From an uncultured Chthoniobacterales bacterium (lineage in GTDB: Bacteria; Verrucomicrobiota; Verrucomicrobiia; Chthoniobacterales; SZAS-18): 24,000 nucleotides of DNA. The notes beneath the pieces are model-generated. The model was not told the DNA's origin. It ran no database searches and saw only the letters and a program-made list of their open reading frames with translations. Positions 1-24,000 of this stretch are shown here, one piece after another. Made by a program: the position numbers and the translations under genes. Positions within the stretch are counted from its first letter, which is position 1; each line of letters opens with the position of its first letter. The stretch covers positions 22,480 to 46,479 of the forward strand of contig CAXTOX010000007.1 of assembly GCA_964245885.1 (NCBI GenBank). Direction: 5' to 3'.

Positions 1-1
1 A

Positions 2-382
2 GAGATGAACCGCCTCCGGCAGGAAGGCGTGGAGGTGATCGCCTTCGGCTACCAGGGCGAGGGCGAGTACATGCGCGACTGCGCGACGCACTTTTTTTCA
101 CCCAACAATGGACAGGACATCAGCCAGGGACTCAACGCCATCGCGGCCGAGGTCAACGATACGTCCGACGTGGTGATCGACGACGCCACGCGCCGGATCA
201 TGGGGACGCTGCCCGGCGTCGCGTCGATGCAGAGCGCGCCAGTCACCGAAGCCACCGCCGCCGCGACTCCTTCGCCCGCAACCGCCACGGCGAGCAGGAA
301 ACGCCATCCGTTCTTGCTCTGGCTGGGAATCTTTGTCGGCGTCATGCTGATCCGCTCGGCCTTCCGCAGCAAGCGTCGGTAA
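2..382 (+). CDS. C-terminal fragment of a membrane-anchored protein (possibly the end of a vWA-type domain); 5' end lies outside the window
   Basis: Frame is open from the window edge to the stop at 380-382. It has an Ala/Thr/Pro-rich linker and ends HPFLLWLGIFVGVMLIRSAFRSKRR (hydrophobic helix plus basic tail). The vWA idea rests only on the look of GVEVIAFGYQGEG...ISQGLNAIAAEV and is weak. Confidence 0.45.
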   Translation, partial: EMNRLRQEGVEVIAFGYQGEGEYMRDCATHFFSPNNGQDISQGLNAIAAEVNDTSDVVIDDATRRIMGTLPGVASMQSAPVTEATAAATPSPATATASRKRHPFLLWLGIFVGVMLIRSAFRSKRR

Positions 383-430
383 TCACATCATGCGAAAGAA
401 TCATGCGTTTCCGGGCAGGCAGCGAAGCTG

Positions 431-568
431 CTCGTCCCAAGGTAGGGATGGCTCTCCGAGCCGCTCCCTAATTTTTCCGGCGAGGCGCACCGTGCGCACG
501 TTGGTCATCCAAACCAAAACAGGGAGCGGCTCGGAGAGCCATCTCTACCTTGGGACGACGCCTGCGGC
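431..568. repeat. REP/BIME-like inverted repeat pair, family 1 (core GGTAGGGATGGCTCTCCGAGCCGCTCCCTA)
   Basis: Left arm 431-469 (ctcgtcccaaggtagggatggctctccgagccgctccct) is nearly the exact reverse complement of right arm 521-560. The spacer is about 50 nt. Each arm can also fold on itself (TAGGGA..GGCTC tcc GAGCC..TCCCTA). Related copies are at 8199-8354 and 5530-5560. Confidence 0.8.
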
Positions 569-583
569 AGCCTGGCACCATGC

Positions 584-2134
584 ATGAAAAAGGTTCTGTC
601 CATTTTTCTCATCCTGCTGACGCTGGCGATGGTCGGCTGGGGGCTGACCCGTCCCGGACGCGACGCGCGGCGGGCCGCCGACCTGTTCGCGCGCACCAGC
701 GACGCGCGGCAGTACAAGCGCACGGTCACGATCTGGGGCGACGACTGGCTCGGCTATCTCGTGTTGCGCTCGCCGCGTTTCGCCCACGCGCTCGCGGACC
801 ACGACATCGGCGTGCGTTGGGAGATGGAGCCGGATTTTGAAAAACGTTTCGCGGGCCTGCGCGACGGCCGGTGCGACTTCGTCGCCGCGACGCTCGACAG
901 CTACCTTGCCAACGGCAACGCGACGGGCTGGCCGGGCGCGATTACCTGGGTCATCGACGAGAGCTTCGGCGGCGACGCCGTGCTGGCGGGCGAGAACGTC
1001 AAAAATCTCGACGACCTCAACCGCGCGGGCGTGCGCGGGGCGTTCGTGGGGTTGTCACCGTCGGAGTTCTTGCTGCGCGCGGAGGTCAGCCATTTTCACC
1101 TCGACCGACTCCGCGCCGGGTTGGAGAAATCCCGCGTGGACAACGTCGAGACCGCCTACAACGCGCTCCGGGACAAGCGCGCGGATTTCGCCGTGCTGTG
1201 GGAACCCCTCGTGACCCGCGCGAAGACCGAAATCCCCGGCGCGCACGTGCTCATCGACACGCGCGAGGCGCAGGGCTTGATCATCGACATCGCTCTCGCG
1301 CGCCGCCAGTTGATCGACAGCGACCCGGCGCTGGTCCAGACCGTGACGCGCGCGTACTTCGAGGCGCTGCACGACTATCTGAACCACGCCGCCGCCTTCA
1401 CCGACGCCGCCGCGCACGACAGCGGCAAGGGCGCGGCCGACGCGGAAACGATGCTGCGCGGGGTCCGCTTCGACACGCTCGGCGACAACGTGCAGGACTG
1501 GCTTTCCGAAAGCCACGACCACGACGCGCGGCTCGCGACGAGCGTGGGGCAAATCCGCGCGATCCTGCGCGACCACCAGCAGCGCATCGACCTGCCCAAC
1601 GATGATCCTGATTCCATCCTGTACCGCGGCGTCGTCCAGGCCGTGGGCAAACAGCCGACCGGCATCGCCGAACTCTCGGGCGGCGCCGCGGCGAAACGCA
1701 GCGACCCGGCGCGGCAGTTAGGTCAATATTACCCACCGTTGACCCCCGACCAGTGGGACGCGCTGGCCGGACAGGTGCGCGGCACGCTGCTCGACGAACC
1801 CATCGTCTTCCAGCCCGGGCAGACGGACATCCCCGAGGACTTCCAAGCGTCCATCCGCGACGCCGCGCCCAAGCTGGCGAACTACCCGGCGTTTCGCGTC
1901 GTCGTCGAGGCGCACGTCAGCCCGGGTGAATCGAAGGAAGCGGACCAGGCGCTCTCCGAGGCCCGCGCGCTGGAGGTGAAGCGTTTTCTCTCCACCGAAT
2001 GCGGCGTGCCGGAAGACCGGGTCCTCGCGCGGGGGAAGGGTTCCGGCGAGCCGCCGCAGCGTTATCCGGGTGAGACGGACGCGGCGTGGGCGCGAAGGGC
2101 GCGGCGGGCGCGGATTTACTTGGTGGGTCAGTGA
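584..2134 (+). CDS. Membrane-anchored periplasmic-binding-protein-like (NitT/TauT/NMT1-type SBP) domain fused to a C-terminal OmpA-family peptidoglycan-binding domain
   Basis: ATG at 584 gives the N-terminal anchor MKKVLSIFLILLTLAMVGWG. TIWGDDWLGYLVL...CDFVAATLDSYLANG resembles type-2 SBPs. The C-terminus FRVVVEAHVSPGESKEADQALSEARALEVKRFL...RARIYLV is OmpA_C-like. Family names come from motif recognition only. Confidence 0.65.
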   Translation: MKKVLSIFLILLTLAMVGWGLTRPGRDARRAADLFARTSDARQYKRTVTIWGDDWLGYLVLRSPRFAHALADHDIGVRWEMEPDFEKRFAGLRDGRCDFVAATLDSYLANGNATGWPGAITWVIDESFGGDAVLAGENVKNLDDLNRAGVRGAFVGLSPSEFLLRAEVSHFHLDRLRAGLEKSRVDNVETAYNALRDKRADFAVLWEPLVTRAKTEIPGAHVLIDTREAQGLIIDIALARRQLIDSDPALVQTVTRAYFEALHDYLNHAAAFTDAAAHDSGKGAADAETMLRGVRFDTLGDNVQDWLSESHDHDARLATSVGQIRAILRDHQQRIDLPNDDPDSILYRGVVQAVGKQPTGIAELSGGAAAKRSDPARQLGQYYPPLTPDQWDALAGQVRGTLLDEPIVFQPGQTDIPEDFQASIRDAAPKLANYPAFRVVVEAHVSPGESKEADQALSEARALEVKRFLSTECGVPEDRVLARGKGSGEPPQRYPGETDAAWARRARRARIYLVGQ

Positions 2135-2162
2135 CGATTCCCGTAAGCTCTTCCCCTTCGCC

Positions 2163-2918
2163 ATGAAAGCGCCCGACCGCATCGACGTTGCCCGGCAAGC
2201 CCTGGGACAGGTGTTGACTCATCCCGTGACGTGGGTGCCGTTCGTGCCGGTGGCGGCGGCGTTTGCGTTCTTGGGCGCGGCGTGGTGGCTGTGTCTGGCG
2301 GTGGCGCTGGCCGTGGCGGTCGTGGTGTTCCTGGCTTGGTCGCACTCCTGGCCGCGGCTGACGGCGGTGACGCGCGCCCGGATGCTCGCCGCGCACCGCG
2401 CCGACGAGGACGAGGAACTGGCCGCGCGGGTGCAGCGCCTGGCGTTGTCGCCGCAGCGGGCGTCGGCGCTGGAAACCCTCGCCGCCCTGCGCGAGGCGAC
2501 GGCGATCAAGCGTTCCATCGAGGACCGGGTGCATGCGGACGGGGTCGTCACCGATCACGAAGCGGAAGTCAGCGCGATGGTAGGCGAACTGGTCCGCACG
2601 ATGGTCGAGGAAGCCGAGCGGCTGACGCTGACGGACGGCGGCGCGGTGTCGCCGACAACCGCCGGACGTTTCGACAAAGCGGCGGCGACGCTGCGGCAGG
2701 TTTACTCCGAGATCGACGTGGTGCTCGACCCGGTGCCCGAGGACCTGCGGGTGCCCGCCGGGGACGATGCGCTTTCCCGCGCCAGCGAACGTCTCGACGA
2801 ACGGCTCAAGCTCGCGCGCGGCATCCGCCGACACCTGGAGCGCGACATCCCTCTGCCGGAAGCGGAGGAGAGCGCGAGTGTTTCCCGTTTACCTGACTCA
2901 CCAAAGCAACCAGAATAA
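2163..2918 (+). CDS. Hypothetical inner-membrane protein: two N-terminal TM helices plus a long helical/coiled-coil cytoplasmic domain; likely PspA partner
   Basis: I chose the internal ATG at 2163 (MKAPDRID...) because the upstream part of ORF 2070-2918 is Arg/Gly junk overlapping the previous gene. TM segments are VTWVPFVPVAAAFAFLGAAWW and LCLAVALAVAVVVFLAW. The stop lies 6 nt before the pspA ATG. Confidence 0.6.
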   Translation: MKAPDRIDVARQALGQVLTHPVTWVPFVPVAAAFAFLGAAWWLCLAVALAVAVVVFLAWSHSWPRLTAVTRARMLAAHRADEDEELAARVQRLALSPQRASALETLAALREATAIKRSIEDRVHADGVVTDHEAEVSAMVGELVRTMVEEAERLTLTDGGAVSPTTAGRFDKAAATLRQVYSEIDVVLDPVPEDLRVPAGDDALSRASERLDERLKLARGIRRHLERDIPLPEAEESASVSRLPDSPKQPE

Positions 2919-2924
2919 CCATCT

Positions 2925-3668
2925 ATGTTTAGACGCATCTTCAACGTGTTCCGCGGCTTCGTCGGTCTGTTCGTCGGAGGGATCGAACGCCGTAATCCCG
3001 AGGCCCTGCTCGAAGTCGAACGGGAGAATCTCCGCAAGCAGATTTCCCAGTATAACCAGGGGTTGGCCGAGCACGCCGGGCTTTGCGAGCGTCTGATGAG
3101 CCAGGTCAAGAAACTCGAAGTCGAGGAAAACGACCTGCGCGCCAAGACCAGCGTGAACCTGCGCGCGGGCAACAAGGATTCCGCGGGCCAATACGCCCTG
3201 CGCCTGCAAACGATCAGCGGCCAGCTCAAGGAAAACCGCGCGCAGGCCGAGTCGGCGGAAAAGACTTACCAGGAACTCGTCCGCGCCCGCGAGGTGAGCG
3301 TGCGCGCCGCGCAGTCCAAGATCGAGGCGCTCAAGTACAGTCTGAGCGACCTGAAGATCAAGAACGCGACCGCCGAACTCAGCGAAATGGCGGCGGGCAT
3401 GATCCAGCAGATCGGCGGTTCGGGCGACACGCTGGGGCGCTTGAGCGAGATGGTCGAGGAAGACCGCCAGCGCGCCGCCGGCCGCGCGCGGGTGGCCAAG
3501 GACTCGTTGGACACGAGCGACATCCACATGAAGGAAGCCGAGCAGAAGGCGCTGGCCGATCAGGCGCTAGCCGACTTCGCGGCCAAGGAAGGCATCGCCG
3601 TCGATCCGGTCACGCCGGCTTCCGCCGAACAACGCACGAAGACGATGGGACCGGCGGAAAACCAGTAA
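2925..3668 (+). CDS. pspA: PspA/IM30/Vipp1-family protein (bacterial ESCRT-III superfamily)
   Basis: 247 aa. It has an N-terminal amphipathic helix (MFRRIFNVFRGFVGLF), then NPEALLEVERENLRKQISQYNQGLAE... and a long heptad-like helical hairpin typical of PspA/IM30. Confidence 0.85.
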   Translation: MFRRIFNVFRGFVGLFVGGIERRNPEALLEVERENLRKQISQYNQGLAEHAGLCERLMSQVKKLEVEENDLRAKTSVNLRAGNKDSAGQYALRLQTISGQLKENRAQAESAEKTYQELVRAREVSVRAAQSKIEALKYSLSDLKIKNATAELSEMAAGMIQQIGGSGDTLGRLSEMVEEDRQRAAGRARVAKDSLDTSDIHMKEAEQKALADQALADFAAKEGIAVDPVTPASAEQRTKTMGPAENQ

Positions 3669-3684
3669 GCGAGGCACGAAAATT

Positions 3685-3788
3685 TATCCGCAGATTACGC
3701 AGATTTTCGCAGATTGAAGAAATAGGGCAGAACAAAGCATCTTTTCCCTCTTCCGCTAATCCGCGAAAATCTGCGTAATCTGCGGATA
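3685..3788. repeat. REP-like inverted repeat, family 2 (GCAGATT-type); possible transcription terminator or RNA stabiliser after pspA
   Basis: Arm 3685-3715 (tatccgcagattacgcagattttcgcagatt) is the reverse complement of 3758-3788 (aatccgcgaaaatctgcgtaatctgcggata) with one mismatch. GCAGATT occurs three times directly within the arm. The region is AT-richer than its surroundings. Confidence 0.8.
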
Positions 3789-3817
3789 GATTCTGCTCCT
3801 CCCGCGAACGACCCGCC

Positions 3818-5503
3818 ATGCCTGCCCCAGACCTGACCGCACTCGCCCCGTGGGCGGCGGAGATGATCGCGCTCTACCAAAGCCACACCGCGAGCCAGTT
3901 CATTCTCAGCGGCAACGTCAACGACCGTTTCCTGCTCCCGCTTGGGCCTGGCAAGCCGGTGCTCGGCAGCCTGACGGAGTTTCTCGGCAAAGTGCTGCTG
4001 CCGCGCTTCGACGTGGTGCTCAGCTACGACCTCGGCAACGGCTTGCGCGTGGAACACGGCGGCGAGGCGTTCGCCCAGTGGCCCGCTTCCCAGCTCGGCA
4101 CCCCACTGCCGCGTGCGCCGCGTCCCGCCGTCGAGACGCTGACGCACTATTTTCGCTACAACGCCAACCTCGGCCGTCTGGGCAAACCCACCTTGCAAAT
4201 CGGCTGCTGGCTGCGTTCGGCCCACCTCATCGCGCCCGCCGTGCCCGGTACGGCGACCGACTACGACCTGAGCGCGCTGGCCCTGCTGATGCGCGACTGG
4301 GCCGGCGACGCGCTGTTGAACGATTCGCGTCTCGTGACATGCCTGATCGTGGACAACCTGAACGACTTGCATCCGTTGTTAGTCAACAATCCGCGCGTCG
4401 CCCGCATGTCGATCCCGCTGCCGACGACGGCGGAACTGCACACCGCGCTCGAAGGGCTTGCCCCCGCTGCTCCGGCCGCGCTCGCGGAGTTTGCGGGCAA
4501 GCTGGACGAACTGTCCGCCGCGCTCACCGGCTCGACGCTCACGGCCGTCGAAAATCTCGTCAAGCTCAAGGAATACCGCCGCGAACCGCTCCGCCCCACC
4601 GATCTCGTGGGCCTGAAGAAAGAACTCGTCGAACGCGAGGCCGGTGGCCTGATCGAATTCGTCGAACCCCGTCGCACGCTGGAGGATTTCCACGCGCCCG
4701 CCGCCATGAAGGACGCCCTGCGCGAGGACATCGCGCTCTGGCACGCGGGCGACACCGCTGCCTCGCCGATGGGTTACCTCATCTGTGGACCGGTCGGCAC
4801 GGGCAAGACGTTCCTCGTCGAATGCCTGGCGGGCGAGGCCGGCATCCCGGTGGTCAAGATCAAAAACTTCCGCGACAAGTGGGTCGGCAGCACGGAAGGC
4901 AACTTGGAAAAAATCTTTCGGCTCCTGCACGGGTTGGATCGCTGCTACGTGTTTATCGACGAGGCGGACCAGGCGCTTGGGCGGCGCGATCCGGGCGGCA
5001 ATGACAGCGGCCTGGGCGGCCGGGTTTACTCGATGTTCGCCGCCGAGATGAGCAACCCGTCGAACCGCGGGCGGATCGTGTGGGTATTAGCGTCGAGCCG
5101 CCCGGACCTGATCGAGGTCGATCTCAAGCGGCCCGGCCGCGTCGACGTGAAGTTGCCACTGTTCCCCACGGCGACGCCGGAGGAGAGTTTTGCACTGCTG
5201 CGCGCGTTGTGCCGTCGACGGGAGATCGTGCTAGATGAATCGGACCTCGCGGCGAACCGCGAGCGGATGCCCCTGCTTTTGACTCCTGGCGCGGCGGAAA
5301 CGCTCGCGTTGAAGATTTACCGCACGGCGAAAACCCGCCGGGTCTCCTCCGCCGATGCGCTGGCCGCGGCGCTGGCCGATTACCAGAACCCGGTACCGTT
5401 GCAAACGCTGCGGTTTCAGATCGCGCTGGCCGCCGCCGAGGCGAGCGACCGGAGCTTTGTGCCAGTGGCGTTCCGTGAAACAGTGGAAGCTAACCCGATT
5501 TGA
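3818..5503 (+). CDS. Classical-clade AAA+ ATPase (Cdc48/FtsH/Vps4-like ATPase module) with a ~300 aa N-terminal region of unknown, possibly degenerate AAA-like, fold
   Basis: Walker A is GPVGTGKTF (about 4787-4813) and Walker B is CYVFIDEADQ. An SRH-like region VLASSRPDLIEVDLKRPGRVD carries Arg fingers. The protein is 561 aa. Confidence 0.85.
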   Translation: MPAPDLTALAPWAAEMIALYQSHTASQFILSGNVNDRFLLPLGPGKPVLGSLTEFLGKVLLPRFDVVLSYDLGNGLRVEHGGEAFAQWPASQLGTPLPRAPRPAVETLTHYFRYNANLGRLGKPTLQIGCWLRSAHLIAPAVPGTATDYDLSALALLMRDWAGDALLNDSRLVTCLIVDNLNDLHPLLVNNPRVARMSIPLPTTAELHTALEGLAPAAPAALAEFAGKLDELSAALTGSTLTAVENLVKLKEYRREPLRPTDLVGLKKELVEREAGGLIEFVEPRRTLEDFHAPAAMKDALREDIALWHAGDTAASPMGYLICGPVGTGKTFLVECLAGEAGIPVVKIKNFRDKWVGSTEGNLEKIFRLLHGLDRCYVFIDEADQALGRRDPGGNDSGLGGRVYSMFAAEMSNPSNRGRIVWVLASSRPDLIEVDLKRPGRVDVKLPLFPTATPEESFALLRALCRRREIVLDESDLAANRERMPLLLTPGAAETLALKIYRTAKTRRVSSADALAAALADYQNPVPLQTLRFQIALAAAEASDRSFVPVAFRETVEANPI

Positions 5504-5529
5504 CGCGTGCCGCCGAAGGCGTCCATCAA

Positions 5530-5560
5530 GGTAGGGTCGCCTCGGAGAGGCGACCCTACC
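5530..5560. repeat. Perfect 14-bp-stem palindrome (REP family 1 relative) between the convergent AAA+ and rtcA genes; possible bidirectional terminator
   Basis: GGTAGGGTCGCCTC gga GAGGCGACCCTACC. It shares GGTAGGG and CCTCGGAGAG with the 431 and 8199 elements. There is no U tract on either side, so it looks more like a REP than a classical intrinsic terminator. Confidence 0.7.
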
Positions 5561-5595
5561 TTGGACAACCGGCCGCTTCGCGGCCTGTCAGGAAC

Positions 5596-6648
5596 CTACC
5601 TCGGTACGACGCGGACCTCCAACCCACTGGTGTTTAATGCTTCCTGCTGGAAGCGCACAGGCAGAAACGCCTCGATCACCCCGATGTTCGTCCGCGCGTG
5701 CGGCGACAAGCCGGCCGTGCGGAACGCCCCGCCACCGGCCAGCGCCATCGGCAGCAAAATCTGGTCGGTTAGGTATTCGCCCACGGGCAACCCGGCCGCG
5801 AGGTAGGCGCGAACCTGTTCCACCAGGCGGTCGGCCACGGCTTCGGCGCGCAAGCCGCGTTCACCGACCGCGCTGAAAACTTCCACGTGCGACTTCGACG
5901 CGACCTCGCCGACGAGCGCGAAACCTTGACCCCGCTCGGCCGGATGCTCGATGCATTCGCACACCGCCCGGCCCCAACGCAGACGTTTGTCCACCTGCAC
6001 GAAGGCGCGCTCCGCCACACCTGGCGGCAAACTGGCGGCATGTGCCACGACGCGGCGTGAGCCTTCCGCACCGCGGGTCAGCAGTTCCACCGGAACAAAC
6101 CGGTCGGTCGGCGTCACGTCCACCTCGATCTGACCACCTCCCGCCGGGTAGAAACCGGCGCGCATCAACGTCGCTTCCACCCGAGGGCCGAAGCGATGGA
6201 AGACCGGTAGGAAAGTGCGCGCTAGAAAATCGAAAGGAGGCGCGAGCGGATTGTGCGTGCCGCCTTCCAACGTCAAACGCGACGGTCCGGCGGCCAGCGC
6301 CAGCGCGGGCAGGATCGTTTGCAAAACGAGCGTCGTACTCCCCGCCGTGCCGACGGCAAAGCGGTAGTCGCCCGCGCGCACCACGCCAGGACGGAACACG
6401 AGTTCGCCCGCGCCGATTTCCGCGCCGTCGCACGCGGCGTCGCTGATCTCGACCGCCGCACGCACCGCCGTCAGGTGCTGCCGCAATAATCCCGGCTTCG
6501 CCCGGCCCGCGCGAATGTTCGTGATGCGGAAGGCGCGGCCCGTCACGAGCGACAGGGCGAGCGAGGTGCGCAGGATTTGTCCTCCGCCCTCGCCCGCCGC
6601 ACCGTCGATGGTGACCACCGGCGACGAACCGGCTGACCGCGTCTTCAC
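5596..6648 (-). CDS. rtcA: RNA 3'-terminal phosphate cyclase RtcA
   Basis: DGAAGEGGGQILRTSLALSLVTGRAFRITNIRAGRAKPGLLRQHLTAV matches the RtcA signature, including the RAGRAKPGL...H nucleotidylation region. A GTG start overlaps the rtcB stop (GTGA at 6648-6645), which implies translational coupling. Confidence 0.9.
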   Translation of the reverse strand: MKTRSAGSSPVVTIDGAAGEGGGQILRTSLALSLVTGRAFRITNIRAGRAKPGLLRQHLTAVRAAVEISDAACDGAEIGAGELVFRPGVVRAGDYRFAVGTAGSTTLVLQTILPALALAAGPSRLTLEGGTHNPLAPPFDFLARTFLPVFHRFGPRVEATLMRAGFYPAGGGQIEVDVTPTDRFVPVELLTRGAEGSRRVVAHAASLPPGVAERAFVQVDKRLRWGRAVCECIEHPAERGQGFALVGEVASKSHVEVFSAVGERGLRAEAVADRLVEQVRAYLAAGLPVGEYLTDQILLPMALAGGGAFRTAGLSPHARTNIGVIEAFLPVRFQQEALNTSGLEVRVVPR

Positions 6649-8156
6649 GCCGCGCCTCCCAGGCTGCCGTCGGCATCCTTGATGACGAACCGTGCCCGCA
6701 GGCGCGCGACTTCCGACGCGAGGCCGGCTGATTTCACGCTGCGCAGCACCTCGTCGAAATCCTTGTACGCCGCGGGTGCCTCATCCTTAGGATAGAACCG
6801 GCAGTTCGTCAGAATGTCGAGGTCGGTGAACTGCTGGTCCACCGTCTGCTGGTCGAACTCGCGGATGGCCGCCTTGCGCCCCTTGGCCCGGCCCGCGCCG
6901 TGGTTGACCGAATAGCAGCTCAACGCCGCGCCCGGTTCCGCGACCATGACGCTGCTACCCGCCGCCGGGTTGCCCGGCAGCAGGATGGGATGGCCCGTCT
7001 CGGCAAACGGCGTGCCGGCGAGCGCGTGGTGACCGCCCGGGTAGGCGCGGGTCGCCCCTTTGCGGTGCACCCAGGCCGGACGATTTCCCACGATCTCGCG
7101 CCGCGCGATGTTGTGGCTGATGAAGTACACCAGCCCGCCGGTCGTGCCGGGAATGATTTCCTGGAACGCTTCCAGCACGAGGGCGTTGATGAGCAGGTGG
7201 TTCACCGTGGCAAAGTTCGCGCCGAGGGCCATGTCGTCCAAGTACGCGTCGGCCTCGGGCGTGTCGAGGGGAGCATACACCAGTTCCTTGTCCTGGCCCG
7301 GCAACGGCAAACCCCAGCGCGCGAAGAACCCCTGTAACGCGTGGAACTGACCCATCGCCAGATTGTGCCCGAAGCCGCGCGAGCCGCAATGCGACAGGAA
7401 GGCGAGGCCGCCGTCGCGCAGGCCGAAACTCTCGGCCGTCGCGCGCAGGCGTTCGTCGCCGGACAGTTCCACCGCCTCGCACTCGCCGAAATGGTTGCCG
7501 CCGCCGTAGCTGCCGAGCTGCGTCATCTTTTCGTCGAACTTCGGGAAAGCGCCGCCGCTGATCAACCGGTCCAGACGCGAGCGGAGGGCGTCCGCCGTGC
7601 CGTCGTGGCCGACGTGCGACGCGTCCTCGCAATGCGCGGCCCACGCGGGCGGGATGCCCAGGGCTTCGCACACCTCGACGGACGCGCCTTCGGTCGCCAC
7701 GCGGCGGCCGAGTTCCGGCGAAACACGGCGTGACTTGCGCGCGGAACGCTGCCCACGACCGGCACCGGTTGGAGTGCGTTCGCAGATCGCGTCGATGAGC
7801 GAGCGGCGGACCGTGCGTTCCGCGACGGCGTCGGCGGGCAGGCCGAGGGCGAGCAGGCTCATGGAGCATTTGATGTCCACGCCGACCGGGCCGGGATAGA
7901 TGTGCGTGGGCGACACCATCACGCAGCCGACCGGCGCGCCGTAGCCCGCGTGGGCGTCGGGGTTGAGGACGAGGTCCGTCACGCCGGGCGCGCCGCGGGA
8001 GTTGAGAGCCTGTTCGAGGCAGCGCGCGTCGAAGCCCTGACGGATGGCTTCGGTGCCGATGACGGTGATCGGCTTGCCGTGCGACCCGCGCGCGGGCAGG
8101 AAGCCGGTGGCCTCGCCGGTGGCGGTGATGGGTGAAGGGATGGATTCAGGGTTCAT
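6645..8156 (-). CDS. rtcB: RNA ligase RtcB (3'-phosphate/5'-hydroxyl RNA-splicing ligase), long ~500 aa form
   Basis: Motifs present: NPDAHAGYG, GVDIKCSM, SYGGGNHFGE, HCGSRGFGH and VNHGAGR (the nucleophilic His motif). Confidence 0.9.
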   Translation of the reverse strand: MNPESIPSPITATGEATGFLPARGSHGKPITVIGTEAIRQGFDARCLEQALNSRGAPGVTDLVLNPDAHAGYGAPVGCVMVSPTHIYPGPVGVDIKCSMSLLALGLPADAVAERTVRRSLIDAICERTPTGAGRGQRSARKSRRVSPELGRRVATEGASVEVCEALGIPPAWAAHCEDASHVGHDGTADALRSRLDRLISGGAFPKFDEKMTQLGSYGGGNHFGECEAVELSGDERLRATAESFGLRDGGLAFLSHCGSRGFGHNLAMGQFHALQGFFARWGLPLPGQDKELVYAPLDTPEADAYLDDMALGANFATVNHLLINALVLEAFQEIIPGTTGGLVYFISHNIARREIVGNRPAWVHRKGATRAYPGGHHALAGTPFAETGHPILLPGNPAAGSSVMVAEPGAALSCYSVNHGAGRAKGRKAAIREFDQQTVDQQFTDLDILTNCRFYPKDEAPAAYKDFDEVLRSVKSAGLASEVARLRARFVIKDADGSLGGAA

Positions 8157-8198
8157 GGCAAGATCAGGTTGGAGTGAGGAAATGTGTGAGCAGGCTTC

Positions 8199-8354
8199 CC
8201 GCCGCAGGCGTCGTCAACAATGGGTAGGGATGGCTCTCCGAGCCGCTCCCTAACTTTTCTGGAAAGTGTTTCGCCGCAATGACAGTTAACCAGAGAACAA
8301 TAGGGATTGCCTCGGAGAGCCATCCCTACCCATTGTTGACGACGCCTGCGGCGG
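8199..8354. repeat. REP/BIME-like inverted repeat pair, family 1, inside the rsr-rtcB transcription unit
   Basis: Arm 8199-8252 (ccgccgcaggcgtcgtcaacaatgggtagggatggctctccgagccgctcccta) faces arm 8301-8354 (tagggattgcctcggagagccatccctacccattgttgacgacgcctgcggcgg). The spacer is about 48 nt. It has the same core as the 431-568 element. Confidence 0.8.
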
Positions 8355-8381
8355 CTCCAGGCATGATTTGAAAGGAAATTT

Positions 8382-8513
8382 ACGGCGACAAAATTGAAGT
8401 GACGTTTTACGTGCTCTACCACTGAGCTACGGTTCCGTGGAAAGTGGAACCGGCGGGACTCGAACCCGCGACCCGTCCGTGTATAGGGATGTAGTCACAT
8501 CGGCATTCGCCGC
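8382..8513 (-). ncRNA. Y RNA-like unit 4 (YrlA-type) with a circularly permuted tRNA-like module
   Basis: Minus strand. Terminal stem GCGGCGA/UCGCCGU, then AUGCC..GUGAC UACAU, paired 3' with AAAAC GUCAC. Inside are a T arm GCGGG-UUCGAGU-CCCGC, a 7-bp acceptor-like hairpin CGGUUCC/GGAACCG, and a D arm UA-GCUC-AGUGGUA-GAGC. The arm order T, acceptor, D is that reported for YrlA. Ends are approximate. Confidence 0.75.
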
Positions 8514-8543
8514 AAAATTTGGAAATGGATTAAAAGTGAGGAT

Positions 8544-8692
8544 GACCGACGGTTCGTGATGACAAGAGATTGGTGAAACGGTTTTCGATGCTCTCCCGTT
8601 GAGCTATTCGGCCTTGCGGCCGAACCGGGACTCGAACCCGGAACCGGCGAATTAAATGTAGTTCCACGCGGCATTCGTCACGAGAGCCGGTC
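8544..8692 (-). ncRNA. Y RNA-like unit 3 (YrlA-type) with a circularly permuted tRNA-like module
   Basis: Minus strand. Terminal stem UCGUGACGA/UCAUCACGA (one C-A mismatch) plus outer GACCG/CGGUC, then AUGCC..GUGGAAC UACAU, paired 3' with AAAAC C GUUUCAC. Inside are a T arm CCGGG-UUCGAGU-CCCGG, an acceptor-like 7-bp stem UUCGGCC-GCAA-GGCCGAA (GNRA loop), and a D arm UA-GCUC-AACGGGA-GAGC. Ends are approximate. Confidence 0.75.
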
Positions 8693-8699
8693 ATTCTGC

Positions 8700-8848
8700 G
8701 AGCGTGCCGACAACCGGCGGCAGGACGTTTTACTGAGCTATCCCGTTTTGAGGCGGGACCAGATGTCGAATCTGGGACCTCCCGCGCGAGGCTTTCACCT
8801 CGCGCGGGCGCTCTTACCATGTAGTCCGTGCCTGCATTCGGCACGCTC
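8700..8848 (-). ncRNA. Y RNA-like unit 2, whose tRNA-like module appears to be opened in the D loop rather than the anticodon stem
   Basis: Minus strand. Perfect 11-bp terminal stem GAGCGUGCCGA/UCGGCACGCUC, then AUGCA..GGAC UACAU, paired 3' with AAAAC GUCC. Inside are GGUAAGAGCG, an 11-bp GC hairpin CCCGCGCGAGG-UGAAAG-CCUCGCGCGGG, AGGUC, a T arm CCAGA-UUCGACA-UCUGG, an acceptor-like hairpin UCCCG..CGGGA, and UAGCUCAGU. Confidence 0.7.
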
Positions 8849-8876
8849 AAATTTTCTGCAAAGAACAAGGGGTTGA

Positions 8877-8939
8877 TCGCCGACAAGTTTCTGGTGAGAC
8901 CCTCACATGGTAAAATGTAGTCCCACCGGCATTCGGCGA
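8877..8939 (-). ncRNA. Y RNA-like unit 1, a minimal form without a tRNA-like module (YrlB-like?)
   Basis: Minus strand, starting 6 nt after the rsr stop. Perfect terminal stem UCGCCGA/UCGGCGA, then AUGCC GGUGGGAC UACAU...GUCUCACC (8 bp with one G-U). It has the same 5' motif as units 2-4 but only about 63 nt. Confidence 0.55.
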
Positions 8940-8944
8940 AAGGT

Positions 8945-10501
8945 TTACAGTGCGATTTGCTCGATCTGCTCCACCCAGTGACCCGCCCGCAGGTTGCCCT
9001 GCGCGAAGGCCGCCACGATCTCGAACACCGCGTCCGAGAAGCCGCCGACGTTAAGGATGTCCCCGCGTTCGGCCGCCTGCGTGCTCGCGTACGGCTGGAT
9101 GTCCAGGCACACCAGCCGGGCGCGCGGGTTGCGGGCGCGGAACGCCGACCATTCGGCCATCGTCGCCGTGCTGCGGCCCCCACCCTGCGCGTCCATCCAG
9201 GACATGTTGTCCGAGACGACGATCACGAGGTCGCCGGTCGCGCGCATCTTGTTCAGGTGCGCGAGTGGGGCCGAGCAGTTCGTCCCGCCGCTGGGCAGCG
9301 AGGCGAGCTTCTGCGCGTTGGTCATGACGCTGTCGCGGGCGTTGAGCTGGCACGGCACGACGCTGTCGCTGAAGGCCAGCACCTCCGCCGCCGGATTGCG
9401 CCGCAGGACGCTCGCCGCCACCAACGCGGCCACGTCGATGCAGCGCGTCTTGGTCGTGGACCCGGCGCGGTGGCCGGTCACGGGCGACTGCATGGAACCG
9501 GACACATCCGGGCAAACGTACACCTGTCCGTCGATGGCCGGGACGTTCTCCGTGGCGATCTCCATCGCGTCCTGGAGCGCGCCCCGCACGGTGGCGGGCA
9601 CCGCCTGGTCGGCGGCGTGGAACGCGGTCAGGAGTTGGTAGGGAAAGCACCGGGCGCGGCGCACCTTCTGCGGGTCGCGCAGACGGTAGGCGATACGGTG
9701 GGTAAGGTCCTGATCGTCGAACACGCCGTGGCGCGCGAAGGTGTTCAGGTTCATGCGCGTGGTCTGCCACGAGGCGTTCTCCGCGATGGCCTGCCAGGCG
9801 GCGCGGTCGAGGTCGAGCGCGGTCAGCATCTGGAAAGGCACGTCGGGCACGGCCTGGATGAAGCCACCCTTGAAGGCGTCGAACTGGCGTACCAACGGCG
9901 GCAACTGCGCGGCGTCGTGCGTGCGGCCGATCAACCAGCCGTACAGCGCCTCGCGCTGAGCGTTGGCCGGGCGCGGGTGCACCATCTTGACGACATCCGC
10001 CAGCGAAGGCGACTGGCCGACCGACGCGCGGAACACGCCCTCGTCGTCGCGGCGTTCCAACCAGCGGCGCACGAGGCGGCGCGGGGCGCTGCCGAGCGAC
10101 TTGCGGCCCGTGACGCCGCTGCGGACGATCTGCACGAAGCTGCGCAACGTGCGGCCGTCGTCGATCACGCGGTCAAAGACGCGTTCCAGCATCGGTACGT
10201 CGAGCGTGGCCAGCGCGGCGCAAAGCAGGGCGGGCGTGTCCTTCATGAAGCCACGCGTGCGGCAGTAGATCGCCGTCTGCGCCACGAACGCCGCGTCGGC
10301 CTGGCCGGCCAGCGCGAGAAGGCGTTCCAACTGCGCTTCCGCGCTCGCGTAGAACGTCGTGTTCAGGCAACCGGTGACCGCATACTGCGCGAGGGCATGC
10401 CGGGGCGGCAGCGCGAAGGCCGGGCCGCCGGCCTCATTGCGGGCGTTCGTCCGGGGCAGGATCGCCCCGGCAACGGTCTGGAAGAGAGTCTTGTTGGCCA
10501 T
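8945..10501 (-). CDS. rsr: Ro60-related protein Rsr (TROVE domain plus C-terminal vWA/MIDAS)
   Basis: MANKTLFQTVAG...NEAGGPAFAL...QYAVTGCLNTTFY is a typical TROVE N-terminus. The MIDAS motif is CPDVSGSM. I prefer the ATG at 10501 over the ORF-track start at 10552, whose extra 17 aa are Arg/Thr-rich. Confidence 0.9.
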   Translation of the reverse strand: MANKTLFQTVAGAILPRTNARNEAGGPAFALPPRHALAQYAVTGCLNTTFYASAEAQLERLLALAGQADAAFVAQTAIYCRTRGFMKDTPALLCAALATLDVPMLERVFDRVIDDGRTLRSFVQIVRSGVTGRKSLGSAPRRLVRRWLERRDDEGVFRASVGQSPSLADVVKMVHPRPANAQREALYGWLIGRTHDAAQLPPLVRQFDAFKGGFIQAVPDVPFQMLTALDLDRAAWQAIAENASWQTTRMNLNTFARHGVFDDQDLTHRIAYRLRDPQKVRRARCFPYQLLTAFHAADQAVPATVRGALQDAMEIATENVPAIDGQVYVCPDVSGSMQSPVTGHRAGSTTKTRCIDVAALVAASVLRRNPAAEVLAFSDSVVPCQLNARDSVMTNAQKLASLPSGGTNCSAPLAHLNKMRATGDLVIVVSDNMSWMDAQGGGRSTATMAEWSAFRARNPRARLVCLDIQPYASTQAAERGDILNVGGFSDAVFEIVAAFAQGNLRAGHWVEQIEQIAL

Positions 10502-10583
10502 GGAAGTGCAGGTTGACGTTTGAGTCGCCCGCCGTCGGTTCGATGTTCGCACCGGACGGACGTTGAGCGATGAACCCTTCTAT

Positions 10584-10598
10584 CGCTAGGCACGTGCC
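10584..10598 (-). promoter_or_regulatory. Sigma54 (-24/-12) promoter for rsr-Y RNA-rtcBA
   Basis: The minus strand reads TGGCACGTGCCTAGC. This matches TGGCACG-N4-TTGC, with GG and GC at the canonical spacing and one mismatch (TAGC for TTGC). It lies about 85 nt upstream of the rsr ATG, next to divergent rtcR, which is a sigma54 activator. Confidence 0.7.
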
Positions 10599-10743
10599 AG
10601 CGAAGATTTCTCCAATTGCTTTCAATGCGTAAATTCCTTTCGCGCAGAGAGAAAAATTTATTTTGGCATGGCATCGTGTTAAGCAGGGCGCATTGTTGCT
10701 AGCACCAACCTAGATTTATCGCTAGCTATTTAGCGTATCCGCC

Positions 10744-12369
10744 ATGCCTACCAAGAAGCTCGTCGTCCTCGGTTTACTCGGGACCCAGTTGGATTCGGGC
10801 AAGAACGCCCACCGCTGGGAAAACTGGCGGCCCACCGTCTCGCTCTGCCAACACGACGATCTGCTCGTCGCGCGGCTCGAACTACTCCACGACCGCCGCC
10901 ACACCAGCCTCACCGAAACCGTGACGACGGACATCGCCGGGGTCTCACCGGAGACGGAAGTTCACGGGCACCTCGTGGAATTCAGCGACCCGTGGGACTT
11001 CGAAGAGGTCTACGGCTCGCTGGCGGACTTCGCGCGCGGCTATCCCTTCGACCCGGAAAAAGAAGACTACCTCGTCCACATCACCACGGGCACGCACGTC
11101 GCTCAGATCTGCCTCTTCCTGCTGACGGAGTCGCGACGTTTCCCGGGACGGCTCATCCAGACTTCCCCGCCCGCCGAACGCCAGCCCCGGCACCGCGCGG
11201 CCGCCGGGCGGTACTCCATCATCGACCTGGACCTGTCGCGCTACGACCGCATCGCGGCGCGCTTCGCCGAAGAACAGCGGGAAGCGCGCACGTTCCTCAA
11301 AAACGGCATCGCCACGCGCAACGCCGCGTTCAACCGCATGATCGAGGAGATCGAGCAGGTGGCCGTCGCGTCGCGCGAGCCGATGCTGTTCATGGGGCCG
11401 ACCGGCGCGGGGAAATCGTCGCTGGCGCGCAAGGTGTTCGAGTTGAAACGCGGCCGGCACCAGCTCGCCGGGCAGTTCGTGGAGGTCAACTGCGCGACCC
11501 TGCGCGGGGACACTGCGGTGAGCACGCTCTTCGGCCACGTGCGGGGAGCGTTCACCGGGGCGCAGCGCGACCGTCCGGGACTGCTGCGCACGGCGAACGG
11601 CGGGCTGTTGTTCCTCGACGAAATCGGTGAACTCGGCCCCGACGAACAGGCCATGCTGCTGCGCGCGCTGGAGGAAAAACGCTTCCTGCCCGTCGGCGCG
11701 GACCAGGAAGCGGTGAGTGACTTCCAGCTCATCGCCGGAACGAACTGCGACCTGTCCGGGGCGGTGGCCAAGGGCGAGTTCCGCGAGGATCTGCTGGCGC
11801 GGATCAACCTGTGGACCTTCGCACTGCCAGGGCTCGCGCAACGGTCCGAGGACATCGCGCCCAACCTCGACCACGAACTCGAACGCGCGGCGCAACGGCT
11901 CGGCCGGCGCGTCGGCATGGCCCGGGACGTGCGCGGGGCGTTCCTGGATTTCGCGCGTTCGGGCGAGGCGAAGTGGAGCGCGAACTTCCGCGACCTGAAC
12001 GCCGCCGTCACGCGCATGGCCACGCTCGCGCCGGGCGGACGGATCACGCGCGAGGTGCTGGCCAGGGAGCTTATCCGTCTGCGGGCTGGCTGGCAGAACG
12101 CGAACGGCACGGAGAGCGGCCGGGCGGGCACGGGCGACGAGGCATTGCTGGTCGAAACGCTGGGCGCGGACGGGGCAGCCTCGCTCGACTTATTCGACCG
12201 GGCGCAGCTTGCCTGCGTAGTGCGGGTTTGCCGCGACAGCAAAACCTTGAGCGAGGCCGGCCGGCGGCTCTTCGCGGTGACCCGGGGCAAACGCAAGGTT
12301 GCCAACGATGCCGACCGGCTGCGCAAATATCTCGCGCGTTTCGGCCTGGTTTGGCCGTGCGGCGTCTAG
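10744..12369 (+). CDS. rtcR: Sigma54-dependent transcriptional activator RtcR (CARF-like sensor N-domain, AAA+ core, C-terminal HTH)
   Basis: N-terminus KLVVLGLLGTQLDSGKNAHRWENWRPTVSLC is RtcR-type. Walker A is GPTGAGKS, the sigma54-contact loop is GAFTGA, and Walker B is LLFLDEIGEL. It is divergent from rsr. Confidence 0.9.
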   Translation: MPTKKLVVLGLLGTQLDSGKNAHRWENWRPTVSLCQHDDLLVARLELLHDRRHTSLTETVTTDIAGVSPETEVHGHLVEFSDPWDFEEVYGSLADFARGYPFDPEKEDYLVHITTGTHVAQICLFLLTESRRFPGRLIQTSPPAERQPRHRAAAGRYSIIDLDLSRYDRIAARFAEEQREARTFLKNGIATRNAAFNRMIEEIEQVAVASREPMLFMGPTGAGKSSLARKVFELKRGRHQLAGQFVEVNCATLRGDTAVSTLFGHVRGAFTGAQRDRPGLLRTANGGLLFLDEIGELGPDEQAMLLRALEEKRFLPVGADQEAVSDFQLIAGTNCDLSGAVAKGEFREDLLARINLWTFALPGLAQRSEDIAPNLDHELERAAQRLGRRVGMARDVRGAFLDFARSGEAKWSANFRDLNAAVTRMATLAPGGRITREVLARELIRLRAGWQNANGTESGRAGTGDEALLVETLGADGAASLDLFDRAQLACVVRVCRDSKTLSEAGRRLFAVTRGKRKVANDADRLRKYLARFGLVWPCGV

Positions 12370-12382
12370 CCGCCCATCGCGT

Positions 12383-13138
12383 TCAGGTGTCTGTCGAGAT
12401 GTCGTCCCAATCCTGATCCATGTAGCCGATGAGCCAGTTCAGGACGTAATGGCGTTCCTGCACGACGCCACCTTCCAGTTTCGCGGGCGTCTCTTTGCCC
12501 TTGACCCGTGCATCGACGGCAGCCCAATGGTAGCGGTAAGCCAGATCGGCCTCGTCGAGGATGGAAGCCAGCGGGCGGAGTTTGGCGTCCTGGACGAACC
12601 GGGCGGTTGTCCGGTCTTTCAGGAGGCGGACCGCCTTGGGGACATCGCACATGGCCTCGGGACGTTCCAGGGTGTCGACATATCCGAGAGCCCACAGCAA
12701 CACCCAGTAGTCCTCGTAGCGCCAGGAGTAGTCGACGCGTTCCTGCTGGGTCGGGTTCGGGTCCTTGATGAAGGCCGCCTCCTTCGGCGAAAGGAACGCT
12801 TCGGCTCCGTACCTTTGCACCAGAGCATCCACCGTGGCCTGATCGACGCCCTCGCCTTTGGCGGCCGTCAGGCAAACGGCGATGGCGCGCCTGGCGATCT
12901 CCTCCGCCGTGCGGGTCTTCGCCTGCGTGGAATCTTCGATGACCGGCAGGTGGTCAATAGTGGGAACGCCCTCTTGCCGGAGGCGGGTGACCGAACGAGC
13001 CCTGCGCTCGACGGCCTCTTTGGACGGCTCATTGCGCTCATGCTCTTCGATCTTGAGACGGCGCTCGTCATTGGTCTGGGACATCAGCGTGGTAGAAAAA
13101 ACAAGGCACAGAGCAAAGGTGGCCAGATAGCGTTTCAT
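12383..13138 (-). CDS. Secreted hypothetical protein (possibly DUF4272-like)
   Basis: I prefer the ATG at 13138 (MKRYLATFALCLVFSTTLMSQ, a signal peptide). WRYEDYWVLLWALGYVD resembles DUF4272 as far as I remember that family. It lies 62 nt downstream of serA on the same strand. Confidence 0.6.
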   Translation of the reverse strand: MKRYLATFALCLVFSTTLMSQTNDERRLKIEEHERNEPSKEAVERRARSVTRLRQEGVPTIDHLPVIEDSTQAKTRTAEEIARRAIAVCLTAAKGEGVDQATVDALVQRYGAEAFLSPKEAAFIKDPNPTQQERVDYSWRYEDYWVLLWALGYVDTLERPEAMCDVPKAVRLLKDRTTARFVQDAKLRPLASILDEADLAYRYHWAAVDARVKGKETPAKLEGGVVQERHYVLNWLIGYMDQDWDDISTDT

Positions 13139-13200
13139 AGGTTGAAGAAGCCGACGCCCAAACATTACACAAGCTCCCCCGCCCTGCCGCGCACAGCCCC

Positions 13201-14799
13201 TTACAAACTCACCACCCGCGCGCTGAGAATATCCGCGTCGCCGCGCACCTGCGCGAGTGTTTCGGCGTCGGGTTCGCTGTCGAGGTTGATGACCGTCAAC
13301 GCCGTGCCGCCGGCGGCGTCGCGGCTCAGGCTCATCGTGGCAATGTTGATCCCGCGTCCGCCCAGCAGGCTGCCGATCTTGCCGACCATGCCGGGCACGT
13401 CGCGGTTTTCCAGTAGTAGGAGCACGCCTTCCGGCCGCGCCTCGATGTGCTGGCCGTTGATCTGCACGATGCGCGGCTTGGCCCCGAAGAACGTTCCCGC
13501 CACCGACACCGGCGCGCCTTCACCCGAGACCGCGACCTCCAGCAGGTCCGTGAAATCGCCCGGCACATTCTGGCGCGTCTCGACGACCTTCAGGCCCCGC
13601 TCGCGCGCCCGCGCCAGGGCGTTGACCGCGTTGACGACCTCCGCGCCCATCGCGGGTTCGAGGAAGCCTTTGACCACCGCGCGGGTGATCGGCCCCGTGT
13701 CGGATTCGTTGACGCGGCCCGAGTAGTTGACGGTGAGTTGCTCGCTGCGGCGCGACGGCGCGAACTGCGCCACGAACCGCCCCAGCCGCGCGCCGAAATC
13801 CAGGTACGGCCCGACGACCGCGAGCGTTTTGGCGTCGAGGTTGGGCGCGTTGACGGCGTTGCGGATCACCCCGTCCACCAGCGCCGCACGGACGGCTTGC
13901 GCGATCTCGATGCCGACGCTTTCCTGCGCCTCCGCCGTGCTCGCGCCGAGGTGCGGGGTGAACACCATCTTCGGATTCGCCCGCAACGGGAAATCGGCCG
14001 GCGGCGGTTCGGTCTCGAACACGTCCAGCGCCGCCCCGGCAACGTGGCCGCTTTCCAGCGCGGCCAACAGCGCCGCTTCGTCGATCAGACCACCCCGTGC
14101 GCAGTTGACGATCCGTACCCCGGCCTTGCACAACGCGAGACGGCGGGCGTCGAGCATGTGCCGGGTCTCGGGCGTCAGCGGCATGTGCATCGAGATAAAA
14201 TCCGCGCGCGGCAGGGCGTCGTCGAGGCCATCGGCGAGTTCAACCTGGAGCGCGCGCGCCCGGCTGGCGGCGAGGTACGGGTCGTAGGCGACCACGCGCA
14301 TACCGAAGGCAATCGCGCGCCGGGCCAGTTCGCTGCCGATGCGGCCCATGCCGAGGATCGTCAGCGTCTTGCCGTAGAGTTCGACGCCCTGGAACTTCTT
14401 GCGCTCCCACTTACCCGCCACCACGGAGGCACTCGCCTGCGGGATCGTGCGCGCCGTGCTCACGAGCAGCGAGAACGTGTGCTCGGCCGTGGAGATCGTG
14501 TTGCCGTCGGGCGTGTTCATCACGATGACCCCGCGCGCCGTGGCCGCTTCCACATCCACGTTGTCCACTCCCACCCCGGCCCGGCCGACGACGCGCAACG
14601 CCCCGGCGGCTGCGAGCACGCGTTTGTTCACCTTGGTCTCCGAACGCACGATCAGCGCGGCGCAGCCGGGGATGACCTCCAGGAGTTGCTCCTCCTTCAT
14701 CCCGGTCTGGAAGATAACCTCGAAGCGGCCGTCGCTCTGGAGTTCCTCGACGCCGCGCGTCGAGATGGGATCGGCAACCAGCACTTTGAATTTGTCCAT
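13201..14799 (-). CDS. serA: D-3-phosphoglycerate dehydrogenase SerA (long form with ASB and ACT domains)
   Basis: Starts MDKFKVLVADPIS at 14799. NAD motif is LGMGRIGSELARRA, followed by the catalytic region CARGGLIDE...HLGAST and an ACT-like C-terminus. The 816 aa ORF in the track is an Arg-rich 5' over-extension. Confidence 0.9.
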   Translation of the reverse strand: MDKFKVLVADPISTRGVEELQSDGRFEVIFQTGMKEEQLLEVIPGCAALIVRSETKVNKRVLAAAGALRVVGRAGVGVDNVDVEAATARGVIVMNTPDGNTISTAEHTFSLLVSTARTIPQASASVVAGKWERKKFQGVELYGKTLTILGMGRIGSELARRAIAFGMRVVAYDPYLAASRARALQVELADGLDDALPRADFISMHMPLTPETRHMLDARRLALCKAGVRIVNCARGGLIDEAALLAALESGHVAGAALDVFETEPPPADFPLRANPKMVFTPHLGASTAEAQESVGIEIAQAVRAALVDGVIRNAVNAPNLDAKTLAVVGPYLDFGARLGRFVAQFAPSRRSEQLTVNYSGRVNESDTGPITRAVVKGFLEPAMGAEVVNAVNALARARERGLKVVETRQNVPGDFTDLLEVAVSGEGAPVSVAGTFFGAKPRIVQINGQHIEARPEGVLLLLENRDVPGMVGKIGSLLGGRGINIATMSLSRDAAGGTALTVINLDSEPDAETLAQVRGDADILSARVVSL

Positions 14800-14871
14800 G
14801 ACGCTGAGAGAAAAAGGGTGGCCCGCAAGGTGAAGGTTGCAAAGCGGGGTGTCAAAGTGGAAGTCTCCACG

Positions 14872-15654
14872 ATGGAGCCCGACGCCGGCAGCCCCCGTCC
14901 GAATCCCGAACCCACGTCCACCCCACTGCGCCGGGCTGCCGGCGTGCCCGCGCGCAGTCCGCTGGTGCCGGCCCCGGCCGGCAACCGCGTGCGCAGCAGC
15001 CCGGACGTGTTGCCGCCGCGGGCGGGCACGGGCAAGCCGGCCCTGTTGCCGATGGACGCACCCCAGCCCAAGCGCCGGTTCAACCGCGTGGGCATCGCGC
15101 TGGCGGTGGTGATCTGCCTCGGGACAATTCCCTTCACGTACCAGTTCCAGAAGAGCCGGGTGACCCGCAAAAGCCCGGCCGACACGAAAACGGACTACGA
15201 CATCCCCATCGAGAAACGGCAGTTCCGCATGACGCACCTCGAAGGTCTCACGGACAAACAGGCCATCGCACGGTTCGGGCCGCCGTACATCGCGCGGAAC
15301 TACAACATGAACGACGGCGCGTTCGTCGGGCCGGCGGTGGGATTGAAGCGGTTCCTTTCCAGGACGCTGCCGGACTACGAGGCGCGCACCAAGGACGCCG
15401 AGGCGGTGTGGACCTTTCCGCAGTACCAGGTCATCCGCGAGGTCATCTGGCAGTTGCCCGACTCGTACCTGACGGCCTGGATGCGCGAGCCCCGCGCGGA
15501 AATCGACATCAGCGAACATCCCGGGGAGGTCGAACTGCCCACCACCCCGGACGGCGGCGACTGGGTGGTGATCGACAATTTCCGGGTGGGCAAGGATCTC
15601 GTCAAAAACCCGCCCCGCCCGTCGGCGTCCCCGGCGGCGGAGATAACGCACTGA
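14872..15654 (+). CDS. Hypothetical single-pass membrane protein (Pro-rich N-terminus, TM helix, about 170 aa extracytoplasmic domain)
   Basis: This is the 3' part of track ORF 13447-15654; the upstream part is antisense to serA. TM helix is VGIALAVVICLGTIPFTY. The C-terminal domain has balanced, non-shadow composition. The start is either ATG 14872 or ATG 15052. Confidence 0.55.
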   Translation: MEPDAGSPRPNPEPTSTPLRRAAGVPARSPLVPAPAGNRVRSSPDVLPPRAGTGKPALLPMDAPQPKRRFNRVGIALAVVICLGTIPFTYQFQKSRVTRKSPADTKTDYDIPIEKRQFRMTHLEGLTDKQAIARFGPPYIARNYNMNDGAFVGPAVGLKRFLSRTLPDYEARTKDAEAVWTFPQYQVIREVIWQLPDSYLTAWMREPRAEIDISEHPGEVELPTTPDGGDWVVIDNFRVGKDLVKNPPRPSASPAAEITH

Positions 15655-15712
15655 TTGGGTGCCGCAGGCGTCGTCTTAAAGCATTTCTCGCTTGGCTGTA
15701 GAACGGTTCTCC

Positions 15713-15924
15713 CAGCCCCGGCAGGGGCGCAAGCGTTTAGCCCACGGCGCGAGCCGTGGGAAAGCCTGCGGCACCACAAAGCCCCGGCAGGAGCGCAAGA
15801 AAAGACGCAGGCCAGCGGGACCACCGAGCGGGTGTTCTTCCGCCCCTGCCGGGGCTGGGCTGGTGGGTGCTGGTTCCCCACGGCTCACGCCGTGGGCTAA
15901 ACTCTTGCGCCCCTGCCGGGGCTG
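15713..15924. repeat. REP cluster, family 3: nested inverted copies of CAGCCCCGGCAGGGGCGCAAG-N-TTTAGCCCACGGCG-N-GAGCCGTGGG
   Basis: The 48-nt unit at 15713-15760 and its reverse complement at 15877-15924 differ at 2 positions. Partial inverted copies lie at 15780-15799 and 15841-15858. Each full unit holds the hairpin CCCACGGC-nnnn-GCCGTGGG. The cluster sits between convergent genes. Confidence 0.8.
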
Positions 15925-15958
15925 AAAACTCTACGAGCAACCGGAAAACGCTTTAGTC

Positions 15959-17665
15959 TCATTCGTCCGTCGCTTTCTTGACTTCGCCGCTGGTGTCCAC
16001 GTGGACAACCACCTTTTGCCCCGCATCATCTGGGGCATACTGATCTTCCAGCAGAACCGTCTCGGGCGACGCATCGTCCGTCAACCCGGGATGGTATAGG
16101 TAGCCCATCGGCTCGTCCGGGGCGAAGGGCGACACAAAAAGTTTCTTGTCCTCCAGGTACGTCGGGAGCAAGGCATCGAGCGTCGGCGGGAATTTGCCAT
16201 CGTTGTCGGCGGCGTACATCTTGCACGCGAGGGCGATCTGCTTGCCCTGCGCCAGCGACTTGGTCGCCTTGCCCTTTTCCGACACCTTGTTGAAGACCGG
16301 CAGCGCCATTCCCGCCGCCATCGCTACCGGCATCACCACCAGCGGTCCCAGCACCTTGCCCATGCCGGCCGTGCCTTTGTTGACCGTCAGCCAGCCGTTC
16401 TCGACGTGACCCGACACCGTGTAGCTGTCTCCTGGCGCGTCGGAGAATAGAAGCTTCATGAGCCATTCGGTCTGCGGGTCGGACGGGCCTTGCCGGTTGG
16501 CGAGCACCTGTTTTTGCACGTTGCGGACGTTCTCCATGAGGGTGTGCGTCGTCAGGTTGAAGCCGTTGCCCTGGCTCGGCAGCCCGGCGGAAACCTTGGC
16601 GAACGCTGGCGACGCCTTGAAGCCCGCGCTGCCCTTTTGCGCGGCGATCATGTCGCGCAGGAGGCGGTCGTCGGACGCGATCACGAGGAACTTGTCCCAG
16701 CGCGCCACCGTGGGCCGCAGGTCGAAGCCCGGCGCGACCGGGTACGAAGTCGTGCGCATCTTCAGGCCCGGCTCGTCGGTTTTGATGATCCCCGGCATCT
16801 GCCCGACCAGCGCGTCGATCTTGTTGAAAAACTTGTCGTCCTTGACCTCGATGAGCAACGCCAGCCGCCCGGAGGGCACCTTCATCCCGCCCGCGCCGCC
16901 GGCCGGGATGTCAATTTGCTTGGACGGGTCGAGGGTCAGGACGAGGTCGATCTCCTGGCCGAGCGAGGCGAGGAACTCCTCCATGGTCATGCCCGTGCTC
17001 TGCTGGAACTTCTGGAGGTTTTCGGCTTTGCCCTGCTGGAGTTCAGGCACGCCGGATTGGTCGATGCCCTGGAGCACCGCCCGGAGCAACCCGGCCACGT
17101 CGTAGTCGCCGCTGCTGGCCAGCGCGGTGTCGGCGGGCAGGAGGTCGAGGGCCGTCAGATTGTGCGGCGCGGTGCCGAACAGCGTGTTGAGGATCCCAGT
17201 TTCCTTGCCCTTGTCGTGGTGGACGAAGACCGTGTTGCGGTACACGCCGGGTTCGATGGCGAGCGAACTCGCACCCACGCCCGTGATCTGCTCGACGCCA
17301 CTTTTTTTGATGACCGACGTGCCCAGGTCAAAAGCGCGATCCATCTGCTTGCGGTCCTCCGCGGTCATGCTGTCGGTCGGGATCGAGGCGCGCAGCTTGC
17401 CGAGTTGGCCGGAGAGGCCATCAAGCCACTGCGCGGTGCTGAGATAAAGGTAGAGCGCGCCGCCGCGGTCCAGGCGGGCGGTGACCTCGTCGAAGCTGTT
17501 GGGTTCGGTCGAGGCCGGGGAAGCGGGCGAAGAGGGATTGCCCGGCGCGGCGTTCTCGAACTTGGCGGTGTTGGATGGACTCGCACTGCCGCCGGGTCCG
17601 CAGCCGGCGACGAACAGGAGACCGGAGCACAGGAAGGGAACGGCAGAGCGGCGGGGAAAAAACAT
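15959..17665 (-). CDS. Large lipoprotein of unknown function with a C-terminal hydrophobic helix plus pseudopilin-like segment
   Basis: The lipobox is LLFVAGC near the N-terminus. The C-terminal 132 aa contain LVVMPVAMAAGMALPVFNKVSEKGKATKSLAQGKQIALACKMYAADNDGKFP. This resembles the alpha-1 helix and start of the head domain of type II secretion/type IV pilin-like proteins. Confidence 0.65.
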   Translation of the reverse strand: MFFPRRSAVPFLCSGLLFVAGCGPGGSASPSNTAKFENAAPGNPSSPASPASTEPNSFDEVTARLDRGGALYLYLSTAQWLDGLSGQLGKLRASIPTDSMTAEDRKQMDRAFDLGTSVIKKSGVEQITGVGASSLAIEPGVYRNTVFVHHDKGKETGILNTLFGTAPHNLTALDLLPADTALASSGDYDVAGLLRAVLQGIDQSGVPELQQGKAENLQKFQQSTGMTMEEFLASLGQEIDLVLTLDPSKQIDIPAGGAGGMKVPSGRLALLIEVKDDKFFNKIDALVGQMPGIIKTDEPGLKMRTTSYPVAPGFDLRPTVARWDKFLVIASDDRLLRDMIAAQKGSAGFKASPAFAKVSAGLPSQGNGFNLTTHTLMENVRNVQKQVLANRQGPSDPQTEWLMKLLFSDAPGDSYTVSGHVENGWLTVNKGTAGMGKVLGPLVVMPVAMAAGMALPVFNKVSEKGKATKSLAQGKQIALACKMYAADNDGKFPPTLDALLPTYLEDKKLFVSPFAPDEPMGYLYHPGLTDDASPETVLLEDQYAPDDAGQKVVVHVDTSGEVKKATDE

Positions 17666-17761
17666 GCGGGGGATGTTGCCCGAGGCTGGCGGTGCGTGGC
17701 AAGGCGGAAGTTAGTCTCGCGGGCGACCGCGCGCTTCTTGAAGGGAACGCGCAGGTTTAAC

Positions 17762-17867
17762 GCAGAGACACGGAGGCACGGAGGGCCGCAGAGAAGAAAG
17801 GAAGGAGGTTTCTGTTTTCTTCTCCTGCTTGTCTTGTCCTCCGGTCTCCGTGTTCTCCGTGTCTCTG
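17762..17867. repeat. Long imperfect palindrome, REP family 4 (CAGAGACACGGAG-type), in a divergent intergenic region
   Basis: gcagagacacggaggcacggagg (17762-17784) pairs with cctccggtctccgtgttctccgtgtctctg (17838-17867) with a 1-nt indel. Inner complementary parts are agaagaaa/tttcttct. Confidence 0.7.
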
Positions 17868-17930
17868 TATTAAAGTGCCGCGTTCATTGACAATGCGCGT
17901 GGCGCGCTTCTAGCTTCCCGAGGATGCACG

Positions 17931-19427
17931 ATGCTCGCTTCCTCCCTGCCCTGTTCCTCGGCGGTCCAGCCGCGGGTGCTCATTTTCATCGTCGCCTACA
18001 ACGCCAAGACCACCCTGGGCTGGGTGCTCGACCGCATCCCCGCCGCGATGCGCCGGCCGGGCGTCGAGGTGCTCGTCATCGACGATTCCTCGCCCGACAA
18101 CACTTTCCGGACCGGCATCGAATACGTCTCCAGCCGCCGCGACGACAGCGGCATGACGATCAACGTCCTGCGCAATCCTGAGAATCAACGCTACGGCGGC
18201 AACCAGAAGCTCGGCTACCGCTACGCCATCGAAAACGGGTTCGACTTCGTCGCGCTCGTCCACGGCGACGGCCAGTACGCGCCCGAGTGCCTACCCGAAC
18301 TCCTCGCCCCGCTCGTCGCCGGCGAGGCCGACGCGGTGTTCGGCTCGCGCATGATGAACCCCGGCGGCGCGCGCCAGGGCGGGATGCCGCTCTACAAGCT
18401 CGTTGGCAACAGAATCCTGACTTGCTTTCAGAACGCGCTGCTCGGCTCGAACCTCACCGAGTTTCACAGCGGTTACCGGGTATACTCCGTGCGCGCGCTC
18501 CGGCAGGTGCCCTTCGAGGCGAACACGAACGACTTCCACTTCGACACGGAAATCATCATCCAGTTCGTGCTCGCCGGACTGCGCATCAAGGAACTGCCCA
18601 TCCCTACGTACTACGGCGACGAGGAATGCCGGGTCAACGGGATGAAGTACGCCTGGGACGTGTGCAAGACGATGCTGCGCGCCCGCCTCCACGGCATGGA
18701 CCTCTTCTACGACCGCAAGTTCGACGTGCGCGCGCGTTCGTACGAACTCAAGCTCGGCTACCCGTCCTCGCACACGCTGGCGCTCGACGCCGCGATGGCG
18801 GGCGGCGAGGTGCTCAACGTCGGCTGCGGCAAGGCGGACGTGACCCCCGAACTCGCCGCGCGCGGCTGCCGCGTGACCGATCTCGAATGCCAGCCGGCGC
18901 GCGCGGCGGAGTTCCCGGTGGACGTTTCGCGCTTCGACCAAATTTACCTGCTCGACCTGGTGGAGCACCTCTCCGAGCCAGAGCGGTTCATGGAGGAACT
19001 CCGTTTCGCGGCGCGGCGGCACCGGCCGGAAGTCGTCATCACGACGGCCAACGTGGGCTTCTTCGTCACGCGGTTGATGATGCTCTTCGGGCACTTCAAC
19101 TACGGCAAGCGCGGCATCCTCGACCGTTCGCACCGGCGGCTGTTCACCTTCCGCACGCTCAGCACGCTGCTGATCCAATCGGGCTACCGGATCATCGAAA
19201 CCAAGGGGGTGCCTGCCCCCTTCCCGCTGGCGGTGGAAACCGGCTGGCTCGCGCGTGCGTTGCTGCGCGTCAACGCGGCGTTGCTGCGACCGTTCCGGGG
19301 GTTGTTCTCGTACCAGATTTTCGTTCGCGCGCAGGCACTCCCGAGCGTGCAGCATTTACTGGAGCACACCATCGAGAGCAGCGACGCGTTACGCGGACAG
19401 TACGCCGCGACGGCGCGGGCGGATTGA
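17931..19427 (+). CDS. Bifunctional family-2 glycosyltransferase / class I SAM-dependent methyltransferase
   Basis: GT2 N-terminal half: VLIFIVAYNA...VLVIDDSSPDNT...LVHGDGQYAPE. C-terminal half carries the methyltransferase motif I VLNVGCGKADV...GCRVTDLE. Confidence 0.8.
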   Translation: MLASSLPCSSAVQPRVLIFIVAYNAKTTLGWVLDRIPAAMRRPGVEVLVIDDSSPDNTFRTGIEYVSSRRDDSGMTINVLRNPENQRYGGNQKLGYRYAIENGFDFVALVHGDGQYAPECLPELLAPLVAGEADAVFGSRMMNPGGARQGGMPLYKLVGNRILTCFQNALLGSNLTEFHSGYRVYSVRALRQVPFEANTNDFHFDTEIIIQFVLAGLRIKELPIPTYYGDEECRVNGMKYAWDVCKTMLRARLHGMDLFYDRKFDVRARSYELKLGYPSSHTLALDAAMAGGEVLNVGCGKADVTPELAARGCRVTDLECQPARAAEFPVDVSRFDQIYLLDLVEHLSEPERFMEELRFAARRHRPEVVITTANVGFFVTRLMMLFGHFNYGKRGILDRSHRRLFTFRTLSTLLIQSGYRIIETKGVPAPFPLAVETGWLARALLRVNAALLRPFRGLFSYQIFVRAQALPSVQHLLEHTIESSDALRGQYAATARAD

Positions 19428-19445
19428 CCACCTCCCGTTTGCGGT

Positions 19446-19811
19446 ATGAAGCCGATCTGCCTTGCCGCCGTGCTGTTCGCGCTGTCGGTCGCCGCGACGT
19501 TTGCGGAGAAGCCGCCCGAGCCGCCGCGCTACATCGGCGAATGGTCCGACGGGCGCGGGGTGGTCCTCGTCGTCACGGCGAACAAGCTCCGTCTCGGTAG
19601 CCACGCGGCGTCGTTCAAGGAAATTTTTCACTCGCAGGACGAGCGTTTTTTCCGTTTCCAGGTCACCTCCGGCGGGAGTGGCTTTGACGGCAGGTTCATC
19701 CGCATCGAGGTCGGCCGCGAAGAGATGCAAATGCGCGAGTACCGCACGCTGGCGGATTGCCTCAACGACAAACAGGTGGCTGCCGTGGTCGCCTGGTCAC
19801 GAGACCGGTAG
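19446..19811 (+). CDS. Small secreted hypothetical protein
   Basis: Signal peptide MKPICLAAVLFALSVAATFA. 121 aa with balanced composition. It starts 19 nt after the preceding gene. Confidence 0.55.
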   Translation: MKPICLAAVLFALSVAATFAEKPPEPPRYIGEWSDGRGVVLVVTANKLRLGSHAASFKEIFHSQDERFFRFQVTSGGSGFDGRFIRIEVGREEMQMREYRTLADCLNDKQVAAVVAWSRDR

Positions 19812-19815
19812 AGTC

Positions 19816-21996
19816 TCAGCTGGAACGTCTACGGCGCATCACGAACGCCCCCGCTCCCAACGCCACTCCGACCCACACGAACGTCGTCGGCTCCGGCACC
19901 GCCGTCACGTTGAGCGCCAGTTCCGTGCCGGTCAGCGTGAACGTTCCCGCGAACCCGGCCGGCACCGTGCCGAACGCCAGGTTGCCCGTACCAAGTCCGT
20001 TGCTCCCGGCGAAGTCGATCAGGTCAAACGTACCCGTGGAGATGTTGTTGCTGGCAATGTTGAACGTCAACTGGCCCGAACCGGTGAAAGCCAGCGTCCC
20101 CGTTAGCGTGAGGTGGGTCGAGCGCAACTGGTCCGCGCCGATCGTGTAGACGAACGTGGAACCGCCCGCAGCGTTCAGGTTCGCGCCGAGCGTCAGGGTG
20201 CCCGCGCCGTTGTCGCCGGGGGAGAGGGTCGCGCCGGCGGCAAGGGTCACGGTCCCGGCGACGTTGCCCGTGCCCGCGAGCATCCCGCCGCTCAGGACGC
20301 TGACCGCGCCGGTCCCCGTCGCGCTGCCACTGGCCACGGGGGTGTTCGCCGCGAGCGTCGCGCCGTTGTAGATCGTCGTCGCACCCGTGTACGTGCTGGC
20401 CCCGGAGAGGGCCACCCGGCCACCGGAGAAGGTGGTGGTCCCGTTCGCGCCCGTCTGGCCGATCCCGATCTGTACGGTGGCGAAGTTCGACAACGCTCCC
20501 GCGTAGGTGAACGCGTTGCCCGCGCCGGGGGTGATGGTCAACGCGTTGGTGCCGCCCGTGCCGCCGGAGATGCTGCCGTTGATCGACGCGCTGCCGCCGG
20601 TGATGTTCAGTGCGTTGTTGCCCGCGCCCAAGTCGATGGCGACGCCGCTGCTGTCGGCGGTGATCGTGCCCGAGTTGTTGATCGTGTCGTTATCCACGCC
20701 GGTCTGGATCGCCGCCGCCGTCGCGCCGCCGCCTTCGATGGTGCCGCCGGCGAGGTTGTTGATCGTGGAGGTGAACCCGCTCGCCGTCACGGGGGTCGTG
20801 GAGCTGTAGCCAATCGTGATGCCGGAGTTGGTCGTGCCCCGGATCAGGCCGCTGTTGGTGATGACCGTGTTCCCGTACATCGCCGTGATAGGGTTCACGC
20901 TGTCGATGCCGAGGATCGTGATGCCCTTCCCCGTGCCCGTGCCGTTGTTGGTGCCGTTGACCGTGCCCAGGATCGTGCCGGAATTATTGATCGTGCCGCC
21001 GCCGACGGTGACGCCCTCGCTGGTGTCGTTGATCGAGTTGAGCGACTGGATCGTCCCCGTGTTCGTCAGGTTGACAAGACCGTCCACATCCACGCCGTCG
21101 CCATCCTGGGCGGTGTTGGTGCCGTTGAGCGCGGAGCCGTTGCCGGTGATCGTGCCGCGGTTGACGACCGTGGCGACCTCGTTGCCGTTGATGCCGTCGA
21201 TGTTCAGGCCCCCGCCGTTGTCGCCCTGGATCGTAGCGTTGGCGTTGTTGGTGATCGAGATGGTGAAAGTTCCCGTCCCGGTGGTAAGCCCGCCGGTGAT
21301 GCCGTGCCGGCCGCCCTCGATGCTGCCGGTGTTGGTGACCTGCACACCGCTATTCGTCTGCGCGTCGATGCCGTCGCTGGAGGTGCCGCTGGCGTTGTTG
21401 GCCGAGAAGATTTTGCCCCCGGCGTAGTTGGTGACGACGCCGTTGACGCCCGGGCGGATCGCGTCGTTGCCGGTGGCCCGGACGGTGCCGTAATTATAGA
21501 ACGTGTTCGCGCCGGTGGTGATGCTGTTCCAGTCGACAGCCTGCTGCGGGTTGGTGGTCGTGGTGTTGAGGGCCGTGACCGTGCCGTAGTTGGTGAAGGT
21601 GATGGAAGTGCCCGCGCTGCTGGAGCGCACGGCGTCGTTGCCGGCGGTCTGGATGACGCCGCCGGTCTCGTTGGTGATGGACAGGTTTGTGCCGTCGGCC
21701 AGGAGCGCGCGAGGGTTGCCGCTCGCGCCCGCGTTGGTGTTGGCGATCGTCCCGTAGTTGAGCAGTGTCGTGCCGGTGCCGCTGAGGGTCAGCGCCACGC
21801 TGGTGGAAGAAACCGTGATCGAGCCGCTGCCGGTGATCGTGCCCGTGCCGGCGGCCAGCGTCTGGGCGGCGGTCGTCGCGGTGGTTATGGTCGTCTTGTC
21901 CGTCCCACCGTCCCCCGGGCTAAACTGGGCGGAGGACGTGGCGGCACCAACGAGAAACGTGGCGGCGACGGTGAACAGCGGGCGGGACGGGATCAT
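19816..21996 (-). CDS. PEP-CTERM-anchored surface protein with autotransporter-associated beta-strand (PATR-type) repeats
   Basis: N-terminal signal peptide. The body is very Thr/Gly/Asn/Ser-rich and beta-helix-like, with LSGASTYTGATTIYNGATL-type repeats. C-terminus VPEPTTFVWVGVALGAGAFVMRRRRSS is a PEP motif plus TM plus Arg cluster. Confidence 0.85.
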   Translation of the reverse strand: MIPSRPLFTVAATFLVGAATSSAQFSPGDGGTDKTTITTATTAAQTLAAGTGTITGSGSITVSSTSVALTLSGTGTTLLNYGTIANTNAGASGNPRALLADGTNLSITNETGGVIQTAGNDAVRSSSAGTSITFTNYGTVTALNTTTTNPQQAVDWNSITTGANTFYNYGTVRATGNDAIRPGVNGVVTNYAGGKIFSANNASGTSSDGIDAQTNSGVQVTNTGSIEGGRHGITGGLTTGTGTFTISITNNANATIQGDNGGGLNIDGINGNEVATVVNRGTITGNGSALNGTNTAQDGDGVDVDGLVNLTNTGTIQSLNSINDTSEGVTVGGGTINNSGTILGTVNGTNNGTGTGKGITILGIDSVNPITAMYGNTVITNSGLIRGTTNSGITIGYSSTTPVTASGFTSTINNLAGGTIEGGGATAAAIQTGVDNDTINNSGTITADSSGVAIDLGAGNNALNITGGSASINGSISGGTGGTNALTITPGAGNAFTYAGALSNFATVQIGIGQTGANGTTTFSGGRVALSGASTYTGATTIYNGATLAANTPVASGSATGTGAVSVLSGGMLAGTGNVAGTVTLAAGATLSPGDNGAGTLTLGANLNAAGGSTFVYTIGADQLRSTHLTLTGTLAFTGSGQLTFNIASNNISTGTFDLIDFAGSNGLGTGNLAFGTVPAGFAGTFTLTGTELALNVTAVPEPTTFVWVGVALGAGAFVMRRRRSS

Positions 21997-22065
21997 GGGC
22001 GGGCGGAGCGGGGTTCGGTTTGAACCTGAGACCTACGCGACCCCAGTCCCTCGGGGCAAACGGAT

Positions 22066-22088
22066 CAAGTTGACGTTTTCGTCACTTG
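22066..22088 (-). terminator. Imperfect hairpin/palindrome between the GT-C gene and the PEP-CTERM gene (terminator or operator)
   Basis: The minus strand reads CAAGUGACG-AAAA-CGUCAACUUG and is followed by AUCCGUUUG. It lies 33 nt downstream of the GT-C stop and about 70 nt upstream of the PEP-CTERM ATG. The U tract is weak. Confidence 0.35.
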
Positions 22089-22120
22089 ACTCAAGGTAGC
22101 TCCCGGCCTCGCGGCCGAGT

Positions 22121-23431
22121 TCACTTTAGGATCTTCAGCGCGGACAGCAGGTCGGTCGGGACCAGTTCGTAGAGCGGGTATTGCACCGCCAACAGGTAAT
22201 ACTGGTGCAGATCGAACACGCACAGCGCCGCCACCGCTAGGGTCAGGGTCCAGGCGCGCCGTTCGACCCGCGCGCGCATCACCAACGCTCCCAATTGCAT
22301 GGTAGCGAGCGCGCGCAACGGCAGGTCCCAGATCGTCGCGTAGCGCAGGTTCATGCCGTACTTAACGTTGCACATCAGCGCGTAGCTCACCACGACGAAG
22401 CCGACCAGGAACAGCAGCGGCCGGTCGTCGCGCCCGCTCTCCGGCGAGGCGTCCAGCCGGAAGGTCGCTCCCACCGCCAGCAGCAGCACCAGCGGACTCA
22501 TCGTCAGCAGGTCCAGCAGATACCGGTACCACGGGCCGTCGCCGGTCTGGATCGCGTAAGGCAGCGTCAGGTTTTTCGGCACGCCGATCCGGTACACGTC
22601 GACCAGCTCGCGCAGTCCTCCCGCCAGGTTGACGAGCGCCGCCACGCCGATCAGCGGCCCCACGACGGTCAACACCAGCAGGGGTCGGCTCACCACGCCG
22701 AAGCGCAGCCAGCGGTTGAGGACGATCAGCGCCACGACGGCCACCCACACGAAGAACGCGTTCTCCTTGGTCGTGACCATCAGGGCCAGCCCCGCCGCGT
22801 AGGCCGTCAGCCAGCCCTTGTGCGCGGGCTGCCGCAGGCACTCCCACAACGCCCAGAGCGTGCCCAACGCCCAGAACTCGAAAAACCCGTCGACCAGCGC
22901 ATGCTGCGACATGTGGATCTGCAACGGGGAAAACGCCATCAACGCGAACGTCCCGAGTGCCAGCCGCCGGTCAGGCAGCAGCCGCCGCGCGATCAACCCC
23001 GCCAGCCCCAGCGTCAGGACGCTGAACAGCCGCGACACCGCCCGGAAGGATTCCAGTTCGCCGCCACCGAAAACGCCGTGCCACAGCCAGGCGGCGAAGA
23101 TGTACAGGAACCGCGTCGGCGGCAGCACGGAGCCGACCAGTTTGACCTGCTCGATCTTGTAAAGCTCCACGATGTCTGCGTAGCCGCCGAGGCCGACCTG
23201 CAAGAGCTGCCGGAGGTAATGGACGTAGTACGCCTCGTCGAAACCCAACCTTGTATACGCCGCCCACGGGCAGACCCGCAGGGCGATGCCCGCGGCGGCG
23301 ATCACCAATGCGAGCAGCGTGCCCGGACGCCACAGGCCGTCGAGCAGACGCGAAGCGGGTTTGCCCGCGCGCTCGCGGACAGGCACGGCGGCGGGCGGTG
23401 GGGCGACCAGGGCGAGTTTCAGTTCGTTCAT
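22121..23431 (-). CDS. Polytopic GT-C-fold glycosyltransferase (ArnT/PMT, GT39/GT83-like)
   Basis: 436 aa with more than 10 predicted TM helices. The first extracytoplasmic loop carries GFDEAYYVHY, a DE motif characteristic of lipid-carrier-dependent GT-C enzymes. The start overlaps the stop of the upstream TPR gene. Confidence 0.7.
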   Translation of the reverse strand: MNELKLALVAPPPAAVPVRERAGKPASRLLDGLWRPGTLLALVIAAAGIALRVCPWAAYTRLGFDEAYYVHYLRQLLQVGLGGYADIVELYKIEQVKLVGSVLPPTRFLYIFAAWLWHGVFGGGELESFRAVSRLFSVLTLGLAGLIARRLLPDRRLALGTFALMAFSPLQIHMSQHALVDGFFEFWALGTLWALWECLRQPAHKGWLTAYAAGLALMVTTKENAFFVWVAVVALIVLNRWLRFGVVSRPLLVLTVVGPLIGVAALVNLAGGLRELVDVYRIGVPKNLTLPYAIQTGDGPWYRYLLDLLTMSPLVLLLAVGATFRLDASPESGRDDRPLLFLVGFVVVSYALMCNVKYGMNLRYATIWDLPLRALATMQLGALVMRARVERRAWTLTLAVAALCVFDLHQYYLLAVQYPLYELVPTDLLSALKILK

Positions 23432-24000
23432 GGGGTTCGGTCGAGGCCGGCGACAGGCGAGGTGCTGGCGGTGTGCAGGCCCGGGACGAGAGCGGCCGGG
23501 GAAAGCTCGTCGTTGAGCTTGCGGTACTCCTCCCGGTCGGGTTCCAGACGCAGGGCCGCCGCCGCCGGGGCGCGCGCGCCCTCGCGGTCGCCGCGTTCCA
23601 GACGCACGCAGGCGAGGAGGTAGTTGGTCTTAGCGTCGTTGGCTTCGAGGGCCAGCGAGGCGGCGAGGAGTCTTTCGGCGGGTTCCAGGAACTTCTGCCG
23701 GTAGGCGATGACCGCCAGGTTGTTGAGCGCGCGGTGGTGACGCGGGTCCAGCGCGATGGCCTGGCGGTAACACACCGCGGCACGATTGTAGTCCTCCTTG
23801 CCCAGCCATGCGTTGCCCATGGCAAAATGGGTCTCGGCATTGCCGGGAACCTCCGCGAGCACGCGGTTGAGTTTCTCCAGCGCGCGGTCGAAGCGGTTGT
23901 TCTCGATGTCGGCCAGGCTGCTGTTGTAGATGTCGTGGCTGCGGAGGTCCGCAGCCACCGGGCGGTGGGTGGCGAACGCCGCGCCGACGAGCACGACGGC
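23428..24000 (-). CDS. TPR-repeat protein, partial (N-terminus beyond the window end)
   Basis: TPR-like repeats are AETHFAMGNAWLGKEDYNRAAVCYRQAIALDPRHHRALNNLAVI and NYLLACVRLERGDREGA. The frame is open to the window edge. Confidence 0.7.
   Translation of the reverse strand, partial: AVVLVGAAFATHRPVAADLRSHDIYNSSLADIENNRFDRALEKLNRVLAEVPGNAETHFAMGNAWLGKEDYNRAAVCYRQAIALDPRHHRALNNLAVIAYRQKFLEPAERLLAASLALEANDAKTNYLLACVRLERGDREGARAPAAAALRLEPDREEYRKLNDELSPAALVPGLHTASTSPVAGLDRTP

Follow-up and report, generated by a model that had tools for sequence, protein, structure and literature searches.

We analysed a 24,000-nt stretch of DNA from an uncultured Chthoniobacterales bacterium (the window), in which an ESCRT-III-superfamily gene lies next to that of a classical AAA ATPase. 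All genes of the cluster are on the + strand, in the order PBP+OmpA envelope protein (584-2134), 2-TM helical protein (2163-2918), PspA/IM30 (2925-3668), a palindrome (3681-3792) and the ATPase (3818-5503). The genes proposed in a preliminary description of this DNA were confirmed at their positions.

The window opens with the 3' end of a VWA-domain gene (1-382, + strand), which is truncated by the window edge and encodes a C-terminal TM anchor (hydrophobic segment at residues 102-121 of the fragment). The fragment matches the 308-aa VWA protein (3822-4748) of the relative locus L003 with a phmmer E-value of 3e-28. The gene string of L003 is VWA-OmpA-2TM-PspA-AAA, i.e., VWA is the upstream member in close relatives. 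Between the VWA and PBP+OmpA genes we found a palindromic intergenic element (432-558; 43-nt arms, 93% complementary), the core of which, GGTAGGGATGGCTCTCCGAGCC, is repeated at 5534-5564 and 8199-8354. A perfect GC-rich hairpin at 5534-5560 (GGGTCGCCTC-GGAGA-GGCGACCC), located where the ATPase and rtcA genes converge, belongs to this repeated palindrome family and probably marks the end of the transcription unit.

The PBP+OmpA protein (+ strand) combines an N-terminal signal or anchor (residues 1-23 are hydrophobic), a periplasmic solute-binding-like domain (weak NCBIfam matches to ABC periplasmic-binding models, residues 96-309) and a C-terminal OmpA-like peptidoglycan-binding domain (Pfam OmpA, residues 409-499, E = 5e-11). 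A related family (c3, NMT1+OmpA) is found in 17 ATPase loci. In a PADLOC scan, the ATPase gave only generic AAA-level IetA matches of at most 33.7 bits, and the other three proteins of the cluster match no defence-system model.

The slot directly 5' of pspA is occupied by the 2-TM protein (251 aa, + strand), whose gene ends 6 nt upstream of pspA, in agreement with the tight coupling described before. Its start codon is backed by 251-aa homologues at 100% coverage. The protein carries a single 44-residue hydrophobic block (residues 21-64), and its AF2 model is all-helical (pLDDT 73.9). We call it helical where the preliminary description spoke of a coiled coil. It belongs to a lineage-specific family, i.e., we found only 44 homologues, each at least 49% identical, and searches of Pfam, NCBIfam and PADLOC returned nothing. 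Homology to the widespread TM protein of other loci (c2) or to PspA was undetectable: when aligned with PspA by hhalign, the window's family reaches a probability of 0.3% and the c2 family one of 0.35%. With regard to structure, Foldseek reported no match of the 2-TM model below an E-value of 0.27, with CdvB ranking fifth (E = 1.2), and Pfam gave no match to Snf7.

The gene at 2925-3668 (+ strand) encodes a divergent PspA/IM30 protein of 247 aa. Residues 2-220 match positions 3-216 of the 220 of the Pfam profile PspA_IM30 (PF04012) with E = 2.8e-7 and 30.8 bits, which is slightly under the curated cut-off of 33.9. All 29 orthologues tested match the same profile (best E = 2.7e-13), and in precomputed Pfam annotations the proteins encoded next to homologous ATPases carry the PspA_IM30 label. 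A search of PDB sequences with the family profile gave no PspA/Vipp1 match at E<=1. Across phyla, the orthologues are 56-82% identical.

PspA-type proteins act in membrane repair. At the N-terminus of the window's protein (2925-2990, + strand), residues 1-20 show the highest helical hydrophobic moment of the protein (0.57-0.58 compared to a shuffle mean of 0.30), a value that is equalled by 3% of the shuffles. The segment is conserved among orthologues as MFxRIxNLFRGFFGLF. It is an amphipathic helix similar to alpha0 and predicted to bind membranes. At the other end, a variable Pro/Ala/Thr-rich linker terminates in the motif K-T-M-G-P (3639-3653, + strand). The tail following the conserved ALAD[FL] helix comprises 26-42 residues, with the motif 5-8 residues from the C-terminus; a loose form of it is present in 123/134 orthologue tails and the remainder are near-variants. 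K-T-M-G-P is a candidate handle for the ATPase. It is also kept in 4 PspA loci without the ATPase, i.e., the presence of the motif does not track that of the enzyme.

The ATPase gene (3818-5503, + strand) encodes 561 aa with a Pfam AAA domain at residues 321-446 (E = 1.7e-22). Its best NCBIfam matches are CDC48, FtsH and PAN rather than MoxR or sigma-54 types. The earlier assignment to the classical Cdc48/FtsH/Vps4-type clade holds. The protein does not qualify as CdvC, since it scores 29.6 bits with the NCBIfam model against a cut-off of 650 bits. In its AF2 model (pLDDT 83.7), Foldseek aligns the chain over 570-620 columns to D1+D2 of Drg1/AFG2, p97, NVL and Rix7.

The first half, D1 (3818-4642, + strand), is a degenerate AAA fold without Walker A or Walker B. 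At the P-loop position it reads F-I-L-S-G-N-V-N-D (family consensus hGNVxD), that is, GK[ST] is missing, and no DE follows the strand equivalent to Walker B (residues 128-133). The N-domain family comprises 575 clusters at 50% identity. An MIT-like N-terminal region had been considered before; instead, residues 1-275 fold into an AAA-like alpha/beta domain that aligns to D1 of p97, Drg1 and NVL. The protein begins directly with D1, the first elements of which are a helix (residues 11-21) and a strand (27-32) in the AF2 model. Given this degenerate AAA domain at the N-terminus, the ATPase is a tandem AAA protein of the p97/NVL/Drg1-like kind.

The second half, D2 (4643-5503, + strand), is a predicted active classical AAA cassette, followed by a helical lid and a C-terminal region. 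Its best phmmer matches in the PDB are the D2 domains of NVL, p97, VAT, AFG2 and Cdc48 (E = 4e-33 to 1e-26). We scored residue conservation over 26 diverse members of the ATPase family. Walker A (G-P-V-G-T-G-K-T, residues 324-331, 4787-4810) has invariant G327, G329 and K330, and in Walker B (Y-V-F-I-D-E-A-D, residues 377-384, 4946-4969) D381, E382 and A383 are invariant. Position 355 of pore loop 1 (K-W-V-G, residues 354-357, 4877-4888) is always aromatic (W in 19, F in 4 and Y in 3 members) and followed by the invariant G357. The arginine fingers of the SRH (R-P-G-R, 5129-5140), R438 and R441, are invariant in 26/26 members. All four motifs lie on the + strand, and the family patterns of D2 are GxxGxGK[TS], hhhhDEAD, K-[WFY]-x-G and R438/R441. 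Active-site and pore residues are conserved in D2 alone. The enzyme has all the features required for a substrate-threading classical AAA hexamer.

The 149-nt spacer between pspA and the ATPase gene contains a long inverted repeat of 112 nt (3681-3792). The 47-nt arms of this hairpin are 85% complementary (dG = -68.8 kcal/mol, z = -9.35), and each arm carries three CGCAGATT repeats that are about 9-10 nt apart. It had been described as a REP hairpin that may separate transcription units. A hairpin is indeed present in the spacer, but as the only copy in the window it is at best a putative repeat. It is also missing in the close relatives L003 and L005, where the spacer is about 66 nt long; that is, the palindrome is a local, genome-specific insertion. 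Without a U-tract, and with no terminator called on the + strand, it lends little support to separate transcription. The palindrome would more likely tune relative expression, e.g., by stabilising the pspA-proximal transcript, than split the operon.

We compared the neighbourhoods of both genes across genomes. Among 71 informative ATPase-anchored loci of GTDB species, 59 have an orthologue of PspA upstream in the same orientation. PspA is the adjacent upstream gene in 35 loci, separated by one intervening gene in 24, located elsewhere in the locus in 1 and lacking within 8 kb in 11, the latter being mostly from Akkermansiaceae and Verrucomicrobiales. Conversely, of 52 informative PspA-anchored metagenome loci, 48 carry the ATPase gene downstream in the same orientation and 4 lack it. 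Adjacent pairs (n=48) show a median spacer of 36 nt, and 15 of them are at most 10 nt apart or overlapping; stop and start of the pair often overlap. The pairing spans more than eight phyla, with Verrucomicrobiota, Acidobacteriota, Planctomycetota, Elusimicrobiota, Desulfuromonadales, Xanthomonadales, Dongiaceae and Brocadiaceae among the lineages covered, and it is kept in a distant subfamily of about 35% identity (Planctomycetota, Elusimicrobiota). The distance matrices of PspA and ATPase correlate with r = 0.65, a value reached by 0/999 Mantel permutations.

The adjacency of the two genes is non-random. Orthologues co-occur reciprocally on the same strand with frequent overlap, and we thus consider the genes functionally linked. 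They form a conserved pair that is predicted to be usually co-transcribed. A chance neighbourhood, in which the hairpin divides two independent transcription units of unrelated function, could draw on the 149-nt spacer and its -68.8 kcal/mol structure. Given that the pair is reciprocally conserved across more than eight phyla and that the hairpin lacks a U-tract and is missing in the closest relatives, we regard this explanation as very improbable.

Further genes recur around the ATPase, i.e., PBP+OmpA (17 loci), SBP+VWA (10), a 2-TM helical protein (25) as well as an ABC permease with its ATPase. VWA proteins commonly pair with AAA+ ATPases in MoxR-type systems. Both observations would suit an enzyme that mainly assembles or extracts 2-TM, VWA, PBP-OmpA or ABC proteins, with PspA only protecting the membrane meanwhile. 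However, each accessory gene is found in a minority of loci while PspA is present in 83-92% of the informative ones, many loci are bare PspA-ATPase dyads, and the 2-TM protein of the window shows no detectable homology to the common one. We thus consider envelope proteins quite unlikely as the main clients.

The conserved synteny is equally compatible with PspA as a regulator and with PspA as a substrate of the enzyme. In E. coli, PspA is known to bind PspF at its AAA+ domain and to inhibit ATP hydrolysis by PspF (work cited in PMC7619361). By this precedent, the window's PspA could be a regulator or adaptor instead of a substrate: it would bind and inhibit the ATPase in unstressed cells, and membrane damage would draw it to the bilayer and free the enzyme for other clients, e.g., damaged or mislocalised membrane proteins. 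That some ATPase orthologues have no adjacent PspA also agrees with such a role. The locus resembles the PspF-PspABC system of Gammaproteobacteria in that a PspA-family effector with an amphipathic N-terminus is gene-linked to an AAA+ protein. On the other hand, PspF is of the NtrC type and has a DNA-binding domain, while the AAA partner in the window is no NtrC-type sigma-54 activator, has no HTH domain and shows the tandem architecture and threading pore loop of the classical clade. Furthermore, conservation is higher for PspA than for the enzyme (pairwise identities average 62% vs 55%), and the terminal motif on its flexible tail resembles a handle. The absence of PspF/B/C-type regulators, noted in the preliminary description, is borne out by Pfam: PspF, PspB and PspC were all absent when the main ORFs of the window were scanned. 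RtcR (10744-12369), encoded in the neighbouring rtc/rsr operon, is the window's sole activator of the sigma-54 type, and no match to a sigma-54 promoter was found near the cluster. Taken together, we deem a role of PspA as regulator or adaptor unlikely.

Both the pairing and the idea of remodelling have been published before. Ravi et al. 2024 (mSystems, PMC11237479), whose proposal was reached independently, describe a dyad of "PspA + inactive-classical-AAA + classical-AAA" with PBPB+OmpA, ABC and TM partners (e.g., AEY64321.1/AEY64320.1 of Clostridium, OGG56892.1 of Handelsmanbacteria) and propose, from comparative genomics, a Vps4/Snf7-like ATP-dependent membrane remodelling; the membrane-anchored partner in their dyad is a divergent Snf7. 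Since this dyad was already predicted, the window is a new member of the predicted system. As in the dyad, pspA lies beside a protein of two AAA domains with an inactive N-terminal copy, and the window holds a PBP+OmpA and a membrane-anchored helical protein, both of which are optional in the dyad. The distant relative L164 shows the identical gene order; the match rests on architecture and the gene order of L164. The window differs in that it has no ABC permease/ATPase, which relatives of the locus add, and has a VWA gene upstream. Its peculiarities are the 2-TM protein, a narrow lineage-specific family without detectable kinship to the protein common in the 'TM+Snf7' slot, and the palindrome that has entered the spacer downstream of pspA.

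With regard to the ESCRT-III/Vps4 (CdvB/CdvC) systems of archaea and eukaryotes, the window likewise places an ESCRT-III-superfamily gene next to that of a classical-clade AAA protein with aromatic pore loop and arginine fingers, and the flexible tail of its PspA bears a conserved element near the C-terminus, comparable to MIM motifs. However, the polymer partner is of PspA and not Snf7 type, and the ATPase has neither the MIT domain, with which Vps4 binds the MIM motifs of ESCRT-III, nor another recognised ESCRT-III-binding domain. Vps4 has a single cassette of the Vps4/katanin/spastin clade while the window's enzyme is a tandem with dead D1, and Vps4 is not among the best 60 PDB matches in the sequence search. 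The type II AAA unfoldases (Cdc48/p97/VAT, NVL/Rix7, Drg1/AFG2) share the D1-D2 tandem fold and a D2 similarity down to E = 4e-33. In contrast to these, D1 of the window's ATPase lacks Walker A/B and the protein has just 561 aa; it also has no N-terminal domain for substrate or adaptor binding, such as the double-psi barrel of Cdc48/p97/VAT.

To our knowledge, a bacterial remodeller of PspA polymers is still missing. As the pairing is conserved over many phyla, the ATPase is a good candidate for this role. The module, widespread in bacteria, pairs a divergent PspA/IM30 protein with a tandem AAA ATPase of its own (D1 dead, D2 active and Cdc48/NVL-like), and we slightly favour the reading that the ATPase remodels this PspA. 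PspA would polymerise at the inner membrane, on its cytoplasmic side, and the ATPase would engage its subunits, most plausibly via the C-terminal tail. ATP-driven extraction or unfolding of PspA would then disassemble, recycle or remodel the polymer, i.e., the ESCRT-III role of Vps4 would be taken by a differently built, MIT-less enzyme. The 2-TM protein encoded upstream is probably the membrane anchor or nucleator of this assembly, which the two envelope proteins, VWA and PBP-OmpA, probably link to a cue from the periplasm or the peptidoglycan. Counting against remodelling are the known bacterial precedent PspA-PspF, which is AAA+ inhibition by PspA and not remodelling of PspA, the missing MIT or other ESCRT-III-binding domain, the unpaired loci (11/71 and 4/52, the latter four with the tail motif retained), the lack of a solved PspA or Vipp1 among the PDB matches of the PspA family profile and the very stable hairpin in the window.

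A further-reaching version, to which we give a little less than an even chance, is that at least eight bacterial phyla hold a true functional counterpart of ESCRT-III/Vps4, in which a Cdc48-like hexamer with dead D1 and active D2 recognises and threads the conserved K[TS]MGP tail of a dedicated PspA paralogue and thereby disassembles or constricts PspA polymers. If so, the ATP-driven ESCRT-III cycle would extend beyond archaea and eukaryotes, at odds with the recent reviews PMC7619361 and PMC10936438, and the bacterial cycle would either have arisen independently or predate the split of the domains.

The plus-strand genes from the VWA-domain gene to the ATPase gene are packed as a tight string. 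Only the 3' end of the VWA-domain gene is present (to 382), followed by a palindromic element (432-558) and a gene for a 516-aa protein (584-2134; PBP-OmpA), which starts with a hydrophobic anchor, has a solute-binding-like central part and ends in an OmpA domain. Next come a 251-aa protein (2163-2918), i.e., a single 44-residue hydrophobic block, long enough for two transmembrane (TM) helices, and about 190 helical residues, and, with a gap of 6 nt, a PspA/IM30-like protein of 247 aa (2925-3668). The 149-nt spacer that follows contains an inverted repeat with 47-nt arms (3681-3792), and the gene of the 561-aa AAA ATPase (3818-5503) is flanked on its 3' side by a GC-rich hairpin (5534-5560). 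Coordinates and gene descriptions of the preliminary description proved correct when we re-examined this string. An exact-sequence look-up of the ATPase returned no record in public assemblies; its nearest relatives, from Verrucomicrobiota MAGs, are 91% and 82% identical. Membership of the cluster in anti-phage defence was rejected using PADLOC.

The AlphaFold2 model of the ATPase is confident (pLDDT 83.7), and Foldseek aligns it over 570-620 columns (E about 1e-16) with both AAA domains (D1+D2) of Drg1/AFG2, p97/VCP, NVL, Rix7 and Cdc48. This identifies the N-terminal half as a domain of AAA fold (D1) and not as an MIT or another small adaptor domain. Among 26 diverse family members, D1 reads h-G-N-V-x-D at the P-loop position, without GK[ST], and the strand equivalent to Walker B (residues 128-133) is not followed by the acidic pair. 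D2, on the other hand, retains GxxGxGK[TS] and hhhhDEAD, an aromatic residue in pore loop 1 (K-[WFY]-x-G) in every case and, within the second region of homology, two arginines that never vary. Two longer relatives, P0210 (856 aa) and P0255 (818 aa), carry two successive degenerate D1 copies, reading hGN[VIT]xD where the P-loop is expected, and then a single active AAA cassette.

In sequence, D2 most resembles the D2 domains of NVL, p97, VAT, AFG2 and Cdc48 (E-values 4e-33 to 1e-26). Vps4 is absent among the best 60 solved relatives of D2, and the NCBIfam CdvC model reaches 29.6 bits, its cut-off being 650. The earlier placement in the classical clade was right; "Vps4-like" holds as an analogy of function, not as membership of the Vps4 family.

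The Pfam model PspA_IM30 covers the PspA-like protein end to end (residues 2-220 vs. profile 3-216 of 220), with a score of 30.8 bits slightly below the curated cut-off of 33.9; all 29 aligned orthologues match it (best E 2.7e-13). From this relationship we infer an ESCRT-III fold. A family profile searched against PDB sequences reached neither PspA nor Vipp1 and gave spurious coiled-coil matches only, so we regard the protein as a divergent subfamily. Conservation within the family is striking (56-82% identity across phyla) and includes the helix EQKALADQALADFAAKEG; no segment of the protein has a higher hydrophobic moment than its amphipathic N-terminal helix. The tail consists of a variable Pro/Ala/Thr-rich linker ending in K-[TS]-M-G-P, 5-8 residues from the C-terminus (3639-3653, plus strand, in the window; conserved in the orthologous loci L001-L163). 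This motif is found in 123 of 134 PspA tails, the remaining ones being near-variants. When its presence was compared with that of the ATPase, it was also retained in all 4 PspA loci without a nearby ATPase gene. We consider it a candidate recognition motif for the ATPase.

The preliminary description had proposed a bacterial ESCRT-III/Vps4-like module formed by the two proteins. This hypothesis is sound, yet it is already in print as a comparative-genomics prediction: Ravi et al. (2024, mSystems, PMC11237479) published the genomic association of PspA with this ATPase. They report that PspA, a membrane-anchored Snf7-like protein and the ATPase may co-occur with an ABC ATPase, a permease and a PBPB+OmpA protein, and suggest that the system remodels membranes in an ATP-dependent way comparable to that of Snf7/Vps4. 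The ATPase is not mentioned by Popp et al. (2022), and Vps4-like ATPases, or complete ESCRT systems, have been stated to be absent from bacteria (PMC7619361, PMC10936438). Our literature search found no experimental study of the dyad, i.e., the gene pair of PspA and tandem-AAA ATPase; the window locus is a further example of a predicted, uncharacterised system.

We quantified the pairing from both sides. Anchored on the ATPase, with one genome per GTDB species, 80 loci (47-91% identity) were collected, 71 of which have at least 2 kb upstream. In 59 of these a PspA orthologue lies upstream on the same strand, either directly (35/71) or with one gene between (24/71); in one it is found elsewhere in the locus. 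No PspA was found within 8 kb in 11/71, mostly Akkermansiaceae and Verrucomicrobiales (L030, L033, L054, L058, L062, L064, L077, L079, L081, L082), among them an Akkermansia muciniphila MAG and Oceaniferula spumae. Several of these PspA-less ATPase genes are instead followed by the gene of a 3D-domain protein or of a conserved 372-aa protein. Reciprocally, 80 PspA-anchored loci from JGI metagenomes were collected; 52 of them extend far enough downstream, and in 48/52 the ATPase gene lies downstream of PspA on the same strand. In a set of 48 adjacent pairs, the spacer has an estimated median of 36 nt, with 15 pairs at most 10 nt apart or overlapping. The pairwise distances of PspA and of the ATPase are correlated (r = 0.65, reached by 0/999 permutations), which shows co-inheritance and is by itself no evidence of physical interaction. 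No PspA-ATPase fusion occurs among 314 collected proteins. The partnership extends to a distant ATPase subfamily (about 35% identical): in a planctomycetotal locus (L165) the two genes are 6 nt apart, and in an elusimicrobiotal one (L164) the order is PspA, NMT1/OmpA, ABC permease, ABC ATPase, a 274-aa protein and the ATPase, the same as in the Handelsmanbacteria of Table S3 of Ravi et al. (PMC11237479). The suggested functional link is borne out by co-occurrence in both directions, and fortuitous adjacency can effectively be excluded. Cultured carriers of the pair are Pseudoxanthomonas mexicana, Arenimonas composti and Pseudomarimonas salicorniae; the Verrucomicrobium spinosum locus of the ATPase-anchored set is a MAG.

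Around the dyad we find a family of 2-TM helical proteins of about 250-300 aa (c2; 25 loci), PBP(NMT1)+OmpA proteins (17 loci), SBP+VWA proteins (10 loci) and a recurring ABC permease and ABC ATPase. These envelope proteins might themselves be the clients of the ATPase, a reading we hold to be improbable, given that each occurs in a minority of loci only. The 274-aa protein of L164 belongs to c2 (hhalign 99.8%). The 2-TM protein of the window shares slot and architecture with c2, and its own family is narrow (44 proteins, all at least 49% identical). Homology to c2 (hhalign probabilities 2.9% and 0.3%) or to PspA (0.3%) was rejected as unproven, c2 itself shows neither homology to PspA/Snf7 (0.35%) nor a Snf7 Pfam match, and a fold search of the 2-TM protein model against the PDB gave no significant match. 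With neither c2/PspA homology nor structural similarity detected, we could not confirm it as a "divergent Snf7"; we prefer to describe it as a lineage-specific substitute for, or an extremely diverged form of, the membrane anchor.

The inverted repeat at 3681-3792 folds with -68.8 kcal/mol (z -9.35) and had been thought to possibly separate the transcription units of pspA and the ATPase gene. This is less likely, as the hairpin has no U-tract, yields no plus-strand terminator call and does not occur in the nearest relatives, which have about 66 nt between the two genes. It is present once in the window and was inserted recently into an operon that is compact in all other respects. In analogy to the REP elements found inside E. 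coli operons, the hairpin would more likely set how strongly the upstream part is expressed relative to the downstream part than uncouple the two genes. Each arm holds three CGCAGATT repeats about 9-10 nt apart, i.e., roughly one helical turn, which could form a protein-binding array rather than a plain REP element. A family of REP-like intergenic palindromes with the core GGTAGGGATGGCTCTCCGAGCC is found at 432-558 (inside the cluster, in the VWA/PBP-OmpA gap), 5534-5564 (directly 3' of the ATPase stop codon) and 8199-8354.

Beyond the hairpin at 5534-5560, a complete RNA-repair locus (5596-12369), unrelated to the PspA-ATPase cluster, is convergent with the ATPase gene. Its minus-strand operon comprises rtcA (5596-6648), rtcB (6645-8156), two tandem YrlA-type Y-RNA candidates (8379-8513, 64.8 bits; 8553-8681, 53.1 bits; both below the Rfam gathering score of 69) and rsr/Ro60 (8945-10552), with rtcR divergent (10744-12369, plus strand). 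No sigma-54 promoter was found near the PspA-ATPase cluster; the sole good -24/-12 match lies upstream of rsr (10584-10599, minus strand). Also on the minus strand, the gene of a DUF4272 protein (12383-13165, E 3.6e-70) is flanked by rtcR and by a long gene resembling D-3-phosphoglycerate dehydrogenase (13201-15651, minus). A 726-aa ORF (19816-21996, minus) has no Pfam match; it is built of degenerate repeats, each about 40 nt long (direct-repeat families D1-D3), and its product may be a surface protein rich in repeats. The Rfam Acido-Lenti-1 RNA motif is present twice (15714-15760, minus, 39.2 bits; 15877-15923, plus, 48.2 bits; gathering score 37), and its two copies make up the arms of a 51-nt inverted repeat that encloses a second, smaller palindrome (15780-15856).

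As the most likely reading, in which we place moderate confidence, the ATPase remodels PspA polymers. Its hexamer would act on PspA itself by extracting or unfolding subunits, possibly beginning at the conserved C-terminal tail, such that membrane-bound polymers would be disassembled or recycled. Anchoring at the membrane would fall to the 2-TM protein, and the PBP-OmpA and VWA proteins in the periplasm would be envelope sensors or tethers. In the main rival reading, PspA would inhibit the ATPase and free it on membrane stress; PspF provides the precedent for PspA inhibiting an ATPase, and we rate this as rather unlikely.

Since the genomic association was published in 2024, the value of our analysis lies in quantification, domain and active-site dissection and a candidate motif. 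To the published association it adds reciprocal synteny numbers and cultured organisms that carry the pair, assigns D1 and D2 from structure and follows their conservation residue by residue, and offers the K[TS]MGP motif of the PspA tail as a handle for experiments. For the disassembly of PspA and Vipp1 polymers in bacteria, a dedicated ATPase co-inherited with PspA is the obvious candidate, and the cultured carriers make it open to direct testing. Confirmation would mean that bacteria, too, have an ATP-powered ESCRT-III cycle, and would be relevant to how Vps4 arose from Cdc48-like ancestors.

Follow-up and report, generated by a model that had tools for sequence, protein, structure and literature searches.

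Four probable Y RNAs of the YrlA lineage between rsr and rtcB in a Chthoniobacterales bacterium

The 24,000-nt stretch of DNA that we analysed (the window) carries, between rsr and rtcB, four paralogous structured units that are very probably Y RNAs of the YrlA lineage, forming part of an rsr-(Y RNA x4)-rtcB-rtcA operon that would be driven by RtcR and sigma-54. The four RNAs are further members of the known YrlA-type Y RNAs, found in a known genomic context, and what is new here, the large set of paralogues and the topology of the second unit, extends that knowledge modestly. As predicted from the sequence, three distal (effector) architectures are combined with one Rsr-docking module in a single operon, so that the locus has a larger number and a wider range of Y RNA shapes than the species examined so far. 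The candidate RNAs, in the order of their strand, are:

Unit 1, 8877-8939, minus strand: short hairpin Y RNA, 63 nt
Unit 2, 8699-8849, minus strand: about 150 nt, tRNA-like domain apparently opened in the D loop
Unit 3, 8553-8683, minus strand: canonical YrlA-type tRNA mimic, 130-131 nt
Unit 4, 8382-8513, minus strand: canonical YrlA-type tRNA mimic, 132 nt

An earlier sequence-only reading had proposed four minus-strand units in 8382-8939, each closed by a stem of its own 5' and 3' ends, and exactly four were found. They share a common module consisting of the terminal helix (GNCGAAUGC on its 5' strand), an asymmetric internal loop with AUGC(C/A) opposite N5-7UUG, a second helix and CUACAU. 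The AUGC(C/A) inside the stem and the UUG before the terminal 3' strand occur in all four units and AAAAC in units 2-4, as had been described. Each unit carries CGAAUGC-N6-8-RACUACAU; searching for CGAATGC-N5-9-RACTACAT gave four matches in 24 kb, all on the minus strand within 8382-8939, against 0.00 expected by chance and none in 100 dinucleotide shuffles, and ACTACAT is absent from the rest of the 24 kb on both strands. This module is the published Ro60-binding region of YrlA, an RNA defined by GNCGAAN0-1G, YUAY, T, AS and D arms and a gene on the rsr strand no more than 4 kb away from rsr (PMC4201824). The GNCGAAN0-1G motif lies on the 5' strand of the terminal helix as GCCGAAUG, GCCGAAUG, GACGAAUG and GGCGAAUG in units 1-4, respectively, and YUAY follows the second helix as CUAC in each unit.

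Some details of the earlier description had to be revised. The quoted terminal stems are all present, but that of unit 3 contains one C-A mismatch in this window (UCAUCAC, compared to UCGUCAC in relatives). A length of about 149 nt, given for units 2 and 3, fits the former (about 150 nt) but not the latter (130-131 nt), and the spacers, described as U-rich and 7-30 nt long, are only partly U-rich and measure 27, 15 and 39 nt. The earlier reading had also missed that units 2-4 contain tRNA-like T and D arms.

Gene order and candidate promoter

Related loci, designated by L numbers, were collected by an Rsr-protein scan with one genome per species, which yielded 80 loci. The gene order in the window is rtcR (divergent), sigma-54-type promoter, rsr, Y RNAs, rtcB and rtcA:

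10744..12369, plus strand: rtcR, Pfam RtcR (2.4e-85) and Sigma54_activat (4.7e-47)
10584..10599, minus strand: sigma-54-type promoter element TGGCACGTGCCTAGCG (GG-N10-GC), upstream of rsr
8945..10552, minus strand: rsr (Ro60 orthologue), Pfam TROVE and vWA_Ro60
6645..8156, minus strand: rtcB RNA ligase, intact, Pfam RtcB (8e-94), 89% identical to the L001 orthologue over 494 aa
5596..6648, minus strand: rtcA RNA 3'-phosphate cyclase, Pfam RTC (1.6e-79)

The rsr product matches D. radiodurans Rsr (PDB 2NVO) over the full length with an E-value of 8e-22, also matches Ro60 (1YVP), and is 91% identical to the Rsr of L001. The longest rsr ORF opens at a GTG at 10552, while relatives begin at the ATG of MANKTLFQ (position ~10513 here), so that translation in the window probably begins at this ATG, 13 codons downstream. 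The first Y RNA unit shares the strand of rsr, starts 5 nt past its stop codon and thus lies within the 4 kb of the YrlA definition. The sequence-only reading had seen no credible ORF between rsr and rtcB, and this agrees with our search: a protein-coding reading was considered and rejected, the overlapping ORFs (8495-8674, 8153-8422 and 8530-9183) having no Pfam match.

The divergent rtcR gene encodes a sigma-54-dependent activator that combines an N-terminal RtcR domain (CARF-like) with a sigma-54 AAA+ domain. The promoter element has two mismatches to the sigma-54 consensus, and such matches occur in the window at chance level (8 compared to 10.5 expected); its TGGCA.G...GC bases are invariant upstream of rsr in seven related loci, with flanks that are not conserved (alignment A5). 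We found no terminator and no sigma-70 or internal promoter in the rsr-rtcB gap, which makes co-transcription plausible, and the Salmonella rsr-yrlBA-rtcBA operon has the same gene order (PMC7790460). Judging by its genes and the conserved promoter element, the locus has the make-up of an RtcR-controlled rsr-Y RNA-rtcBA repair operon, probably driven by an RtcR-activated sigma-54 promoter.

A long inverted repeat occupies part of the gap between unit 4 and rtcB (8157-8381). Its 54-nt arms (8199-8252 and 8301-8354) are 94% complementary and enclose a 48-nt loop, with a predicted RNA fold of -128 kcal/mol (z -13). Close relatives do not have this repeat, and their rtcB begins about 40-60 nt past unit 4, indicating that about 170-200 nt were inserted specifically in the window; the rtcB gene is intact. 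Two exact-word scans of metagenome contigs with the arms gave no match. The repeat could represent a MITE-like element, or form a hairpin of the RNase III type once the operon is transcribed. On the other side of the locus, a 475-aa ORF with no Pfam match directly follows rtcR (12299-13726, plus strand), and two divergent copies of the Acido-Lenti-1 RNA motif (RF01687) lie at 15714-15760 (minus strand) and 15877-15923 (plus strand), ~115 nt apart and scoring 39.2 and 48.2 bits, above the Rfam gathering threshold.

Predicted folds, family matches and covariation

Unit 1 consists of a 7-bp terminal stem, GCCGAAUGC, the second helix and CUACAU (MFE -26.2 kcal/mol, z -3.8 compared to shuffled sequences). 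It has no tRNA-like domain, which makes it a YrlB-like rather than a YrlA Y RNA. The YrlA domain of T, AS and D stem-loops is predicted in units 3 and 4, with the Rsr stem replacing the anticodon stem, while unit 2 has T and AS stem-loops and a split D arm. The aligned fold of units 3 and 4 runs through the terminal helix, the AUGC internal loop, the second helix, CUAC, the T arm (GGGUUCGAGUCCC), a loop-closed acceptor stem, the D arm (UAGCUCA..GGUAGAGC) and ..UUG to the 3' strand, and the terminal stem of unit 4 can be extended to 8379-8516. Compared to shuffled sequences, folding stands out in unit 2 (MFE -79.9 kcal/mol, z -6.3) and is less clear for units 3 and 4 (z -2.6 and -1.8). The predicted elements, all on the minus strand, are:

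8838-8848 with 8700-8710: unit 2 terminal stem
8810-8818: unit 2 GGUAAGAGC, 3' half of the D arm
8781-8808: unit 2 anticodon-like hairpin, 11 bp with a 6-nt loop
8759-8775: unit 2 T arm (CCAGA UUCGACA UCUGG)
8741-8758: unit 2 closed acceptor stem
8732-8740: unit 2 UAGCUCAGU, 5' half of the D arm (UA-GCUC-AGU)
8625-8641: unit 3 T arm
8607-8624: unit 3 closed acceptor stem
8590-8604: unit 3 D arm
8453-8469: unit 4 T arm
8430-8452: unit 4 closed acceptor stem
8413-8427: unit 4 D arm

There is no local D hairpin in unit 2, where the two halves of the D arm are separated by the rest of the domain. After CUACAU the order is D 3' half, a hairpin at the anticodon position, AGGUC at the position of the variable loop, T arm, acceptor stem and D 5' half. 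In our model, pairing of GAGC with GCUC gives the unit the cloverleaf of a tRNA whose D loop has been opened, so that unit 2 looks like a tRNA opened at this point with an anticodon-like arm kept. RNAfold gives a slightly different local pairing, GGU with GCU; we prefer the GAGC/GCUC stem, given that the D arm has GGUAGAGC and UAGCUCAG as its two conserved halves. The long-range stem is invariant in 10 sequences and is therefore supported by conservation and not by covariation. The same layout recurs in L001, L003, L004, L006, L031, L036 and L038, and the unit 2 type is found in loci labelled Verrucomicrobiota, Acidobacteriota and, in one case (L038), Heliobacteriaceae. The topology has a precedent in D. 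radiodurans Yrn1: the published model of that RNA includes a T arm and an anticodon-like arm with a stem of 5 bp and a loop of 6 nt, and shows D-loop features only in part (PMC4201824). Shorter RNAs of the unit 2 type, 112 nt long, occur at L001 5833-5944 and L002 5655-5766, where the anticodon-like hairpin is missing and GGCAGAGC...UAGCUCAG is kept. The presence of long and short forms side by side in L001 suggests that the unit was duplicated recently and that a deletion came afterwards.

At gathering thresholds, Rfam reported nothing in 8382-8939, and all four RNAs are missed by routine Rfam annotation because no gathering score is reached in the interval. In an E-value scan, units 4 (64.8 bits, E 2.7e-14) and 3 (53.1 bits, E 6.1e-11) both aligned to positions 1-114 of the YrlA model (RF02553), at scores below the gathering score of 69, which is an operational cut-off and not a biological feature. 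Indeed, unit 3 orthologues pass this score in L002 (69.7) and L006 (70.3), as do many related units (up to 87.4); it was passed in 13 of the 15 relatives scanned, five loci having two matches each. Unit 2 had no match to the YrlA model even in the E-value scan. Unit 1 scored 15.3 bits (E 8.8) against YrlB (RF02565, gathering score 97) and is not a member of that family by sequence, but belongs to a conserved family of its own in at least 56 loci.

Two hold-out models were used to look at the units independently of Rfam. The first (R1), built from short units of distant loci with the window and its close relatives left out, recovered unit 1 with 58.2 bits (E 1.8e-12). The second (R2), for which unit-2-like RNAs of three distant loci (L031, L036, L038) were used and which was run over the whole window with no filters, scored 71.9 bits on unit 2 (E 4e-20), 39.5 on unit 4, 34.9 on unit 1 and 32.2 on unit 3, with the next-best match in 24 kb at 11.7 bits, i.e. 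the model had exactly four matches, which are the four units.

The stem covariation that had been read from the paralogues is also seen in relatives, where orthologous loci were aligned. For each alignment we give the share of paired cells, the pairs changed on both sides and the covariation score next to that of a shuffle control, which ignores phylogeny:

A2, 61 long units: 98.3% paired cells; 23/33 pairs changed on both sides; 0.518, shuffle 0.160 (0/500)
A3, 56 short units: 97.9% paired cells; 11/16 pairs changed on both sides; 0.419, shuffle 0.120 (0/500)
A8, 10 unit-2-type RNAs: 97.1% paired cells; 21/44 pairs changed on both sides; 0.312, shuffle 0.135 (0/500)

With the 3' partners slid, scores fell to 0.06-0.11 in A2 and 0.03-0.08 in A3, and RNAalifold recovers the YrlA fold from A2. 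Pairing of the terminal helix is biased in these alignments, since units were picked partly by requiring a terminal stem, and the terminal stems of unit 3 in the window (with its C-A mismatch) and in L003 were assigned by hand; the inner helix, T arm and acceptor stem are free of this selection. An independent tertiary test of the predicted tRNA-like fold is the switching of the Levitt pair (tRNA 15:48), which is G:C in 32, A:U in 28 and A:C in one of the 61 units. Unit 3 has A15:U48 in the window and G:C in L001-L003, and unit 4 has G15:C48 in the window and A:U in L002 and L003. Together, the flanking rsr and rtcB-rtcA genes, the matches to the YrlA family and the covariation argue for the Y RNA reading.

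Copy number in relatives and alternative explanations

The 80 loci come mostly from Verrucomicrobiota and Acidobacteriota, with some labelled Planctomycetota or Myxococcota, and include Chthoniobacterales relatives with 75-91% Rsr identity. In a structure-free motif count, the module was present in 76 loci, where all matches lie on the rsr strand. Copies per locus range from 1 to 6, and about 24 of the 80 loci carry 4-6 copies (six in one locus, five in 10 and four in 12 more), although the five copies of L069 are dispersed and do not form one array. Four copies are thus ordinary for this clade. The earlier claim that four is more than usual holds in comparison to the three species studied experimentally, each with two Y RNAs (PMC4201824), but not among these relatives. 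According to that paper, every YrlA-like sequence was listed in cases where more than one was present within 4 kb of rsr, and Chen et al. 2014 mention 'multiple YrlA-like sequences' near some rsr genes. Our literature search found no paper linking Y RNA, Rsr and Verrucomicrobia.

Relatives also contain a further class of units, 90-115 nt long, with the Rsr module, a T arm and an acceptor-like hairpin and no D-arm sequence, in which the module often reads AAUACAU instead of ACUACAU. This class is found in L007, L010-L025, L033, L039, L044, L051, L056, L061 and L063 and not in the window; its alignment (A7, 'T-arm-only') was ragged and was left out of the modelling.

The variation in copy number could mean that the array turns over fast and that only some of the four units are functional Y RNAs, the others being decaying duplicates. 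Losses of this kind are seen in relatives, in that both unit 2 of L002 and a fifth unit in L001, which duplicates unit 2, have no anticodon-like hairpin, and unit 3 of the window has its C-A mismatch and a lower Rfam score. However, the four closest loci (L001-L004) keep all four units in the same order in the intergenic alignment. Unit identity is 71-97% to L001, L003 and L004 and, for units 1, 3 and 4, 84-87% to L002, with unit 2 of L002 at 61%, compared to 18-73% for the spacers. Furthermore, every helix shows compensatory changes, the invariant long-range D stem of unit 2 excepted, and the Levitt pair of unit 3 has switched to A:U in concert. We therefore consider it unlikely that part of the array is decaying.

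We give a still lower probability, very small in our view, to the structures acting mainly in cis, through processing, stability or attenuation, and setting the ratio of rsr to rtcBA expression without being released as free RNAs. The units do sit between two ORFs of the operon, in a gap where neither a terminator nor an internal promoter was found. Yet the homologous YrlA and YrlB of Salmonella are stable Rsr-bound RNAs (PMC4201824), and a covarying tRNA-like tertiary pair would not be needed in a cis-acting processing signal. Moreover, the motif arrays of L052, L054 and L069 lie upstream of the rsr match, showing that placement between the ORFs is not conserved.

A degenerate array of tandem tRNA genes or pseudogenes, or a REP/MITE-like palindromic repeat, can be practically dismissed: the T and D arm-like sequences and weak Rfam tRNA matches (RF00005, at best 14.6 bits, E 8.7, in the window, too weak for a tRNA gene) and the bridging of neighbouring units by the tRNA model in L010 and L025 would fit it, but ARAGORN finds 0 tRNA genes in the window, the T arm precedes the D arm, the acceptor stem is closed by a loop, units 3 and 4 have no anticodon arm, and the motif keeps to one strand and accompanies rsr in 76/80 loci across phyla.

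The two bridging matches (L010 5866-6015 and L025 4665-4807) score just above the gathering threshold across the junction of adjacent YrlA units and consist of the D arm of one unit, a long insertion and the T arm of the following unit. Tandem YrlA arrays can accordingly be read as tandem tRNAs in a shifted register, in line with the idea of an origin from dimeric tRNAs cited in bioRxiv 10.1101/312249. In L040, a tRNA match above the gathering score (5683-5754, 50.8 bits) directly follows rsr and precedes four Y RNA-like units, an arrangement that recalls the tRNA-Asp/Yrn1/Yrn2 polycistron of D. radiodurans.

Possible roles and comparison with known Y RNAs

For the four Y RNAs, we infer transcription, processing, Rsr binding and tethering by analogy with work on D. 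radiodurans and Salmonella (PMC4201824, PMC7790460, bioRxiv 10.1101/312249). The operon would be expressed upon activation of RtcR by damaged tRNA, the Y RNAs would be cut out of its transcript, and Rsr would bind their conserved 5' strand and stabilise them. During the RNA-damage response, the RNAs may then act as a gate on the Rsr cavity, or as tethers that connect Rsr with tRNA-binding partners such as PNPase.

The role of the distal module of bacterial Y RNAs is still open for the Salmonella operon (PMC7790460). With three effector architectures on one docking module in a single operon, the locus represents a natural test set for the function of this module. It is conceivable, though we hold it only tentatively, that the array provides Rsr with a set of adaptors, each recruiting different partners through its own tRNA-like end, with unit 2 as a third independent circular permutation of a tRNA. 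If this were true, the permutation in unit 2 and the arrays of 4-6 units in many soil lineages would point to a repeated origin of Y RNA families from tandem tRNA arrays read in shifted registers. The topology of unit 2, if confirmed, would be a data point for the origin of tRNA mimics from dimeric tRNA transcripts. On a more general level, sets of 4-6 Y RNA paralogues beside rsr are common in soil Verrucomicrobiota and Acidobacteriota and thus exceed the two per species known from experimental work.

The closest known system is YrlA (RF02553) of Salmonella Typhimurium, which is likewise encoded 3' of rsr and in its direction, ahead of rtcBA and with a divergent rtcR. It shares GNCGAAN0-1G, YUAY (CUAC), the order of T arm, closed acceptor stem and D arm and the Levitt-pair covariation, and units 3 and 4 align to its full Rfam model. 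The differences are that Salmonella has one canonical copy, whereas there are two here, both under the Rfam gathering score, and that its host belongs to the Proteobacteria and ours to the Verrucomicrobiota (with Chthoniobacterales relatives). Unit 1 resembles the short hairpin Y RNAs, i.e. S. Typhimurium YrlB (RF02565), M. smegmatis YrlB and D. radiodurans Yrn2, in combining the Rsr-binding module with a simple hairpin, and as in yrlB-yrlA it is the first RNA after rsr, although it is not a member of Rfam YrlB at the sequence level.

Unit 2 parallels D. radiodurans Yrn1 in its T arm and in its anticodon-like hairpin, whose loop is 6 nt long, and, much as Yrn1 shows only partial D-loop features, it forms no local D hairpin. 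Unlike Yrn1, which has a metazoan-like module and lies upstream of rsr, unit 2 has a YrlA-type module, keeps both halves of the D arm far apart and lies downstream. The set as a whole is reminiscent of the vertebrate Y RNAs, which are also paralogues with one conserved Ro60-binding stem and differing distal modules. Vertebrate Y RNAs are separate Pol III genes, and they are not known to have a tRNA-like domain or to share an operon with Ro60. Per species, vertebrates have two to four distinct Y RNAs (PMC4201824).

What the first reader, a model, noticed from the sequence alone, without database searches (positions are those of the whole stretch)
8382..8692. Units 3 and 4 carry circularly permuted tRNA-like modules with near-canonical T and D arms
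On the minus strand the elements appear in the order T arm (GCGGG-UUCGAGU-CCCGC; CCGGG-UUCGAGU-CCCGG), then a closed 7-bp acceptor-like hairpin (one capped by a GCAA tetraloop), then a D arm (UA-GCUC-AGUGGUA-GAGC-A; UA-GCUC-AACGGGA-GAGC-A). The would-be anticodon stem opens into the Y RNA stem. The T-loop and D-loop residues that form the tRNA elbow (UUCGA, GG) are preserved. Published work on YrlA proposes that such modules mimic tRNA. They cannot be aminoacylated because there is no free CCA end, but they could engage tRNA-binding enzymes. That is relevant next to RtcB, a tRNA ligase.
Basis: partly seen in the sequence, partly recalled or inferred. Interest (0 to 1): 0.7.

Follow-up and report, generated by a model that had tools for sequence, protein, structure and literature searches.

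The report
Two tRNA-mimicking bacterial Y RNAs (YrlA)

Summary
On the minus strand, unit 4 (8516-8379) and unit 3 (8697-8539) each carry a T arm, a closed 7-bp acceptor-like hairpin, a UA linker and a D arm.

Both match Rfam YrlA (RF02553) at E 2e-14 and 5e-11. These scores are just under the curated cut-off, but orthologous units in related genomes pass it.

The locus is rtcR <> rsr - four Y-like units - rtcB - rtcA, the layout of the Salmonella rsr-yrlBA-rtcBA operon. The host is a verrucomicrobial (Chthoniobacterales-like) genome.

In 80 related rsr loci a model built from the two units finds 185 matches. Of the full modules, 109 of 128 keep UUCGA and 119 of 128 keep the D-loop GG. All 16 stem pairs covary, and the Levitt pair 15:48 covaries (unit 4 G:C, unit 3 A:U).

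Circular permutation, tRNA mimicry and the RtcB link are all published (Chen 2014; Wang 2018).

One refinement applies. Unit 3 belongs to a tetraloop-capped class. Unit 4 belongs to an "open-loop" class with a strict 7-bp stem. In 16 of 85 relatives that loop encodes N-CCA at the tRNA 3'-end position, so RNase P opening, as shown for M. smegmatis YrlA, cannot be excluded for unit 4.

Verdict: a real feature and a new member of a known kind, of modest interest.

The parts
8379..8516 (-). Unit 4: complete YrlA-class Y RNA of the 'open-loop' acceptor class
   Evidence: Rfam RF02553 64.8 bits, E 2.4e-14. The minimum-energy fold gives terminal stem, second stem, T arm, acceptor-like hairpin and D arm. 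RNAalifold on 7 orthologues gives the same fold.
8539..8697 (-). Unit 3: complete YrlA-class Y RNA of the tetraloop-capped acceptor class, with a long terminal stem (AUGACCG 8694-8688 pairs with CGGUCAU 8548-8542)
   Evidence: Rfam RF02553 53.1 bits, E 5.5e-11. RNAalifold on 7 orthologues finds 12 pairs with compensatory change. Fold.
8453..8469 (-). Unit 4 T arm GCGGG-UUCGAGU-CCCGC
   Evidence: Exact match. All 5 pairs covary across 150 aligned matches.
8430..8452 (-). Unit 4 acceptor-like hairpin CGGUUCC-ACUUUCCAC-GGAACCG (7 bp; the loop starts A-C at the tRNA 73-74 positions)
   Evidence: Compensatory changes in orthologues.
8412..8429 (-). Unit 4 UA linker (tRNA positions 8-9), D arm GCUC-AGUGGUA-GAGC and A26
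   Evidence: The UA linker is kept in 120 of 128 modules and GCUC/GAGC in 118 of 128.
8625..8641 (-). Unit 3 T arm CCGGG-UUCGAGU-CCCGG
8607..8624 (-). Unit 3 acceptor-like hairpin UUCGGCC-GCAA-GGCCGAA (7 bp, GNRA cap)
   Evidence: Orthologues read UCCAACC-GCAA-GGUUGGA, CCCGCUC-GCAA-GAGCGGG and AACGAUC-GCAA-GAUCGAA.
8589..8606 (-). Unit 3 UA linker, D arm GCUC-AACGGGA-GAGC and A26
8504..8511 (-). Unit 4 GGCGAAUG, the GNCGAAN0-1G motif proposed to be the Rsr contact
   Evidence: Motif defined in PMC4201824. Present in 98 of 121 related modules.
8672..8679 (-). Unit 3 GACGAAUG, the GNCGAAN0-1G motif
8699..8849 (-). Unit 2: Y-like unit with CGAAUGC and CUAC motifs, an extra GC-rich hairpin, a T-like arm (CCAGA-UUCGACA-UCUGG), an acceptor-like hairpin and only the 5' half of a D arm (UAGCUCAGU)
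   Evidence: The same truncated form occurs in L001 5822-5935.
8877..8939 (-). Unit 1: short hairpin-type Y-like unit (CGAAUGC, CUAC, UUGUC) with no tRNA-like module
   Evidence: Only a weak YrlB match, 15.3 bits, E 8.
8945..10501 (-). rsr (Ro60 orthologue; TROVE plus Ro60 vWA domains)
   Evidence: Pfam. 518-aa relatives at 75-91% identity, including Chthoniobacter flavus. Start ATG at 10501.
6645..8156 (-). rtcB RNA ligase
   Evidence: Pfam PF01139, E 8e-94.
5596..6648 (-). rtcA RNA 3'-phosphate cyclase
   Evidence: Pfam PF01137, E 1.6e-79.
10744..12369 (+). rtcR, a divergently transcribed sigma-54 activator
   Evidence: Pfam RtcR E 2.4e-85 plus Sigma54_activat E 4.7e-47.
10584..10599 (-). 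Candidate sigma-54 promoter TGGCACgtgccTAGC, about 85 nt upstream of the rsr start
   Evidence: By count this pattern is not above chance in the window; only its position and orientation speak for it.

Best explanation
Units 3 and 4 are two paralogous YrlA-class bacterial Y RNAs. They lie inside an RtcR/sigma-54-controlled operon: rsr, four Y-like RNAs, rtcB, rtcA. They are most likely cut out of the polycistronic transcript (inferred). In each unit the 5' and 3' ends pair into a stem that carries the GNCGAAUG motif. By homology this is where the Ro60 orthologue Rsr binds (inferred). The middle of each RNA folds as a circularly permuted tRNA body. The T arm and a 7-bp acceptor-like hairpin stack on each other. 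The D arm packs against them through the T-loop/D-loop elbow (G18/G19 with U55/C56), the Levitt pair 15:48 and the 8-14-21, 13-22-46 and 9-12-23 triples. The would-be anticodon stem continues into the Rsr-binding stem. The secondary structure and the covariation behind this fold are shown here. The L-shape is inferred from the Salmonella YrlA crystal structure 6CU1. The tRNA-like end is the effector end. It presents a tRNA elbow to tRNA-recognising proteins while Rsr holds the other end. TruB and DusA are shown to act on Salmonella YrlA. PNPase or an RNA-repair factor are proposed partners. This tethers Rsr to RNA decay or repair machinery that is induced together with RtcB/RtcA. Unit 3 is permanently closed by its GCAA tetraloop. 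Unit 4 belongs to a class whose 7-bp stem and single-stranded loop would also allow RNase P opening, as in M. smegmatis.
For: Both units match Rfam YrlA over the full length of the model, at E 2.4e-14 and 5.5e-11. Orthologous units exceed the Rfam cut-off: L003 74.2 bits, L006 83.1 bits, L007 71.8 bits. The gene context rtcR <> rsr-Y-rtcB-rtcA is confirmed by Pfam and equals the published rsr-yrlBA-rtcBA operon. A covariance model built from the two units finds 185 matches in 80 rsr loci. All are on the rsr strand and nearly all lie just downstream of rsr. In the aligned matches 97.6% of stem cells are paired and all 16 pairs show compensatory changes. Register-shift controls give 37-55% paired. 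Tertiary signals are conserved: UUCGA 109 of 128, GG 119 of 128, UA linker 120 of 128, A14 120 of 121, G46 110 of 121. The Levitt pair is G:C in 67 and A:U in 42 of 121 modules. T-loop and D-loop variants covary. RNAalifold on plain MAFFT alignments of 7 orthologues recovers the same fold for each unit. Each un-permuted module is recognised as a tRNA by ARAGORN. No sigma-70 promoter lies inside the array, and the only terminator-like hit falls within unit 1's own stem, no more than the shuffles give. Published experiments on family members: pseudouridine 55 by TruB, dihydrouridine by DusA, Rsr binding, and RNase P cleavage with CCA addition in M. smegmatis; crystal structure.
Against: Both units score below the Rfam YrlA gathering score (64.8 and 53.1 against 69). 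For unit 3 the nearest-neighbour minimum-energy fold (-60.9 kcal/mol) beats the YrlA-constrained fold (-52.0). It does so by pairing the D loop GGGAGAG with CUCUUGUC. That pairing is specific to this window and is not supported in orthologues. Expression, processing, Rsr binding and nucleotide modification are untested for this organism. The biochemical role of the tRNA-like module is unresolved even in the model species. The alignment used for the large covariation count was fitted to the model, which biases it toward the structure.
Confidence: 0.9

Rival explanations
1. Unit 4, but not unit 3, is a precursor. RNase P cuts 5' of G8436, the loop is trimmed, and CCA is completed. The product is a two-piece, nicked tRNA-like Y RNA with a free 3' end, as in M. 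smegmatis YrlA and topologically like two-piece tmRNA. This extends the best explanation rather than replacing it.
For: Unit 4 has a 7-bp acceptor-like stem and a 9-nt loop with no internal pairing, beginning A-C. The published precedent ties RNase P cleavage to a 7-bp stem. In the open-loop class the stem is exactly 7 bp in 81 of 88 modules, against 4-9 bp in the capped class. CCA sits at loop positions 2-4 in 16 of 85 modules, against 2.6% expected (binomial 5e-10, not corrected for relatedness) and 0-3 at other offsets. This holds on different, covarying stems and in several phyla. There are weak matches to the tmRNA 3' end (19 bits) and to permuted tmRNA (21.2 bits). ARAGORN calls a permuted tmRNA over a YrlA unit in L046.
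Against: The window's unit 4 and its closest orthologues (L001, L002, L004, L005, L007, L018) have no encoded CCA. Their loops are not conserved beyond a leading A in 6 of 7. Position -1 is C, not the U that RNase P favours according to general knowledge. Salmonella YrlA and D. radiodurans Yrn1 are not cleaved. The encoded CCA could be a relic of an origin from tandem tRNAs. RNase P leaves 5'-P and 3'-OH ends, which are not RtcB substrates (general knowledge).
Confidence: 0.2
2. The modules are decaying remnants of a tandem tRNA gene pair: the T arm of one tRNA and the D arm of the next. They have no function of their own.
For: The order T arm, acceptor strands, D arm is what a junction of two tRNA genes gives. 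True junctions in tRNA arrays upstream of rsr gave partial model matches, model positions 46-104 only. A dimeric-tRNA origin has been proposed in the literature.
Against: ARAGORN finds no tRNA in the window. Neither unit has an anticodon arm, nor the remaining halves of the supposed parent tRNAs. The two acceptor strands pair with each other and covary across 80 genomes. The elbow, Levitt and triple nucleotides are under strong conservation. Each module is embedded in Y RNA motifs (GNCGAAUG, CUAC, UUGUC).
Confidence: 0.03
3. The structures are cis-acting mRNA elements, such as processing sites, attenuators or stabilisers, that control rtcB/rtcA expression, rather than trans-acting Rsr-bound RNAs.
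For: They lie in the 788-nt gap between rsr and rtcB of one operon.
Against: In the acidobacterial relatives the same units follow rsr, and no rtcB was detected within the 4 kb fetched downstream (26 of 80 loci had any RtcB hit). They are homologous to RNAs shown to be stable and Rsr-bound. Their copy number ranges from 1 to 5 per locus.
Confidence: 0.03

Closest known systems
Salmonella Typhimurium YrlA (Rfam RF02553; crystal structure PDB 6CU1)
   Same: Operon context rsr - Y RNAs - rtcB - rtcA under RtcR. GNCGAAN0-1G motif near the 5' end and a conserved YUAY. The order T arm, closed acceptor-like stem, UA, D arm. The same nucleotides for the elbow, the Levitt pair and the three base triples.
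   Different: Salmonella has a 6-bp acceptor-like stem with a 3-nt loop and one YrlA plus one YrlB. Here there are two full YrlA units with 7-bp stems plus two further Y-like units. An insertion of 9-14 nt follows CUAC. Scores fall just below the Rfam cut-off.
Mycobacterium smegmatis YrlA
   Same: A 7-bp acceptor-like stem as in real tRNA, and the same T/D core. This is the best functional analogue for unit 4.
   Different: It lies upstream of rsr and is not under RtcR. It is shown to be cut by RNase P and given CCA. Nothing of the kind has been tested here. I could not retrieve its sequence for a direct comparison.
Deinococcus radiodurans Yrn1
   Same: An Rsr-bound Y RNA with a T arm that carries pseudouridine 55. 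It tethers Rsr to PNPase.
   Different: Its T- and D-like arms are in a different orientation and there is no clear D arm. It belongs to a separate lineage.
Circularly permuted tRNA genes (red alga Cyanidioschyzon; some archaea)
   Same: [quoted passage not shown]
   Different: Those precursors contain an anticodon loop and are spliced, circularised and opened into working tRNAs. Units 3 and 4 have no anticodon loop, and the splicing endonuclease is not known in bacteria.
Two-piece (permuted) tmRNA
   Same: The topology: T arm, acceptor 3' strand, intervening segment, acceptor 5' strand. Weak Rfam matches at 21.2 and 19 bits.
   Different: There is no tag reading frame and no pseudoknots. Scores are far below the cut-off of 47. 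ARAGORN finds no tmRNA in the window.
b7a-tRNA (band-7-associated tRNA next to RtcB; Burroughs and Aravind 2016, as cited)
   Same: A tRNA-like RNA genetically linked to RtcB.
   Different: It is described as resembling an authentic, non-permuted tRNA and is linked to a band-7 protein. I did not compare sequences.

Membership tests
YrlA (Rfam RF02553, Y RNA-like) | Score at or above the curated Rfam gathering score (69 bits) | tested here: not met
   Unit 4 scores 64.8 bits and unit 3 53.1 bits. Both are full-length matches at E 2.4e-14 and 5.5e-11. Orthologous units in L003, L006 and L007 score 74.2, 83.1 and 71.8 bits, so the shortfall reflects divergence and insertions, not a different kind of RNA.
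YrlA (Rfam RF02553, Y RNA-like) | Encoded within 4 kb of the Ro60/Rsr gene, on the same strand (criterion of Chen et al. 2014) | tested here: met
   The units start 248 and 429 nt downstream of the rsr stop, on the same strand. Criterion quoted.
YrlA (Rfam RF02553, Y RNA-like) | GNCGAAN0-1G motif near the 5' end and a conserved YUAY before the variable region | tested here: met
   Unit 4: GGCGAAUG 8511-8504 and CUAC 8494-8491. Unit 3: GACGAAUG 8679-8672 and CUAC 8661-8658. Definition.
YrlA (Rfam RF02553, Y RNA-like) | Nearly invariant T and D stem-loops separated by a variable closed stem-loop (AS), in the order T, AS, D | tested here: met
YrlA (Rfam RF02553, Y RNA-like) | Nucleotides for the tRNA tertiary contacts (G18/G19 with U55/C56; Levitt pair 15:48 with compensatory change; 8-14-21, 13-22-46 and 9-12-23) | tested here: met
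   Unit 4: U8, A9, A14, G15:C48, GG, A21, G46. Unit 3: the same with A15:U48. Across relatives the Levitt pair is G:C in 67 and A:U in 42 of 121 modules. Contacts listed.
YrlA (Rfam RF02553, Y RNA-like) | 5' and 3' ends pair into a stem that holds the Rsr site | tested here: met
   Compensatory changes occur in the terminal and second stems.
YrlA (Rfam RF02553, Y RNA-like) | Bound by Rsr in vivo; pseudouridine 55 by TruB and dihydrouridine by DusA | not testable with these tools
   This needs immunoprecipitation and modification mapping. It is shown only for Salmonella, Deinococcus and M. smegmatis.
tRNA (RF00005 / ARAGORN) | Contiguous cloverleaf with anticodon arm and open acceptor ends | tested here: not met
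   ARAGORN finds 0 genes in the window. The best Rfam tRNA match is 14.6 bits against a cut-off of 29. The modules are called tRNA only after artificial un-permutation with a grafted anticodon loop.
Permuted / two-piece tmRNA (RF04321, RF00023) | tRNA-like domain plus tag reading frame and pseudoknots; score at or above 47 bits | tested here: not met
   21.2 and 19 bits, covering the T arm and acceptor strand only. ARAGORN finds no tmRNA.
Permuted tRNA precursor (Cyanidioschyzon type) | Anticodon loop present; bulge-helix-bulge site at the joined ends | tested here: not met
   The outer strands run into a Y RNA stem of more than 20 bp that carries the Rsr motif. There is no 7-nt anticodon loop. 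I did not search for a bulge-helix-bulge motif with a dedicated tool.

The most novel reading that the evidence does not exclude
The rsr-linked YrlA RNAs of Verrucomicrobiota and Acidobacteriota comprise two specialised paralogue classes kept side by side. One is permanently closed by a GNRA cap (unit 3). The other is an 'openable' class (unit 4) with a stem held at exactly 7 bp, whose loop in many species still encodes discriminator-CCA. In this reading the second class is opened by RNase P into a nicked, two-piece tRNA mimic with a free CCA end. Such an RNA could be a substrate for the CCA-adding enzyme, and possibly an aminoacyl-tRNA synthetase, while tethered to Rsr.
Probability: 0.2. Interest if true: 0.6.

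Novelty: new member of a known kind. Interest (0 to 1): 0.3.

Why it matters
As it stands this is a correct rediscovery of YrlA. It confirms that the Ro60/Y RNA/RtcB module, with its permuted tRNA mimic, extends with high conservation into uncultured Verrucomicrobiota. It also shows that standard Rfam annotation at the gathering score would miss these two copies.

The comparative set assembled here adds two things that may help the still open question of what the tRNA-like end of YrlA binds. First, the elbow and Levitt contacts covary, which is independent support for the L-shape outside Salmonella. Second, the modules split into a capped class and an open-loop class. The open-loop class has a strict 7-bp stem and a position-specific encoded CCA in relatives. 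[quoted passage not shown]

Tried and rejected
1. tRNA or tmRNA gene. ARAGORN finds nothing in the window. Rfam tRNA and tmRNA scores are far below their cut-offs. Rejected.

2. Descent from tRNA-Ala, or an alanine identity set like that of tmRNA. G3:U70 occurs in 19 of 85 open-loop modules and A73 in 41 of 85. However, unit 4 has A3:U70. Comparing the module halves with 398 real tRNAs from the related loci gave no alanine signal; the best matches were His, Ile and Asp at low scores. Not supported.

3. Model matches covering only the T-AS-D part, upstream of rsr. These turned out to be junctions between real, adjacent tRNA genes in large arrays. They are not extra Y RNAs.

4. The large inverted repeat at 8199-8354 as part of the Y RNA system. 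It is absent from all 80 related loci, where rtcB follows the last unit within about 25-60 nt in the closest genomes. I treat it as an unrelated, window-specific insertion.

5. Sigma-54 promoter by pattern count. The count is not above chance in the window (8 matches against 10.5 expected). Only the position of the 10599-10584 site is suggestive.

6. MAFFT alignment of the units with the Rfam consensus string misaligned the AS/D region. I therefore built the model from the two units only.

7. The supplementary tables of Chen et al. 2014 are not held. I could not check whether Chthoniobacter was among their 254 species.

Full report
**What is in the sequence.** Reading the minus strand between 9000 and 8100 shows the stop of a long ORF at 8945, then four units that share CGAAUGC, ACUACAU and UUGUC motifs. 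After these come a large inverted repeat and the start of another ORF at 8156.

- Unit 4: T arm 8469-8453, hairpin 8452-8430 (7 bp, loop ACUUUCCAC), UA plus D arm plus A at 8429-8412.
- Unit 3: T arm 8641-8625, hairpin 8624-8607 (7 bp, GCAA), UA plus D arm plus A at 8606-8589.

**Context.** Pfam identifies the flanking genes:

- 8945-10552(-) is a Ro60/TROVE protein, rsr. Its real start is the ATG at 10501.
- 6645-8156(-) is RtcB (E 8e-94).
- 5596-6648(-) is RtcA.
- 10744-12369(+) is the divergent sigma-54 activator RtcR.

A TGGCAC-N5-TAGC site lies about 85 nt upstream of rsr. The pattern count is not above chance, so only its position counts. There is no sigma-70-like promoter inside the array, and the one terminator-like hit lies inside unit 1's own stem, no more than the shuffles give. 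This fits one transcript that is later processed.

The layout matches the published Salmonella rsr-yrlBA-rtcBA operon. The closest Rsr proteins (75-91% identity) come from Chthoniobacterales and other Verrucomicrobiota.

**Identity.** At the Rfam gathering score nothing is reported in this region. With E-value reporting, unit 4 (8513-8379) matches YrlA RF02553 over the full model at 64.8 bits, E 2.4e-14. Unit 3 (8681-8553) matches at 53.1 bits, E 5.5e-11. The cut-off is 69.

The shortfall comes from insertions after CUAC and from divergence. Orthologous units in related genomes pass the cut-off: L003 74.2, L006 83.1, L007 71.8, and others up to 85.6 bits.

ARAGORN finds no tRNA or tmRNA in the window. 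The tRNA, tmRNA and permuted-tmRNA models give only sub-threshold partial matches.

**Structure.** Unit 4's minimum-energy fold gives the whole YrlA architecture unaided, with z = -2.45. Unit 3's minimum-energy fold gives the T arm and the capped hairpin, with z = -2.44. It replaces the D arm with a pairing of GGGAGAG to CUCUUGUC that is specific to this window. The YrlA-constrained fold is 8.9 kcal/mol worse.

RNAalifold on ordinary MAFFT alignments of seven orthologues recovers the terminal stem, second stem, T arm, hairpin and D arm for both units. It finds 6 pairs (unit 4) and 12 pairs (unit 3) with compensatory changes.

**Comparative test of the elbow.** I built a covariance model from the two units, with T, AS and D pairs only, and searched 80 rsr loci fetched from one-genome-per-species contigs. 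It gave 185 matches, all on the rsr strand and nearly all just downstream of rsr.

On the 150 best matches, 97.6% of stem cells pair and all 16 pairs show changes on both sides. Slid-register controls give 37-55% paired. The caveat is that this alignment was fitted to the model.

Among the full modules:

- T loop begins UUCGA in 109 of 128.
- D loop contains GG in 119 of 128.
- The linker is UA in 120 of 128.
- The D stem is GCUC/GAGC in 118 of 128.
- A14 is present in 120 of 121 and G46 in 110 of 121.
- The Levitt pair 15:48 is G:C in 67 and A:U in 42 of 121.

The two window units illustrate the Levitt covariation: unit 4 is G15:C48 and unit 3 is A15:U48. Modules whose T loop is UGCAA lack the GG in 5 of 7 cases, against 1 of 114 otherwise.

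Every tertiary contact listed for the Salmonella crystal structure has the right nucleotide in both units. To stand in for the suggested permuted-tRNA scan, I joined each module in tRNA order with a grafted anticodon loop. ARAGORN then calls both as tRNAs.

**What is already published.** Chen et al. 2014 (PMC4201824) described YrlA in more than 250 species. They covered the T/AS/D/V layout, the GNCGAAN0-1G and YUAY motifs, TruB and DusA modification, and RNase P cleavage plus CCA addition for M. smegmatis YrlA. They singled that RNA out for its 7-bp stem.

Wang et al. 2018 (bioRxiv 10.1101/312249) solved the structure. They called the RNAs circularly permuted tRNAs with closed acceptor stems, discussed a dimeric-tRNA origin, and discussed the link to RtcB. 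Hughes et al. 2020 (PMC7790460) suggested that YrlA may act as a decoy for an anticodon nuclease.

**What goes slightly beyond the literature I could search.** The modules fall into two classes.

- Capped class: the acceptor-like stem ends in a GNRA or UNCG tetraloop, and its length ranges from 4 to 9 bp. There are 20 such modules, including unit 3.
- Open-loop class: the loop is 6 nt or longer, and the stem is exactly 7 bp in 81 of 88 modules. Unit 4 belongs here.

The order capped-then-open recurs in 11 loci besides the window; the reverse order occurs in 4.

In the open-loop class, CCA occupies loop positions 2-4 in 16 of 85 modules. That is exactly where tRNA positions 74-76 would lie after a discriminator base. 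Composition predicts 2.6%, and other offsets show 0-3 cases (binomial 5e-10, not corrected for relatedness). The CCA sits on different, covarying stems in several phyla.

Unit 4 and its nearest orthologues do not have the CCA. Unit 4's loop is ACUUUCCAC and it has A3:U70. For this window, RNase P opening is therefore only a possibility, which I put at about 0.2. It is enough to make 'cannot be aminoacylated' too categorical for unit 4. The statement stands for the GCAA-capped unit 3. A specific tRNA-Ala ancestry was tested and not supported.

**Verdict.** This is a real feature, correctly read. It is a new member of a known kind: two YrlA paralogues in a verrucomicrobial rsr-rtcBA operon. Confidence in the identification is about 0.9. 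The molecular role of the tRNA-like end remains inferred from the model species. Interest is modest (0.3).

Noticed in passing
window 8199-8354 (arms 8199-8252 and 8301-8354): A 54-nt-arm inverted repeat (94% complementary, predicted hairpin -121 kcal/mol) lies between unit 4 and the rtcB start. It is absent from all 80 related loci, where rtcB follows the last Y unit within about 25-60 nt in the closest genomes. Its loop contains UUGCGGCGAA, the same 10-mer that begins unit 4. It may be a window-specific palindromic insertion or an RNase III-type processing site..
   Followed up: partly
L027, L034, L041, L050, L051, L054, L071, L074, L076, L079 and 8 more loci, positions about 1-4000: In 18 of the 80 related loci, all Acidobacteriota, an array of 12-26 tRNA genes lies directly upstream of rsr on the same strand, followed by rsr and 1-5 YrlA units. 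There are 398 tRNA genes in the 80 loci. The window has none..
   Followed up: partly
window 8699-8849 (-) and L001 5822-5935: Unit 2 has a T-like arm, an acceptor-like hairpin and only the 5' half of a D arm (UAGCUCAGU), plus an extra 12-bp GC-rich hairpin. The same truncated form is present in L001, so it is a conserved variant and not a one-off deletion. A further class in Acidobacteriota has a T arm and hairpin but no D arm (for example L029 5825-5936 and L062 5738-5842)..
   Followed up: partly
window 15877-15923 (+) and 15714-15760 (-): Two Acido-Lenti-1 RNA (RF01687) matches above the gathering score (48.2 and 39.2 bits) lie on opposite strands about 120 nt apart..
   Followed up: no
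L047 6220-6338 and L005 5746-5885: The Rfam tRNA model gives above-threshold matches (41.2 and 40.1 bits) that bridge the D arm of one YrlA unit and the T arm of the next. Automatic annotation could mislabel these as intron-containing tRNAs. Similarly, ARAGORN calls a permuted tmRNA over the YrlA units in L046 5864-6369..
   Followed up: no
L064, L058, L055, L029, L047, L071 (seven modules): A YrlA sub-variant has T loop UGCAA in place of UUCGA. Its D loop has AG or CA where GG normally sits, which suggests an alternative elbow pairing (A18 with G55?)..
   Followed up: partly
window 8877-8939 (-): Unit 1 is a short hairpin-type Y-like RNA with the Rsr motif and no tRNA-like module. It is comparable in concept to YrlB but only weakly similar to the Rfam YrlB model (15.3 bits, E 8)..
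   Followed up: partly

What the first reader, a model, noticed from the sequence alone, without database searches (positions are those of the whole stretch)
8700..8848. Unit 2 looks like a tRNA mimic opened in the D loop instead of the anticodon stem
Unit 2 contains UAGCUCAGU near its 3' side and GGUAAGAGCG near its 5' side. These are the two halves of a textbook D arm (UAGCUCAGU-GGUA-GAGC), separated by the Y RNA stem. After GAGCG come an 11-bp GC hairpin with a 6-nt loop in the position of the anticodon arm, a canonical-looking variable loop AGGUC, a T arm (CCAGA-UUCGACA-UCUGG) and a closed acceptor-like hairpin. So the RNA termini seem to exit through the D loop, whereas units 3 and 4 exit through the anticodon stem. 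The same UACAU/AAAAC internal loop flanks the exit point in both topologies. I am not aware of two different permutation break points of a tRNA-like fold side by side in one operon having been described. This would imply independent or remodelled origins of the units.
Basis: inference. Interest (0 to 1): 0.75.

Follow-up and report, generated by a model that had tools for sequence, protein, structure and literature searches.

The report
tRNA-like Y RNA opened at D-loop
Next to a bacterial Ro60 (Rsr) gene lies a small RNA whose middle folds like a complete transfer RNA with its ends leaving through the D loop; this conserved, apparently undescribed variant sits beside the known Y RNAs that open at the anticodon stem.

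Summary
On the minus strand, 8848-8700 is unit 2 of a four-unit Y RNA array in an rtcR | rsr-Y RNAs-rtcB-rtcA operon of a Chthoniobacterales-like verrucomicrobium.

Unit 2 reads: Y stem, CUACAU, G18G19UA(A), GAGC, G26, 11-bp hairpin, AGGUC, T arm, closed 5-bp acceptor hairpin, U8A9, GCUC, A14G15U16, AAAAC, Y stem. Every junction length matches tRNA.

A covariance model found 51 such units in 47 Rsr-linked loci from Verrucomicrobiota, Acidobacteriota and metagenomes. In this set:
- 95.5% of cells in the 43 modelled base pairs are paired.
- The split D stem is paired in every sequence, with compensatory changes (GCGC/GCGC, GCUG/CAGC).
- The Levitt pair 15-48 covaries (35 G-C, 7 A-U).
- Base 9 tracks pair 12-23.

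Eight further units split a tRNA-Leu-type D arm (UGGCGGAA / GGUAGACGC) at the same point. Canonical YrlA units share the array in 28 of 29 loci.

Rfam 15 has no matching family, ARAGORN calls no tRNA, and I found no description in the literature I could search. I rate it a new variant of a known kind (a tRNA-mimicking bacterial Y RNA). Its function is inferred, not shown.

The parts
8700..8848 (-). Unit 2: the whole split-D (D-loop-permuted) tRNA-like Y RNA
   Evidence: Scores 175.9 bits with CM R1 and 123.5 bits with R2. Fold z = -5.96.
8838..8848 (-). Y stem, 5' strand (GAGCGUGCCGA). It overlaps the GNCGAAN0-1G Rsr-binding motif (GCCGAAUG, 8841-8834).
   Evidence: Pairs perfectly with 8700-8710. 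9 of the 11 pairs covary across homologues. The motif is defined in PMC4201824.
8700..8710 (-). Y stem, 3' strand (UCGGCACGCUC)
8824..8832 (-). Upper Y helix, 5' strand (GGCA-C-GGAC). Pairs with GUCC-UGCC at 8726-8719.
   Evidence: Helix 2: 95.2% of cells paired, and 6 of 8 pairs have double changes.
8719..8726 (-). Upper Y helix, 3' strand (GUCCUGCC)
8819..8823 (-). 5' linker UACAU, between the Y helix and G18
   Evidence: Read from the sequence. Conserved as UACA(U) in all 49 aligned units.
8814..8818 (-). 3' part of the D loop: G18 G19 U20 A A21
   Evidence: GG is present in 47 of the 49 aligned units; L171:714-857 has GAA instead and L001:6831-6946 carries an extra U before GG.
8810..8813 (-). 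D stem, 3' strand GAGC (positions 22-25)
   Evidence: Pairs with 8735-8738. 100% paired across 48 sequences, with compensatory variants. Predicted by RNAalifold.
8781..8808 (-). Anticodon-arm-position hairpin: 11 bp plus UGAAAG. G26 lies at 8809.
   Evidence: All 10 modelled pairs covary. Loops are mostly tetraloops, and only 2 of 48 have 7 nt.
8776..8780 (-). Variable loop AGGUC (positions 44-48). C48 is the partner of G15.
   Evidence: 15-48 covaries: 35 G-C and 7 A-U.
8759..8775 (-). T arm: CCAGA UUCGACA UCUGG
   Evidence: All 5 pairs covary and 99.6% of cells are paired. T loop UUCRAnn is conserved.
8741..8758 (-). Closed acceptor-like hairpin: UCCCG CCUCAAAA CGGGA. It starts directly after the T stem.
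   Evidence: All 5 pairs covary. The first pair is U-A in 22 and C-G in 20.
8732..8740 (-). U8 A9, D stem 5' strand GCUC (8738-8735), then A14 G15 U16
8727..8731 (-). 3' linker AAAAC, between U16 and the Y helix
   Evidence: Read from the sequence. An A-rich linker is present in nearly all of the 49 aligned units; L001:6831-6946 has none and a few are not A-rich.
8877..8939 (-). Unit 1: a short YrlB-like Y RNA without a tRNA-like module
   Evidence: Fold. It has the same 5' motif as the other units. The Rfam YrlB hit is weak (15.3 bits, not significant).
8553..8681 (-). Unit 3: YrlA-type Y RNA, opened at the anticodon stem
   Evidence: Rfam YrlA 53.1 bits, E 5.8e-11
8379..8513 (-). Unit 4: YrlA-type Y RNA
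   Evidence: Rfam YrlA 64.8 bits, E 2.5e-14
8945..10501 (-). rsr (Ro60 orthologue). The likely start is the ATG at 10501.
   Evidence: Pfam vWA_Ro60 and TROVE. 518-aa homologues begin MANK.
6645..8156 (-). rtcB
   Evidence: Pfam RtcB, E 8e-94
5596..6648 (-). rtcA
   Evidence: Pfam RTC, E 1.6e-79
10744..12369 (+). rtcR, the divergently transcribed sigma54 activator
   Evidence: Pfam RtcR plus Sigma54_activat

Best explanation
Unit 2 is a genuine Rsr-associated Y RNA of a distinct, conserved subclass.

**Architecture.** Its 5' and 3' ends form the usual Ro60-binding stem. The other module is a complete tRNA-type cloverleaf that is circularly permuted inside the D loop. The chain enters at G18-G19 and runs through the D-stem 3' strand, G26, an anticodon-position hairpin, the variable loop AGGUC, the T arm and a loop-closed acceptor stem. 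It continues through U8-A9 and the D-stem 5' strand, and leaves after A14-G15-U16. The D stem therefore forms between two distant segments and closes a four-way junction. G18/G19 can still dock on the T loop to build the tRNA elbow.

**Expression (inferred).** The unit is most likely co-transcribed with rsr and rtcBA from an RtcR/sigma54 promoter and then processed out, as in Salmonella rsr-yrlBA-rtcBA.

**Function (inferred).** Like YrlA, it presents an L-shaped tRNA body, above all the elbow, to a tRNA-binding partner or as a decoy. Here Rsr is attached at the elbow side rather than at the end of the anticodon arm. The anticodon hairpin is a nuclease-resistant, tetraloop-type cap.

**Origin (inferred).** The most economical route is permutation by duplication. 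A stretch running from the mid D loop of one tRNA copy to the mid D loop of the next copy in tandem would be captured between Y-stem strands. YrlA would correspond to a stretch from anticodon loop to anticodon loop.
For: **Shown**
- The sequence elements and tRNA-exact junction lengths are present: 0 nt between T and acceptor stems, 2 nt (U8, N9), 1 nt (N26), and a 4-5 nt variable loop.
- Operon context is rtcR | rsr | Y units | rtcB | rtcA.
- CM R1/R2 find 51 such units in the window, 19 of 80 Rsr loci from genomes, and 27 metagenome contigs. The metagenome contigs were retrieved with a pattern that fixes only GAAUGC..ACUACA..GGUA.
- In those contigs Rsr lies upstream on the same strand in 19 of 26. 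Five others are too short to tell.
- 95.5% of cells are paired against 70.9% in shuffles and <=49.5% when partners are slid. 37 of 43 pairs carry double changes.
- The split D stem is 100% paired. Variants are GCGC/GCGC (4 sequences), GCUG/CAGC (1) and GCUU/GAGC wobble (1).
- RNAalifold recovers the split stem on its own.
- The Levitt pair covaries, p = 6e-7. G9 accompanies G12-C23.
- Eight class-II-like units split UGGCGGAA / GGUAGACGC at the same place and carry a long variable hairpin. Their unconstrained MFE contains the split D stem in 6 of 7.
- L001 has a mini version without the anticodon arm that keeps the split D stem, T arm and acceptor hairpin.
- There is no sigma70 promoter or terminator inside the array. 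A sigma54-like TGGCAC-N5-TAGC lies upstream of rsr.

**From the literature**
- YrlA folds as an L-shaped tRNA, and its elbow and D/T stems are the conserved part (10.1101/312249).
- The operon is induced by damaged tRNA through RtcR, and YrlA has been proposed as a nuclease decoy (PMC7790460).
Against: - For the window sequence alone, the D stem is not in the MFE. The MFE is -81.5 kcal/mol, the best D-stem-containing fold is -80.4, and the pair probability is 0.14.
- The D stem is nearly invariant. Its covariation rests on perhaps 2-3 independent events, plus the class-II group.
- The counted alignment was fitted to the model.
- The unit is not maintained everywhere. Chthoniobacter flavus Ellin428 has a decayed orthologue without GG and without the 3' UAGCUCAG half. 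L006 keeps only a Y-stem remnant.
- There are no expression, end-mapping, probing or Rsr-binding data.
- The partner and physiological role are unknown even for YrlA.
Confidence: 0.8

Rival explanations
1. The two D-arm-like strings do not pair. Unit 2 would then be just a Y stem carrying three independent hairpins, and the D-like motifs would be leftovers or protein-binding sites.
For: The single-sequence MFE pairs GGU and GA differently, and gives the D stem a probability of only 0.14. GCUC/GAGC is almost invariant, so covariation is sparse.
Against: - The D stem is 100% paired in 48 sequences, with both-sided changes at two positions.
- RNAalifold predicts the stem.
- The stem is in the MFE of the class-II-like units.
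- The 15-48 pair and the 9-12-23 triple covary. These make sense only in a folded tRNA core.
- Junction lengths are exactly those of tRNA.
Confidence: 0.06
2. It is a circularly permuted tRNA gene. Its transcript would be cut and religated (for example by the RtcB encoded downstream) and opened at the acceptor stem to give a working tRNA, as in Cyanidioschyzon merolae.
For: Permuted tRNA genes with a D-loop junction (20/21) exist in C. merolae (PMC3978253). An RNA ligase gene lies in the same operon.
Against: - The anticodon-position loop has 7 nt in only 2 of 48 units and is usually a GNRA or UUCG tetraloop.
- Acceptor hairpins are mostly 5-6 bp closed by tetraloops.
- ARAGORN finds no tRNA.
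- A mini version lacks the anticodon arm altogether.
- The flanks are a covarying Ro60-type Y stem, not a bulge-helix-bulge motif.
Confidence: 0.03
3. It is a decaying, non-functional rearrangement product of a YrlA unit that happens to survive in this lineage.
For: The orthologue is degenerate in C. flavus Ellin428 and lost in L006. Arrays vary widely in unit number and type.
Against: - The architecture is conserved across two phyla, with compensatory changes in every helix.
- CM scores of split-D units are separated from those of all other Y RNAs.
- Parallel class-I-like and class-II-like versions exist, sometimes in the same array.
Confidence: 0.06
4. It is an ordinary YrlA that the first reader mis-threaded, so a contiguous D arm and an anticodon-stem exit are actually present.
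For: It shares the Y stem, CUACAU/AAAAC, the T arm and the D-arm nucleotides with units 3 and 4.
Against: - Rfam YrlA hits units 3 and 4 but not unit 2, even at E<=10.
- Within 8700-8848 the only GAGC upstream of the T arm and the only GCUC downstream of the acceptor hairpin are separated by about 70 nt.
- No contiguous D hairpin can be drawn.
Confidence: 0.01

Closest known systems
YrlA (Rfam RF02553), the tRNA-like bacterial Y RNA; crystal structure 6CU1
   Same: - Encoded just downstream of rsr in an rtcR-controlled rsr-Y-rtcBA operon.
- Ro60-type terminal stem with GNCGAA motif.
- Effector module made of a T arm, a loop-closed acceptor stem and a D arm with the same GCUC/GAGC stem.
- Levitt-pair covariation.
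- Also described as a circularly permuted tRNA.
   Different: - YrlA is opened at the anticodon stem, so it has no anticodon hairpin and a contiguous D hairpin.
- Unit 2 is opened between D-loop positions 16/17 and 18. It has a closed anticodon-position hairpin and a canonical 5-nt variable loop, and its D stem is formed in trans between the 5' and 3' parts.
- It is not detected by the YrlA model.
Deinococcus radiodurans Yrn1
   Same: Chen et al. 2014 model it with D-loop features 5' of an 'anticodon arm' (6-nt loop) and a T arm. That is the same 5'-to-3' order as in unit 2.
   Different: - Yrn1 has no full D arm, no variable loop and no closed acceptor hairpin.
- The Y stem takes the acceptor position.
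- Its tRNA likeness is uncertain.
- I could not obtain its sequence to compare it directly.
Circularly permuted tRNA genes of Cyanidioschyzon merolae, type I (junction 20/21 in the D loop)
   Same: A natural tRNA-type sequence whose termini lie in the D loop (PMC3978253).
   Different: - Those are precursors that are circularised at a bulge-helix-bulge motif and matured into normal, decoding tRNAs.
- Unit 2 has no anticodon loop and a closed, short acceptor stem, and it is embedded in a Y RNA.
Two-piece (permuted) tmRNA and other natural permuted ncRNAs
   Same: The same fold is reached with a different backbone connectivity within one RNA family.
   Different: - Those belong to different RNA families.
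- In tmRNA the variants replace each other between lineages. Here two break points coexist in one operon.

Membership tests
Bacterial Y RNA (Rsr/Ro60-associated ncRNA) | Encoded next to rsr on the same strand | tested here: met
   Unit 2 lies about 100 nt downstream of rsr on the minus strand. In independently retrieved metagenome contigs, Rsr is upstream on the same strand in 19 of 26.
Bacterial Y RNA (Rsr/Ro60-associated ncRNA) | Terminal stem formed by the 5' and 3' ends, carrying GNCGAAN0-1G near the 5' end | tested here: met
   GCCGAAUG lies at 8841-8834. There is an 11-bp stem plus an 8-bp upper helix, and 15 of the 19 pairs have double changes.
Bacterial Y RNA (Rsr/Ro60-associated ncRNA) | Bound and stabilised by Rsr | not testable with these tools
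   Needs immunoprecipitation or EMSA.
YrlA (RF02553) | Match to the family covariance model. The model's order is T arm, closed acceptor stem, contiguous D hairpin, exit via the anticodon stem. | tested here: not met
   Unit 2 gives no YrlA hit at E<=10. Units 3 and 4 score 53.1 and 64.8 bits.
YrlA (RF02553) | tRNA-like T arm, G18G19, D stem and Levitt pair able to form the elbow and L shape | tested here: met
   All are present and conserved or covarying, but in permuted order.
tRNA / permuted tRNA gene | 7-nt anticodon loop on a 5-bp stem | tested here: not met
   The window unit has an 11-bp stem with a 6-nt loop. Only 2 of 48 homologues have a 7-nt loop, and 28 have tetraloops.
tRNA / permuted tRNA gene | 7-bp acceptor stem that can be opened to give 5' and 3'-CCA ends | tested here: not met
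   The window unit has a 5-bp stem closed by 8 nt. Homologues mostly have 5-6 bp stems with tetraloops. ARAGORN finds 0 genes.
tRNA fold (cloverleaf core) | Four helices with canonical junction lengths, plus the 15-48, 18/19-T-loop and 9-12-23 tertiary partners | tested here: met
   Junction lengths and covariation support this. The 3D fold itself was not tested.
Yrn1-type Y RNA | Sequence or structure similarity to D. radiodurans Yrn1 | not tested
Only the published description was compared.

The most novel reading that the evidence does not exclude
Rsr operons in Verrucomicrobiota and Acidobacteriota encode a panel of tRNA decoys or tethers, not one tRNA mimic. The units mimic class I and class II (tRNA-Leu-like) tRNAs and use at least two backbone permutations (anticodon-stem exit and D-loop exit). 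Rsr would therefore be held at different places on the tRNA body. Each unit type would serve a different tRNA-binding partner, for example anticodon nucleases against elbow-binding or repair enzymes. An even more speculative version is that the split-D units are cut at the UACAU/AAAAC linkers and closed by the co-encoded RtcB ligase.
Probability: 0.15. Interest if true: 0.85.

Novelty: new variant of a known kind. Interest (0 to 1): 0.64.

Why it matters
Bacterial Y RNAs are the best-known non-viral tRNA mimics, but what their tRNA-like module binds is still unknown.

- **A natural experiment on what matters.** A second, conserved circular permutation of the same fold sits in the same operon as YrlA. 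The D stem, T arm, G18/G19 elbow and acceptor stack are kept. The anticodon arm is dispensable: it is a capped hairpin in most units and absent in a mini version. So the point where Rsr attaches can move. This narrows the search for the partner to elbow or core binders.
- **Family definition.** The current Y RNA family definitions (Rfam YrlA and YrlB) miss a sizeable class. Split-D units occur in 19 of the 80 Rsr loci sampled.
- **Wider relevance.** The split tRNA-Leu-type units suggest repeated recruitment or remodelling of tRNA sequences into Y RNAs. The set also offers clean test cases for RNA folding and permutation studies and for topology-independent RNA homology search.

Tried and rejected
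- **Known families.** ARAGORN on the window gave no tRNA or tmRNA. Rfam at gathering and at E<=10 gave nothing for unit 2 except a chance Thermales-rpoB hit of 19.5 bits.
- **Single-sequence MFE.** It recovers the Y stem and the three hairpins but not the D stem. It was therefore not decisive on its own.
- **Alignment.** MAFFT alignments of distant members misaligned the variable hairpins.
- **Unit typing by regex.** The first regex classification of unit types was crude and mis-typed several units. I replaced it with CM hits and a stricter YrlA regex.
- **Viral contigs.** The retrieval pattern gave 45 matches and 0 CM hits. This doubles as a chance control.
- **Literature.** Supplement look-up for Chen et al. 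2014 held no files. Burroughs and Aravind 2016 is not in the library. The 2025 phage Ro60 paper has nothing on tRNA-like Y RNAs.
- **Cultured carrier.** C. flavus Ellin428 has only a decayed unit 2.
- **Rejected readings.** These were a permuted tRNA gene, a mis-threaded YrlA, and pairing of the D halves with the GAGC/GCUC at the Y-stem termini. The last exists only in the Chthoniobacterales subgroup and is not conserved.

Full report
**Context**

The finding lies on the minus strand of a GC-rich window. Pfam scans identify rtcR (10744-12369, +), rsr/Ro60 (ORF 10552-8945, -), rtcB (8156-6645, -) and rtcA (6648-5596, -). This is the rsr-Y RNA-rtcBA RNA-repair operon known from Salmonella (PMC7790460).

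Between rsr and rtcB lie four units with the Y RNA 5' motif:
- Unit 1 (about 8939-8877) is a short YrlB-like hairpin.
- Unit 2 (8848-8700) is the finding.
- Units 3 (8681-8553) and 4 (8513-8379) match Rfam YrlA at 53.1 and 64.8 bits. Both are significant but below the gathering score of 69.

Rsr homologues place the organism near Chthoniobacterales (Verrucomicrobiota). Identity is 91% to a lichen MAG and 75% to Chthoniobacter flavus.

**Observation**

Read 5' to 3' on the RNA, the unit is:
- Y stem GAGCGUGCCGA, containing the GNCGAAN0-1G motif
- upper helix GGCA-C-GGAC
- UACAU
- GGUAA-GAGC-G
- an 11-bp hairpin with loop UGAAAG
- AGGUC
- CCAGA-UUCGACA-UCUGG
- UCCCG-CCUCAAAA-CGGGA
- UA-GCUC-AGU
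- AAAAC
- GUCC-UGCC, then the Y stem 3' strand

In tRNA numbering this is G18 G19 U20 A21, D stem 22-25, G26, anticodon arm, 44-48, T arm, acceptor 66-72 / 1-7 closed by a loop, U8 A9, D stem 10-13, and A14 G15 U16. Spacer lengths at every junction are exactly those of tRNA.

The unit folds much better than shuffles (z = -5.96). ARAGORN sees no tRNA. No Rfam family matches unit 2 even at E<=10.

**Is the split D stem real?**

For the single sequence the evidence is neutral. The MFE (-81.5 kcal/mol) lacks the D stem, the best fold containing it is -80.4, and its ensemble probability is 0.14. Comparative data decide the question.

*Collecting homologues.* An Rsr-guided scan of one genome per species gave 80 loci. 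By eye and regex, the same arrangement appeared in several Verrucomicrobiota and Acidobacteriota. I built a covariance model from the window unit and three close relatives, with the proposed structure. It found full-length matches in 19 of the 80 loci.

A metagenome scan used a pattern that fixes only GAAUGC, ACUACA and GGUA and leaves the D stem free. It added units in 27 contigs. In viral contigs the same pattern gave 45 matches and no model hit, which serves as a chance control.

A second model built from 49 units separates them cleanly from every other Y RNA in the 80 loci: 74.5-135 bits against <=62.8.

*Linkage to Rsr.* Where the pattern-retrieved contigs are long enough, Rsr lies upstream on the same strand in 19 of 26. 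One contig is divergent, one shows only rtcB, and five are too short. The link to Rsr therefore does not depend on how the loci were found.

*Pair counts.* On the 49-unit alignment (48 distinct sequences):
- 95.5% of pair cells are standard pairs, against 70.9% after shuffling and at most 49.5% when partners are slid.
- 37 of 43 pairs show changes on both sides.
- The long-range D stem is paired in every sequence.
- Pair 12-23 is U-A in 42, G-C in 4 (GGUAGCGC ... UGGCGCAG), and another standard pair in 1.
- Pair 13-22 is C-G in 44, G-C in 1 (L060, GGUAACAGC ... UAGCUGA) and U-G in 1.
- RNAalifold run on the same alignment predicts these four pairs itself.

*Tertiary signatures of a folded tRNA core.* The Levitt pair 15-48 is G-C in 35 units and A-U in 7. 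All seven A15 units have U48 (Fisher p = 6e-7). All four G12-C23 units have G9 instead of A9, the known 9-12-23 triple pattern. The first acceptor pair abuts the T stem and switches between U-A (22) and C-G (20).

*Caveats.* The alignment was fitted to the model. The D-stem variants represent few independent events.

**A second set of split units**

Model R2 also picked up weaker hits (58-66 bits) that turned out to be a class-II-like version. These read ACUACA-GGUAGACGC, an anticodon-position hairpin, a long variable hairpin, T arm, closed acceptor hairpin, then U-GGCGG-AA. UGGCGGAA..GGUAGACGC is, from my own knowledge of E. coli tRNA-Leu, the D arm of class II tRNAs: three pairs plus G13.A22.

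This D arm is cut at the same point. In 6 of 7 units the unconstrained MFE contains the split D stem closing a five-way junction. Several arrays carry both a class-I-like and a class-II-like split unit.

L001 also has a mini unit in which G26 runs straight into the T arm, with no anticodon arm and no variable loop. It keeps the split D stem, T arm and acceptor hairpin.

Together these observations make a chance or vestigial reading very unlikely. They show that the conserved core is the D stem, elbow, T arm and acceptor stack.

**What it is not**

- It is not a permuted tRNA gene. The anticodon-position loop has 7 nt in only 2 of 48 units and is a tetraloop in 28. The acceptor hairpins are mostly 5-6 bp closed by tetraloops.
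- It is not a mis-read YrlA. No contiguous D hairpin exists, and the YrlA model does not match.

**Co-occurrence**

In 28 of 29 loci with enough flanking sequence, the array that holds a split-D unit also holds at least one canonical YrlA-type unit. The usual order is YrlB-like, split-D, YrlA, YrlA, as in the window. Two break points side by side is therefore the norm in these lineages.

**Mechanism**

*Shown:* the architecture, its conservation and its genomic linkage.

*Inferred:*
- The units are co-transcribed from the RtcR/sigma54 promoter. A TGGCAC-N5-TAGC lies at 10599-10585, and there is no sigma70 promoter or terminator in the array. They would then be processed.
- The terminal stem binds Rsr.
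- The permuted cloverleaf folds into an L shape that recruits or sequesters a tRNA-binding factor, as proposed for YrlA.
- Because the chain leaves between positions 16/17 and 18, Rsr would sit beside the elbow rather than at the end of the anticodon arm.
- A capped anticodon-type helix is now exposed.

The simplest origin is permutation by duplication from tandem tRNA copies. Tandem tRNA genes do occur near rsr in some loci.

**Against universality**

C. flavus Ellin428 has a decayed orthologue lacking GG and the 3' half. L006 retains only a stem remnant.

**Comparison with what is known**

Chen et al. 2014 and Wang et al. 2018 describe two types. YrlA is described as a 'circularly permuted tRNA with a closed acceptor stem', opened at the anticodon stem. 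Yrn1 is less tRNA-like, with the opposite order of arms.

Neither paper mentions a D-loop break, and neither do later papers I could search. The library is incomplete, so prior description cannot be fully excluded.

The nearest precedent for a D-loop junction is the type I permuted tRNA gene of C. merolae, which matures into a normal tRNA.

**Verdict**

This is a new variant of a known kind: a D-loop-permuted, tRNA-like bacterial Y RNA subclass. Confidence in the architecture is about 0.8. Confidence in the proposed function is much lower.

Noticed in passing
L137 766-914(-), L125 750-896, L163 5887-6030, L155 12935-13085, L103 6130-6280, L099 4224-4378, L105 2272-2411, L136 ~402-568(-): These are class-II (tRNA-Leu-like) split-D Y RNA units. 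They read GGUAGACGC ... long variable hairpin ... UGGCGGAA and are broken at the same D-loop point. The split D stem appears in the unconstrained MFE of 6 of 7. Some arrays hold both class-I-like and class-II-like split units.
   Followed up: partly
L001 6831-6946: A mini split-D unit. GGCAGAGC-G runs directly into the T arm, with no anticodon arm or variable loop, followed by the acceptor hairpin and UAGCUCAGU. It is an extra unit next to the full-size one in the closest relative.
   Followed up: partly
many loci, e.g. L035 6838, L021 2143, L043 6785, L009 2359: A widespread further Y RNA type: ...GAGUACA-U-GG(U/C)A(A), an optional small hairpin, T arm, hairpin, A-ACUCUC... It keeps GG plus the T arm in the same order as the split-D units but has no D stem. 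It may be a reduced relative, possibly akin to Yrn1.
   Followed up: no
window 8199-8354: An inverted repeat with 54-nt arms (94% complementary) lies between unit 4 and rtcB. As RNA it forms a -123.9 kcal/mol hairpin (z = -15.8). It is unique in the window and absent from 200 related loci, and the closest relatives go straight from unit 4 to rtcB. C. flavus (L246 ~6140-6225) has an unrelated inverted repeat at the same position.
   Followed up: partly
window 10585-10599 (-) and 10499-10501 (-): A sigma54-type promoter-like element, TGGCACGTGCCTAGC, lies upstream of rsr. The likely true rsr start is the ATG at 10501 (MANK..., matching 518-aa homologues), not the GTG at 10552.
   Followed up: partly
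window 15714-15760 (-) and 15877-15923 (+): Two copies of the Acido-Lenti-1 RNA motif (Rfam RF01687, 39.2 and 48.2 bits, both above gathering) lie on opposite strands about 120 nt apart.
   Followed up: no
L246 5704-5823 (Chthoniobacter flavus Ellin428) and L006 ~6667-6685: The unit-2 orthologue is decayed in the cultured C. flavus (UGAUAAAGC in place of GGUAGAGC, and the 3' UAGCUCAG half is missing). In L006 it is reduced to a bare stem remnant, gagcgtcttaaacacgctc.
   Followed up: yes
L139 378-513(-): A split-D unit with an aberrant D region (GGUAGAGGUG ... AUGGCCGAA). rsr lies on the opposite strand (divergent), unlike in all the other contigs.
   Followed up: no
L040, L043, L053, L072, L077, L079 (about 1-3 kb upstream of rsr): Tandem tRNA genes lie close to rsr in Pyrinomonadaceae loci. 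This is relevant to a permutation-by-duplication origin of tRNA-like Y RNA modules.
   Followed up: no
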